A stretch of 64,000 bases of DNA from a virus (IMGVR_UViG_3300046170_000505), one strand, 5' to 3'; positions 1 through 64,000 are shown, counted from the stretch's first letter. Program-made: numbers and translations. The notes: a model not told the origin generated them from the letters alone.

Positions 1-2
1 AC

Positions 3-332
3 AATCTCGCTTTCCATACTCATCCTTCTTGCGACAACGCAGTTATGGCTCAACTAAACATGGGCGACATAACTATTTCAGTTGTAGCAAACATTGCTAA
101 TGGGGATAGTCTTTATGGTCATCTTGACGATGACGAGTACGAAGTTGCAATGTGGAAAAAAGGAAGTGCAGACATGATTCCTCTTGGTGTTGGAGACGAT
201 GTCCTTGCAAGGCAAACTCCCGCTCAAGTCAGCAAGCTCATGAGAGACGCTCAACTTGACGGAGATGCTTGGGTTGATCTTCTCAGAAAGTTAAGAAAAG
301 ACTTTCGTGACGACTTAGGACTTGACGACTAA
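3..332 (+). CDS. hypothetical early phage protein (probably 5'-truncated by the window edge)
   Basis: ORF 45..332; the frame stays open upstream to position 3. Confidence 0.6.
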   Translation, partial: NLAFHTHPSCDNAVMAQLNMGDITISVVANIANGDSLYGHLDDDEYEVAMWKKGSADMIPLGVGDDVLARQTPAQVSKLMRDAQLDGDAWVDLLRKLRKDFRDDLGLDD

Positions 333-356
333 TCACAACTAAACTATATTACTATT

Positions 357-617
357 ATGACAGAAGAACAAAGAATCGCCATTATTAAAAACGCAGTCCT
401 TGCTAGTCAAGGTTTCCAAAGTGCATCTGTTGACGAATTTGTTGCAGAAGTAAAAACGGAAGATATTGTCACTAGGCATGGATTACTTGATGCCCAAAAA
501 GAAGATGTAGAAGATGAGAAGCAATTTCTTAACTCTGATTCAGCAGAAGACATCGAAGAAGAAGATCAAGACATGGGTGTTGTCAGCGATCAAATGAAAG
601 GAGTCTACCAATCATGA
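357..617 (+). CDS. acidic hypothetical protein
   Basis: 86-aa ORF, co-oriented with neighbours, short gaps. Confidence 0.65.
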   Translation: MTEEQRIAIIKNAVLASQGFQSASVDEFVAEVKTEDIVTRHGLLDAQKEDVEDEKQFLNSDSAEDIEEEDQDMGVVSDQMKGVYQS

Positions 618-691
618 GTTGGGATATTATATTATTCTTGCCTTGGCTTTTTGTTTTTTACATCATGTGGGAGGACTTAAAACATGGATGA
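614..691 (+). CDS. tiny membrane peptide (MSWDIILFLPWLFVFYIMWEDLKHG)
   Basis: ATGA overlap with the upstream stop; fills the gap to the next gene; hydrophobic. Confidence 0.4.
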   Translation: MSWDIILFLPWLFVFYIMWEDLKHG

Positions 692-905
692 TCCTTTTTT
701 TATAGCTACTACAATCGGTGGCAATAGTATGTTCGCTCTTATGGAAGTCGAAGGTAACGAAAAACCAAGACAAGGCGAACACAAGATTTCTGAATCTTGC
801 TTAGAAGCAAACTTAGCCACGGGCAGATTCACCGATATAACAGAACAAGCGACAGGTGCATACGGCAAGCTATATGTCTTGACAGAAGAAATGCCTCAAG
901 AATAA
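684..905 (+). CDS. hypothetical protein
   Basis: 73-aa ORF converging on repeat R1. Confidence 0.6.
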   Translation: MDDPFFIATTIGGNSMFALMEVEGNEKPRQGEHKISESCLEANLATGRFTDITEQATGAYGKLYVLTEEMPQE

Positions 906-966
906 ATAATAAATAAACAAATAGCAAATAATAATATAGCCCGCGATCTTCGATTTTTTAGTTTCT

Positions 967-1037
967 CGTAAGTCGTTGATATTCAACGACTTGCGCGGGC
1001 CTGGCCGCCCTAAGTGCTTGGCACTCAAGGACTTACG
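967..1037. repeat. double-palindrome repeat R1
   Basis: CGTAAGTCGTTGA-tat-TCAACGACTTGCG + CGGGCCTGGCCGCCC + TAAGTGCTTG..CAAGGACTTACG. Confidence 0.95.
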
Positions 1038-1040
1038 CGA

Positions 1041-1373
1041 TTAAATGAGATCGTAGTATTGTGGAGAGGTATCGACCTTATGGCTTATGGTGTCAATCTC
1101 CAATTCCACTCCAGCGAGCTGTTTCTTAGCTTCGTCTATTAATTCTTTTGGAGGGATTATTGGAAATCCATTTTTGCCCCATGCTTCCACCGATTCGATT
1201 TGGTCAAAGTATCCGACGATATGAGTTTCTGAAACTTGATCGCCATAAAGGGATTCGGTCTCATCTCTCCAAAAAGAGCAGGTCAGGATCATCTCAGAGA
1301 TTTCAGCGTTATCAATCGAAACGAAGAAAAGATCTTCGCTTGTATCTATATCATCAATGTTTATTTTATTCAT
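1041..1373 (-). CDS. cassette A hypothetical acidic protein
   Basis: 110-aa ORF between R1 and R2 with its own promoter. Confidence 0.8.
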   Translation of the reverse strand: MNKINIDDIDTSEDLFFVSIDNAEISEMILTCSFWRDETESLYGDQVSETHIVGYFDQIESVEAWGKNGFPIIPPKELIDEAKKQLAGVELEIDTISHKVDTSPQYYDLI

Positions 1374-1378
1374 ACCTT

Positions 1379-1407
1379 AATATCGCTTATATTTTGGCTT
1401 ATGTCAA
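1379..1407 (-). promoter_or_regulatory. sigma70-type early promoter (leaderless)
   Basis: TTGACA-17nt-GATATT-5nt-ATG, A-tract upstream. Confidence 0.75.
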
Positions 1408-1435
1408 ACTTTTTGTTTGTTATTTTGAAAGTTTA

Positions 1436-1506
1436 CATAAACTATTGATATTCAACGACTTACGCGGGCCTGGCCGCCATAAGCGGCTGATAGCCAAAGA
1501 CTTACG
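1436..1506. repeat. double-palindrome repeat R2
   Basis: ..TTGATATTCAACGACTTACGCGGGCCTGGCCGCCATAAGCGGCTGATAGCCAAAGACTTACG. Confidence 0.95.
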
Positions 1507-1738
1507 ACAAATCCATTACAAGCTCGTCTAATCGTGGGTAGTCAAGCCCACTATCATTCCAGGCTACCCCATCAGGAGTTTGATAGCCTATTGAGCTATC
1601 ACCTGAAACCTCTCTTAACGAGTCAACAAAGACATCGTAAGAAGTGCAGTCTTTAGCAAAGCTGTAAAGACCTTCGTCGTTTTGTATCCATAATGCCACG
1701 TTCCAGGTGGCTCGATTTTTCCAGCCGTTATAGCTCAT
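1502..1738 (-). CDS. conserved small phage protein (YNGWxNxxTWNVALW motif)
   Basis: N-terminal motif common in phage hypothetical proteins; stop codon is the terminal TAA of R2. Confidence 0.8.
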   Translation of the reverse strand: MSYNGWKNRATWNVALWIQNDEGLYSFAKDCTSYDVFVDSLREVSGDSSIGYQTPDGVAWNDSGLDYPRLDELVMDLS

Positions 1739-1863
1739 AGTTTCGAGGTGTTGTGCCCCGCCTTCCTCATAGAGTGAAGGGCTTCAGGGCGAGTCATATT
1801 GAATCGGGACATAAGATACATAAGCAAGTCATGACCCGTGAGTTGTTGATTTCTGTCTGTCAT
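1735..1863 (-). CDS. 42-aa hypothetical protein (MTDRNQQLTGHDLLMYLMSRF...)
   Basis: Read by hand; fills the gap between two genes with an ATGA overlap. Confidence 0.6.
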   Translation of the reverse strand: MTDRNQQLTGHDLLMYLMSRFNMTRPEALHSMRKAGHNTSKL

Positions 1864-1864
1864 A

Positions 1865-2050
1865 TTAAGCGAATGCAAGCCAAAGAGCAAGGGCGTCGAT
1901 TTGCTCTTGAACGAGTTCCTTTTCTTGTTCTGCGTTGATGATTAGTTGTTGAGAGCGAATGCAACCTTCGTTTGCGATATCAGACTCTAGGTCGATAATT
2001 TGCTGAAGCTCGTTAATTCTGTCGAATAGGTTTCTAATTTTTTCTTTCAT
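1865..2050 (-). CDS. small coiled-coil protein, first gene of cassette B
   Basis: 61-aa ORF directly behind a promoter. Confidence 0.75.
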   Translation of the reverse strand: MKEKIRNLFDRINELQQIIDLESDIANEGCIRSQQLIINAEQEKELVQEQIDALALWLAFA

Positions 2051-2056
2051 AAGTAT

Positions 2057-2085
2057 AAAGTACCATAGTAAGTAAAGCTTGTAAA
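2057..2085 (-). promoter_or_regulatory. sigma70-type early promoter
   Basis: TTTACA-17nt-TACTTT-6nt-ATG. Confidence 0.65.
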
Positions 2086-2176
2086 GTAAATTCGCACTTT
2101 TTTTGCAATTAATTGAAATACGGGCAAATAAGTTTTACCCCAGGCGGGCATCGATGCACAAAACTTTTAGTTTTTT

Positions 2177-2244
2177 GTAAGTCATTGCGTATCAACGACT
2201 TACGCGGGCCTGGGCCGCCTAAGCGGCTGATATTCAACGAGTTA
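2177..2244. repeat. double-palindrome repeat R3
   Basis: GTAAGTCATTGCGTATCAACGACTTACGCGGGCCTGGGCCGCCTAAGCGGCTGATATTCAACGAGTTA. Confidence 0.95.
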
Positions 2245-2434
2245 GGGAATCTTTTTCGAAAGCGTCAATCATTTGACTCCACTCCCAGAGGTTGCCGTCT
2301 GGATCTTCGTAAAAGCTATACCCAGATTTGGCGTGAGTCAGGATGTGCGAAAATCCTATATTTTCCGCCCAGGCCTGAAAGTCAGCGTCGCGTTTTTCTT
2401 CGTCTAATTGGTCTTGTGTTATTGTTATCTTCAT
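2234..2434 (-). CDS. cassette C hypothetical protein
   Basis: 66-aa ORF; stop lies inside R3. Confidence 0.75.
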   Translation of the reverse strand: MKITITQDQLDEEKRDADFQAWAENIGFSHILTHAKSGYSFYEDPDGNLWEWSQMIDAFEKDSLTR

Positions 2435-2439
2435 ACCCT

Positions 2440-2468
2440 AATGTACCTCTATCCTGGGCGAAAGTCAA
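2440..2468 (-). promoter_or_regulatory. sigma70-type early promoter
   Basis: TTGACT-17nt-TACATT-5nt-ATG. Confidence 0.75.
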
Positions 2469-2494
2469 GAAAAGATTTTACTTTTTTATCTTTC

Positions 2495-2563
2495 CGTAAA
2501 CCCTTGCGTATCAACGACTTACGCGGGCTTGGGCTCCATAAGCCCTTGATTGTCAAGAACTTA
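2495..2563. repeat. double-palindrome repeat R4
   Basis: CGTAAACCCTTGCGTATCAACGACTTACGCGGGCTTGGGCTCCATAAGCCCTTGATTGTCAAGAACTTA. Confidence 0.9.
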
Positions 2564-2753
2564 GGGGAACAAACACATCGGGCTTACGATCCTCTGGCAA
2601 TGGCCAGCCTTTGAATTCCTCGCCATCGAGGTCTTCGAGCCTGAACATGATGCCCTCGAGCATTTCCTCAAGCTGAGCATTTTTTTTCTCCAGATCAACG
2701 ATCCTGCTGAGCAGGAGCTGACTCGTGTGTGTGTATATTTTATTTTCTATCAT
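2553..2753 (-). CDS. cassette D coiled-coil protein (start revised to ATG at 2753)
   Basis: Promoter position favours MIENKIYTH... over the TTG at 2783; stop lies inside R4. Confidence 0.7.
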   Translation of the reverse strand: MIENKIYTHTSQLLLSRIVDLEKKNAQLEEMLEGIMFRLEDLDGEEFKGWPLPEDRKPDVFVPLSS

Positions 2754-2759
2754 ACCCTT

Positions 2760-2788
2760 ATAGTACGACAGAATTTTGCTCAAGTCAA
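2760..2788 (-). promoter_or_regulatory. sigma70-type early promoter
   Basis: TTGACT-17nt-TACTAT-6nt-ATG. Confidence 0.75.
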
Positions 2789-2818
2789 ACTTTTTTTGAA
2801 TTATTTTGCAAGTTTTTC

Positions 2819-2885
2819 TAAGCCGTTGTGTATCAACGACTTACGCGGGCCTGGCCGCCATAAGCGGCTGATACTCAACGACTTA
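2819..2885. repeat. double-palindrome repeat R5
   Basis: TAAGCCGTTGTGTATCAACGACTTACGCGGGCCTGGCCGCCATAAGCGGCTGATACTCAACGACTTA. Confidence 0.95.
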
Positions 2886-2887
2886 TG

Positions 2888-3127
2888 CTAAAAGTCGTAT
2901 TGGTCATGATAGCCATAGTCATAATCCTGATATCGGTCAAAGCTGGGCTCTTCATGGTTACGGTGTACTTCTGACATCTCAGCAGGCTCGTCGCTATTCC
3001 TGACATCAGTGAGTATTTTCTCAAGACGAGCAAGACGGGCAAGCTCTTTTTCACGAGCTTCAAACTCGACATCAGTGATGCCGTTGGCGTGGGCGAGGCG
3101 AGTGAGAGAATCATTTTCATTTTCCAT
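2888..3127 (-). CDS. cassette E hypothetical protein
   Basis: 79-aa ORF; stop 2 nt from R5. Confidence 0.75.
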   Translation of the reverse strand: MENENDSLTRLAHANGITDVEFEAREKELARLARLEKILTDVRNSDEPAEMSEVHRNHEEPSFDRYQDYDYGYHDQYDF

Positions 3128-3133
3128 ATATAT

Positions 3134-3162
3134 AACATAAAGGCATTGCTAACCTGTGTCAA
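3134..3162 (-). promoter_or_regulatory. sigma70-type early promoter
   Basis: TTGACA-17nt-TATGTT-6nt-ATG. Confidence 0.75.
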
Positions 3163-3235
3163 ATCAATTCAACAATAAACGAAATTGGACCAAATAAAAG
3201 GCTTGCGGGCCTCAGCTTAGACATACGATATTTTT

Positions 3236-3304
3236 CGTAAGTCATTGTATATCAACGACTTACGCGGGCCTGGCCGCTATAAGCGGCTGATAGTCAACGA
3301 CTTA
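3236..3304. repeat. double-palindrome repeat R6
   Basis: CGTAAGTCATTGTATATCAACGACTTACGCGGGCCTGGCCGCTATAAGCGGCTGATAGTCAACGACTTA. Confidence 0.95.
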
Positions 3305-3454
3305 TGACTTTATTATTCGATATCGCCTTACGCGACCACTATAGGCAAGGCGGGCTTTAAGTAAAGCTTCAGCCTCACGCTTAAACATCGGAACTGTTTC
3401 GGCTACCCATCCGATCTTAGAAGAAAAGGGGATTGATTCTAGTATGTATTTCAT
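3302..3454 (-). CDS. 50-aa basic hypothetical protein (MKYILESIPFSSKIGW...)
   Basis: Read by hand; starts 4 nt after the upstream stop and ends on the terminal TAA of R6. Confidence 0.65.
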   Translation of the reverse strand: MKYILESIPFSSKIGWVAETVPMFKREAEALLKARLAYSGRVRRYRIIKS

Positions 3455-3458
3455 TTTA

Positions 3459-3653
3459 TTAGTCAACTAAGATTAAAGGTTTGGGTAGTGGAGTGTGGGC
3501 GAGATAAGCCTCCAACTCATTAACCTCCGATTGTGCTATCCTATCAAGATCGGCTTGAGCCGCGACGCACTGCATCATAGCTGAACCTGAGCCATTACTT
3601 GCGGCTTCTAGGTTGTCATTAATTATTTGTTGTAATCTTTGTTTTTCTGTCAT
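3459..3653 (-). CDS. cassette F hypothetical protein
   Basis: 64-aa ORF behind a promoter. Confidence 0.75.
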   Translation of the reverse strand: MTEKQRLQQIINDNLEAASNGSGSAMMQCVAAQADLDRIAQSEVNELEAYLAHTPLPKPLILVD

Positions 3654-3659
3654 AAGTAT

Positions 3660-3688
3660 AAACTAAGGGAATTTTTGTTGAATTGCAA
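3660..3688 (-). promoter_or_regulatory. sigma70-type early promoter
   Basis: TTGCAA-17nt-TAGTTT-6nt-ATG. Confidence 0.65.
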
Positions 3689-3719
3689 TCTTTTTTTTCA
3701 ACTATTTTGCAGGTTTTCT

Positions 3720-3786
3720 TAAGCCGTTGCGTACCAACGACTTACGCGGGCCTGGCCGCCATAAGCGGCTGATAGTCAACGACTTA
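3720..3786. repeat. double-palindrome repeat R7
   Basis: TAAGCCGTTGCGTACCAACGACTTACGCGGGCCTGGCCGCCATAAGCGGCTGATAGTCAACGACTTA. Confidence 0.95.
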
Positions 3787-4098
3787 GAAGATTAAAGGTA
3801 AGTCATTGTTTGCGTGTGACATGACGCAAAACCAATCGCTTGGATTTATTGCGTTGCCGTTAAGCATGGGTACGAAGTCTTTTTGATATACCCCCAAGCC
3901 TGTTATGCCGTTGACTCTTTCCCTAGTGGTAGGGGTATTCCAACCTGCAAGCGAAGCTTTAATTAACCCGCTAGAGTCACGCTTCACAATGGCGTTGCCA
4001 TGTAGCCAAACGGTTTGCCCGTCTGTCTCGGTGTTGCCGACTTTTTTAGATTTGCCTTGTTCAAAGGCTTGTTTAATTTGTTGTGTCACTTTTCTCAT
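3784..4098 (-). CDS. conserved small phage protein (LHGNAI...GWNTPTTRERVN)
   Basis: 104-aa ORF with a motif recurrent in phage hypothetical proteins; stop is the terminal TAA of R7. Confidence 0.8.
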   Translation of the reverse strand: MRKVTQQIKQAFEQGKSKKVGNTETDGQTVWLHGNAIVKRDSSGLIKASLAGWNTPTTRERVNGITGLGVYQKDFVPMLNGNAINPSDWFCVMSHANNDLPLIF

Positions 4099-4152
4099 GT
4101 TATTTGTTTGCGTAAATGGTTGCGATTATTATTCCTATGATTAAGGATGTGA

Positions 4153-4497
4153 TCATGGATGCACCCCATGGTCTAAGAGTTGAACTGCCTCGTAAACCGA
4201 GCATTTGAGATCATCGCAGATATCTGCGAGTTTTTCCTCTCTTGCTTCGGCACGAGATTGACGATAACGGGTTACCTTGCAAAAGCGAGGATCTGCCTCT
4301 GCACCTGCCATCTCTTTAAGTTCGGAGAAAAGATCCCAAGAAACAATTCCTTGTTTGCAAAAGTTGTATGCACACTGCTTGCGTGATACCCCCTGAATGT
4401 CGAAGATGTGCCGTGCCATCTTATCGTTGAAAACGCTCAAGCTCGCTTGAATCAGCTTGTCTGAGATTTTTGAGAATGTTATATGTATTAGTTTCAT
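4153..4497 (-). CDS. cassette G hypothetical protein
   Basis: 114-aa ORF behind a promoter. Confidence 0.75.
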   Translation of the reverse strand: MKLIHITFSKISDKLIQASLSVFNDKMARHIFDIQGVSRKQCAYNFCKQGIVSWDLFSELKEMAGAEADPRFCKVTRYRQSRAEAREEKLADICDDLKCSVYEAVQLLDHGVHP

Positions 4498-4503
4498 AAT
4501 TAT

Positions 4504-4532
4504 ACTATCGCATATGCAGTGCCTTCTGTCAA
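4504..4532 (-). promoter_or_regulatory. sigma70-type early promoter
   Basis: TTGACA-17nt-GATAGT-6nt-ATG. Confidence 0.65.
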
Positions 4533-4572
4533 GCTATTTGAAAATTTTCTTTGAATTATTTTGCTTATTTCT

Positions 4573-4640
4573 GTAAGTTGTTGTTTATCAACGACTTACG
4601 CAGGCCAGGCTCGCCTAACCCCTTGACTATCAAGGATTTA
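4573..4640. repeat. double-palindrome repeat R8 (more diverged)
   Basis: GTAAGTTGTTGTTTATCAACGACTTACGCAGGCCAGGCTCGCCTAACCCCTTGACTATCAAGGATTTA. Confidence 0.9.
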
Positions 4641-4660
4641 GGAGATTTAGTTTTGTATTA

Positions 4661-4921
4661 CTACGCTCTCTGAAAGTCAGGGTATCTCCCCATAAGGTTC
4701 AAAAAATCGTGGAGTGATGGTTCGGTAATCCTACCGTCATCATCCTTCATGCCGTCAATCAAATCCTGATTTGTGACATTTTCGGCAGTCTCAACGATTT
4801 GATCCCAAGTCCAAACATTGTCGCCAACATCTTCCCACAGGGAAATTCCCGACTTTTCGTCGCGTGAAAATTCAAGAAGTCCATTGACCCCTATAACATG
4901 TTTAATCTTAACAGCTAACAT
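4661..4921 (-). CDS. cassette H hypothetical protein (start revised to ATG at 4921)
   Basis: MLAVKIKHVIG... lies 6 nt after a -10 box. Confidence 0.7.
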   Translation of the reverse strand: MLAVKIKHVIGVNGLLEFSRDEKSGISLWEDVGDNVWTWDQIVETAENVTNQDLIDGMKDDDGRITEPSLHDFLNLMGRYPDFQRA

Positions 4922-4927
4922 ACCTAT

Positions 4928-4956
4928 AAGGTAGCATACCCACCAAGCAATTGCAA
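4928..4956 (-). promoter_or_regulatory. sigma70-type early promoter
   Basis: TTGCAA-17nt-TACCTT-6nt-ATG. Confidence 0.65.
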
Positions 4957-5166
4957 CACATTTTTTGCCCAATTATTTGGAAATATTGAAATAGGGTGCC
5001 CACTTTTTTGAATTATAACAAATAGCGTTTATTCACAATAGGCTGGGGGGTGGTATTTTTCATTCTCATTTTAGAATATTACGTTTTCATATATTGGCGC
5101 ATCCAAAAAAAATCGGGGGGGTAAATTTAAAAAAAGGTTTTTTTTATTTAAATCCCGTGTGTTTCT

Positions 5167-5176
5167 GTGTAATATA
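5167..5176 (+). promoter_or_regulatory. putative phage late promoter motif GTGTAATATA
   Basis: Same motif recurs shortly upstream of at least 10 gene starts. Confidence 0.65.
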
Positions 5177-5183
5177 AAATAAC

Positions 5184-5990
5184 ATGAAAGAACTAGATTT
5201 CAGTCAAGCTATAATCCAAAGATTGCAAGATCAAATTGGTAACGAAAAAGAAATAACGATAGAAGCCTGGGCTGCCGAAGAAAAAAGCGGCAAAAAGCTT
5301 AACAAACCATTTAGAACTCCAGGTGGGCCTAAAAAGTTTTCTGTTTATGTAAAAAACGAAAAAGGCAACGTTGTAAAAGTAAGCTTCGGGGATCCGAACA
5401 TGTCAATTAAACGCGATGACCCTGCTCGTCGTAAAAGTTTTCGCGCTAGACACGGCTGCGATAACCCTGGGCCAAAAACTAAAGCTAAATATTGGAGCTG
5501 CAAGATGTGGAGCAAAAAGAGTGTCACCAAAATGACCAAAGGTGAAGAGTCTTCGTTTGAAGAAGCAGAAGAAGAAATGGTTGCTTTCTTGGATGAATCT
5601 GAAAGCAAAAAAGGGTTATGGGAAAATATCCGCGACAAAAAGAAAAGAGAGGGCAAAAACTACAAACCTGCAAAACCAGGCGACAAAGATTATCCAGACC
5701 CTAAAGCTCTAAAGAAAGCTCAAAAATCTTCAGAAGAAAAAAAATCAAAAGCTGATAAAAAAGAAGAAAAAAAAGACGGTGAATCAGGCTTAACAGACGA
5801 GCAGAAAAAACTTCCTGATTTTATTAAAAAGAACTTGCTTAAGAAAAAGAAAGCAAAAGCTGAAGACAAAGAAGACAAAGACGACAGCGGTTTAACCGAC
5901 AAACAAAAGAAACTTCCCGACTTTATTAAAAAAAATTTAAAAAACAAAAAAAAGACAGACAAAAAAGAAGGCAAAGAAGAAAAGAAGTAA
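5184..5990 (+). CDS. Lys-rich protein with a conserved phage domain (KLNKPFRTPGGPKKFSVYVK...RARHxC...YWSC); possible internal head/DNA-binding protein
   Basis: Recognisable motif from large marine phages; duplicated GLTDxQKKLPDFIKKNL; very basic C-terminus. Confidence 0.7.
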   Translation: MKELDFSQAIIQRLQDQIGNEKEITIEAWAAEEKSGKKLNKPFRTPGGPKKFSVYVKNEKGNVVKVSFGDPNMSIKRDDPARRKSFRARHGCDNPGPKTKAKYWSCKMWSKKSVTKMTKGEESSFEEAEEEMVAFLDESESKKGLWENIRDKKKREGKNYKPAKPGDKDYPDPKALKKAQKSSEEKKSKADKKEEKKDGESGLTDEQKKLPDFIKKNLLKKKKAKAEDKEDKDDSGLTDKQKKLPDFIKKNLKNKKKTDKKEGKEEKK

Positions 5991-6008
5991 TTTTTGTAAT
6001 GTATCATT

Positions 6009-6260
6009 ATGCCCCGAAAAAATATAATCGAAGAGTTAAAAGTCGGGGCTCCTGAAATTCCTACAAATACTTGCTCTTATATTGATTTTGTTTTAGAAAT
6101 TCTTAAAGAAATTAAAGAGGAATCACCATCCCATCAAATTGGAGAAAAAATAGATTTAATAGAAAGCCACATGGAGTATCTTAGGTCTGCCAATCAGACT
6201 CTAAGAGACGGAGGGGAGTATTGGTACCATCAATGCAAATCTCAAGCTTCCAAAAAATAA
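6009..6260 (+). CDS. hypothetical protein
   Basis: 83-aa ORF. Confidence 0.7.
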   Translation: MPRKNIIEELKVGAPEIPTNTCSYIDFVLEILKEIKEESPSHQIGEKIDLIESHMEYLRSANQTLRDGGEYWYHQCKSQASKK

Positions 6261-6297
6261 GAATTGAATTTATAAATACTAATCAGTATAATTTATT

Positions 6298-7992
6298 ATG
6301 TCAGAAAATACTGAAAATGTAAAAAGAGTTAGAGATCTTGAAGATTTTGATCCAGCCGTTCCACTTTCCGATCAAGACTACTTAATTGTTGCAACTAATG
6401 AGGATGCAAATAACGACGGAACAAACGAAAGAGTCCCCTTAACAAAAAAAGCTAAGATTTCTGAAGCTGTACAAGCTGTGAATAGAGCTGTAGCCGCAAA
6501 AAGAGAATCTCAACCTGAGACTATTGAAATTGTGGATGAAAACGGAAACAATACCACAATACCAAATCCGTTGAAAAATATCACTACAGAAGTTGATGGC
6601 AACGGTGTTGAAGTAGACATTACCCCAGTAACAGCTGAAAATCTTGACGGATTAGTTGATCCTGGAAGCGGGCTTGAGGTAAAAACTATATGTAGAAATG
6701 AAGATTTTGAGGTTGTAGATTGCGGCGACCCTTCAGTAAAATACAAAACTAAAAAATTAAGTTTAGCCACATCCGAGGAATCAAAAACTATAACGATTCA
6801 CGTTAATACAAATGATGGAGTAGAGTACGAAAAATCTGGAAAAGCTTTAATCAATGGCGCTTTAAGTGAAAAATTTAAAAGACTAAGAGACGCATTTCAA
6901 TATATCCAAAATGATATTGGAGATTCAGATACAACAATAAACATTCATATAGAAACTGATACAGACGAAGGAGAAATTAACCACGTTAATAACGTTTATC
7001 ATACAAGAAAAAACGCAGAAATTAATGGTTGCTATATTTACATCTATGGCAGTGATGCGCAATGGCGACAAGGGGCAAATCCGCCAAAAGTAAAAATAAA
7101 AACCAAAAACCTACCTTCAACAAACAATGCTTATGTACCGTTTTGGTTTAACGCTTACCAAATAAGAATTAATTTCGTTCATTTTTGCACTGACCTGGAT
7201 GATAATAAAAATATTCATACTTGCTTTCGAGCTCATAAAAATTGTTTACTAGAATTTTTTGGTTGCAAATTTAGCGTAAGAGGCTCTACTCACATTTATA
7301 TTGAAGCGAGCAGGGGGGCAACGGTTGAAATTCAAAATAAAAGTGATGGCATTAATGATTTAGATTACAGAGATAAAAATTTCTGGGAACCAGCTATAGA
7401 ATTTGATTTTCACGATAGAGGAAGTGCTGCGACTTCTGGTCCAGCAGCTGCAGGCGATCCTTTTTATTGCGACTATCTTTTTGCTGCGGATACTGGTGGG
7501 GTATTTAGATTCCCAGAATATGGAAGTCACATTCCATATAGTGATACTCAAAAAACAAACTTCCAATCTAGAATTCACTTTTGTTCGGACAAAGTTGTAA
7601 TCGGGGCCGCTCTTTTTGGTCTCGAGGGTAATTGCGTTATGGATATTGTTGGGCTTTTCACCACTAGCCTTAACAAAAATTTTACTGCTACGAAAATACC
7701 GTACTTTTTAAGAGCAAGCGCTTTTAATGCAATAGGAATCAAGACCGCCTATCAACCAGGTGGAACAGTTGCAAATGGATATGGAGAAGTATTCGCCAGT
7801 AATGGAGTTGTACCTGGAAACGTTTTCGTGAATCCTACAACTCAATATGATATAGCTGTAAAAGAAGACGTTGATTATGTTAAACAATCAGGTGTTAGTC
7901 AATCACTCACCCTTATAACCAAAGTAAAAATGACACCAAATGATTCTGCTGAGACTGACTTAGAAGACTATTGGGATCCCCATAACTTTTAA
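6298..7992 (+). CDS. putative tail fibre/spike-like virion protein
   Basis: N-terminal KRVRDL..PLSDQDYLIVATNEDA shared with the next gene; beta-rich C-terminus; TTGAAT-17-TATAAT promoter upstream. Confidence 0.55.
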   Translation: MSENTENVKRVRDLEDFDPAVPLSDQDYLIVATNEDANNDGTNERVPLTKKAKISEAVQAVNRAVAAKRESQPETIEIVDENGNNTTIPNPLKNITTEVDGNGVEVDITPVTAENLDGLVDPGSGLEVKTICRNEDFEVVDCGDPSVKYKTKKLSLATSEESKTITIHVNTNDGVEYEKSGKALINGALSEKFKRLRDAFQYIQNDIGDSDTTINIHIETDTDEGEINHVNNVYHTRKNAEINGCYIYIYGSDAQWRQGANPPKVKIKTKNLPSTNNAYVPFWFNAYQIRINFVHFCTDLDDNKNIHTCFRAHKNCLLEFFGCKFSVRGSTHIYIEASRGATVEIQNKSDGINDLDYRDKNFWEPAIEFDFHDRGSAATSGPAAAGDPFYCDYLFAADTGGVFRFPEYGSHIPYSDTQKTNFQSRIHFCSDKVVIGAALFGLEGNCVMDIVGLFTTSLNKNFTATKIPYFLRASAFNAIGIKTAYQPGGTVANGYGEVFASNGVVPGNVFVNPTTQYDIAVKEDVDYVKQSGVSQSLTLITKVKMTPNDSAETDLEDYWDPHNF

Positions 7993-8010
7993 TAAAACAT
8001 TTATTTTATT

Positions 8011-9246
8011 ATGTCAGATCAAGAAAATGTAAAAAAAATCAGAGAGCTCGATGGCTTTGATGATTTGACCCCTCTTTCTGAAACAGATTATTTAATAGTA
8101 GCAACAAATGAAGACGCCGACGGAGACGGCTTAAAAGAAAGGCTTCCTTTTACCAAAAAAGCTACCATTTCCCAAGCCGTAGAAGTATACAATAACTCTA
8201 TAGCTCAACCTCCTGCAGTTGACCCAGGGACTGGCGAACCTGCTGCTCCAGATCCAGAAGAACAACCAGGATATGAAGAAACCGATCCAGCTACAGGCAA
8301 AACCGTAAAAAGAATTACCACTCCAGTAAACGGTGGCAACTTAGATAGCTTTCTTGATCCTGATGGCGGGTTAACAACTGTTGATTTTTGTCAAGACGAA
8401 TCCAAAGCTGAAGTTGCATGTGACGGAAGTCAAGGGGAAGTAAAATACAAAACTAAAAAAATAAGCTCTAACGGATTTAGTGGATTTGATGTTGAATTTT
8501 TGCATGGATTCCCTAAAACCAAGAGGGTTTACCGAGGGGGAATATTAAGCAGTGTCTCACATGGAATAGGAAAATTTTTAGAGCATTTTGCTCCCGCAAG
8601 AGGCGGCACAAACGATACGGCTAAGGCAATTAATGATGAAGAGACAGATCCACCAGTATCACTACCGATTACCGCTGAAGATCATAGCCATAATCACACA
8701 AGCAATATTGTTAATAGATTTTTTGTAGGCTTAACTTCTAACACATCAAGTAATTTCGGAATGATTATTTGGGCAAACGATTCAGGTGAGTCAAACTTTA
8801 GTGACGACCAGTCTGGAGCTTGGTACTTTTCCCTTAAATGGGGCTGGCAATTTATTAACCTGCCAAGCTTGCGATACAGCGATCAATTTGTTGAAAATTA
8901 TTGGATTTATGATTCTCAAAATCTTGGGTGGTACTGGTTAAGTATGGATATTTATCCTTGGATTTACTTTAATAGCGATTTACTTGGTAACGGATCGTCA
9001 ACTGGTTGGGGCTATGCAAATAATGCCACAACAAATGATACAGACGGAATTATACAAACAATAGGGCCAGTAGATCTGGGAACAAGCATTTACTTTAAAG
9101 ACCAGGGGTGGTACGCAAAAAGCAGTTTAAACGCCCCTAACCCTACCGTAGATACTAACGCTCCATTAACAGATCCAGGTCCACAACCAACAAGATCAGT
9201 AACGTCAATCTCTCCAGAACTGTTAGCAAACGAACCTGCAAGATGA
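8011..9246 (+). CDS. putative fibre-like virion protein with a Trp/Tyr-rich domain
   Basis: N-terminus paralogous to 6298..7992; WIYDSQNLGWYWLSMDIYPWIYF motif. Confidence 0.55.
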   Translation: MSDQENVKKIRELDGFDDLTPLSETDYLIVATNEDADGDGLKERLPFTKKATISQAVEVYNNSIAQPPAVDPGTGEPAAPDPEEQPGYEETDPATGKTVKRITTPVNGGNLDSFLDPDGGLTTVDFCQDESKAEVACDGSQGEVKYKTKKISSNGFSGFDVEFLHGFPKTKRVYRGGILSSVSHGIGKFLEHFAPARGGTNDTAKAINDEETDPPVSLPITAEDHSHNHTSNIVNRFFVGLTSNTSSNFGMIIWANDSGESNFSDDQSGAWYFSLKWGWQFINLPSLRYSDQFVENYWIYDSQNLGWYWLSMDIYPWIYFNSDLLGNGSSTGWGYANNATTNDTDGIIQTIGPVDLGTSIYFKDQGWYAKSSLNAPNPTVDTNAPLTDPGPQPTRSVTSISPELLANEPAR

Positions 9247-9401
9247 ACCTAACAAAAGACCAATTAGAAAAAATCGAAAAAGAAGCAATGAAATCTCTAC
9301 CTAAGGCAAAAAAAGATTTCTTAAAAGCACACGGCGTAAAGAACGAAAAAGAATTTACGGAGCGCTATAAAAGTAAAGTTGCTAATTCTAAAAAGAAGTA
9401 A
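9243..9401 (+). CDS. 52-aa basic hypothetical protein
   Basis: ATGA overlap with the upstream gene; MNLTKDQLEKIEKEAMK... Confidence 0.55.
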   Translation: MNLTKDQLEKIEKEAMKSLPKAKKDFLKAHGVKNEKEFTERYKSKVANSKKK

Positions 9402-9439
9402 ATACTTTAGAGGGTAGCTCTAGTAAAGCGGTAAGCTAT

Positions 9440-10744
9440 CTAAGAGTTATCTGCCACCCATTGAGAAGCTGCCGCTAAAGCCTCAGATGTTGAAGTAGCC
9501 ATCGCATTATTAATCGTAGTTTGGCTCAAAGTAGTTCTACGGCAGCCCAAGCCCTCCGTACCTCCACCTGCAGTAAATACTACGTTTCCATCATCTTCTA
9601 AATCTATCACATTATAAACTGCTTTTGTGATAGAATAGCATCTATTGACTCCCGATTGCGTCGAATTTTGAGTTGCTGGAGCTCCAGCAACAACTTGATA
9701 TCTTTGAGCGGCAGGAGCAGCATCTGCCTCTGGCATAACAGCCCACTGAGCATTTTGCCTAACATACAATTGTCCATCTAAGGGAGCTTCCTGAATTCCA
9801 GAGTTAGGTGCGTCATATATTGCTGAGGCCCTAAACTTAGGATGACTTGTTACTACATCGATAAAATCATTTAAAGAAATTTTAAAAGCGCCATCAGCCC
9901 TAGAGACAATAAAAATATCGCTGTCTTCCAACTGTATAGCTTCTGTTAGTTGATCTATTGTTGTTCTGCAATTTTGAGGAATAGCTGAACAGTCAGTAGC
10001 TGTCTGAGTAGGCGTTTCAGTAGGCGTTTCAGTAGGCGTTTCAGTAGGCGTTTCTTCAGGCTCAGGGGTTTCAGTGGGAGGATCTGGAGAAGTGGTTTCA
10101 GTATCGTTGCCAGAATCACTGCCAGAATCACTGCTAGAATCACTGCTAGAATCACTGCTAGAAAGTGAGCTTGCTACAGAGAATCTATTTTTAACCCAGC
10201 CTTCGAGAATTAAGCTATATCCAAGGTAGAGCATTAACTCACGTATTGCCTCTGCATACGTTGGTTGGTCGTTAAAAGGTTGTGCAGAGCTGTTTTGAGA
10301 AATATTTGCAACACCACCACCTAGACTAACTCCGTATTGAGTTATTCCTAAGTCATACAGTTCGGATTCCGTGATAGCCTCATAAGAATCGTTTGGAAAG
10401 GTCCAGGCATTTGCCCCGTTTTCTCCAGCACCTCTTGTGAAAAAATGAGGGGTAGGCATGTTAAATACGTCACCTGGATTTTGGTAGTTTAACCAATCCG
10501 TTGATCCTCCGTTATACCAAGCTTCTGAGTTCCTGGGTATTTTTCCTAAAAAGCTCATGGACGCTTCAGTACTCCAGATACTACCATCAGTTTTTAAATA
10601 CCCATACGCCGTCGTAGGGTTTCTTACCAATTCTCCATTGCTTCCGTTTGCGTCCAAAACACCAATTGATGTTAATTCAGACAAAATAACTTTATCTCCA
10701 TCATCTAAGTTTGCCCACCAGGCACTTGGATCATTCCATTCCAT
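9440..10744 (-). CDS. virion/fibre-like protein with a low-complexity linker
   Basis: EAPLDGQLYVRQNAQW fibre-type motif; SSDS and PTET repeats. Confidence 0.55.
   Translation of the reverse strand: MEWNDPSAWWANLDDGDKVILSELTSIGVLDANGSNGELVRNPTTAYGYLKTDGSIWSTEASMSFLGKIPRNSEAWYNGGSTDWLNYQNPGDVFNMPTPHFFTRGAGENGANAWTFPNDSYEAITESELYDLGITQYGVSLGGGVANISQNSSAQPFNDQPTYAEAIRELMLYLGYSLILEGWVKNRFSVASSLSSSDSSSDSSSDSGSDSGNDTETTSPDPPTETPEPEETPTETPTETPTETPTQTATDCSAIPQNCRTTIDQLTEAIQLEDSDIFIVSRADGAFKISLNDFIDVVTSHPKFRASAIYDAPNSGIQEAPLDGQLYVRQNAQWAVMPEADAAPAAQRYQVVAGAPATQNSTQSGVNRCYSITKAVYNVIDLEDDGNVVFTAGGGTEGLGCRRTTLSQTTINNAMATSTSEALAAASQWVADNS
10008..10161. repeat. in-frame 12-bp tandem repeats (GTAGGCGTTTCA x~4; CTAGAATCACTG x~4)
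   Basis: Directly visible; encode PTET and SSDS linkers. Confidence 0.85.
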
Positions 10745-10935
10745 TATTTCTTTTTCTTGTTGATTTCTTTTTTTAGTTGAGCGTATACTTTCTCAACCTC
10801 ACCTTCTTTAAGTAAATCAGAAGGAGCCTTGCTGCCCAAAGCTTTATTTGCAGTTTTTAACCACTGCGTAGCGCTATAAGAAGGCATACTCTTTGCCAAC
10901 AGATGAAGAACGTCGTATTTAGATAAATTAGGCAT
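10744..10935 (-). CDS. stand-alone Xre/MbcA/ParS-type antitoxin C-terminal (toxin-binding) domain protein
   Basis: ATQWLKTANKALGSKAPSDLL...G.VEKV...L matches the AxxWLxxPNxALGGxxPxxLL signature. Confidence 0.65.
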   Translation of the reverse strand: MPNLSKYDVLHLLAKSMPSYSATQWLKTANKALGSKAPSDLLKEGEVEKVYAQLKKEINKKKK

Positions 10936-10940
10936 TTATA

Positions 10941-10971
10941 TATTATATTACACCAAAGTCAGTGTATTTAT
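10941..10971. promoter_or_regulatory. divergent pair of GTGTA late-type motifs
   Basis: GTGTAATATA on minus (10953->10944) and GTGTATTTAT on plus (10962-10971) between divergent genes. Confidence 0.6.
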
Positions 10972-10992
10972 ATTTATAACCAATAAAAAATT

Positions 10993-11715
10993 ATGGGACG
11001 TAAAAAATCTACCCCTGACATAGAGTCAATCGCAGAAAATTCCTTAAGATCTAAAATAATAGTAAAAGGAAAAGAATTAACAGAAAAACAAAAGACTTTT
11101 TTAAAAATTGCATGCGACAAAGAAACAAGTGTTATGTTTGTAAACGGACCTGCGGGTTCGACAAAAACTTATATGGCAGTTTTTGCTGCACTAAGGCTTT
11201 TGCAAAAAAACTATGACCTTGACCTACTTTATGTAAGAAGCGTGATAGAAAGCGCGGATAAAGGCTTAGGAGCCTTGCCAGGGACTCTTGAGGAAAAGTT
11301 TAATCCTTACATGGCTCCCCTCGAAGACAAACTGACAGAATTGTTACCCAAAACAAGTACGGTAAAAAGTGACCTATTAGATTCTGGGAGAATACAGGCT
11401 ATGCCAATAAACTTTTTAAGAGGGGCAAATTGGATAGATAAAATTGTAGTAGCTGATGAATCTCAAAATTTCACATTCAAAGAATTGACCACCCTAATAA
11501 CCAGAATTGGAGAAAATAGTAAGTTATTTATTTGTGGTGACATTATGCAAAGCGACATCAATGGAAGAAGTGGCTTTAAAGATATGATTAATTTATTCAA
11601 AGATTCAGAAAGTAAATCCAAAGGAATACATTATTTTCAATTTAATGAAGATGATATCTTTAGAAGTGAGATACTTAAGTATATAATAAAGAAACTTAAA
11701 ACTTGTAATAATTAA
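10993..11715 (+). CDS. phoH: PhoH-like ATPase
   Basis: GPAGSTKT Walker A, LGALPGTLEEK, FLRG, DESQN, TRIGENSK, GDIMQSD. Confidence 0.92.
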   Translation: MGRKKSTPDIESIAENSLRSKIIVKGKELTEKQKTFLKIACDKETSVMFVNGPAGSTKTYMAVFAALRLLQKNYDLDLLYVRSVIESADKGLGALPGTLEEKFNPYMAPLEDKLTELLPKTSTVKSDLLDSGRIQAMPINFLRGANWIDKIVVADESQNFTFKELTTLITRIGENSKLFICGDIMQSDINGRSGFKDMINLFKDSESKSKGIHYFQFNEDDIFRSEILKYIIKKLKTCNN

Positions 11716-11717
11716 TT

Positions 11718-12341
11718 ATGGAAGGATTATATATAGTCATATCTGCTCTTATTGGTGCAATCGCTACAGTAGCAAGCGTATTTTTACGTCAACAATTTTC
11801 TAAATCAAAAAGCAGAGACCCTATTTTAACTGAGCATCAAAACAGCGACAATATTTATACGGCGCTGAATTTCATTATGGAACAAATGGGGGCAGACAGA
11901 GCGTATATCTTTCAATTTCATAACGGCTCTTACTATATGTCAGGAAGAAGTCAGCAAAAATTTAGCTGCACTCATGAAACAACTACTCAAGGGGTAAGCA
12001 GAGAGTCAGGTTATTCACAAAATCACATAGTATCCAACTATCACGAATATATCGACAGTATTGTTAAAGATGAATGTTTTTCATTTCAAACTGCCGAAGA
12101 AGTTGGAGATCATGCTTTTGGAGCTTTAATGAAAGCCAAAGGGGTGCAAAGTATTTATAATATACCAGTTAAAACTTTAAATAATAAAATAATAGGAATT
12201 CTAGGCGTTGATTATGTTAAAAAATGCGTTAAAGATTCTGACTTTAGCGTATGCAACGTAGACCATGCAGAAAAATTCTGTGAAGAAACCAATGAGTTTA
12301 TGAGAAGACAAGCCAGAATCATCGCAGGTTATTTAGTTTAA
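11718..12341 (+). CDS. N-terminal TM + GAF-like domain protein (possible T4 T-type holin)
   Basis: Hydrophobic aa 4-23; ADRAYIFQFHNG...IIGILGVDY GAF-like motifs. Confidence 0.55.
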   Translation: MEGLYIVISALIGAIATVASVFLRQQFSKSKSRDPILTEHQNSDNIYTALNFIMEQMGADRAYIFQFHNGSYYMSGRSQQKFSCTHETTTQGVSRESGYSQNHIVSNYHEYIDSIVKDECFSFQTAEEVGDHAFGALMKAKGVQSIYNIPVKTLNNKIIGILGVDYVKKCVKDSDFSVCNVDHAEKFCEETNEFMRRQARIIAGYLV

Positions 12342-12380
12342 AATTGATTTTTAATACATTTATTTTTAATATAAAGGTAT

Positions 12381-12695
12381 ATGCAATTTATATACTGTAC
12401 TGAATGCGGCTCGAAGAACGTTTATTCTGGATCGAAGCCTAAATTTTGCTCTTCTTGCGGTCACCCTATGGGTACAACAAGTTCTACAAAAAATAATAAT
12501 TTAAATAAAGAAGCTATCGTGCAAACAAAAGCTTCATTGGCGGAAAATGAAACGGATATCGATTATGTGCCATCAATAAGCTCGTTACAATACGAAATTA
12601 GTGATGACGGGACCCTAGGTAGTAAGACAATTAACGTCGGAGACATATTTAATGCCCAGGAAGCCAGCCAAAAAAGAAGACGCCCCTCAAGGTAA
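12381..12695 (+). CDS. zinc-ribbon protein
   Basis: CTECG...KFCSSCG; TTGATT-17-TAATAT promoter upstream. Confidence 0.75.
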   Translation: MQFIYCTECGSKNVYSGSKPKFCSSCGHPMGTTSSTKNNNLNKEAIVQTKASLAENETDIDYVPSISSLQYEISDDGTLGSKTINVGDIFNAQEASQKRRRPSR

Positions 12696-13401
12696 TAAAT
12701 TAAAATACGAGGACTTCTCCGACTTAATAGATCAAGAATTAAGGAAAAGGAGCAGGAATTGGTTTTTAACCTCTGTTAATTGGGTTGACTTTGATGATGT
12801 GTCTCAAATAATTAGGGCTCACATAAATAATAAATGGCATCAATGGGATCAATCTAGACCAATTAAACCATGGCTTAATAAAATAATAGCCAATCAAATG
12901 AAAAACATCTTGCGTAATCATTACAGTAATTACGCCAGACCCTGCTTAAATTGTCCATTCAATTCAGACGTAGAATACAATCTCTGTAGCTTTACTGAAA
13001 GCGGTACACAAGACAAAACTTGCCCGCTTTACGCTAAATGGGAATCTTCTAAAAAACACGCTTATAATGTTAAAATAACACTTCACCTGGATAGCCACAT
13101 TCACGAAGTCGATCAAGGGTCTGAACATTTCTTGGGGTCTGACATAGCTTTAGCTTCAGAAAAATTATTTAAAGAAATGGAGAACGTTCTTAACGAAAGA
13201 CAATATAAAGCATTTAAAATGTTATATATAGAAAACAAAACAGACGAAGAAGTAGCTCATGAAATGGGCTTTAAAAGCACGGAGTCTGGAAGAAAAGCAG
13301 GTTATAAACAAATAAAGAACTTAAGAAAGATGCTAAAAGATAAAGCGGCAAAAATATTAAAAAACAAAGGAATAACCTTTTTAGGCGATGAATCTAACTG
13401 A
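12652..13401 (+). CDS. phage RNA polymerase sigma factor (sigma70/ECF-like) with a Cys-rich insert
   Basis: Region 2-like DFDDVSQ...WDQSRPIKPWLNKIIANQMKNILR; region 4-like LNERQYKAFKMLYIENKTDEEVAHEMG. Confidence 0.75.
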   Translation: MPRKPAKKEDAPQGNKLKYEDFSDLIDQELRKRSRNWFLTSVNWVDFDDVSQIIRAHINNKWHQWDQSRPIKPWLNKIIANQMKNILRNHYSNYARPCLNCPFNSDVEYNLCSFTESGTQDKTCPLYAKWESSKKHAYNVKITLHLDSHIHEVDQGSEHFLGSDIALASEKLFKEMENVLNERQYKAFKMLYIENKTDEEVAHEMGFKSTESGRKAGYKQIKNLRKMLKDKAAKILKNKGITFLGDESN

Positions 13402-14437
13402 CGAACAAAAACAAACAATAAGGGATAACTTTAAATCAAACCCCGATCTACTTGAACTAACTAGGTTAGTATTTCAGAACGATTCAATTGATGGCAGAAG
13501 CAGAGAAGGTAGAGCTGTAAGAGAATTTTTATCAGAAGAGAAGCTGGAATACCAAACGAGGTTTAGAGAGAAGGTTGAAGATATAGAGCTAACAGACGAG
13601 CAAGAAGAATTCATTAAAGCTCAAGCTCAAAACGGTTTAAGCGCTTACCAAATAGCTGAAATACTGTTTCCAGATATACGTATTATTCGTTTCTGTAAAC
13701 AACACCATACTATCCTTGATTTTCTAAGAGAATATGAACCCGCTTTTGTTCATGAAACAGAGACTGCTGTTAATCGCACATACGTACCTCCAAAGATTTT
13801 TACCACAGCTTTCAATAAGATTAATGAATTCACAATGAAAGGTTTGTCCGAAGATAAATTATCTTACGAAGATACCGAATGTATTGAGTCTTTAATGAGA
13901 AGTTTATCGGCGCCAAGATTCATACAAGTAATCAGTAATTATAACAACATGAAAGATAGAGAGTTATTTGAAGCTGAGTTTATAAGAGCTACATGGGATA
14001 AACCAGATTTAACAAGCGATGAAATTAATCTTTATATTAATGTTTGTGTCGATTATATTAATTTAAAAAATATTACGGGGCACATTGAAAAACTAAATAC
14101 AATGTTTAATGAAGTCGAAGATCAACAAGATATGACTGTGCGCCTCGCAGAAGTCTTAAAGTCGAAGACCGATGAGTACGATAAGTGCGAGAAAAGAATG
14201 GAATCTTTAATTAAGAAATTAAATGGTGATAGAGCTGAGCGTTTAAAGAACAGGGGAAAAGAAAACGCGACCATTGTTTCTTTAGTAAAGAACTTCCAAG
14301 CAGAGCATGAAAGACGCAGAATGATCGAATTAGCAGAGATGCAAAAAAAATTAGTTGAAGAAGAGACAACTAGACTTGATAATATGGATAGCTGGAAAGC
14401 AAAAATATTAGGAATATCAAAACACGACGCCACATGA
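13388..14437 (+). CDS. conserved helical/coiled-coil protein (possible terminase small subunit)
   Basis: 349-aa ORF with HTH-like GLSAYQIAEILF, upstream of terminase; function is inferred from position. Confidence 0.45.
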   Translation: MNLTDEQKQTIRDNFKSNPDLLELTRLVFQNDSIDGRSREGRAVREFLSEEKLEYQTRFREKVEDIELTDEQEEFIKAQAQNGLSAYQIAEILFPDIRIIRFCKQHHTILDFLREYEPAFVHETETAVNRTYVPPKIFTTAFNKINEFTMKGLSEDKLSYEDTECIESLMRSLSAPRFIQVISNYNNMKDRELFEAEFIRATWDKPDLTSDEINLYINVCVDYINLKNITGHIEKLNTMFNEVEDQQDMTVRLAEVLKSKTDEYDKCEKRMESLIKKLNGDRAERLKNRGKENATIVSLVKNFQAEHERRRMIELAEMQKKLVEEETTRLDNMDSWKAKILGISKHDAT

Positions 14438-14688
14438 AAAAAATAGAATTATTAGTAGGAGATTATGAATACTCTCAAATAGAAGAAATATTTGAGAATG
14501 AACCAGACTTTGAACCAATAACAGAAAAAGATCAAGTTATTATTGCTACATTAAAACAAGTAATAAATAAAAACAATCTTAAAGAAGAAAATGTTGGCGG
14601 CCAAGAGACTTACCAAACAACAGTTAAAAAGATCATCGAACCAGAAAACAAATCCCTTAGTGAAGGAAACGTAGATTTTAAATTATGA
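14434..14688 (+). CDS. hypothetical protein
   Basis: Overlap-coupled ORF. Confidence 0.7.
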   Translation: MKKIELLVGDYEYSQIEEIFENEPDFEPITEKDQVIIATLKQVINKNNLKEENVGGQETYQTTVKKIIEPENKSLSEGNVDFKL

Positions 14689-14966
14689 TTACTAAACAAG
14701 ACGAAGAAAAGATTATCGAAGGAATTGCTAACGCAAATCTTAACTCTCTCAACATTAATGGATTGCTTGAGGCGGCTAAGTTTTATTCAATTACTCTTGC
14801 TAAAAATTCTGTTTCAGAAATGAGTGAAGAAAAAAAGCAAGAAGTATATGATAAAATGTTAAAGAGCGAAGCCGCTCAGAAAAAAGCAGACGAAGCTGCT
14901 GCCGAAAACCCAGAAGACGGGCCACAGGTAGTAGAAGAGAGCTTAGAAGCTGAGCCAGTCTCCTGA
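14685..14966 (+). CDS. hypothetical protein
   Basis: Overlap-coupled ORF. Confidence 0.7.
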   Translation: MITKQDEEKIIEGIANANLNSLNINGLLEAAKFYSITLAKNSVSEMSEEKKQEVYDKMLKSEAAQKKADEAAAENPEDGPQVVEESLEAEPVS

Positions 14967-15906
14967 ACGTGTTATATGCAAGGTATGCCAGAAATCGTTT
15001 AAAAACGACAAAGGCCTTCATTTGCATCTTTCCAGGATTCACAAGATTCCTGCGGCTGAATATTACGTAAATTTCTACCAGCGTAAAGATAAACACACTG
15101 GCGAGTTTCTTCCTTTTTGCGGTAAGGGACCAACCTTTGTTGAGAAAGGCGTTTATTTTAATACGGATTTTTCTTGCTTAGATAATTTCTATGCGTGGGC
15201 CGAATATGCCCCAAAAGAAGAAGTAAAAGATTATTTAATTAATCAATTAAAATTTAGGATAAATTCTAAAAGTCTTTCTTTTGCCCCTTCTTACTTAGAG
15301 CTTTTATTGCATGACCTACCTAGTTTAAATACTTATAAAAAATTCTTTGGTTCTTATTCCAAAGCATGCTCTTTGGCTGACGCCGAACCATTATTTAATA
15401 AAAAATTATTTAAAAACTTTTTTGAACCTAACGAAAACGTAGACTCAGCAAAGATCCTTATTGACACTCGAGAAAAGAAACCGTTATCTTTCGATAAGTC
15501 TGCATCAATGAAACTTGATTTCGGAGACTATGCTGTAGGGTCTCCGCACTACGATTATACTTATGTTGACCGAAAGAGCGAAACAGACTTCAAGAGCACG
15601 ATGACCATGGGTTATGATCGCTTCAACCGTGAAATGGAAAGGGCTATGGAATTCGATTCTTACTTGTTTATTGTGGTCGAAAGCTCTATAGAAGATATAA
15701 AGCACAATAATATTTATGGCCCCCGAGAATCAAACCTTTCTTTTATTTGGCATAACATGCGCCTACTAACACATAATTTCCCAAGAAAATGCCAATTCAT
15801 TTTCAGTGGAGGAAGGGAAGAGTCTGAGTGGCTGATTCCCAAGCTTTTGGTTTACGGAAAAAAACTGTGGTCTGTCGATATGCAATATTTCTTAGATAAT
15901 CGATGA
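14950..15906 (+). CDS. C2H2 zinc finger + ERCC4/XPF-type nuclease
   Basis: ILIDTREK...LDFGDY...VDRKS..DF ERCC4 motifs; in-frame CKVC..F...LHLSRIH upstream of the tracked start at 15022; start codon uncertain. Confidence 0.75.
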   Translation: MSQSPERVICKVCQKSFKNDKGLHLHLSRIHKIPAAEYYVNFYQRKDKHTGEFLPFCGKGPTFVEKGVYFNTDFSCLDNFYAWAEYAPKEEVKDYLINQLKFRINSKSLSFAPSYLELLLHDLPSLNTYKKFFGSYSKACSLADAEPLFNKKLFKNFFEPNENVDSAKILIDTREKKPLSFDKSASMKLDFGDYAVGSPHYDYTYVDRKSETDFKSTMTMGYDRFNREMERAMEFDSYLFIVVESSIEDIKHNNIYGPRESNLSFIWHNMRLLTHNFPRKCQFIFSGGREESEWLIPKLLVYGKKLWSVDMQYFLDNR

Positions 15907-17777
15907 CCTGGGAAGTAGGAAAGTATAATCCGATTAAGGCAGAAGATTCGGTCAACGATCAACTGCTTAAACTTAAAGGGCATCTTGACGAGCAAGATGC
16001 CAAATATAATCTACATAATTTTCTTAAAGAAAATATTACTTTTACAACTAATTTATTGTCGGGGGTAGAATTATTTCCTTTTCAACACTTGGCAATTAAA
16101 TCGATGCTCGAAACGGATTATTTTTTAGGGATTTGGAGCCGTGGTATGTCCAAGTCTTTTAGCACTGCTATATACGCTTTTCTAGACGCAATCTTCAACC
16201 AAGGAGTTCAGATAGGTATTCTTGCTGCAACATTCAGGCAGTCAAAAATGATATTTGAAAAAATAGAAGATATCGCAAGCAAACCAGAAGCACAGTTTTT
16301 ATCTCAATGTATTACAAAAAAATCCAAGAAAAACGACCAATGGACTTTAGAAATCGGAGAGTCTAAAATAATTGCTTTGCCACTTGGTGATGGTTCTAAA
16401 CTTCGTGGATTCAGGTTTCATAGAATTATTATAGACGAGTTTCTTTTAATGCCTGAGCATATTTACAATGAGGTTATACTTCCATTCTTAAGTGTTGTTC
16501 AGAATCCAACCGAAAGGGAAAAGGTGAGAAAACTTGAGGATCAATTGATCGCTCAAGGGAAAATGGAAGAGAAAGACAGGTATGTCTGGCCTAACAATAA
16601 ATTAATAGCTTTATCTTCTGCAAGTTATAAGTTTGAATATTTATATAAGGTATATGAGACATTTGAGGATCTTATTGTTAATGGAGTGCCTCCTGGCTCA
16701 AAAGATACCTCTAGAAGGGTAATCATGCATTTGAGTTATGATGTTGCTCCTAAAGCTCTGTACGATCAAAATTTAATCAATCAATCTAAGCAGACCATGA
16801 GTCAGTCTCAGTTTGACAGAGAGTTTAATGCTATTTTTACTGATGACAGTTCTGGCTACTTTAAAACCTCTACTATGGCCGCTTGCACAATAAGTGAAGG
16901 AGATGCTCCTCATATGGAGGTAGCTGGAGAAAGAGATTCTAAATATTTGCTTGCTTTTGACCCCAGTTGGGCAGAAAGCGAAAGTTCAGATGATTTTGCT
17001 ATACAAGTTTTTAAATTAAACGATAATACTAAAACTGGAACGCTTGTTCATAGCTACGCAGTCCCTGGATTAAAAATGCAAGATCATATAAATTACTTTC
17101 ATTACATACTAAGTAATTTTAATATTGTTTTTATAATTGGAGACTATGGTGGAGGTGTACAGTTTTTACAGGCTGCAAATGCTAGTGAAAAGTTTAATCA
17201 ATCAAAAATCAAAATCGAAGAAATAGGTGTTGAATTTGATGATCTGGAAAACTATCAAAAGGTTTTGGTGGAAGCTAAAAACGCTTATAATTTGAAAGAA
17301 AGAAAGATTTGTGTACTTAGAAAGCCAAGTTCTGATTGGATAAGAAGAGCCAATGAACTTTTACAGGCAAACTTTGATCATAAAAAAATATGGTTCGGCT
17401 CGAGACCTTTAGATGAAAACTATCACAAGCAAGTAAAAAAAGACATACCTATTAACGATTTGATATTTATGCCCAACCAAAAAGAATTACTAAAAGGGTC
17501 GGGGACTTCAAAGATAATTGACTTTATAGACCATCAATATGATATGGTAAACTATACCAAAAATCAATGCGCATTAATACAAGTTTCAGCTTCTCCACAA
17601 GGAACTCAAACATTTGGGCTACCTCCGAGCTTAAGAAGACAGAGCGGCCCGAATAAAACAAGAAAAGACTCTTATTCCGCTTTTGTTCTTGGTAACTGGA
17701 TGATTAAAACTTATTACGATTTTATGGATGCCGAAAGTTCTCCTACAGAAAGTACTTTTATTCCCTACATGGTTTAA
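15903..17777 (+). CDS. terminase large subunit
   Basis: SRGMSKS Walker A, LRGFRFHRIIIDEF Walker B, LSSA coupling motif, LAFDPS...DD nuclease. Confidence 0.9.
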   Translation: MTWEVGKYNPIKAEDSVNDQLLKLKGHLDEQDAKYNLHNFLKENITFTTNLLSGVELFPFQHLAIKSMLETDYFLGIWSRGMSKSFSTAIYAFLDAIFNQGVQIGILAATFRQSKMIFEKIEDIASKPEAQFLSQCITKKSKKNDQWTLEIGESKIIALPLGDGSKLRGFRFHRIIIDEFLLMPEHIYNEVILPFLSVVQNPTEREKVRKLEDQLIAQGKMEEKDRYVWPNNKLIALSSASYKFEYLYKVYETFEDLIVNGVPPGSKDTSRRVIMHLSYDVAPKALYDQNLINQSKQTMSQSQFDREFNAIFTDDSSGYFKTSTMAACTISEGDAPHMEVAGERDSKYLLAFDPSWAESESSDDFAIQVFKLNDNTKTGTLVHSYAVPGLKMQDHINYFHYILSNFNIVFIIGDYGGGVQFLQAANASEKFNQSKIKIEEIGVEFDDLENYQKVLVEAKNAYNLKERKICVLRKPSSDWIRRANELLQANFDHKKIWFGSRPLDENYHKQVKKDIPINDLIFMPNQKELLKGSGTSKIIDFIDHQYDMVNYTKNQCALIQVSASPQGTQTFGLPPSLRRQSGPNKTRKDSYSAFVLGNWMIKTYYDFMDAESSPTESTFIPYMV

Positions 17778-17825
17778 AGTTAAAAGTTGACTTTAGACTT
17801 TAAAAGTAGACTTTAGTCGACTTTG

Positions 17826-17835
17826 GTGTAATATT
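17826..17835 (+). promoter_or_regulatory. late promoter motif GTGTAATATT
   Basis: 4 nt before the portal ATG. Confidence 0.65.
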
Positions 17836-17839
17836 ATTT

Positions 17840-19843
17840 ATGCCAAGACAATACACCAAGCGATCTGATTACTGGAATAAGTTTAGTCAAGCCGAACAAA
17901 GCCCTTCTAATTTAGAAGACGTCTTAAAAAACTCTCAAGAAGAAATAATTCCAGCAAGCGCTGGAGAAGCTTACTATACAGAAGCCTCATGCGTAACTAG
18001 AAACGTAGGTCAGGTTGATCAAGAAGGAGCGAGTAGGTCTAGAAGAAACAGGGCTCCTGTAGCCAAAAAGCCAAACTCTTTCGCAAACATAGAAGCATTA
18101 AAACTACCATACGAATATTCAAAGGGTTTTGTGTCGCCAAGGCATTCTATACATATGTGTCAAAAAGCATATGCAAATGTCCCTATATTTCGTAATGCAA
18201 TTGATGTTATGGCAGAGTTTTCCAACTCTGATATTTATCTAGAAGGAGGCTCTGAGAAATCTAAACAATTTATAGAAAAGTGGCTCCATAGAATAGAATC
18301 ATGGAAATTAAAAGATCAATATTTTAGAGAGTATTATAGATCTGGAAATGTTTTTATTTACAAGATAGATGGAAAGTTTACTTCTGAAGACTTGATTAAA
18401 ATGAATCAAATCTATGGCGCGGAGTCTTTTGTCCCAGGAAGAAGGATTCCTATTAAATATGTTTTTCTTAATCCTTATGATTTTGTAGCTGATAGAACTT
18501 TAAATTTTGGAGAAAAAAATGGCGTATATAAAAAACTTTTAAGTGAATACGATATCGAAAGATTAAAAAATCCTCAGACAGAATACGACAAAGAAGTTTT
18601 TGACGCTTTACCCCCTGAAGCAAAAGAAAAAATAAAAGAAGGCGGATACCTTAAAGATGGAATAAAAATATACCTTGATCCTAAAAAACTTGTTTTCTCT
18701 TTTTATAAAAAACAGGATTATGAACCATTTGCTATTCCTTTTGGATTTTCAGTGCTTGACGATATCAACTGGAAAATGGAACTTAAAAAAGTTGATCAGG
18801 CTATTACAAGAACGATTGAGAACGTTATCCTGTTAGTCACAATGGGTAACACTCCAGACAAAGGAGGGGTAAACCCAAATAATTTAAAAGCCATGCAACA
18901 GCTTTTTCAAAACGAAAGCATCGGCAGGGCATTGATAGCTGATTATACAACTAAAGCAGAATTTATTATTCCTGATTTAAATAAAGTTCTTGGCGCCTCT
19001 AAATATCAAATAGTGAATGAAGACATTAAGGAAGGCCTTCAAAACATAATCGTAGGAAAAGAGAATTATTCTAGTACCCAAGTTAAAGCTCAAATTTTTC
19101 TTGAAAGATTAAAAGAAGCTCGCAACGCATTTCTTAATGATGTATTACAACCTCAAATAAAAGAAGTATGCAAAATCATGGGCTTCAGAACTTTTCCTCA
19201 AGCTAAGTTTGTAGAGATTGATATTAAAGATGAAGTTCAATTACAACGCGTCACCTCAAGATTAATAGAAATGGGAATTATAACCCCAGAACAAGGAATG
19301 ACTGCTTTAAAACAGGGAGTTTATCCTGACCCCAAAGATCTCAAAGTTGCACAAGAGCAATTTGTTGAAGATAGAGAAAAAGGATATTACACCCCACTAA
19401 CAGTTGCGCAACCAATATTACCAGATGACGCCCCTGCTCCCGCACAAAAGCCAAAAGTTCCAGGGGAAACTGGTAGGCCAGCTGGAACAAATACTAATAC
19501 CGATAAAATCTTTGCGCAAGACACTCACAGTAGAAAAGATATTCAAAGCGTTATATACAAGATAGAAGATTTAAGAAAATATTCAGAATCTTCTTTAAAA
19601 AAACAATACAACAAGAAAAGATTATCTAAACAGCAAAAAGAAATGCTTGATGATTTAACTCAAAGCGTTGTTATGTCTAAACAAATAGAAAACTGGGAAA
19701 GCACTATAGAAGCATGCATAAAAGACTTTAATAATATAGAAAGTCTTGATGTAATGAATAATGTTTTAGAAGTTGGAGAAAAACATGAACTTGTTTCTTA
19801 TCCCGCCGCTATACTTTATCACAGTAAAAAAATAAATAAATAA
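17840..19843 (+). CDS. portal protein
   Basis: Follows terminase; AYANVPIFRNAIDVMAEF, YYRSGNVFIY, C-terminal GRP motif. Confidence 0.8.
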   Translation: MPRQYTKRSDYWNKFSQAEQSPSNLEDVLKNSQEEIIPASAGEAYYTEASCVTRNVGQVDQEGASRSRRNRAPVAKKPNSFANIEALKLPYEYSKGFVSPRHSIHMCQKAYANVPIFRNAIDVMAEFSNSDIYLEGGSEKSKQFIEKWLHRIESWKLKDQYFREYYRSGNVFIYKIDGKFTSEDLIKMNQIYGAESFVPGRRIPIKYVFLNPYDFVADRTLNFGEKNGVYKKLLSEYDIERLKNPQTEYDKEVFDALPPEAKEKIKEGGYLKDGIKIYLDPKKLVFSFYKKQDYEPFAIPFGFSVLDDINWKMELKKVDQAITRTIENVILLVTMGNTPDKGGVNPNNLKAMQQLFQNESIGRALIADYTTKAEFIIPDLNKVLGASKYQIVNEDIKEGLQNIIVGKENYSSTQVKAQIFLERLKEARNAFLNDVLQPQIKEVCKIMGFRTFPQAKFVEIDIKDEVQLQRVTSRLIEMGIITPEQGMTALKQGVYPDPKDLKVAQEQFVEDREKGYYTPLTVAQPILPDDAPAPAQKPKVPGETGRPAGTNTNTDKIFAQDTHSRKDIQSVIYKIEDLRKYSESSLKKQYNKKRLSKQQKEMLDDLTQSVVMSKQIENWESTIEACIKDFNNIESLDVMNNVLEVGEKHELVSYPAAILYHSKKINK

Positions 19844-19871
19844 AAAGTTTTTTCCGTGTAATATATATTTT

Positions 19872-21440
19872 ATGGATCTTCCTTTTAAATATACTACAAG
19901 TTTTGCAGAAACTGTTGTTCTTTCTGAACTTGATAAAAAAGATTTAACTTCTTTTGCTTCTTTAACTTCCTTAAAAGATATTATGCCCGAAGGTATTGAT
20001 CTTGAAAAAAATATTGATTTAGTAGGGGTAGCCTTTAATGCCGCAGTAGCAAATAAGTTTAATAAAAACGGAGATGGAATAGATTCTTCAACCGCTATAG
20101 CAATAAAAGATTATTTTATTCATAAGCCAGCAAACATTGAACATAACAAACAAAAAGTGGTTGGTCACATTGTGGGATCTTCTTTATCGAAGTTTGGAAC
20201 AAATGAATTAATTTCACCAGAAGAAGCTTCTACTATAGACGGACCTTTTAATATTGCTTTGTCAGCAGTTGTATATAGAAGCGTAAACCCTAAGTTCGCA
20301 GAATTGGTACAAGAATCTGTAAACGAAAGCAGCGCAAATTATCAAATGGTTTCTGCAAGCTGGGAAATTGGATTTAATGATTACGCTATTGCTGTGGGTG
20401 GAGATGATTTGCATGAGTGCGAAATCGTTGAAGGCGAAAAGAAAGATGACTATAAACAATTTTTAAAAGCTTATGGCGGAAGCGGGAAAACAGATAAAGG
20501 TCAAAAAGTCAGCAGATTAATTATGGGTGATATTTATCCTTTAGGTATTGGGTTTACCGCCAATCCAGCTGCTGAAGTAAAAGGATTAACGGTGATCGAA
20601 AAAAATAATATTGAAGCCTGTGAAAAGCCTGTATATGAAAAAATAGAAGTTTCTAATAATATTTTTACAGAAAAAATTTCCCATTACACAAAACCCGATG
20701 TAATTTTAAACAAGAATCAAAAACCAGGAAAAAACATGGAACAAGAAATTCTCAAACAACTTACTGAAACTCTCGAGTCACAGGCTTCTGAAAAGAAACT
20801 TTCTCAAGAGGCTATCGCTAATATTACCAAGGTCTTTCATGACGCAATTGTTGACAAGAGTGAACAATGGAAATCAGACAAAGAAGCCCTGGAAAATCAA
20901 AAAGAAAATTTGGTAAAGGCTTCCGAAGAGTCCGCCAAAGAAATCGAAGATCTTAAAACTCAACTCGCTTCTGTTAATGAAGATCTTGGAAAGATCAAGA
21001 CTGAAGTTGAAGCTCGTGAAGAAGCTGATCGCTTTAACGAAAGAATGAGTGAACTTGACGACATGTTCGAATTAGAGGACGAAGATCGCGTAATCATCGC
21101 TTCCGAACTTAAAGGCATTAAAGAAGTTAAGGCTTATGACGAATACAAGTCTAAACTTTCTGTTACCTGGAATCATAAGACTAAAGCCTTTAAAGAAGAA
21201 CAAGAAAAACTTTTCAATGAAAAACTAGAAGCAGAAGTCCAAAAACGCTTGGGTGAACTTTCCGACAAGGAAACCGTAGAAGCTTCCAGTGAAGAAGTTG
21301 CAGAAGAAGCTATTGAAAATGCAGAAGCTGAAGAAGAAGCTGTTGCAAACAATAACGCTGATTCAGCACAAGAAGATTTGTCTCTTAGAGAACAATTCAA
21401 ACAAGCTTTCTCGAAAGACAACGTAACAATTCAACTATAA
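19872..21440 (+). CDS. prohead protease / scaffold fusion
   Basis: NKNGD, NIEH..VVGHI, SASWE, G.GFTANPAA N-domain; acidic coiled-coil C-domain; GTGTAATATA at 19856. Confidence 0.75.
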   Translation: MDLPFKYTTSFAETVVLSELDKKDLTSFASLTSLKDIMPEGIDLEKNIDLVGVAFNAAVANKFNKNGDGIDSSTAIAIKDYFIHKPANIEHNKQKVVGHIVGSSLSKFGTNELISPEEASTIDGPFNIALSAVVYRSVNPKFAELVQESVNESSANYQMVSASWEIGFNDYAIAVGGDDLHECEIVEGEKKDDYKQFLKAYGGSGKTDKGQKVSRLIMGDIYPLGIGFTANPAAEVKGLTVIEKNNIEACEKPVYEKIEVSNNIFTEKISHYTKPDVILNKNQKPGKNMEQEILKQLTETLESQASEKKLSQEAIANITKVFHDAIVDKSEQWKSDKEALENQKENLVKASEESAKEIEDLKTQLASVNEDLGKIKTEVEAREEADRFNERMSELDDMFELEDEDRVIIASELKGIKEVKAYDEYKSKLSVTWNHKTKAFKEEQEKLFNEKLEAEVQKRLGELSDKETVEASSEEVAEEAIENAEAEEEAVANNNADSAQEDLSLREQFKQAFSKDNVTIQL

Positions 21441-21458
21441 AAATTAGAGGATAATAAA

Positions 21459-22148
21459 ATGGCAAATAGACTACTTCCATTCAGACAATACAACGAGCAC
21501 TTCGTAATCAACCTCTTTCGGTTGAAACTCGAAAGTGAAACTATCGCAGGCTTTAAAGCTGACAATGGCTCAAGCGGAAATCATGACGCTGGACTTTTGG
21601 TAAAAGTATCAGATGCAGACTGGGCAAAATCAGAACCTGCTGGTTACGATGTAGCTTCAGCTGAAGCTACAGTACTTGACGGCTACCTTGGCGCTTCCAA
21701 GAGTAATTTCCCTCATGTTGCTGCTAACTCTTATCCAGCCGCTCAACCTATGTTTCAAGTGGCAGGAGCAACAGAGCGTCCTTTGGGTGTAACTCTTCGT
21801 CAAACTCTTGCGTTTGATGAGAACGGAGAAAAACTTCTTTACTATCGTCAAAAGCTTGAAGATCTTTACGGAGTTCTTCCTGGTGAAGTTGTTCCCGTTT
21901 TGACAAAGGGTATCATTACCGTTGCTAAGTCTGCATGCGTTGAAGCTCTAGTAGCTGGCCCAGTTTACTGTGGCGCTGGTGGAAAGTTCACTAAAGAAGC
22001 TGGCAGTGAAGATAGTTCAAACCAACAAGTCGGAACTGTGATCGGCATAGGAGACAGAGACGACGTATTTGATGGATCGAAATCCCCCGACTACTTTGCT
22101 GATGACGGATCCGACGGAGCTTATTATATCATCAATCTTGATCTTTAA
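21459..22148 (+). CDS. capsid decoration/cement protein
   Basis: Between scaffold and major capsid; codon usage of a highly expressed gene; GAGG RBS. Confidence 0.6.
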   Translation: MANRLLPFRQYNEHFVINLFRLKLESETIAGFKADNGSSGNHDAGLLVKVSDADWAKSEPAGYDVASAEATVLDGYLGASKSNFPHVAANSYPAAQPMFQVAGATERPLGVTLRQTLAFDENGEKLLYYRQKLEDLYGVLPGEVVPVLTKGIITVAKSACVEALVAGPVYCGAGGKFTKEAGSEDSSNQQVGTVIGIGDRDDVFDGSKSPDYFADDGSDGAYYIINLDL

Positions 22149-22177
22149 TTTTAAATAAAGAGAGGACAATAACAAAA

Positions 22178-23347
22178 ATGAAAATCACACTCAAAAGAAC
22201 TGAAGAACAAGTAGAACTTGTAAAGGCAATGGCATCCCGCAATCGTGAGGTTGCATATGAAGCCCAGCAAGCTTTGGCCGAATTTATCGGGCCTGTCCTC
22301 GCTGAAGTTGTCAACCAGGCTCCTACTCTTAGTAACCTTTTCACGAACTTCCAGTTCAATGAAATGGACAGCCCAAGCATTCCGCTTGACTTGTATTATG
22401 ACATTACCGCGCCTGATTATGTAAAGGTATACAGCACGACTGTTCCTGGTGGATTGCCCACTAACACCGTGACTCCTACCAGTCAGGAAATGAAATTCAG
22501 CACGTATCGTCTTGATACCGCTGTTGACTTTGACAAGCGCTATGCAGCCAAATCCCGCATGGATGTTGTTGGTAAAACTTTTACCCGTATCGCTCAAGAA
22601 ATCATGATTCGTCAGGAAGCTACTTCTGCTAACTTGATCATGGGAGCTCTTAAAGAAGCTCGGACTAACGGAAAATCCCATCTTATTGAAAAAGCTGCTG
22701 GAGAAACTTTAAACCTTGCAGATTTCAATCAACTCCTTACTCTTGCAAAGAGAATCAACACCGCATGGACGGGTTCCGCTCCAGAAGGTGGACGCATCAA
22801 GGGCATTACTGACCTGATTATGTCTCCTGAGCAAGTTGAAGGATTAAGGGCTTTGGCTTATCAACCAGTTCACACTGGCAGCAAGAACGACATTGCCGCT
22901 ACTGACTCAATGCGTGAAGCTATTTACAACAACGCTGGAATTCCTGAATTCTACGGTGTTAGCATCATGGAAATCAATGAGCTTGGTGAAAATAGCGATG
23001 CAGCTACTGCTGGAGATGGCAACCAAAAGTTCACCAAGGTGTTTGATACCTTGCAAAGCGACAAAGATGTCCGCGATGTTATCGTCGGCCTTGACCGTTC
23101 TCGCGAATCTTTGTTCCGTGCAGTTGCAGTTGATTCTGAAACTAGTGCAGAGCTTAATTTGGTTGCTGATGATCAATACAGTGTTCGTCAGTCCAAGATC
23201 GGATATTATGGATCCATGGAAGAAGGTCGCATGATCCTTGATGACCGTGTTCTTACTGGATTCGAATTCACTAAGACTACTGCTGCTGCTGCTGAGGGTG
23301 ATGCTACCGAATCCACCGAAGAAGCCGAATCCACCGAAGAAGCTTAA
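22178..23347 (+). CDS. major capsid protein
   Basis: Position, size (389 aa), codon bias, RBS GAGAGG, terminator downstream. Confidence 0.8.
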   Translation: MKITLKRTEEQVELVKAMASRNREVAYEAQQALAEFIGPVLAEVVNQAPTLSNLFTNFQFNEMDSPSIPLDLYYDITAPDYVKVYSTTVPGGLPTNTVTPTSQEMKFSTYRLDTAVDFDKRYAAKSRMDVVGKTFTRIAQEIMIRQEATSANLIMGALKEARTNGKSHLIEKAAGETLNLADFNQLLTLAKRINTAWTGSAPEGGRIKGITDLIMSPEQVEGLRALAYQPVHTGSKNDIAATDSMREAIYNNAGIPEFYGVSIMEINELGENSDAATAGDGNQKFTKVFDTLQSDKDVRDVIVGLDRSRESLFRAVAVDSETSAELNLVADDQYSVRQSKIGYYGSMEEGRMILDDRVLTGFEFTKTTAAAAEGDATESTEEAESTEEA

Positions 23348-23372
23348 AGTTAGTTTTCGATAAAAACCTTTC

Positions 23373-23400
23373 AAAAAGTCCACCTTCTGGTGGATTTTTT
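23373..23400 (+). terminator. rho-independent terminator after the capsid gene
   Basis: AAAAAG-TCCACC-TTCT-GGTGGA-TTTTTT. Confidence 0.8.
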
Positions 23401-23446
23401 GTTTAATCAGGTGTATAATAATTTAACAAGGAGAAAGGATAACATT

Positions 23447-23878
23447 ATGCCAAGAAAAAAAACAACCAAAAAACCTGCAACAAAAAAAGTTCAGGCCAAA
23501 AAACAAGAACCCCAAAAAGATAAGGTTAAAAAAACAATGGAATTTGCTGACGGCAAAGATCATTTAAAAGAAGAAGCGGCTGAAACAAGAAACCTGGAAT
23601 CAATACTGGGAATGACTGAGCCAAGCCCTTTTTCAGAATCTGATGCCAGCGTTTTTGAAAGTAATCTGGAAAATATGAATCTAAGCGAAATGCAAGCAAT
23701 TGCAGTAAAAGCTGGAGTATTTCCTTCTGGAACAAAAATGATGCTTAAAACCAAGCTTATAAAGTCTTTTAAAAAGTGGGAGCAAGGCCATGGGAACGTG
23801 GTTCAAATAACCAGGCCAGTAGTTGACCCAGATTCCGAACAAGGAAAAGCTTTGTTAAATTTAATTAGGGAACAATAA
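23447..23878 (+). CDS. hypothetical late protein (start revised to ATG at 23447)
   Basis: GTGTATAATA at 23411 and AAGGA RBS precede MPRKKTTKK. Confidence 0.7.
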   Translation: MPRKKTTKKPATKKVQAKKQEPQKDKVKKTMEFADGKDHLKEEAAETRNLESILGMTEPSPFSESDASVFESNLENMNLSEMQAIAVKAGVFPSGTKMMLKTKLIKSFKKWEQGHGNVVQITRPVVDPDSEQGKALLNLIREQ

Positions 23879-23879
23879 A

Positions 23880-25253
23880 GTGTCAGAACAAGATGAAAGT
23901 CAAAGCAGCGAGGCTAATGAAAGTCAAGATGATGCGGGCTCTTCATCTGAAAGCGCTTTTTCTGTAGTTTCCAGGCAATTAGAAAGTGATGTTTCTGCTG
24001 GAGTTAAGGTTTTCGTCTTAACTCCTGCTTTTGAAAATACGGAAGATCTTTCTGTATTTAGCGTAGGAGATACTGTCGTATTCAATAAAGGTAATGCTCA
24101 AAACGAAGAAACCGCTCAAATAGAATTGCTTGGAGGAAGTTCTATAACCTTAACTCAACCTTTAACTAAAAATCATACAGCAGGCGATTTCGTAACAATT
24201 TCAGAATCTAACGCTGGGAACTTGACTGTTAATCAAACTTCTGTTGTTACTGATTCTTTAATAGTTGGAGATCCCGATCAAAGCGAAGAGGAAAATATTT
24301 TAGAAGTTGAAGATGGTCATATAGCTGCTGATGCAGATATTACGGTACAAGGAGATATTTTTGCAGACGACGCATCATTTGATAATCTTGATATCCAAGG
24401 AGACATAACAGTTCAAGGTGAAACTGTTGACTTAACGAACCTATCAAACAACAATGTTGCGCAAGATTTATCCGAAGTTATAGAGTCAATAAATGAAGGT
24501 TTAAGCGGTGTAGCTGAAGCGATAACTAATAAAGAACATACACACGGCGATAACAGTGATGTTGATCACGATCACGGCATTAGACCAACTCAGCCTTACG
24601 TATCACCAAACTATGCTACAGATCCAACCTCACCATGTCCAAATACTGGATATTACATGAGGGTAGATGAATGCACAAATTGTTATTTTGAAGAAAATTT
24701 AAATCAAATAGGAGCTTTTGCAAAACAATTAGTTGAGTTTGAGTTTGATTATATAACTGGAGAAGCTGCAGTGAGAAGCGAGCTTTACACTATATCTGGA
24801 TCATTAAGCGGTAGGCTTGGAGAGATGAATGTTTTACTGAATCAATCTTTTTGTTATACTGGTTGCGATGGAAACCCTTTTCCTAGACTAGGAAAAGAGG
24901 AGGGTGACATACTGCAGCACCTTTACATGAGAGACTACAACACAAAACAAGCGCAAAAGATAATGCGAGGCCTTTACGACGAAAATACAACAGCTAGTGT
25001 TATTCAGAACGAAGCGGAATGGACTGAACTATCAGAAGGTGATACAACTATCAGAAGAAGCCCTGGAAGCTCTGCTTCATCTGCCAGTAATAGAATCGCC
25101 TTGAGTAAAGATTTTAAAGCTTTATCTGATGATGCCGACAGAAAAATAAAGCAACTTGTTTATAATTATAATATGTACGGAGCACAGCCAAGGCAAGTAG
25201 CTGGTGAAGATGGGGCTTATAAGGCAATAATACAATCAAGAAAAGATAATTAA
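23880..25253 (+). CDS. putative head-tail adaptor with an N-terminal extension
   Basis: Position after capsid; C-terminal WTELSEGDTTIRR...YNMYGAQPRQVAG. Confidence 0.5.
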   Translation: MSEQDESQSSEANESQDDAGSSSESAFSVVSRQLESDVSAGVKVFVLTPAFENTEDLSVFSVGDTVVFNKGNAQNEETAQIELLGGSSITLTQPLTKNHTAGDFVTISESNAGNLTVNQTSVVTDSLIVGDPDQSEEENILEVEDGHIAADADITVQGDIFADDASFDNLDIQGDITVQGETVDLTNLSNNNVAQDLSEVIESINEGLSGVAEAITNKEHTHGDNSDVDHDHGIRPTQPYVSPNYATDPTSPCPNTGYYMRVDECTNCYFEENLNQIGAFAKQLVEFEFDYITGEAAVRSELYTISGSLSGRLGEMNVLLNQSFCYTGCDGNPFPRLGKEEGDILQHLYMRDYNTKQAQKIMRGLYDENTTASVIQNEAEWTELSEGDTTIRRSPGSSASSASNRIALSKDFKALSDDADRKIKQLVYNYNMYGAQPRQVAGEDGAYKAIIQSRKDN

Positions 25254-27271
25254 TTCTTTTCTAATTCTTTTACTCTTTTACTTAAGTCTTTTACTGCTTC
25301 CAATAAGAAAGGAACCAGTTTTGTGTAGTCTACTTTAAAGTATCCGTCTTCGCCTTTTTTAACTGCGCTAGGAATAACCTTTTCAACTTCTTGAGCTATA
25401 AGACCTTGGTCTTCGCCTGATTTATTAGATTCTTTTTTCCATTCGAAATTAACACCTCTTATATTTTCAAGAAATTTTATTGGTGATTGAATAGGAGAAA
25501 TATTTGTTTTTAAATTAATATCAGAATCAACAAAAGTAGGCTCTGAATTAGCCGCAGGTTTATCGAGTTTCTTATCTAGTTCGGTTTGTAAACCACTAAT
25601 ATCTCCTATAGTAACGCCCCCTGAGCCTGAGCCTGAACCTGCGCTAGCCGCAGCTCCAGTAAGTATTTTGTTACCTCCCCAATAAAGCACTGAAGAAACG
25701 GAGTATAGCTTGTTTGTTGTAGTTGTTGGAGCAGAAGCAGTATTGTTTAACTTTATTGCGCCATCGGATTCAATAGTCATTTTATCAGACCCATCAATAT
25801 CAAATTGAATTTTTGAATTTGCTACATTGTTCCCCTCGTCAGCTTGTAAAAGTAAAACTCCGTCATTTGTTCGAATATCGCTATAATTAGAAACAGAGGC
25901 TTCGTCTTTTAAACGAATTGTAGGATTTTCTTCTTTTATTTCCAATTTAACGTCAGGACTATCTGTTCCAATCCCAACCTTGCCGTCGGAGTCTATGCGC
26001 ATTTTTTCTGTAAATGTAGAAAGTGATCCACCTCTAGTCCAAAATACCAAGTCCGCTTTTCGTGAGTTTGCCGTACTGTCCGAGCATACTGCACCGATGT
26101 TTGCCATATCTTCTGAGGTGCTAGAGGTTTTAGGAACCCTAAAGTTTATAAACGGCCCAATGTCTGCCGTTCTCGCAACTCCTTTAGTTTCTAAAATTAA
26201 GTTTGCTCCGCTACCTGCATTTAAAACGCCATAACTATCTGTTTCTATTTCCAACTTAGCGCTAGGACTCGTCGTTCCAATCCCGACCTTGCCGTTTCGG
26301 TCAATACGCATTGCTTCTATTAATGGATCGCCACTTGTACCGCCTTGATGTACCTCGAAAGCTAGTCCTACATTATTTGAGTCCACATCGGTCTGTACCG
26401 CTGTAATTGCCGCGTGTTTACCTCCTGCTCCTGTTAGAGCGGTAAAAGCTACCGAGCCGCCTTTATTACCACTTCCTTCTGTCGTATTACTTTTAATTAA
26501 TAAACCGACTTGACTAAAATCGTTTGTACTAAGTGAGTATGTACCCGCATCTGTTTCTACAGCTAACTTTGCATCAGGACTCGCCGTTCCAATCCCGACA
26601 TTTCCTCCATTATAAACTATATCACCAGAAGAGTTTCCATCTACCCACTTTCCTCCCTGACCTTCAGTTAAAATCTTAGAACCATTAAAGTATAGACCGT
26701 CAGATTTTCTATAAATTTTTCCATCTGTTGGTGCTGGATCACTAGCTACCTCATTAAAGGTTACTGGATTCGTGAACGTTGTAGGTCCACCAAAATTAGT
26801 AAGCCCAGTAAAAGTTGTAATTCCGCTTAAAAGACTTGTGCCTTGCGCATTAATTCCACCAAGAGTCGTAATACCTTGGGTTACAGAGAGGCTTTTATCT
26901 ATAACCACATTTTCTTTCAATGATATTCCATCATCGGTAACCTTTATTTGTTCTTTACCTCCTTGTTTTATAACGACTGGAGGCTGAGTTGCTAAAGGTT
27001 GTCCATTTTCGTCTAAAATCACATCTCCAATCCCTACGTCAATACCGCCTTCTTCATTTTCAGAAACAGGCGGAGAGCTTCCTATTGTCGGTAAAATAGC
27101 TTTTCTAAGCTGAGAGATAGTGGTTTTTACAGTTATCCTTGGATTAAAATCGTTAGGGTCTTCTGATTCTCTTTTGACATCATTTTCATTAAGCGATAAA
27201 GCTAAATAACTATTGTCTGTAACAGTGTTATCTTCAGTAGAGTCGAGGTTTCTAATTTTTATTGTTTGCAT
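25250..27271 (-). CDS. tail fibre with C-terminal intramolecular chaperone (peptidase S74-type)
   Basis: Repeated GNVGIGTxSP / MRIDxxGKVGIGT; SDINLKTNI...GLIAQEVEKVIP...VDYTKLVPFLLEAVKDL. Confidence 0.85.
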   Translation of the reverse strand: MQTIKIRNLDSTEDNTVTDNSYLALSLNENDVKRESEDPNDFNPRITVKTTISQLRKAILPTIGSSPPVSENEEGGIDVGIGDVILDENGQPLATQPPVVIKQGGKEQIKVTDDGISLKENVVIDKSLSVTQGITTLGGINAQGTSLLSGITTFTGLTNFGGPTTFTNPVTFNEVASDPAPTDGKIYRKSDGLYFNGSKILTEGQGGKWVDGNSSGDIVYNGGNVGIGTASPDAKLAVETDAGTYSLSTNDFSQVGLLIKSNTTEGSGNKGGSVAFTALTGAGGKHAAITAVQTDVDSNNVGLAFEVHQGGTSGDPLIEAMRIDRNGKVGIGTTSPSAKLEIETDSYGVLNAGSGANLILETKGVARTADIGPFINFRVPKTSSTSEDMANIGAVCSDSTANSRKADLVFWTRGGSLSTFTEKMRIDSDGKVGIGTDSPDVKLEIKEENPTIRLKDEASVSNYSDIRTNDGVLLLQADEGNNVANSKIQFDIDGSDKMTIESDGAIKLNNTASAPTTTTNKLYSVSSVLYWGGNKILTGAAASAGSGSGSGGVTIGDISGLQTELDKKLDKPAANSEPTFVDSDINLKTNISPIQSPIKFLENIRGVNFEWKKESNKSGEDQGLIAQEVEKVIPSAVKKGEDGYFKVDYTKLVPFLLEAVKDLSKRVKELEKN

Positions 27272-27304
27272 GGCTTTTCCGTCTATTTAGATATACACTT
27301 AAAA

Positions 27305-28285
27305 TTAAGCGCCGCTGATATCCATTAGATCTTTCATGGATAAAGAGCCACCTTTCTTTTTTGCAGCCTCTGATAAACTTACCCCAGTGTTTTGCTGCAT
27401 GCCCAATTCTTCCATATCTTCTTTAGTTGCTCCGACTATAGTTGAAGCGCCTTTATCTCCTGAGAATTTTTTCTTCATATCTTCTCTTGCTTCAGAAGAG
27501 TTTGCAAAGTCAAGAAGAGCCTCGGGGTCTTTTTTTATTTTCTCAGGAATATCTTCATTCATTTCAAAAACGTTCTTAAATATTCTAGTATAAACAATAA
27601 GATTTAATTGAAAATTAGTAAGGTACATAATTGGCTTACCAAAAAAATCGTTAGACGTTTCGCAAAATGCAAAATAAATTCTATAAAAGTCTTGCAAAAC
27701 TAAATTCTGTATAGATAGTTCGCTAAATCTTTCGTGAAAATTATTATAATGAGAAACTAAAGATGAAACTTCAGAAGCTTCTGCGTATTCGTATTCTTCT
27801 TTAGTGTAAAGAGGTTCCTTAAAGGATTTGTCTTTATAAAAACTATTAACTATATAAAAATCATTAGCTCTATTTAACGCGTATGATTCGCAACTGTTAG
27901 CTGTCAAGCCGCTTTTTTTATTTCTTAAAGAGTTTAATTGATCTTCAGCTTGGGAGATTTGTTTGTTGATTTGTCCAAGCGCGCTTTTTAAAACAATATT
28001 CTTTTTATTTTTAACTAAATTTTCTAAATAAAAAGATTGAGATTCAATTTCAGAATCATCTTCATCTGTCCAGATACCTTCAGACTTTAAATCTTCAAGT
28101 ATTTCTTTTTCAGAAGGAAGACCTCTTTTTTGAGCCATTGATGAATAAGCTTCATATACATCATCAAAGTCAACTAAATCAGAATTAGACTGGTGTTTTA
28201 TTAATACTTTTTTTTCGCCTATAAAATAAGCAGAAAAACCATCAGATATTTCTTTTAGAAGTTTTCTATAACCCTTGAGTTCCAC
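27305..28285 (-). CDS. hypothetical protein (possible tail assembly chaperone)
   Basis: 326-aa helical ORF in a minus-strand operon. Confidence 0.6.
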   Translation of the reverse strand: MELKGYRKLLKEISDGFSAYFIGEKKVLIKHQSNSDLVDFDDVYEAYSSMAQKRGLPSEKEILEDLKSEGIWTDEDDSEIESQSFYLENLVKNKKNIVLKSALGQINKQISQAEDQLNSLRNKKSGLTANSCESYALNRANDFYIVNSFYKDKSFKEPLYTKEEYEYAEASEVSSLVSHYNNFHERFSELSIQNLVLQDFYRIYFAFCETSNDFFGKPIMYLTNFQLNLIVYTRIFKNVFEMNEDIPEKIKKDPEALLDFANSSEAREDMKKKFSGDKGASTIVGATKEDMEELGMQQNTGVSLSEAAKKKGGSLSMKDLMDISGA

Positions 28286-28288
28286 TCA

Positions 28289-29050
28289 TCAGGCTAATTC
28301 AGCGTCAAGTTCTTGTTCTAAATTTTCAAAATCTTCTTTCGCAGGATTTTGACTAAAATACCAAAAACTAACAAAGGTCATCAATTTTTCTTTTGCCAAA
28401 CCAAAAATTTCATCTTCTGATTCTTCTAGTTCATAATAGGAATCTTCTTTTTCTTCTGTAGACTCGCCAGCAAACAAAGGTATTTCTTCTTCGTCTTGCT
28501 TAATAAAGCACAGGTTCAGCATGTACCATAAGATGGCTCTGTTTTGAGCTTTAGTGTCGGCAGTATGATTAAAAAGATTTTGATAATTAGTTTCTAGATC
28601 AACTATCTCTCTTCGAGTGTTAGCGAATGTCTCGGTAAGTTCAGACTCTTTCTTCTTTTCGTTTTCTGTTTTCTTTTTTTTCTGAGACAATTTTGCAAGA
28701 GCGTTTTGAGTTTCACCGAGTTCTTTATAAAGACGAATAAGCTTTTGAGAATCTCCTTCTGTCAATAACCCTCCAGTATCGCTATATTTTTTAGCTAACA
28801 TAGCTTTTGTTAAAATACCTTTTTTGATGCATTTACTCATCTCAATGCTAAATTCCATATCTGCGTCTTCTATTTGACGCCTGGAAGGCTGGTAAATAAT
28901 AACATTACTGGGGACAGGCTTCTTGACCACCTTGCTAGTGGTAACAGTTTCCATTTCTCCAGTTTCTTTATTTTTGCGTTTAGAAGTCTTTTCTTCTTCT
29001 ACTTCCTGTTCAGTGCTTACAGTGAATTGGTATATAATTTTTTTATTCAT
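28289..29050 (-). CDS. hypothetical coiled-coil protein (possible tail assembly chaperone)
   Basis: 253-aa ORF, AAGGA RBS. Confidence 0.6.
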   Translation of the reverse strand: MNKKIIYQFTVSTEQEVEEEKTSKRKNKETGEMETVTTSKVVKKPVPSNVIIYQPSRRQIEDADMEFSIEMSKCIKKGILTKAMLAKKYSDTGGLLTEGDSQKLIRLYKELGETQNALAKLSQKKKKTENEKKKESELTETFANTRREIVDLETNYQNLFNHTADTKAQNRAILWYMLNLCFIKQDEEEIPLFAGESTEEKEDSYYELEESEDEIFGLAKEKLMTFVSFWYFSQNPAKEDFENLEQELDAELA

Positions 29051-29079
29051 TTATCCTTGTTCCTTTTGTTATAATAAGT

Positions 29080-29364
29080 TTAAAACTTAAAACTTATAGT
29101 AAAATTTTCAAAATTGTTTTCAGATTCTCTGATACTCTCGTTGCCCATGTCAAGAATTTTCTTTCTCAAATATTGCATTTTATTATAATCAAAATAGTCA
29201 GCTTGATCAATTAAGCTGTGATGACTATCAGGAAGAGCTTTTTTTAATTTTTTAAAATTTATAGTATGCTCGTTTTGCAGATCTTCGACAAGGGTCAAGA
29301 AAGACTTAAAAAGTAATTTTGTGTTTTTGCTGTATATTGCGTTGATTGCTTTACGTGCATCCAT
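29080..29364 (-). CDS. hypothetical protein
   Basis: 94-aa ORF; TTGAAA-17-TAATAT promoter upstream. Confidence 0.7.
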   Translation of the reverse strand: MDARKAINAIYSKNTKLLFKSFLTLVEDLQNEHTINFKKLKKALPDSHHSLIDQADYFDYNKMQYLRKKILDMGNESIRESENNFENFTISFKF

Positions 29365-29430
29365 GTTTTATATATTAATAGAAGTTGCTGTTTTTTTCAA
29401 TAAACTATTATCATTGGTGTATATAACTAT

Positions 29431-29880
29431 ATGTCCTCTTTTTTATCATCTGCGCAGAAACAACAATTTGAAGCAGTCATGCAAAGAATGCATGAAACTT
29501 TTTCGCGCACAATATTCGCTTATAAAGATTCTAAAAAAATCATCGTAAGCATGGATCCAAATTTTAATTTTCTTTATAACAACGTAAAAGGCGTAAAAAC
29601 AGCTCTGCATAGAACTCAATTTAAAACTCTAAACGCTAGAGTTTTATACATGGATAAACAAAACGAGGTATCATTCGATTCTGAAGTTGATAGTACAGTA
29701 AAGCTTCACCACGATATAGGGGAAGTAAGAATTAAACTAGATTCTGAAGGTTATGATTATTTCAAAGACGCAAAAAGAGTAGAGATAGACGGAAGATTAA
29801 TGTTCAAAGTGACCGATGTGAAAAAACATGGTTTATTTAGGCCTAAATTTTTCACCTACTATTTAAGGCCAACTGATTAA
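29431..29880 (+). CDS. putative head-closure/neck protein
   Basis: Beta-rich 149 aa in the neck position; GTGTATATAA at 29417. Confidence 0.5.
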   Translation: MSSFLSSAQKQQFEAVMQRMHETFSRTIFAYKDSKKIIVSMDPNFNFLYNNVKGVKTALHRTQFKTLNARVLYMDKQNEVSFDSEVDSTVKLHHDIGEVRIKLDSEGYDYFKDAKRVEIDGRLMFKVTDVKKHGLFRPKFFTYYLRPTD

Positions 29881-30497
29881 TGAGCGTTACGCTAACAATA
29901 GATCATAGAGTTTTAGGAAAACAAGTAGTCAATTCTTTAGCCTCACTTAATAATGCAACGCAAATTAGAAAAAGCCTCTTTATAGGAAATCAAAGCATTG
30001 ATCAAGTATTTGAAAAAATGAAAAAAGAAATGATAAAAGATTTCTTAATGCACCCCGTGACAAGAGAAATATCAGCAGGCCCAAGCTCTTCTAATATTAG
30101 TGGAACATTAGGAGGGTATGGTAATCTTTTTTCTTTTATTGGTTTTAATAAGGGGGATGACCCTATATCTCCAATAATCAGCTTACTAAATCAAAGCCAT
30201 GTAATAGTATCAAGATTCAATGCCAGAGGTTTCTTAAGAATAACTATAGAGCTTCCTTCTGCAAAGGAAATATTTTCAGCAACCCCAATGCCATGGGCGA
30301 CTGGATTAAGTTGGGCTCAAAGAATTGAAATGGGTATTTCTGGATACCCAAAGTTTATAGCGAGAAAAGATAAAGGAAGATCAGGCGGAGGAATACAGGC
30401 CGAAGAAACTTTATTTACTGGAAGATTTCAAAATGTTAAGTATATTTCAAATTTTATAGCTTTATGGGAAAAAAAATTCCAAAAAATATTTAAATAA
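29880..30497 (+). CDS. putative neck/tail-completion protein
   Basis: Position; basic 205-aa ORF. Confidence 0.45.
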   Translation: MSVTLTIDHRVLGKQVVNSLASLNNATQIRKSLFIGNQSIDQVFEKMKKEMIKDFLMHPVTREISAGPSSSNISGTLGGYGNLFSFIGFNKGDDPISPIISLLNQSHVIVSRFNARGFLRITIELPSAKEIFSATPMPWATGLSWAQRIEMGISGYPKFIARKDKGRSGGGIQAEETLFTGRFQNVKYISNFIALWEKKFQKIFK

Positions 30498-31402
30498 TGA
30501 TCCCTCAGTTCCAGCATGAAGCCAATACTAGTTTTGCACTCTGGTTAGATTATTATATGTCAACAAAAGCGCAGGCTTTCTCAAACAAAGAAGTTGAGCT
30601 ATATTATACACCAGACGAGAGGCTTCTTCAGTACCCAGAAGACCCACTTGGGTTTACAACTTACAGCAGCGAATATAAGCAATGGGTATATGACCAAGAT
30701 ATACCAGGCGCTCAAATACCAAACGGAATTCATATTGATACTGGAAATGGATACGAATTTTGCGCTAGAGGGCAAAGTGGATTAATGATTGATTTTGATA
30801 ATGGAAGAGTATTGCTTGACGGGGATCAATTCCCAAACAATTATAAAACTTTACAAATCAAAACTGATGTGTCGGTAAAAGATGTAAACGTTTACTTGGC
30901 AGACGACACAGAAGAGAACCTTGTTATTCAAGGAAAATATAATATTAATAGCAGAACTACCCCCAACTACGGCCAAGGGGTTGGGATTGAACCTTATGAT
31001 CATGTCGCTCCAGCTGCATTTGTTTCTATGGAAAGCTCTAGAAATACTCCTTATGCTTTTGGAGGAGAGGATCTTACAAGATTAAATTATAGAGTGATTT
31101 TATTTGCCGAAGATCTTTATCAACTTGACGGATTCATGTCTGTGTGTACCGATGCAAAAGAGTTAGCTATAAGAAATTTAGGTTATGATAATCATCCTTT
31201 TGATAATTATGGAGACTTAAAAGAAGGTTCCTACAGTTATAGTGAAGCGGTTAAAAACTGCCAACACCCTGGACCGTTAATGTTTATAGAAGATGTTCAA
31301 GCCTCTAAAATTAGCGATAAATCTAACAGAACAAACAATCCAGATCTGTATTTAGGGTTCATTGATTTTCAAGTTAGCCAGGCAAGATTTCCAAGAAGTT
31401 AA
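30497..31402 (+). CDS. putative tail terminator protein
   Basis: Position immediately before the tail tube gene. Confidence 0.45.
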   Translation: MIPQFQHEANTSFALWLDYYMSTKAQAFSNKEVELYYTPDERLLQYPEDPLGFTTYSSEYKQWVYDQDIPGAQIPNGIHIDTGNGYEFCARGQSGLMIDFDNGRVLLDGDQFPNNYKTLQIKTDVSVKDVNVYLADDTEENLVIQGKYNINSRTTPNYGQGVGIEPYDHVAPAAFVSMESSRNTPYAFGGEDLTRLNYRVILFAEDLYQLDGFMSVCTDAKELAIRNLGYDNHPFDNYGDLKEGSYSYSEAVKNCQHPGPLMFIEDVQASKISDKSNRTNNPDLYLGFIDFQVSQARFPRS

Positions 31403-31477
31403 AAAAATATTTCCCAATAATCAAAATGCAATGTAATTCTATACAAACATTTACCTACAAATTAGGAGAAAAACAAA

Positions 31478-33807
31478 ATGGCAGTACATAGAAATCGAGT
31501 AATTTATCAATCTGAAGCATTATTTATAAGTCCAGACGCGACTGGATACCATTACACTGGAGCTAATGGTGAAACCGATCTTGCAAACGGTTCAAAAATA
31601 AACGGAAGCTTCGGCTTAGTGACTCCCCCAATCAATGCTACCCAAGTAGTTGGTGGAAAAAATAACAAAGGCCAAGCGGCTGGATGGATGTGTGGTGACA
31701 CTTGGCCAAAATGGACCCCAGATGGAGAATCCCTCTTGAAGGCAAAATTTGATAATACTGTTGATGTTGATAGCACAACTATTAACGTAACTGTCACCGC
31801 TAAGGTTTTTGACGGACAAGATTTTAATTTTACAAGTCTTGCACGTCCAGCAGATACTCTTGGCCAAGAATTCCCAGCTGCAGACTTTGACGTTACTGGA
31901 GATCCTGCAGGTGACTCAAGGCTCCTTGACGCTATTATCGATAACAATGAAACAATTCAAAGTAACAATGCGGCTGCACATACTGCTTCATCTATAGCTA
32001 TTCAAGGCATAACTTTTGACAGCTGTACCCTGACACCACAAGCGCCACAGGTGGTTCTGATGGTGACAAAATCAGTATCGAACTTGCTGATACTTTAACC
32101 AACGCAGCTGACCCAGTTATCGTAGATGTTACTGGTACAACTATTGTTATCAATATATCCGCTGGTAATACTCTCCAGTCAGCTATTGTAGCCGCTATCG
32201 CTGCTTCCGTAGATGCATCCGCATTGGTTGGTGCTGTTGCTGCCAATCTTAACAACAATGTTCCCGCAAATGGTGCAGTAAGTTTACAGAATGGTGCTGA
32301 CGGAACACTCGCTTCGGTACAGGTTGCTCAACTAGCAGTTGACGACAGGACGGTTGGACCTATCAAATTAGAAGCATCAAATTTTGGTGTCATTGGTAAT
32401 ACAATAACACTTACTGGAGACGGAGCAGGTGATATCGATACCTTGGTTGCTGCTTACAACGCTGCTAACACTAACAATACTATTGATATAGGTAGTGTAG
32501 TAGGCGGAACCATTGTGCTTGATCAAAATCAAACAATTACTTTGTCAGGCGGTAGCGAAGGAACGCCTAAAGATCACGGTTCAATTGTTAAGCAGCTTAA
32601 AAGAATTCAATCTGCAAACTATGGTTTCACAATTAATCGTCAGGACATTAATCAATTTGGACACGCGTCAAGGCTTGACAGCGTAGTAGTTGAATCTCCT
32701 ACAGTAAACCTTGATTTTTCTTATTACCTTCTTGATGGTTTTAACGAAAGACAGCTTGAGTTTGTAACTAATGGTTCGGTGAACACCCTTAGTGGAATGT
32801 TGACTCCTGAGCTTTATCAGGCAGGAAATAACTTTTTCATTCTTACCGCTCCAGAAGCTCGTGACGCAGTAAAAGGAGATGTTAATCTTAACGAGCAAGG
32901 CTTAGAGGATACTAAAAGTGTTATCTCTTTAGGTAATGGTTATATTACTGATTACTCAGTTGATATCTCTGTAGGTTCTATCCCAACCGTAAGTGTTACG
33001 GTTGAAGGCATGAATATCCGTAGTGATTTTGGAACTACTGGTAACGATGTTCCAGCAATGAATATGCGTGATGGAAGTCGGGTAAGTGATGCTTGGGGAG
33101 CAGATAATGATCGTACTACATGTCATGATACATGCACTGGGCTTTACTCTTTGCCAGCTGCTAAAAGCGGATATACTGGATGCCAAGATGATATCGCTGC
33201 TCTTCGCCCAGGCGATGTAGTGGTTGACCTTCAAGGAAAATCTTTAATCTCTAAATCTACTTCTGGAGACGGAAGCTCACCAGTTGTTGGAAGCGCTCAT
33301 ATCCAGTCTGCAAATATTTCATTGCCCTTGGCAAGAACTTCCTTGCAGCGTTTGGGTTCAGTATTTGGATTCTCCAAAGCTATTGATCTACCTCTGTCTG
33401 TAACCGTTAGTGTTAATGCACTTCTTTCGGATCTTAAAAGAGGGAATATGGTTGATCTGCTTTGTGATTGCGAAGAATTTGAAGTTTCAATTTCATTGTT
33501 CAAGCCAGACTGCAACGGTTGCATAACCAAACAAACTGACTTAGCAATGAAATACACCATGAAGGGTGCTCGTCTTGAATCCGAAAACTTCAGCAGCACT
33601 ATTGGAGACAATAAATCTGTTGACCTTACTTTCACTACTCAAATTGGAAGCTCTGATGATATGGTCAGGGGTCTTTATATTTCTGGAATGGAAGCAGGAA
33701 GCTCAGAAACCAACAAAGGAATCCCAGGATTCCCTCCTGCCTGGACGGGTATTGGTGGACAAACTACTGGCGCAGCCGATGGATACTTGTTCGGTTACCG
33801 CGAGTAA
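31478..33807 (+). CDS. major tail tube protein, split by a frameshift near 32015-32030
   Basis: N-terminal RNRVIYQSEALF and downstream QLKRIQSANYGFTINRQDINQFG align with contiguous motifs of paralogue 33874..35316; second frame open from 32020. Confidence 0.75.
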
Positions 33808-33833
33808 TTTTTTTAATTAAAATAATTTAACTA

Positions 33834-33867
33834 AAATACACCACAGTCTTCGGGCTGTGGTGTATTT
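33834..33867 (+). terminator. stable hairpin with cUUCGg tetraloop after the tail tube gene, overlapping a late promoter motif
   Basis: AAATACACCACAG-TC-TTCG-GG-CTGTGGTGTATTT. Confidence 0.75.
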
Positions 33868-33873
33868 ATATAT

Positions 33874-35316
33874 ATGCCAGGAACAAGGAATGCGATAAGA
33901 TACAATTCAGTTGGGGTTTTTCTTACTGAATCTCCTGCGCATGACCCTAAAGACGAAACTATAAAGTTTCTGAATAGAGTGCAGTCTGCCGCTTTATCTT
34001 TAGATATTCAAAGGCAAAATGTACAACACATCGGTAGCGATAACTTTTTAGATAGAAAAATAGTTTCTGCAGCCTCAGTAAACTTAAACTTAGAATATTT
34101 ATTAACTGACGGATACGAAGAAGACGTTCTGGGTTTTAACCTTAATGGGTCTCCTATAATATACACCGAAGAATTTGGTGTCATAGATAGGCCAGCAAGC
34201 GACAGAAAGTATGGCAGCTTACACAATAATATTCAAGAAGACAAAACCGCTTTTTTAGTAGTAGGAGAAGAACATTTTGATTTGACTGGCTACGCTAATA
34301 GAGAAAATGGATATTCTGGATTAGACGTTATTGGAATAGGAAATTGCTTTGTTACAAACTACTCAGTTTCTGCAAGCGTTGGAGATTTCGCAAAAGCCTC
34401 TATTGATATTGTAGCTTCTGATATTACTTACGACTGCATTGGTTTTGGCGAAGAAGGGCAAGGAGAGAAATTCCAACAAATATCAGATAACATTCAAGCT
34501 GTGTTATTAGAATCTGAAGAAGAAATAGAAAATTTAGCAATCCTTGAAGACGGAGGGAAAATATTTCTTGAAGAATCAGATTCTTTTGAGATAAGAAATC
34601 TAGGGGGAGTCGACCCTCCTTCTATGGATTTAAAAAATTACGCTACACAAAGAACAGATTCAGGTTTTATATTTGATCCAAAAATATATAAAGCAGCAAC
34701 AATGGCAATACCGCCAGGAGGAATTTCTGTAAACGTTAAAAATATAAACGTAGGAGGCCCAGTTTTAAGCGACGAGAATTTATCTGAATGTTCTAAAGGT
34801 TACGCTCATATACAAAGTTTTGACATAAATATACCTTTTGAAAGAGAAAATCTTGAGGGGTTTCAATCCATGCATGTTTTTGGGAGAAAAATAAAATACC
34901 CACAAATAGGTACGATTTCATTTTCTATAATTTCTAGCGCTTTTGAAAAAGGTAAATTTTCAGAAATATTCTGCGATGATGAAATTTATCAAATAGAAAT
35001 AGATTTAAATAATCAATGCAAACTAAGTTGTTTGCCTGTTTGGGCAAAAGATACAAACATGAAATTCACTATATCTAATGCAAAATTAGATAGTTATACA
35101 TTAAATGAATCGATAGGTTCATACGCGACATTTGATTGCAGTTTTTCTTTTGATATAAGCAAGAATAGAGGAATTTTTATAGACGGAACATTTGAAAATA
35201 GCAGGCTTGAAAAATGCGGGCCAGACATGTTATCTTCGCCTAGAAACATGGAAGTTTCAAACGTTACTCCTTTGGGAGAAAAAGATACGCCAACCAATAT
35301 AGGTATAGTTGAATAA
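33874..35316 (+). CDS. tail tube-like paralogue (minor tail protein)
   Basis: Shares RVQS, L.Y.L.DG.E, GNCFVTNYSV, AHIQS, AKLDS motifs with the major tube protein. Confidence 0.7.
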   Translation: MPGTRNAIRYNSVGVFLTESPAHDPKDETIKFLNRVQSAALSLDIQRQNVQHIGSDNFLDRKIVSAASVNLNLEYLLTDGYEEDVLGFNLNGSPIIYTEEFGVIDRPASDRKYGSLHNNIQEDKTAFLVVGEEHFDLTGYANRENGYSGLDVIGIGNCFVTNYSVSASVGDFAKASIDIVASDITYDCIGFGEEGQGEKFQQISDNIQAVLLESEEEIENLAILEDGGKIFLEESDSFEIRNLGGVDPPSMDLKNYATQRTDSGFIFDPKIYKAATMAIPPGGISVNVKNINVGGPVLSDENLSECSKGYAHIQSFDINIPFERENLEGFQSMHVFGRKIKYPQIGTISFSIISSAFEKGKFSEIFCDDEIYQIEIDLNNQCKLSCLPVWAKDTNMKFTISNAKLDSYTLNESIGSYATFDCSFSFDISKNRGIFIDGTFENSRLEKCGPDMLSSPRNMEVSNVTPLGEKDTPTNIGIVE

Positions 35317-35318
35317 AA

Positions 35319-38300
35319 ATGAGCACAAAGCTTCAAATAAAATGGAACTTGCCTGCGGATTTAAATAACATCGCGGCCAGTATTTTATATAGAGCTGAAG
35401 ACCCAAATCAAAATAAAAGCTGCCAAGACGTGATTAACACAGGTTCTGTATTGTTAAAAGACCCAACAGCACCTTTTCAAAACAATTATATAGACGAAAT
35501 AAAAGATAAAGGAATTTATAGGTACGCAGCTTTCGTCGAGTCTCATAGTGGTGAAATGTCAGAGTGCGCAACTTTTGTTTATCAATATAACGATAATGTT
35601 GATGTTACCATAATAACCGACAAAAACCAAGCTACAGTTCAAAATTTCGGGGCAGCCCAAGAAGATGGGAACGATTTAAAATATACCCAAACAGTCGTAA
35701 AAGGATCAGATTTAAACTTAAGAGATTTAATCATCCCTAATTTATCAGAAGGATATGCTATCAAAGAAGTTTACGTATTTACTGGAAATAATAATACAAA
35801 GCTAGATGGAGCACCTACCATAACAATAACAGAAGATACCGAAGTATCAGTCGTTTGTCACAAACAAAAATATACAATAACCATAAAAAGGGATGGTGAT
35901 TATTTTAGAAGTACTAAAAATGGAGAAAAAGTTTATAAAAATTTAAAAGCTGGAAATCTAAAAGGTATAAGTTCCTCTATGGAAAAAGACAAAAAAGACT
36001 GTTATGAGTTTGATAAATATACAGCAGAAGGAAATGCAGATCCTTACGGTCAAGAAAAATATGATCCAAACAAATCTAGCACAAAAATATTAGTAGATCA
36101 AAATTACGTATTAAGCGCTAGTTACAAAGAAAAAATATCAAAATTAAAACTTTCAAGCAATATTCCAGAAATAGGAGAAGTAAGCGGGGAAGGAGAATAT
36201 TCGTGCTTTGATAACATTGCTTTGGTTGCGAAACCTATCTCAGAAAAAACAAAATTTAAAGGTTGGACAATAACTCGAGGTTCTAGCAAAATAAGAGAAG
36301 GTGATCCAGAATCTGTGCCAGAAGGACTAACCTCCATAACTGTAAATTACAACGATTTAAAGATAGAAGGTAATGTAGATTTAAAAGCTACTTTTACAAA
36401 AGTTTTTCAAATTGTTTTAAAGATAATGGGGCCAAATGGTATAGAGGGATCGAGCACAAGAGGCTCCATATCTATTAGCGCTAACGATCAATCTACTTCT
36501 GGCAATACTATTACGGCTAACATAGAAAGCATTAATAACCCTTTTGACATAGCGGCAACTAAAAAAGGCTCTCATCGATTTGATGGATGGGAGTTAATAA
36601 CAGGAAATGTAACTGGAGCATCTTTAGCAAATTCATCCATTAGTATATTAAGCGATGCCGAATTGCATGCTATATTTATAAAATATTTCACCGTCTTCTT
36701 AAGAGTTTTTTCTACTGGGGTAAACGGAGCAAGTACTTTGTCTAATACCTCATTAAATGGATACGATGAAGTAAATAATCAGCTCTCTTTAAATTACGAC
36801 ACTGTCAAGCCTGCTGGAAAATATCAATTTGAAAAATGGGCTGTTGATCTATTTTCAACTCAGCCAGAATACACAAGTGAAAACTTATCGCACACTCTAG
36901 ATGATGATGCTATAGTAAAGCTATACGTGCTTGAGATTTATTCTTTAATATTAACATCAAATATTCCATCCGCTGTTAATTTAACAGGCCAAGGTGATTA
37001 CGTTTTTAGAAGCCATGAAAATATAAGTATATCAGTCACACTAAATAGTCCTACTGTTGCCCCAGCTTACAATTTCCTTAATTGGCAAAGCCCTCAAAGC
37101 CTTAGTCTTCCAAGCGCTAAATCTGGGACAGTCAGTATTGTAGAAGACACAACCATAACAGCAAATGTAGAAACTACTAAATATACATTAACGGTATCAA
37201 GCGAAGATAACTCTAAAGGAACTGTATCTAAAACTGGCGGTCCTAATTATAGTGTTTTTGATAGTATCACAATTTTAACCAGCCCCAAAGGGAATAATAT
37301 ATTCCAGAAATGGGAGGTTGCCTCATCTGATTATACTTTAAGTGTTGGGGATGATTTTAATGCAACGAGCTTTAATTTAGGAGATTATGGAAACTTGAGC
37401 TTAAAAGCTTACTTCTTGGCTGTATATGTGTTAACGGTAAAATATTATGAAGACGGAGTAGAGAATACTTCAAAGCAGGCTACTTATTCGAGAAAAGAAA
37501 ACGAGTCAAGTTCAATAACCGTAAGCCCATTAAATGTTTCAGTTGGACATGAATTTGATAGGTGGGAAGTGCAAAGTGGCAACGTTACCATAAATCAACC
37601 AGAAGTTTTTGGGGATAAAACAATAGATCTTACAGAAGACGCTGTTATAGAATTTCATGCGTTAAGAAGTAATGAATTAACATTATTGATAGACTTGCCT
37701 GGCGCAGCAAGTTTTTCACATGGAGAAGCTAATAATTTCTTTAGGAGTACAGAAGATATAGATATTGAGCTTTCATTGAACAATGCTAATGCCGCCATAC
37801 CTACTTATCAATTTTTAAATGATTATAGCACTACAAAATCAAGTCTGGTTACTGGATTAGTAAACAGTCAAAAGTCAAATACCATAAGAATTTCTGGGGA
37901 CGTTTCTATAACAGCTCATTTAGATTATGTTTTATATGACTTTTCTGCTACAGTAGATCCTATGAGAGGGAGCATTGAGGGCACATCATCCAGCGGTAAA
38001 TATAATACTCTAGAATCAATAACCTTGAAGGCTGAACCAATTGACCCTGTAAAAAATATTTTTAAAGAGTGGAGGGATTCAAATGGAAACTTGTTCTCAA
38101 CAACTCAAAATACTTCTATTAATTTAGCTGACTATGGAGATCTTGCACTAGAGGCAATATTCGACAATAAATACAGCCTTAATATTACAATAGAATATCC
38201 AGACGCAGATAATGTACTCACCACCAGCCTGTATGCTGAAGATTCTGATGTTACCGTAGACATTGAAGCTTCCATTAATACTGGCTATAGATTTTTGAAC

Positions 38301-41300
38301 ATGACCATAAATCAGGGGGCGGAACAGTCAGCGTTAACTGATTTAAATCAAAAGTTCACAATGGATAAAGACTACGAAATAGTGGTAGAGGTGCAAAAAG
38401 TTTTCGTTCTCTCTCTTTCTATAAATATTCCTGGAGCAGGTTCACTTTCTGGGGCAGGAGGGTATTTATCTGAAGAAAATATTAATATACAAACTATACC
38501 AACTATTAACGCTTCAAATATAAGTAATTTTTCTTTTTTAAATTGGAGATTAGTGATCGGGACATGGGGAGGCGGTGCAGGTGGAAACGATCACTCATCT
38601 GCTACTACAATAAGAATAACTGCAGATACAGAAATAGAAGCTATGTACGAAGAATCGCAATACGTACTAACATTGCAATCAGAAACAAACCAGGGAACCG
38701 TAGGATTTTTAAACGAATCAAAAAGCGCTAGTGTTTCTAAAACATTAAATGCCACACAAAATGCAACGATAGAACACCTAGCATCCAGTGGGTATCAGTT
38801 TTACCAATGGGAAGTGGTATCTTCTGAAGCGGGATTAACAACTGGATCGGTTTTTAGTGGGAGCTCAAATTTTAATCTATCATTGTATGGAAACTTAACA
38901 CTGATAGCTAGATTTAAGAAAGAAATAAAATTTACCAAAAATGTTTATGTTGGAGGGTCACTAAACTCATCACTGAGTATAGCCGAAACAACTCTTCTTG
39001 AAACAACAAACGAAGGAGGGACAGCTAAGATCAATGTAGAGTGGCCATCTCTTAACGGATACACTATAGATAGGGTGGAAAAATCAGGAAGTCAATCTTT
39101 TGACGAGAATAGTACAAGCGATCAAGAAATAACTATAAATAAAGATACTACTCTAAACTTTTACTTAAGACCTCTCGAGACCTATACTTTTACAATAAGA
39201 AAAATCTTAGACAGTGAATCACCCGTAACTGAGGATACTCAAAGTGTAACAGAAGGAGGCAGCCCCCTTGATGTGCCTCCAATAACAATACCTGCTGGAC
39301 AGGTTTTTGTATCATGGAGTCCATCAGTAGCAAACGCAGACTTACCCTCAGATTTTTCAACATGGCCAGAAAATGAAAGAATAACCTTAAATGAAAACTT
39401 AACCTTAACATACAATTTAAGAACCCTTGCGACCTATACTTTTACAATAAGAAAAACGCTAGATAATGCAGGGTCACAGCTTGTTAGCTCTGACGTTTTT
39501 ACAGAAGGACTCAGCACTCTTAATGTGCCTTCAATAGGAATACCTGCTGGGCAGGCTTTTGAATCATGGGAAATAACAGAGGGAGATGCAGGTGCAGATT
39601 TAGGGCCAATACAAGGCAAAGAAGATTGGCCAGTAGGAGAAACAATTACGCTGACTAAAGACGCAACCTTAACATACAATTTGAGAACTTTACAGGGTTA
39701 TGTTTTTACTATCAGGAAAATAGTAGACAACGGATCACCTACAAATGTGTCTACTCAAAATGTAATGGAAGGAACCAGCGAAATAACCATACGGTCAATT
39801 GATGTCCCTAGCGATCAAGAATTTCAAAACTGGGAAATAACGCAGGGTACCGCAAGCGCTTTATCCTCAGAACCTTCGACGGTTTGGCCTGAAGACAAAA
39901 AAATTACTTTAACAGATAATGTTACTATAGATTATTTGGTATACCAAGGACATGAACTTTCAATAACAGCGGAATACCCTACAGCGTACCCTCAAAGTTC
40001 GCCTGATTTTTCTTATAGTCATAACGTTAAAAACGATGCAAGTAATACTGGACCGTATTTTTTAGACGATTTAATATCATTAAGTGTTACCCCGCCAGAT
40101 CATCTTGACTTTGATGATTGGGGTTTAATTTTAGGAACTTTACAAGGAAATATTCCTTCTACATCATCTTCAGATATACAAATAGAAAGCGATGTAACTC
40201 TGCGGGCCAACCTTAGCTTCAAATTATATTCTTTTACTATTGTTCAGGGGGCAAACGGAAACACTTCTGGAAGCACAAACAATGGAAGCTATAATGCTTT
40301 TCAAGATATTACATTAAAAGCAAACGCAAACTCTAATTTTCAATTTTCAAAATGGGAATATGAAGTTTCTGCGGATAATTGGCAAGACTTTAATGCTTCA
40401 GCTTCTGACATTATAAGGTTAACTGAAGATGTTAAAATAAGGCCAGTATTCATAGGAATACCTTATACCTTAACAATAATTATAAATGATAACAATTCAT
40501 GGGGATCAGCAATAGGAGCTGGAACTTACGAATACAATCAATCAGTAGATATATCTGGCATCCCAAATCCAGGGTACAAGTTTTTAAGATGGAGTTTTAC
40601 TGATGGAGAAGAGCCTGGAGATTTAGACACGTCAGAGCAAAATCAAACAATACAAATAAAAGGAGACGCAACCTTAACTTTAATTCTTGAAGAAATACCT
40701 TTACCTCAAGATGGAAACGGTAATAAATTAATACCTATCCTCTCTTCTGCAGGCAATAACGGGGTAGAAATAGATAGAAATATGCTTGCAATGACTAAGG
40801 ATGGCGCAGCTGTAGTCATAGTTTCGCAATACAAACCAACGCTTGATAGATTAAAGGCGATAAGAGATGTTAATAATTTACCGTCGTCTGCAACAAAGTA
40901 TACTCCAGCTATTAGGGTTATTAATAAAGATAACGATCAAAACCAAATAGAAGCTATATTGCCGCTTTTAAACAGTACTGCTGCATCAGGAGGCTACAAC
41001 CTAGGAGCAGAAGGAGTATCAAAATTAACGTTGAACGCTTTGTCCGCAACGAACTGGGAAAAAAGATTAGAAAAAAGTAATATCGCCTCATCCCTATCTG
41101 TCTCGCCAGATGGAAGCAAAATAATGCGAGGCGGCCCAGGAGACAAAGGGATAACTACTAGCTTTATTCTGGGGGGTTATGCAAATTATTACGGGTCTAC
41201 AGAATATGGGAATTTAACCCTTGGGACGGTTACGAACATTAATAGCGATGGAGATATAGGGGCAATAGGTTCAGGAACAAATACAGCTGGGGGCGTGAAT

Positions 41301-42638
41301 ATTGACCATATCGCTAATGCTTCGACTATAGATTTTAGTTTTAGCAGGCAAAGTAGTAAAACTTTTTATGGAGCTTCTATATGTATAGCTAAGAATTATG
41401 CGGCTTATTCTGCCCCAAGCAGCATACAGCAAACTTTACCCATTCAGCACAATACAACTAGTGGATCAGGGAGTGGCGGTTTTCCAGGATATCAAAATGT
41501 TAATCCAACAAGTATATTTAGTTCGAATACTGAGCTAGTACCCAATAATGCAAATGTAATACATGTCGTACCCAATAACCATTTAAATAATACAGGTATA
41601 GATATGCCTGGGCCAAAAAGAGGACTCGTGGATGTAGATTTTGGAGTTCAGGGGCACGAAAGAGACGAAGAAGATTATATAGTTTTTGACTTGGGATCTA
41701 GAGATATCGGAGGAGAATCTAATGATGGATCGTGGTCTCAATTTGGAAGATCTGTAGACGTATCAAGGGATAGTCCTACGCTAGAAAATTCTTCAGTAAC
41801 TAACCCTATATTTATTGCAATTACATCGGTATGGAAACCGAATAATTCAAATGAAACGTATACATTTTGGACCAGAGGCTATTCAATAACAAAAATAATA
41901 GGGGTATACAAAGAAGGTTCCACTATTCACAAAATGGGAATTGGATATCATGATGGAGGCAGTAGTTCAATTAAAATTCCTGATACAACAAGGACTATGA
42001 ATAGTTACATGTCAAACTGGAGCAATAAAGAAATATATGCAGACCAGGAACCCCTTATAGACTATAGATTTTCTTTTGGAAACAATATAAATGGAGTGTA
42101 CAACACAGAAAGTGATTATGGACAAAAAGTAAGATTATCCCCAGACGGTTCAATAGCCGTAATAAGTAATTCAAGAACATCGAATCCTGATGAAGACAAC
42201 ATACTCTATGAAGATGATAAATTCGGGGAAGTAAAAGTACTATTGAGAAAACCTATAACAATCAATCATAATAGTAATACCTATGAATGGTTTGAGTATA
42301 AAAATGTACAATCAATACGGATACCTGATGGCGATAATGATCTTTCAGAATATACAAAGCGAGACTTTGCTTATGATATAGCTTTTGATGGAAATTACCT
42401 TGCTGTATCAACACCAGTCCATCAAACGGTTTATCTATATAAATGGAACAGTACTTCAGAGGAATTCGATTACTGGAATAAAATATTTATGACAGACTCT
42501 CTTCCAGGGGCTGGTTATATTAATTTATTCGGAAAAGCAATCGTTTTTGATACTAGAGAAGAAGGTGTCGCCACCAAAATAGCTATATCTGGAAACGAGG
42601 CGTTCTTTGTGTTAGACATACCAACTCAAGAAACATGA
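35319..42638 (+). CDS. 2439-aa virion adhesin/fibre: many InlB-B/Flg_new-like beta repeats + C-terminal beta-propeller
   Basis: Recurrent Y.LT....G...G.G.Y...GY.F..W....T.I.....L.A.F units; FGRSVDVS/YGQKVRLSPDG/FGKAI propeller blades. Confidence 0.7.
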   Translation: MSTKLQIKWNLPADLNNIAASILYRAEDPNQNKSCQDVINTGSVLLKDPTAPFQNNYIDEIKDKGIYRYAAFVESHSGEMSECATFVYQYNDNVDVTIITDKNQATVQNFGAAQEDGNDLKYTQTVVKGSDLNLRDLIIPNLSEGYAIKEVYVFTGNNNTKLDGAPTITITEDTEVSVVCHKQKYTITIKRDGDYFRSTKNGEKVYKNLKAGNLKGISSSMEKDKKDCYEFDKYTAEGNADPYGQEKYDPNKSSTKILVDQNYVLSASYKEKISKLKLSSNIPEIGEVSGEGEYSCFDNIALVAKPISEKTKFKGWTITRGSSKIREGDPESVPEGLTSITVNYNDLKIEGNVDLKATFTKVFQIVLKIMGPNGIEGSSTRGSISISANDQSTSGNTITANIESINNPFDIAATKKGSHRFDGWELITGNVTGASLANSSISILSDAELHAIFIKYFTVFLRVFSTGVNGASTLSNTSLNGYDEVNNQLSLNYDTVKPAGKYQFEKWAVDLFSTQPEYTSENLSHTLDDDAIVKLYVLEIYSLILTSNIPSAVNLTGQGDYVFRSHENISISVTLNSPTVAPAYNFLNWQSPQSLSLPSAKSGTVSIVEDTTITANVETTKYTLTVSSEDNSKGTVSKTGGPNYSVFDSITILTSPKGNNIFQKWEVASSDYTLSVGDDFNATSFNLGDYGNLSLKAYFLAVYVLTVKYYEDGVENTSKQATYSRKENESSSITVSPLNVSVGHEFDRWEVQSGNVTINQPEVFGDKTIDLTEDAVIEFHALRSNELTLLIDLPGAASFSHGEANNFFRSTEDIDIELSLNNANAAIPTYQFLNDYSTTKSSLVTGLVNSQKSNTIRISGDVSITAHLDYVLYDFSATVDPMRGSIEGTSSSGKYNTLESITLKAEPIDPVKNIFKEWRDSNGNLFSTTQNTSINLADYGDLALEAIFDNKYSLNITIEYPDADNVLTTSLYAEDSDVTVDIEASINTGYRFLNMTINQGAEQSALTDLNQKFTMDKDYEIVVEVQKVFVLSLSINIPGAGSLSGAGGYLSEENINIQTIPTINASNISNFSFLNWRLVIGTWGGGAGGNDHSSATTIRITADTEIEAMYEESQYVLTLQSETNQGTVGFLNESKSASVSKTLNATQNATIEHLASSGYQFYQWEVVSSEAGLTTGSVFSGSSNFNLSLYGNLTLIARFKKEIKFTKNVYVGGSLNSSLSIAETTLLETTNEGGTAKINVEWPSLNGYTIDRVEKSGSQSFDENSTSDQEITINKDTTLNFYLRPLETYTFTIRKILDSESPVTEDTQSVTEGGSPLDVPPITIPAGQVFVSWSPSVANADLPSDFSTWPENERITLNENLTLTYNLRTLATYTFTIRKTLDNAGSQLVSSDVFTEGLSTLNVPSIGIPAGQAFESWEITEGDAGADLGPIQGKEDWPVGETITLTKDATLTYNLRTLQGYVFTIRKIVDNGSPTNVSTQNVMEGTSEITIRSIDVPSDQEFQNWEITQGTASALSSEPSTVWPEDKKITLTDNVTIDYLVYQGHELSITAEYPTAYPQSSPDFSYSHNVKNDASNTGPYFLDDLISLSVTPPDHLDFDDWGLILGTLQGNIPSTSSSDIQIESDVTLRANLSFKLYSFTIVQGANGNTSGSTNNGSYNAFQDITLKANANSNFQFSKWEYEVSADNWQDFNASASDIIRLTEDVKIRPVFIGIPYTLTIIINDNNSWGSAIGAGTYEYNQSVDISGIPNPGYKFLRWSFTDGEEPGDLDTSEQNQTIQIKGDATLTLILEEIPLPQDGNGNKLIPILSSAGNNGVEIDRNMLAMTKDGAAVVIVSQYKPTLDRLKAIRDVNNLPSSATKYTPAIRVINKDNDQNQIEAILPLLNSTAASGGYNLGAEGVSKLTLNALSATNWEKRLEKSNIASSLSVSPDGSKIMRGGPGDKGITTSFILGGYANYYGSTEYGNLTLGTVTNINSDGDIGAIGSGTNTAGGVNIDHIANASTIDFSFSRQSSKTFYGASICIAKNYAAYSAPSSIQQTLPIQHNTTSGSGSGGFPGYQNVNPTSIFSSNTELVPNNANVIHVVPNNHLNNTGIDMPGPKRGLVDVDFGVQGHERDEEDYIVFDLGSRDIGGESNDGSWSQFGRSVDVSRDSPTLENSSVTNPIFIAITSVWKPNNSNETYTFWTRGYSITKIIGVYKEGSTIHKMGIGYHDGGSSSIKIPDTTRTMNSYMSNWSNKEIYADQEPLIDYRFSFGNNINGVYNTESDYGQKVRLSPDGSIAVISNSRTSNPDEDNILYEDDKFGEVKVLLRKPITINHNSNTYEWFEYKNVQSIRIPDGDNDLSEYTKRDFAYDIAFDGNYLAVSTPVHQTVYLYKWNSTSEEFDYWNKIFMTDSLPGAGYINLFGKAIVFDTREEGVATKIAISGNEAFFVLDIPTQET

Positions 42639-43762
42639 GCAATAACTTTAAATACCAACTTTTAGCGGACTGGGATATACCTTTGCATACAAGTGATATC
42701 GAAGCAGTCATGCTATTTAAGGGGAAAAACATTAGAGGGTGCAACTTTCTATACAACGAAGAATTAGTATTTGAAACAAAAAATTTAACAATAACTAACT
42801 ATGTGGATGAAGTAGAGGGACCTGGAGTCTGGGCTTACGCAGCATATTCAAGAGATTTCAAGGGTGGTTTAACTTTATGCGCAACTAATATATGCGAAAT
42901 ACATGATACCTTGGGAATTATTGTAAATTCCGACCATGGATCTGTGATAGGGACTTTGAGAGGCTTTCCAGGAGATCTTCTAGATATAGATTTAAAAGTG
43001 GATTTCGGTTACGTATTTACAGGTTGGGATTCTGATGATTATACTTTTGCGGACCCAAGCCTTGTCGCTCAATCTATACTGCTTGAGAAAACTATAACTA
43101 TAAACGCAAATTTCGAACCTGCAAAGTTTAATTTATCATTAAGTAGCGTGGTTGATGAAAACGGAGATCCAATAGGTCTGGTTGACGAAACTTTATCTGG
43201 ATTAAAAGATTACTTATCTGACGCTCCAATAAAAGCAATTAATACAGATTCACACGAATTTACAGAATGGATAGGTATAAATATAACAGATAAATATTCT
43301 ATTGAAACAACGATAAAAATAGACAGAGACAACATAATTGCCACAGCAGATTTTCAAGCTGTTGAGCTAAATTTTAATTTAAGTGAATCAGACGGAATAC
43401 CTTTTGCGCTAGAAGATGATTCCGTAGAAGAGGAAACAGTGGTTATTGTAGAAGGAGATTTTGATTCATTTTCATACGGAGAAGAACTTGAGGCATCATT
43501 TTTTATTAGCGAATACACAGATGAAAACGACGAGTATGTATTTAGATACGATTCCATAGAGCATGATGGAGATTATGACGGTGTACCAAAATACAAAATA
43601 GATGAATTTACTTACGTAGATGAAAACGGAAATGATATAAAAGATCAGATACAAGATTTAGATGAAGAGTATGACGAAGAATATGGCGAATACTATGTTT
43701 ATTTCACAATAAATAAAAATGTAACAATAAAACCTATTATATCTGAGTATGACCCCACTTAA
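42635..43762 (+). CDS. short paralogue of the adhesin N-terminus with InlB-B-like repeats
   Basis: Similar N-terminal W..P...Y.DE....G...YAA domain; GYVFTGW repeat. Confidence 0.65.
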   Translation: MSNNFKYQLLADWDIPLHTSDIEAVMLFKGKNIRGCNFLYNEELVFETKNLTITNYVDEVEGPGVWAYAAYSRDFKGGLTLCATNICEIHDTLGIIVNSDHGSVIGTLRGFPGDLLDIDLKVDFGYVFTGWDSDDYTFADPSLVAQSILLEKTITINANFEPAKFNLSLSSVVDENGDPIGLVDETLSGLKDYLSDAPIKAINTDSHEFTEWIGINITDKYSIETTIKIDRDNIIATADFQAVELNFNLSESDGIPFALEDDSVEEETVVIVEGDFDSFSYGEELEASFFISEYTDENDEYVFRYDSIEHDGDYDGVPKYKIDEFTYVDENGNDIKDQIQDLDEEYDEEYGEYYVYFTINKNVTIKPIISEYDPT

Positions 43763-43790
43763 TATAATGCTAAAAAAACTAATGTTTTAG

Positions 43791-43800
43791 GTGTATTATA
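43791..43800 (+). promoter_or_regulatory. late promoter motif GTGTATTATA
   Basis: Upstream of tape measure, followed by AAGGA RBS. Confidence 0.6.
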
Positions 43801-43818
43801 GTATAAGGAACAAGGAAA

Positions 43819-46800
43819 ATGGCAGTAAGAGCAAATGTTGATCTAAAAGTAAACATGGCTTCAGTAAAACGAAGCATGGATCGCGCTGCTAGAGAAGTAA
43901 ACAAAACCGTACAAAATGTTTCAGGGAAAGATATATCTTTTAATGTAAACGGAAAAAGCTTTACTCAGCCGCTTGGTAGAATTACATCGTCTGCAAATGA
44001 ATTCACCAAATCTTTAGAAGCTTCTAATGCTCGTGTTATAGCGTTTGGAGCTTCAGTTGGAATAATTAATGCAATAACAGATTCTTTTAAATTTTTAATT
44101 GCAGAAACTGTTAGGTTTGAAAAAACCCTTCAAGATATTAACGTGGTTTTAAATTCCTCAAATGAGCAGATACAAAAGTTTGGACAAGGTTTATTTGATG
44201 TAGCGCAAAACACAGCTCAATCTTTCAATATTGCCGCTGACGCCGCTCTTGAATTTTCTCGTCAAGGTTTAAGCGTAGAAGAAGTTTTAAAAAGAACTAA
44301 CGATGCCCTCACATTGACTCGTATCACAAGCTTAGATGCGGCTGAAGCTGTTTCTGGATTAACTGCCGCAGTAAATGCTTTCGGGGAAGCAGGTTTAACT
44401 ACAACGGATATTATAGATAAACTAGCGGCTGTAGACGTAAAATTCGCTGTTAGCTCTGAAGATCTAATTAACGGTCTTGAGCGGGCTGGCGCTGTTGCTA
44501 TTGATGCTGGTGTTGACCTTGATAACTTAGTTGGAATTATAACTTCTTTGCAGCAAACAACTGCTCGTGGTGGTGCGGTTATTGGTAATGGACTTAAAAC
44601 TATTTTTACGAGAATCCAAAGGCCAGAATCCATCAGGCAGCTAGAAGATATGGGCGTTGCAGTTAGAACTCTAACTGGAGCAGTTCTTCCAGCTGACAAA
44701 GTCTTAAAGAATATAGCAAAAGGTTTTGAAGAACTATCCCAAAGTCAACAATCAAACATTGTTCAGTTTGCCGCTGGAATATTTCAAGCTAATATTTTTA
44801 GAGCCGCTCTTACTGACTTAGCAAAAACTCAAGGTATTCAACAGCAAGCTACTGAAATATCAGCTAACGCAGCTGGAGAGGCAGCTAGAAAAAATGAACT
44901 TTTAAATAAAAGTATATCCGCTATGGCTTCGCAAGCTGGTTCTGGATTAAAAGAACTAGTAGGAATAATGGGTGAATTGGCGATAAAGCCAGAGCTAGGC
45001 GAAGCAGTTGGAATATTTGGTAATGCTATAGAAGGCTTAAAAAATGCATTAGGAGGAGGAGAAGACGAAGGTAATGCGTTTGCAAAAGGTTTAGTTAGAG
45101 GTATTGGGAATGTTTTGACTGGTCCAGGAGTTATAGCTTTTGCGGCTATTTTTACAAAACTTTTATTTAATGTTTTTAAGTTCGCTTCTGGTTCGTTAAA
45201 AGATGTTTTAGGAATAGTAACTCAAAAAGAAAAAGTTAGGCAAATTGAAGAGTCTATAGTCAAAGTATTAGGCTCAAATGTTCAAGTAACTCAAGCTTTA
45301 AATCGACTTGAAGGAGACAGGATTGCTCAAGAGCAATACATACTGGGGATAATAGAAGCTCAAACAAATGCGCTTGCAAAACAACAACAACTCGCAAGCA
45401 AATTAGGCCCCGCTCTTTTAAAAAGAGGGATAACTCCAGATCTTAGTTACGATAATACCCCTGGTACGCTTGTTGATATCGATGGAGATGGGGTGATTTC
45501 AGGCGCTGGAGGTATTTTACCTCAAGAAAAAAATGCAGAAAGAAAAGGAGCCATAGAAGGAGGCTATAGCCCTGGAAGAGTAAACAAAATGAAAGTCCCT
45601 GGAATGGGTGATGTTATTTATAATACCGCCGAAAAAGTAAAGAATTTTGAGGGAATGAAACAGCCTGCTATTATGCCGCCACAAAGCAGTAGGGCTGGAA
45701 GAAACTATAAAGAAAAATTTTCAGAAAAACATGGTTTTGATCCTTATGCTAGTGGAGGACTTATTCCTAATTTTGTGCCCAGAAAAGGCTCTAATGTTGA
45801 TAAGGTTTACCAATTATTAAAAAATGCCTGGTTGTCTGAAGGGTACAGAATGACAAACAAAGAACTTACAGATGCCACTGGCCTTCCAGGAGCCCCTGAT
45901 AATCCATATAAAAAAGCCAATTCAAGCTTTAATAGAGATTTTGGAGCCAAATTAAACAAAGCTGGATACACTGTTAATACAAGACCACGCACAGAATACT
46001 ACCAATACTTACCAACGAATAAAGAAAAAATTGCAAAATTTATACAACGGGAGCAAGACCCCGCAAAAAAAGGAATTGCGACAATAACCGATGACGAATT
46101 AATGGATAAATTTTTAAAACAAAAAATTTTAAAATCCGCATCTGGACATCATTTTCAAGCCGCAATTGAAGCTGGAGGAAGATCTAAAGTATCTTTTGCA
46201 AATTCAGTTACATCTTACAGAAATCAATTCGTCAACGAAGACAAGCTTGTAGCGCCACCAATATATTTAAAAGATGATTCAACTTACGTTGGCCCACCTA
46301 ATTCTAGTCCATGGGCAAATGTATCATTAGAATCTAAGGGAAAGTCAAAAGTAAATGCTACTGGCAAAGAAATTGATAGTGTTTTCAATGGTATAAAAAA
46401 CGGAGCTCCTCAAAGTTTTTTAGGTTTAGATAAAAGGTTTGATATAAACCCACTAACTAAAAAAGAACTAGCCGACTTCAAAAAACAAAATTTTAGCGCA
46501 AATGTTGATCATTATGGATTTGCTAAAATGCAAGGAAACCCACCAAAACCCGTTTTTTTAAGTTATAATACTTTAGCAAATGCGCCTTATAGCTTGAACG
46601 CGAATGGATTTGAACATGCAATTTCAGATTTTAAACGTCGTAAACGAGGACTTGCGGGATCTCCTCTTGATTTTATAGATGTCCCTGGAGAAGCTAAATT
46701 CGGACCAACAGCATATAAAAACACCCTTGACGAGCATTTAACAGGAAAATTTTTAAGGCACTTAATTGGCACTGACTCAATATCATGGCCACCACGAGCA

Positions 46801-64000: not shown

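What the first reader, a model, noticed from the sequence alone, without database searches (positions are those of the whole stretch)
967..4956. Integron-like array of self-contained early gene cassettes separated by a 68-bp double-palindrome repeat
Seen in sequence: eight copies of TAAGTCGTTG-N5-CAACGACTTA + CGCGGGCCTGGCCGCCA + a second degenerate copy of the same palindrome, spaced ~250-800 bp apart. Each interval holds 1-3 small unrelated ORFs in one orientation. On the minus strand the order is repeat, A-tract, -35, 17 nt, -10, ATG, ORF(s), repeat. Established knowledge: integron attC arrays and the promoter/stem-loop (PeSL) elements of T4-type phages shuffle small ORFs. Inference: the repeats are recombination sites, or protein-binding or terminator elements, that let the phage gain, lose and reorder early host-takeover genes. 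No recombinase is visible in this window.
Basis: partly seen in the sequence, partly recalled or inferred. Interest (0 to 1): 0.85.

Follow-up and report, generated by a model that had tools for sequence, protein, structure and literature searches.

The report
Repeat fences between phage early genes
Eight copies of a 67-bp repeat separate small, self-promoted early-gene cassettes in an uncultured ~200-kb phage; the repeat looks like a pair of protein-binding sites on double-stranded DNA rather than an integron-type recombination site, and related phages have reshuffled the cassettes at these repeats and at the promoters beside them.

Summary
Eight 67-bp units lie at 969-4640 and nowhere else in the window. 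Each sits between a stop codon and an A-rich tract followed by a sigma70-type promoter. The -10 box lies 5-6 nt before the ATG, so the mRNAs are probably leaderless.

The integron reading fails:
- every cassette has its own promoter;
- no tyrosine recombinase, serine recombinase or Y1 transposase was found in the window or in five related records, two of them near-complete;
- the "palindromes" show no compensatory variation.

Only TAA, TTG, CAA and TTA are invariant, at fixed spacing. That is the pattern of a dimer site on duplex DNA, and it coincides with a symmetric form of the IHF core (CAA-N4-TT). Two such 25-bp modules sit 42 bp apart around a GC-rich, self-complementary core.

The same module occurs:
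- in about 27 related IMG/VR phage fragments;
- next to tRNA and integrase junctions;
- upstream of a sigma54 promoter;
- 14-22 times per genome in Akkermansia and Fibrobacter;
- in IncW-type oriTs.

Relatives carry the same gene families in different orders, with homology breaking at units or promoters. The closest known system is therefore the PeSL cassette of T4-type phages. Protein binding was not tested. The scan had already noted this element in an overlapping window (15 copies over 13 kb).

The parts
969..1035 (-). Unit 1 (last in the direction of transcription): two 25-bp modules plus a 17-bp GC centre. It follows ORF 1041-1373 and has no promoter after it; beyond it lie convergent + strand genes.
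1438..1504 (-). Unit 2. The TAA of its first arm is the stop codon of ORF 1502-1738.
2178..2244 (-). Unit 3. The stop codon of ORF 2234-2434 lies inside it.
2497..2563 (-). Unit 4, a variant with a diverged centre and first module.
2819..2885 (-). Unit 5.
3238..3304 (-). Unit 6.
3720..3786 (-). Unit 7.
4574..4640 (-). Unit 8 (first in the direction of transcription), the most diverged copy.
4928..4956 (-). Promoter-like site of the first cassette: TTGCAA, 17 nt, TACCTT, then 6 nt to the ATG at 4921.
4504..4532 (-). Promoter-like site: TTGACA, 17 nt, GATAGT, then 6 nt to the ATG at 4497.
3660..3688 (-). Promoter-like site: TTGCAA, 17 nt, TAGTTT, then 6 nt to the ATG at 3653.
3134..3162 (-). Promoter-like site: TTGACA, 17 nt, TATGTT, then 6 nt to the ATG at 3127.
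2760..2788 (-). Promoter-like site: TTGACT, 17 nt, TACTAT, then 6 nt to the ATG at 2753.
2440..2468 (-). Promoter-like site: TTGACT, 17 nt, TACATT, then 5 nt to the ATG at 2434.
2057..2085 (-). Promoter-like site: TTTACA, 17 nt, TACTTT, then 6 nt to the ATG at 2050.
1379..1407 (-). Promoter-like site: TTGACA, 17 nt, GATATT, then 5 nt to the ATG at 1373.
3198..3213 (-). Conventional terminator-like GC hairpin followed by a T run, between unit 6 and the next promoter. A weaker one lies at 2136-2150.
4661..4921 (-). Cassette 1 ORF (86 aa; family F3, found at varying positions in relatives).
3784..4497 (-). Cassette 2: a 114-aa ORF (4153-4497) and a 104-aa Kyano_Gp96-like ORF (3784-4098). The second is 65-70% identical in 10 relatives and is always the last gene before a unit.
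3302..3653 (-). Cassette 3: a 64-aa ORF (3459-3653; 65-92% identical in 7 related loci; duplicated in L001) and a ~50-aa ORF whose start is uncertain.
2888..3127 (-). Cassette 4: a 79-aa ORF, present in only 3 relatives.
2553..2753 (-). Cassette 5: a 66-aa ORF with no homologue in any fetched locus.
2234..2434 (-). Cassette 6: a 66-aa ORF with no homologue in any fetched locus.
1502..2050 (-). Cassette 7: a 61-aa ORF, a 42-aa ORF and a 78-aa DUF7249 ORF (1502-1738).
1041..1373 (-). Cassette 8: a 110-aa ORF with a homologue only in L016.

Best explanation
The 67-bp unit is the boundary half of a portable regulatory cassette. The cassette runs: stop codon, unit, A-rich UP-like tract, sigma70/sigmaA-type promoter, leaderless ATG. 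The unit acts as double-stranded DNA, not as an RNA or DNA hairpin. It is two inverted-repeat binding sites for a dimeric sequence-specific protein. Each site reads TAA-N4-TTG(A)-N3-(T)CAA-N4-TTA. The two sites are 42 bp (four helical turns) apart around a rigid, GC-rich, self-complementary core. The invariant letters and their spacing are those of the IHF core WATCAA-N4-TTR made symmetric. The same module turns up in classical IHF settings. The most likely ligand is therefore a host DNABII (IHF/HU-type) protein that bends the DNA sharply on both sides of the GC core. Such a folded nucleoprotein upstream of each early promoter would set promoter geometry, stimulating it as IHF does at lambda pL or Mu Pe. 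It would also insulate each cassette from its neighbour. Because unit plus promoter (about 140 bp) is repeated 8-15 times in one orientation, ordinary homologous recombination between copies deletes, duplicates, transposes and exchanges cassettes, as shown for PeSLs of T4-type phages. Shown here: the anatomy, the invariant letters, the lack of covariation, the distribution, the shuffling among relatives and the absence of recombinases. Inferred: protein binding, the protein's identity, the effect on transcription and the recombination pathway.
For: 1) In modules taken as partners of a well-matched module, positions 2-3 (AA), 9 (T), 16-17 (CA) and 23-24 (TT) are 100% conserved, and positions 1 and 10 are 97% conserved. 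The N4 blocks (59-91%) and the centre vary. 2) Complementarity in the N4 blocks is no higher than when arms are shuffled among copies: 502 vs 492+-10 over 216 modules. In 58 units it is at or below the shuffled value for local hairpins and for the long hairpin, and the inner arms score 93 vs 127+-6. The loops of the two modules are not complementary either. 3) Module spacing is quantised: 42 bp in 66 units and 48-50 bp in 66 units of other clades. The centres are 75-100% GC and self-complementary (5.6 of 8 pairs vs 3.6 when shuffled), although their sequence differs between clades. 4) 14 of the 16 window modules carry WATCAR-N4-TTR on one strand (consensus as cited in PMC3897727). 5) The same 25-bp palindrome lies directly beside the relaxase hairpin IR2 in the R388 oriT and, in perfect form, in a Bordetella plasmid oriT. 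The R388 relaxosome contains host IHF, which binds oriT specifically (PMC3264647, PMC12117103). The palindrome also lies 17 nt upstream of a perfect sigma54 promoter (L082) and between tRNA 3' ends or fragments and tyrosine integrase genes (L046, L060). It lies in intergenic regions of Akkermansia (22 sites vs 0 in the reversed-pattern control) and Fibrobacter (15 vs 0). 6) The exact palindrome gave 26 stretches (24 different contigs) among GTDB species genomes, against about 0.14 expected. 7) The distance from the promoter-proximal module to the -35 box clusters at 32, 43 and 53 nt (weak, p about 0.03 on distinct values). 8) Two units are followed by a separate conventional hairpin plus T run, so the unit itself is unlikely to be the terminator. 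9) Shuffling: gene families F2, F3, F4, F5, F9, F18, F30 and F36 occur in different cassette combinations in 10 relatives. Homology blocks end 6-8 nt after a unit or in the promoter (L002/L036, L001/L014, L001/L037). A three-gene block is transposed between L001 and L014. Cassettes are duplicated in L001 and L037. 10) PeSL precedent: PMC2839356, PMC4122927.
Against: No binding experiment exists, and no tool here can model protein-DNA binding. The IHF match rests on only about 5-7 conserved letters per half-site, and the AT of WATCAA is only 68-77% conserved. The exact position of the footprinted IHF sites in the R388 oriT was not verified from the literature. The module is not phylum-wide: in a sample of 40 other Verrucomicrobiota genomes, 36 had none and 4 had one. 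Its abundance in bacteria therefore reflects lineage-specific spread, not a universal regulon. No DNABII gene was found in the window or in five related phage records, so the ligand would have to be a host protein, and the host is unknown. RNA folding of the sense strand is much more stable than shuffles for 7 of 8 copies (z -3.4 to -6.8), so an RNA-level role cannot be excluded. Helical phasing is only suggestive, because the copies are related.
Confidence: 0.55

Rival explanations
1. RNA-level element. Transcribed from the minus strand, the unit folds into a long (about 30-bp) or double hairpin. This hairpin ends or attenuates transcription of the upstream cassette, or protects its 3' end from exonucleases, or is an RNase III site, like the stem-loops of PeSLs or the intercistronic sites of T7 early RNA.
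For: The unit sits directly after stop codons. Predicted folds reach -23 to -37 kcal/mol, with z -3.4 to -6.8 for 7 of 8 copies on the sense strand, stronger than on the antisense strand. The GC centre is self-complementary in every clade despite different sequences. PeSL stem-loops are proven terminators (PMC2839356).
Against: There is no U tract after the structure. No compensatory change appears in any stem model, and the inner stem of the long hairpin pairs less than shuffled arms do. In one relative, nearly all modules carry the same two central mismatches (G009). The loops vary while the stem ends are invariant, the opposite of protein-bound RNA hairpins. Two units are followed by a separate canonical terminator. 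The same module occurs in untranscribed or promoter-upstream settings such as oriT, sigma54 upstream regions and divergent intergenic regions. There is no Rfam match.
Confidence: 0.18
2. Operators of a phage-encoded regulator. A phage early or middle protein binds the paired palindromes, looping across four turns, to shut off or time early transcription, as TF1 of SPO1 or other early-gene repressors do.
For: The modules are confined to the early array in the window and to a 10-21-kb region in two near-complete relatives and three fragments. Their architecture is palindromic and operator-like. The array neighbours conserved small genes of unknown function.
Against: The same module occurs 14-22 times in Akkermansia and Fibrobacter chromosomes and in plasmid oriTs, far from any such phage. 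No DNA-binding family was detected in the conserved array genes. The sites lie 32-116 nt upstream of the -35 box, not over the core promoter.
Confidence: 0.12
3. Selfish small mobile repeat (REPIN/MITE-like). It spreads within and between phage and bacterial genomes and has been tolerated or co-opted between genes.
For: It is a composite of inverted palindromes resembling REP doublets. Expansions are lineage-specific in bacteria. A Verrucomicrobiales locus has two modules inside 15-nt terminal inverted repeats, present twice on one contig (L106/L107).
Against: No Y1 (RAYT/IS200) transposase was found in five related phage records. In the phages the unit always has the same polarity and the same place between stop codon and promoter. 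No target-site duplications are evident. REP stems covary, but these do not.
Confidence: 0.06
4. Integron-like site-specific recombination sites (attC analogues) acted on by a dedicated recombinase.
For: The region is an array of small one-orientation cassettes separated by imperfect palindromes of attC-like length. Cassette content varies among relatives.
Against: No tyrosine or serine recombinase was found in the window's scanned ORFs or in five relatives, including genomes 93% and 100% complete. Every cassette has its own promoter. Here the sequence is conserved and the structure is not, the reverse of attC. Breakpoints also fall at promoters.
Confidence: 0.04

Closest known systems
PeSL (promoter-early stem-loop) cassettes of T4-type phages (Arbiol et al. 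2010, PMC2839356; Comeau et al. 2014, PMC4122927)
   Same: Both are a repeated intergenic composite of a palindromic element, an AT-rich tract and a strong sigma70-like early promoter. Both are concentrated in a hyperplastic region of small ORFans. In both, related phages differ by insertions, deletions, replacements and duplications whose junctions lie in the repeats, and no dedicated recombinase is involved.
   Different: The phage is not visibly T4-like. The palindromic part is a fixed 67-bp two-module unit with invariant letters and no stem covariation, so it looks protein-recognised rather than a generic GC stem-loop. It always lies upstream of the A-rich tract. The mRNAs look leaderless and lack a Shine-Dalgarno sequence. 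The same module also occurs in bacterial chromosomes and plasmid oriTs. Terminator activity and mini-circles were not tested.
BIME-1 / RIB-RIP elements of E. coli: REP palindromes flanking an IHF site (PMC3333891)
   Same: Both are extragenic composite palindromic repeats at the ends of transcription units that combine GC-rich palindromes with IHF-type sites. Both are lineage-specific in abundance. Proposed roles are insulation, transcript stabilisation and DNA structuring.
   Different: The order of parts is inverted: here two IHF-like palindromes flank one GC palindrome. There is no GTAG tag, and no RAYT was found. The element forms a regular array in a phage, coupled to promoters.
IHF sites of relaxosomes (F/R1/R388 oriT), att arms and sigma54 promoters
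   Same: They share the core letters CAA-N4-TT(A/G) and the settings. The identical palindrome abuts IR2 in R388-type oriTs, lies beside integrase/tRNA junctions and lies upstream of a sigma54 promoter.
   Different: Classical E. coli IHF sites are asymmetric, with one core plus an A tract. These are symmetric and paired 42 bp apart. Binding was not shown.
Integron attC cassette arrays
   Same: Both are one-orientation arrays of small cassettes separated by imperfect palindromes of 60-70 bp.
   Different: There is no integrase, no attI and no common Pc promoter. Cassettes carry their own promoters and often 2-3 genes. attC conserves structure rather than sequence, whereas this unit conserves sequence rather than structure.

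Membership tests
PeSL-type regulatory cassette | Sigma70-like early promoter within the repeat | tested here: met
   Eight TTGACA-like / 17 nt / TAnnTT-like sites precede the first ATG of each cassette. There are 38 such sites in relatives.
PeSL-type regulatory cassette | AT-rich tract upstream of the -35 box | tested here: met
   A-rich 25-45-nt tracts lie between unit and -35 box.
PeSL-type regulatory cassette | Stem-loop that terminates or attenuates transcription | tested here: inconclusive
   Palindromic and predicted to fold. However, there is no covariation, no U tract, and separate terminators follow two units. Activity cannot be tested here.
PeSL-type regulatory cassette | Located in a hyperplastic region upstream of ORFans | tested here: met
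   Eight of the 10 array ORFs scanned have no Pfam family, and several have no homologue even in close relatives.
PeSL-type regulatory cassette | Indel or replacement junctions between related phages lie at the repeats | tested here: met
   blocks end 6-8 nt after units or in promoters; blocks are transposed and duplicated.
PeSL-type regulatory cassette | Host genome is a T4-type myovirus | tested here: inconclusive
   Of the ten large ORFs scanned, only the large terminase and the tail-fibre protein matched PHROG families. Portal- and capsid-sized ORFs matched none. No T4 core genes were seen. This was not a systematic test.
Integron | IntI-type tyrosine recombinase next to the array | tested here: not met
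   No PF00589 in 47 window ORFs or in 5 related records, two of them at least 93% complete.
Integron | Promoterless cassettes expressed from a common Pc | tested here: not met
   Each cassette has its own promoter-like site abutting its ATG.
Integron | attC: conserved folded structure (R/L boxes, extrahelical bases) with little sequence conservation | tested here: not met
   The reverse holds: the letters are invariant and the arms do not covary.
REP/BIME (REPIN) | Associated RAYT (Y1 transposase) and a GTAG/CGTC-tagged covarying stem | tested here: not met
   No PF01797 in relatives. No tag and no covariation.
IHF/DNABII binding site | Match to WATCAR-N4-TTR | tested here: met
   14 of 16 window modules match. 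CAA-N4-TT is invariant in 97 partner modules.
IHF/DNABII binding site | Occurrence in settings where IHF is known to act | tested here: met
   oriT beside the relaxase hairpin, an integrase/tRNA junction and a position about -55 from a sigma54 promoter.
IHF/DNABII binding site | Specific binding and bending by the protein | not testable with these tools
   Needs gel shift, footprinting or ChIP.
Intrinsic terminator | GC-rich stem directly followed by a U run | tested here: not met
   The scan calls none of the units on the minus strand. A-rich sequence, not T-rich, follows them.

The most novel reading that the evidence does not exclude
The 25-bp module is a symmetric, high-affinity site for a DNABII (IHF/HU-type) protein. 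The 67-bp unit (site, GC clamp, site, four turns apart) is a defined nucleoprotein boundary that both insulates and activates promoters. This portable part has spread among a large family of uncultured phages, integrative elements, conjugative oriTs and some bacterial chromosomes (Akkermansia, Fibrobacter, Bacteroidota). It would be a phage-centred counterpart of the E. coli RIB/BIME-1 elements and a so far undescribed class of mobile promoter-boundary module.
Probability: 0.35. Interest if true: 0.75.

Novelty: new variant of a known kind. Interest (0 to 1): 0.6.

Why it matters
The finding extends the PeSL principle beyond T4-type phages to a large, uncultured phage family. Under that principle, repeated regulatory cassettes both drive early genes and supply the homology that reshuffles them. 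The repeat itself appears to be a specific protein-recognition element shared with host chromosomes, integrative elements and plasmid transfer origins. If the ligand is an IHF/HU-type protein, the unit is a compact natural insulator-plus-activator part. It would also mark how these phages use a host architectural protein in the first minutes of infection. The module could further serve as a sequence tag for finding the early regions of this phage family in metagenomes, and perhaps for narrowing down their hosts.

Tried and rejected
- Rfam, at gathering and at permissive thresholds, gave no family.
- BLAST of the array and of one unit against 50,697 GenBank phages gave no match.
- My first impression was of G-U wobble and compensatory changes in copies 1, 4 and 8, which would favour a sense-strand RNA hairpin. 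I rejected it after arm-shuffling tests on 216 modules and 58 units showed no excess pairing.
- A first partner-conservation analysis mixed wrong offsets and was discarded. It was redone with one offset per clade.
- A full-text search for the motif letters found only chance primer matches.
- A search for an Akkermansia promoter-palindrome paper found nothing.
- The FNR/CRP (TTGAT-N4-ATCAA), hix, dif/Xer, CIRCE and parS geometries were compared from memory and do not fit the 11-3-11 layout.
- The idea that the GC centre holds the only GGCC/CCWGG words of a restriction-purged early region was checked and not borne out for positions 1-18000.
- A phage-encoded DNABII protein was sought and not found.
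- Helical phasing of unit to promoter was tested. The periodogram is broad, so this is only suggestive.

Full report
OBSERVATION. The repeat is real. The repeat finder returns one family of eight copies between 953 and 4650. A 26-nt core matches 7 times with up to 3 mismatches, against 0 in 100 shuffles. Read on the minus strand, which is the sense strand of all genes in the array, each 67-bp unit has three parts: a 25-bp palindromic module, a 17-bp centre of 76-94% G+C, and a second 25-bp module. All 16 modules lie in the array. The other 59 kb holds only five hits, each with two mismatches.

After each unit come an A-rich tract and a TTGACA-like box, then 17 nt and a TAnnTT or GATAnT box. 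Exactly 5-6 nt later comes the ATG of the next ORF. The predicted transcription start therefore falls on or next to the A of the ATG, and there is no Shine-Dalgarno sequence, so the mRNAs are probably leaderless. Internal genes of multi-gene cassettes, and 21 of 30 other genes in the window, also lack Shine-Dalgarno-like sequences. Stop codons of upstream ORFs lie in or directly before the first arm.

THE REPEAT IS NOT PRIVATE TO THIS PHAGE. A 17-nt core found 41 IMG/VR stretches. About 27 of them carry true modules, typically many per contig and in pairs around a GC-rich centre. tblastn shows that these fragments belong to relatives of this phage. They share a large terminase (58-87% identity), the 240-aa ORF at 10993 (54-72%), the gene at 5184 that is divergent from the array (71-79%) and several cassette genes. 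In the two near-complete relatives (93% and 100% by CheckV) and three fragments, the modules are confined to one region of about 10-21 kb.

Module spacing is quantised: 42 bp in 66 units and 48-50 bp in 66 units of more distant clades. The centre differs in sequence between clades but stays GC-rich and self-complementary (5.6 of 8 positions paired, against 3.6 when shuffled).

The exact 25-bp palindrome also gave 26 stretches (24 different contigs) among 185,579 species genomes, where about 0.14 are expected by chance. The hits were in MAGs of Bacteroidota, Fibrobacter, Akkermansia and other Verrucomicrobiota, and Lentisphaerota, plus one mis-binned phage-like contig. The settings were:
- directly after tRNA genes or tRNA 3' fragments, and 55-180 nt upstream of tyrosine integrase genes (L046, L060);
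- 17 nt upstream of a perfect TGGCAC-N5-TTGCA sigma54 promoter (L082);
- in Akkermansia, 22 sites per genome (control 0), all examined sites intergenic and mostly at a fixed 27 or 35 nt from a second palindrome and a -10-like box, upstream of glycosyltransferase, acyltransferase and pyruvyl-transferase genes;
- in Fibrobacter, 15 sites per genome, often beside ordinary terminators.

The spread is lineage-specific. A sample of 40 other Verrucomicrobiota genomes had 0-1 sites each.

BLAST of one unit against plasmids hit the transfer origins of IncW plasmids. In R388 the palindrome abuts the relaxase-binding hairpin IR2, between stbA and trwA. A Bordetella plasmid carries the perfect palindrome at the same place.

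WHAT KIND OF ELEMENT IS IT. I first read the modules as RNA hairpins. The sense strand folds well (z -3.4 to -6.8 for 7 of 8 copies), and some copies seemed compensated. Larger samples reject this.

With a search pattern that leaves the N4 blocks free, Watson-Crick pairing between the arms is 502 of 864. Shuffling arms among copies gives 492+-10. In 58 distinct 67-bp units, pairing is at or below the shuffled value for both local hairpins and for the outer stem of the alternative long hairpin. It is far below for the inner stem (93 vs 127+-6). The loops of the two modules are not complementary. In one relative, nearly all modules carry the same two central mismatches.

What is conserved is a set of letters at fixed spacing: TAA, TTG, CAA and TTA are 97-100% conserved even in modules chosen only as partners of a good module. 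The N4 blocks and the central 3-5 nt vary. Variable centre, invariant half-sites and no covariation are the signature of a dimeric protein site on duplex DNA. They are not the signature of a structural RNA, a cruciform or a folded attC.

Further points argue against a terminator. No U run follows the unit. The terminator scan calls none of the units on the sense strand. Two units are followed by a separate GC hairpin plus T run.

WHICH PROTEIN. This part is inference. The invariant half-site CAA-N4-TT(A), usually preceded by (A/T)AT, is the E. coli IHF core WATCAR-N4-TTR (consensus as quoted in PMC3897727). 14 of the 16 window modules match it fully on one strand. In the palindrome the two A-A steps lie 9 bp apart. 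From my own knowledge of the IHF-DNA crystal structure, that is the spacing of the two proline-induced kinks, so a homodimeric DNABII protein would fit a symmetric site.

The settings in which the module occurs are the classical IHF settings:
- beside the relaxase site in oriT (IHF is a component of the R388 and F/R1 relaxosomes and binds oriT specifically: PMC3264647, PMC12117103);
- in att arms beside integrases;
- about 55 nt upstream of a sigma54 start (compare -42 to -79 in PMC3897727);
- upstream of sigma70 promoters.

All five bacterial genomes examined encode 2-5 DNABII proteins. Neither the window nor five related phage records encode one, so the ligand would be a host protein.

In the phages, the centre of the promoter-proximal module lies 32, 43 or 53 nt upstream of the -35 box in most cases (26 of 38). 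This hints at face-of-helix dependence, but the copies are related and the periodogram is broad.

I could not confirm from the papers held that the palindrome is one of the two footprinted IHF sites of the R388 oriT. Nothing here shows binding.

RECOMBINATION. Clustering all ORFs of 14 arrays shows the same families in different company. The 64-aa family of ORF 3459-3653 is paired with at least five different partners. The Kyano_Gp96-like gene is always last before a unit, but what precedes it varies. Several window cassettes (2234-2434, 2553-2753) have no homologue anywhere.

DNA comparison shows:
- L002 and L036 are collinear up to 6 nt past a unit, then differ for about 700 nt, then resume in the promoter of the next shared gene;
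- L001 and L014 share a 1.7-kb block ending 8 nt past a unit, and a three-gene block sits on opposite sides of it in the two phages;
- L001 has a cassette inserted at the promoter-ATG junction relative to L037;
- one cassette plus unit is duplicated in L037 (94% identity), and one gene is duplicated in L001 (79%).

Junctions thus fall in both kinds of repeat, unit and promoter. No tyrosine recombinase, serine recombinase or Y1 transposase is present in five related records or in the window's scanned ORFs. This is the PeSL pattern, with homologous recombination between repeated regulatory cassettes (PMC2839356, PMC4122927). It is not the integron pattern.

VERDICT. The array is a PeSL-like hyperplastic early region in a phage that is not visibly T4-like. 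The palindromic part is a new, fixed, two-module element that looks like a paired binding site for a DNA-bending protein. Its module is shared with bacterial chromosomes, integrative elements and IncW-type oriTs. I give 0.55 to [quoted passage not shown]. The rivals get 0.18 (RNA hairpin terminator or stabiliser), 0.12 (operator of a phage regulator), 0.06 (selfish REPIN/MITE-like repeat) and 0.04 (integron-like site-specific recombination).

Earlier notes of this scan had already flagged the same element in an overlapping window: 15 copies over 13 kb, so the array continues beyond position 1. They describe the genome as an uncultured phage of about 200 kb. I could not read that part.

Noticed in passing
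window 1-64000: The tetranucleotide CCGG does not occur once in 64 kb, and CCCGGG, GCCGGC, CGGCCG and CCGCGG are also absent. The GC centres of the units read GGCC-A/T-GGCC here, where relatives often have GGCC-C/G-GGCC. This looks like whole-genome avoidance of an HpaII/MspI-type restriction site.
   Followed up: partly
window, upstream of + strand genes at 5184, 6009, 6298, 11718, 17840, 19872: A recurrent TGTAATAT-like box lies 7-12 nt before the ATG, with no Shine-Dalgarno sequence. Only 9 of 30 genes have any SD-like word. This suggests a second promoter class with very short or absent leaders, and a host that does not rely on SD pairing (Bacteroidota-like).
   Followed up: partly
window; exact ORF not located (one of the 37 ORFs in alignment A1): One ORF matches Sigma70_r2 (E 1.8e-4), one matches PhoH (E 8e-46) and one matches the Xre/MbcA/ParS antitoxin C-terminal domain. 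The phage may encode its own sigma factor.
   Followed up: no
L068-L087 (Akkermansia genome G003): About 20 intergenic copies of the 25-bp palindrome sit at a fixed 27 or 35 nt from a second palindrome (TACAGCATT-N4-AATGCTGTA-like) and a -10-like box. They lie upstream of polysaccharide pyruvyl-transferase, GT2, acyltransferase-3 and GH20 genes. This looks like a dispersed promoter module for surface-glycan genes.
   Followed up: partly
L106 and L107 (Verrucomicrobiales genome G005, contig C103, 3.7 kb apart): Two palindrome modules about 58 nt apart are enclosed by 15-nt terminal inverted repeats (TTCTACATTGTTACA and its complement). The arrangement occurs twice on one contig. It could be an invertible segment or a small mobile element.
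   Followed up: no
L088 1513-1537 (R388 oriT) and L089 1513-1539 (Bordetella plasmid BPP5P1): The same palindrome directly abuts the IR2 relaxase hairpin of IncW-type transfer origins. It is probably one of the known IHF sites, but its exact identity was not confirmed.
   Followed up: partly
L099 (Fibrobacter G002:C6:2809-2833): One palindrome lies about 155 nt beyond the 3' end of a DNABII (Bac_DNA_binding) gene at G002:C6:2988-3257. This may be coincidence.
   Followed up: no
window 39121-39732, 25928-26605 and 9993-10061: There are in-frame repeats inside large ORFs: three ~252-264-nt repeats in the 2,439-aa ORF, three ~310-nt repeats in the 673-aa tail-fibre ORF, and a 12-nt tandem array in ORF 9440-10744.
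   Followed up: no
window 3198-3213 and 2136-2150 (minus strand): Ordinary hairpin-plus-T-run terminator-like sites occur only in the two cassette junctions that have long (135-152 nt) unit-to-ATG spacers.
   Followed up: partly
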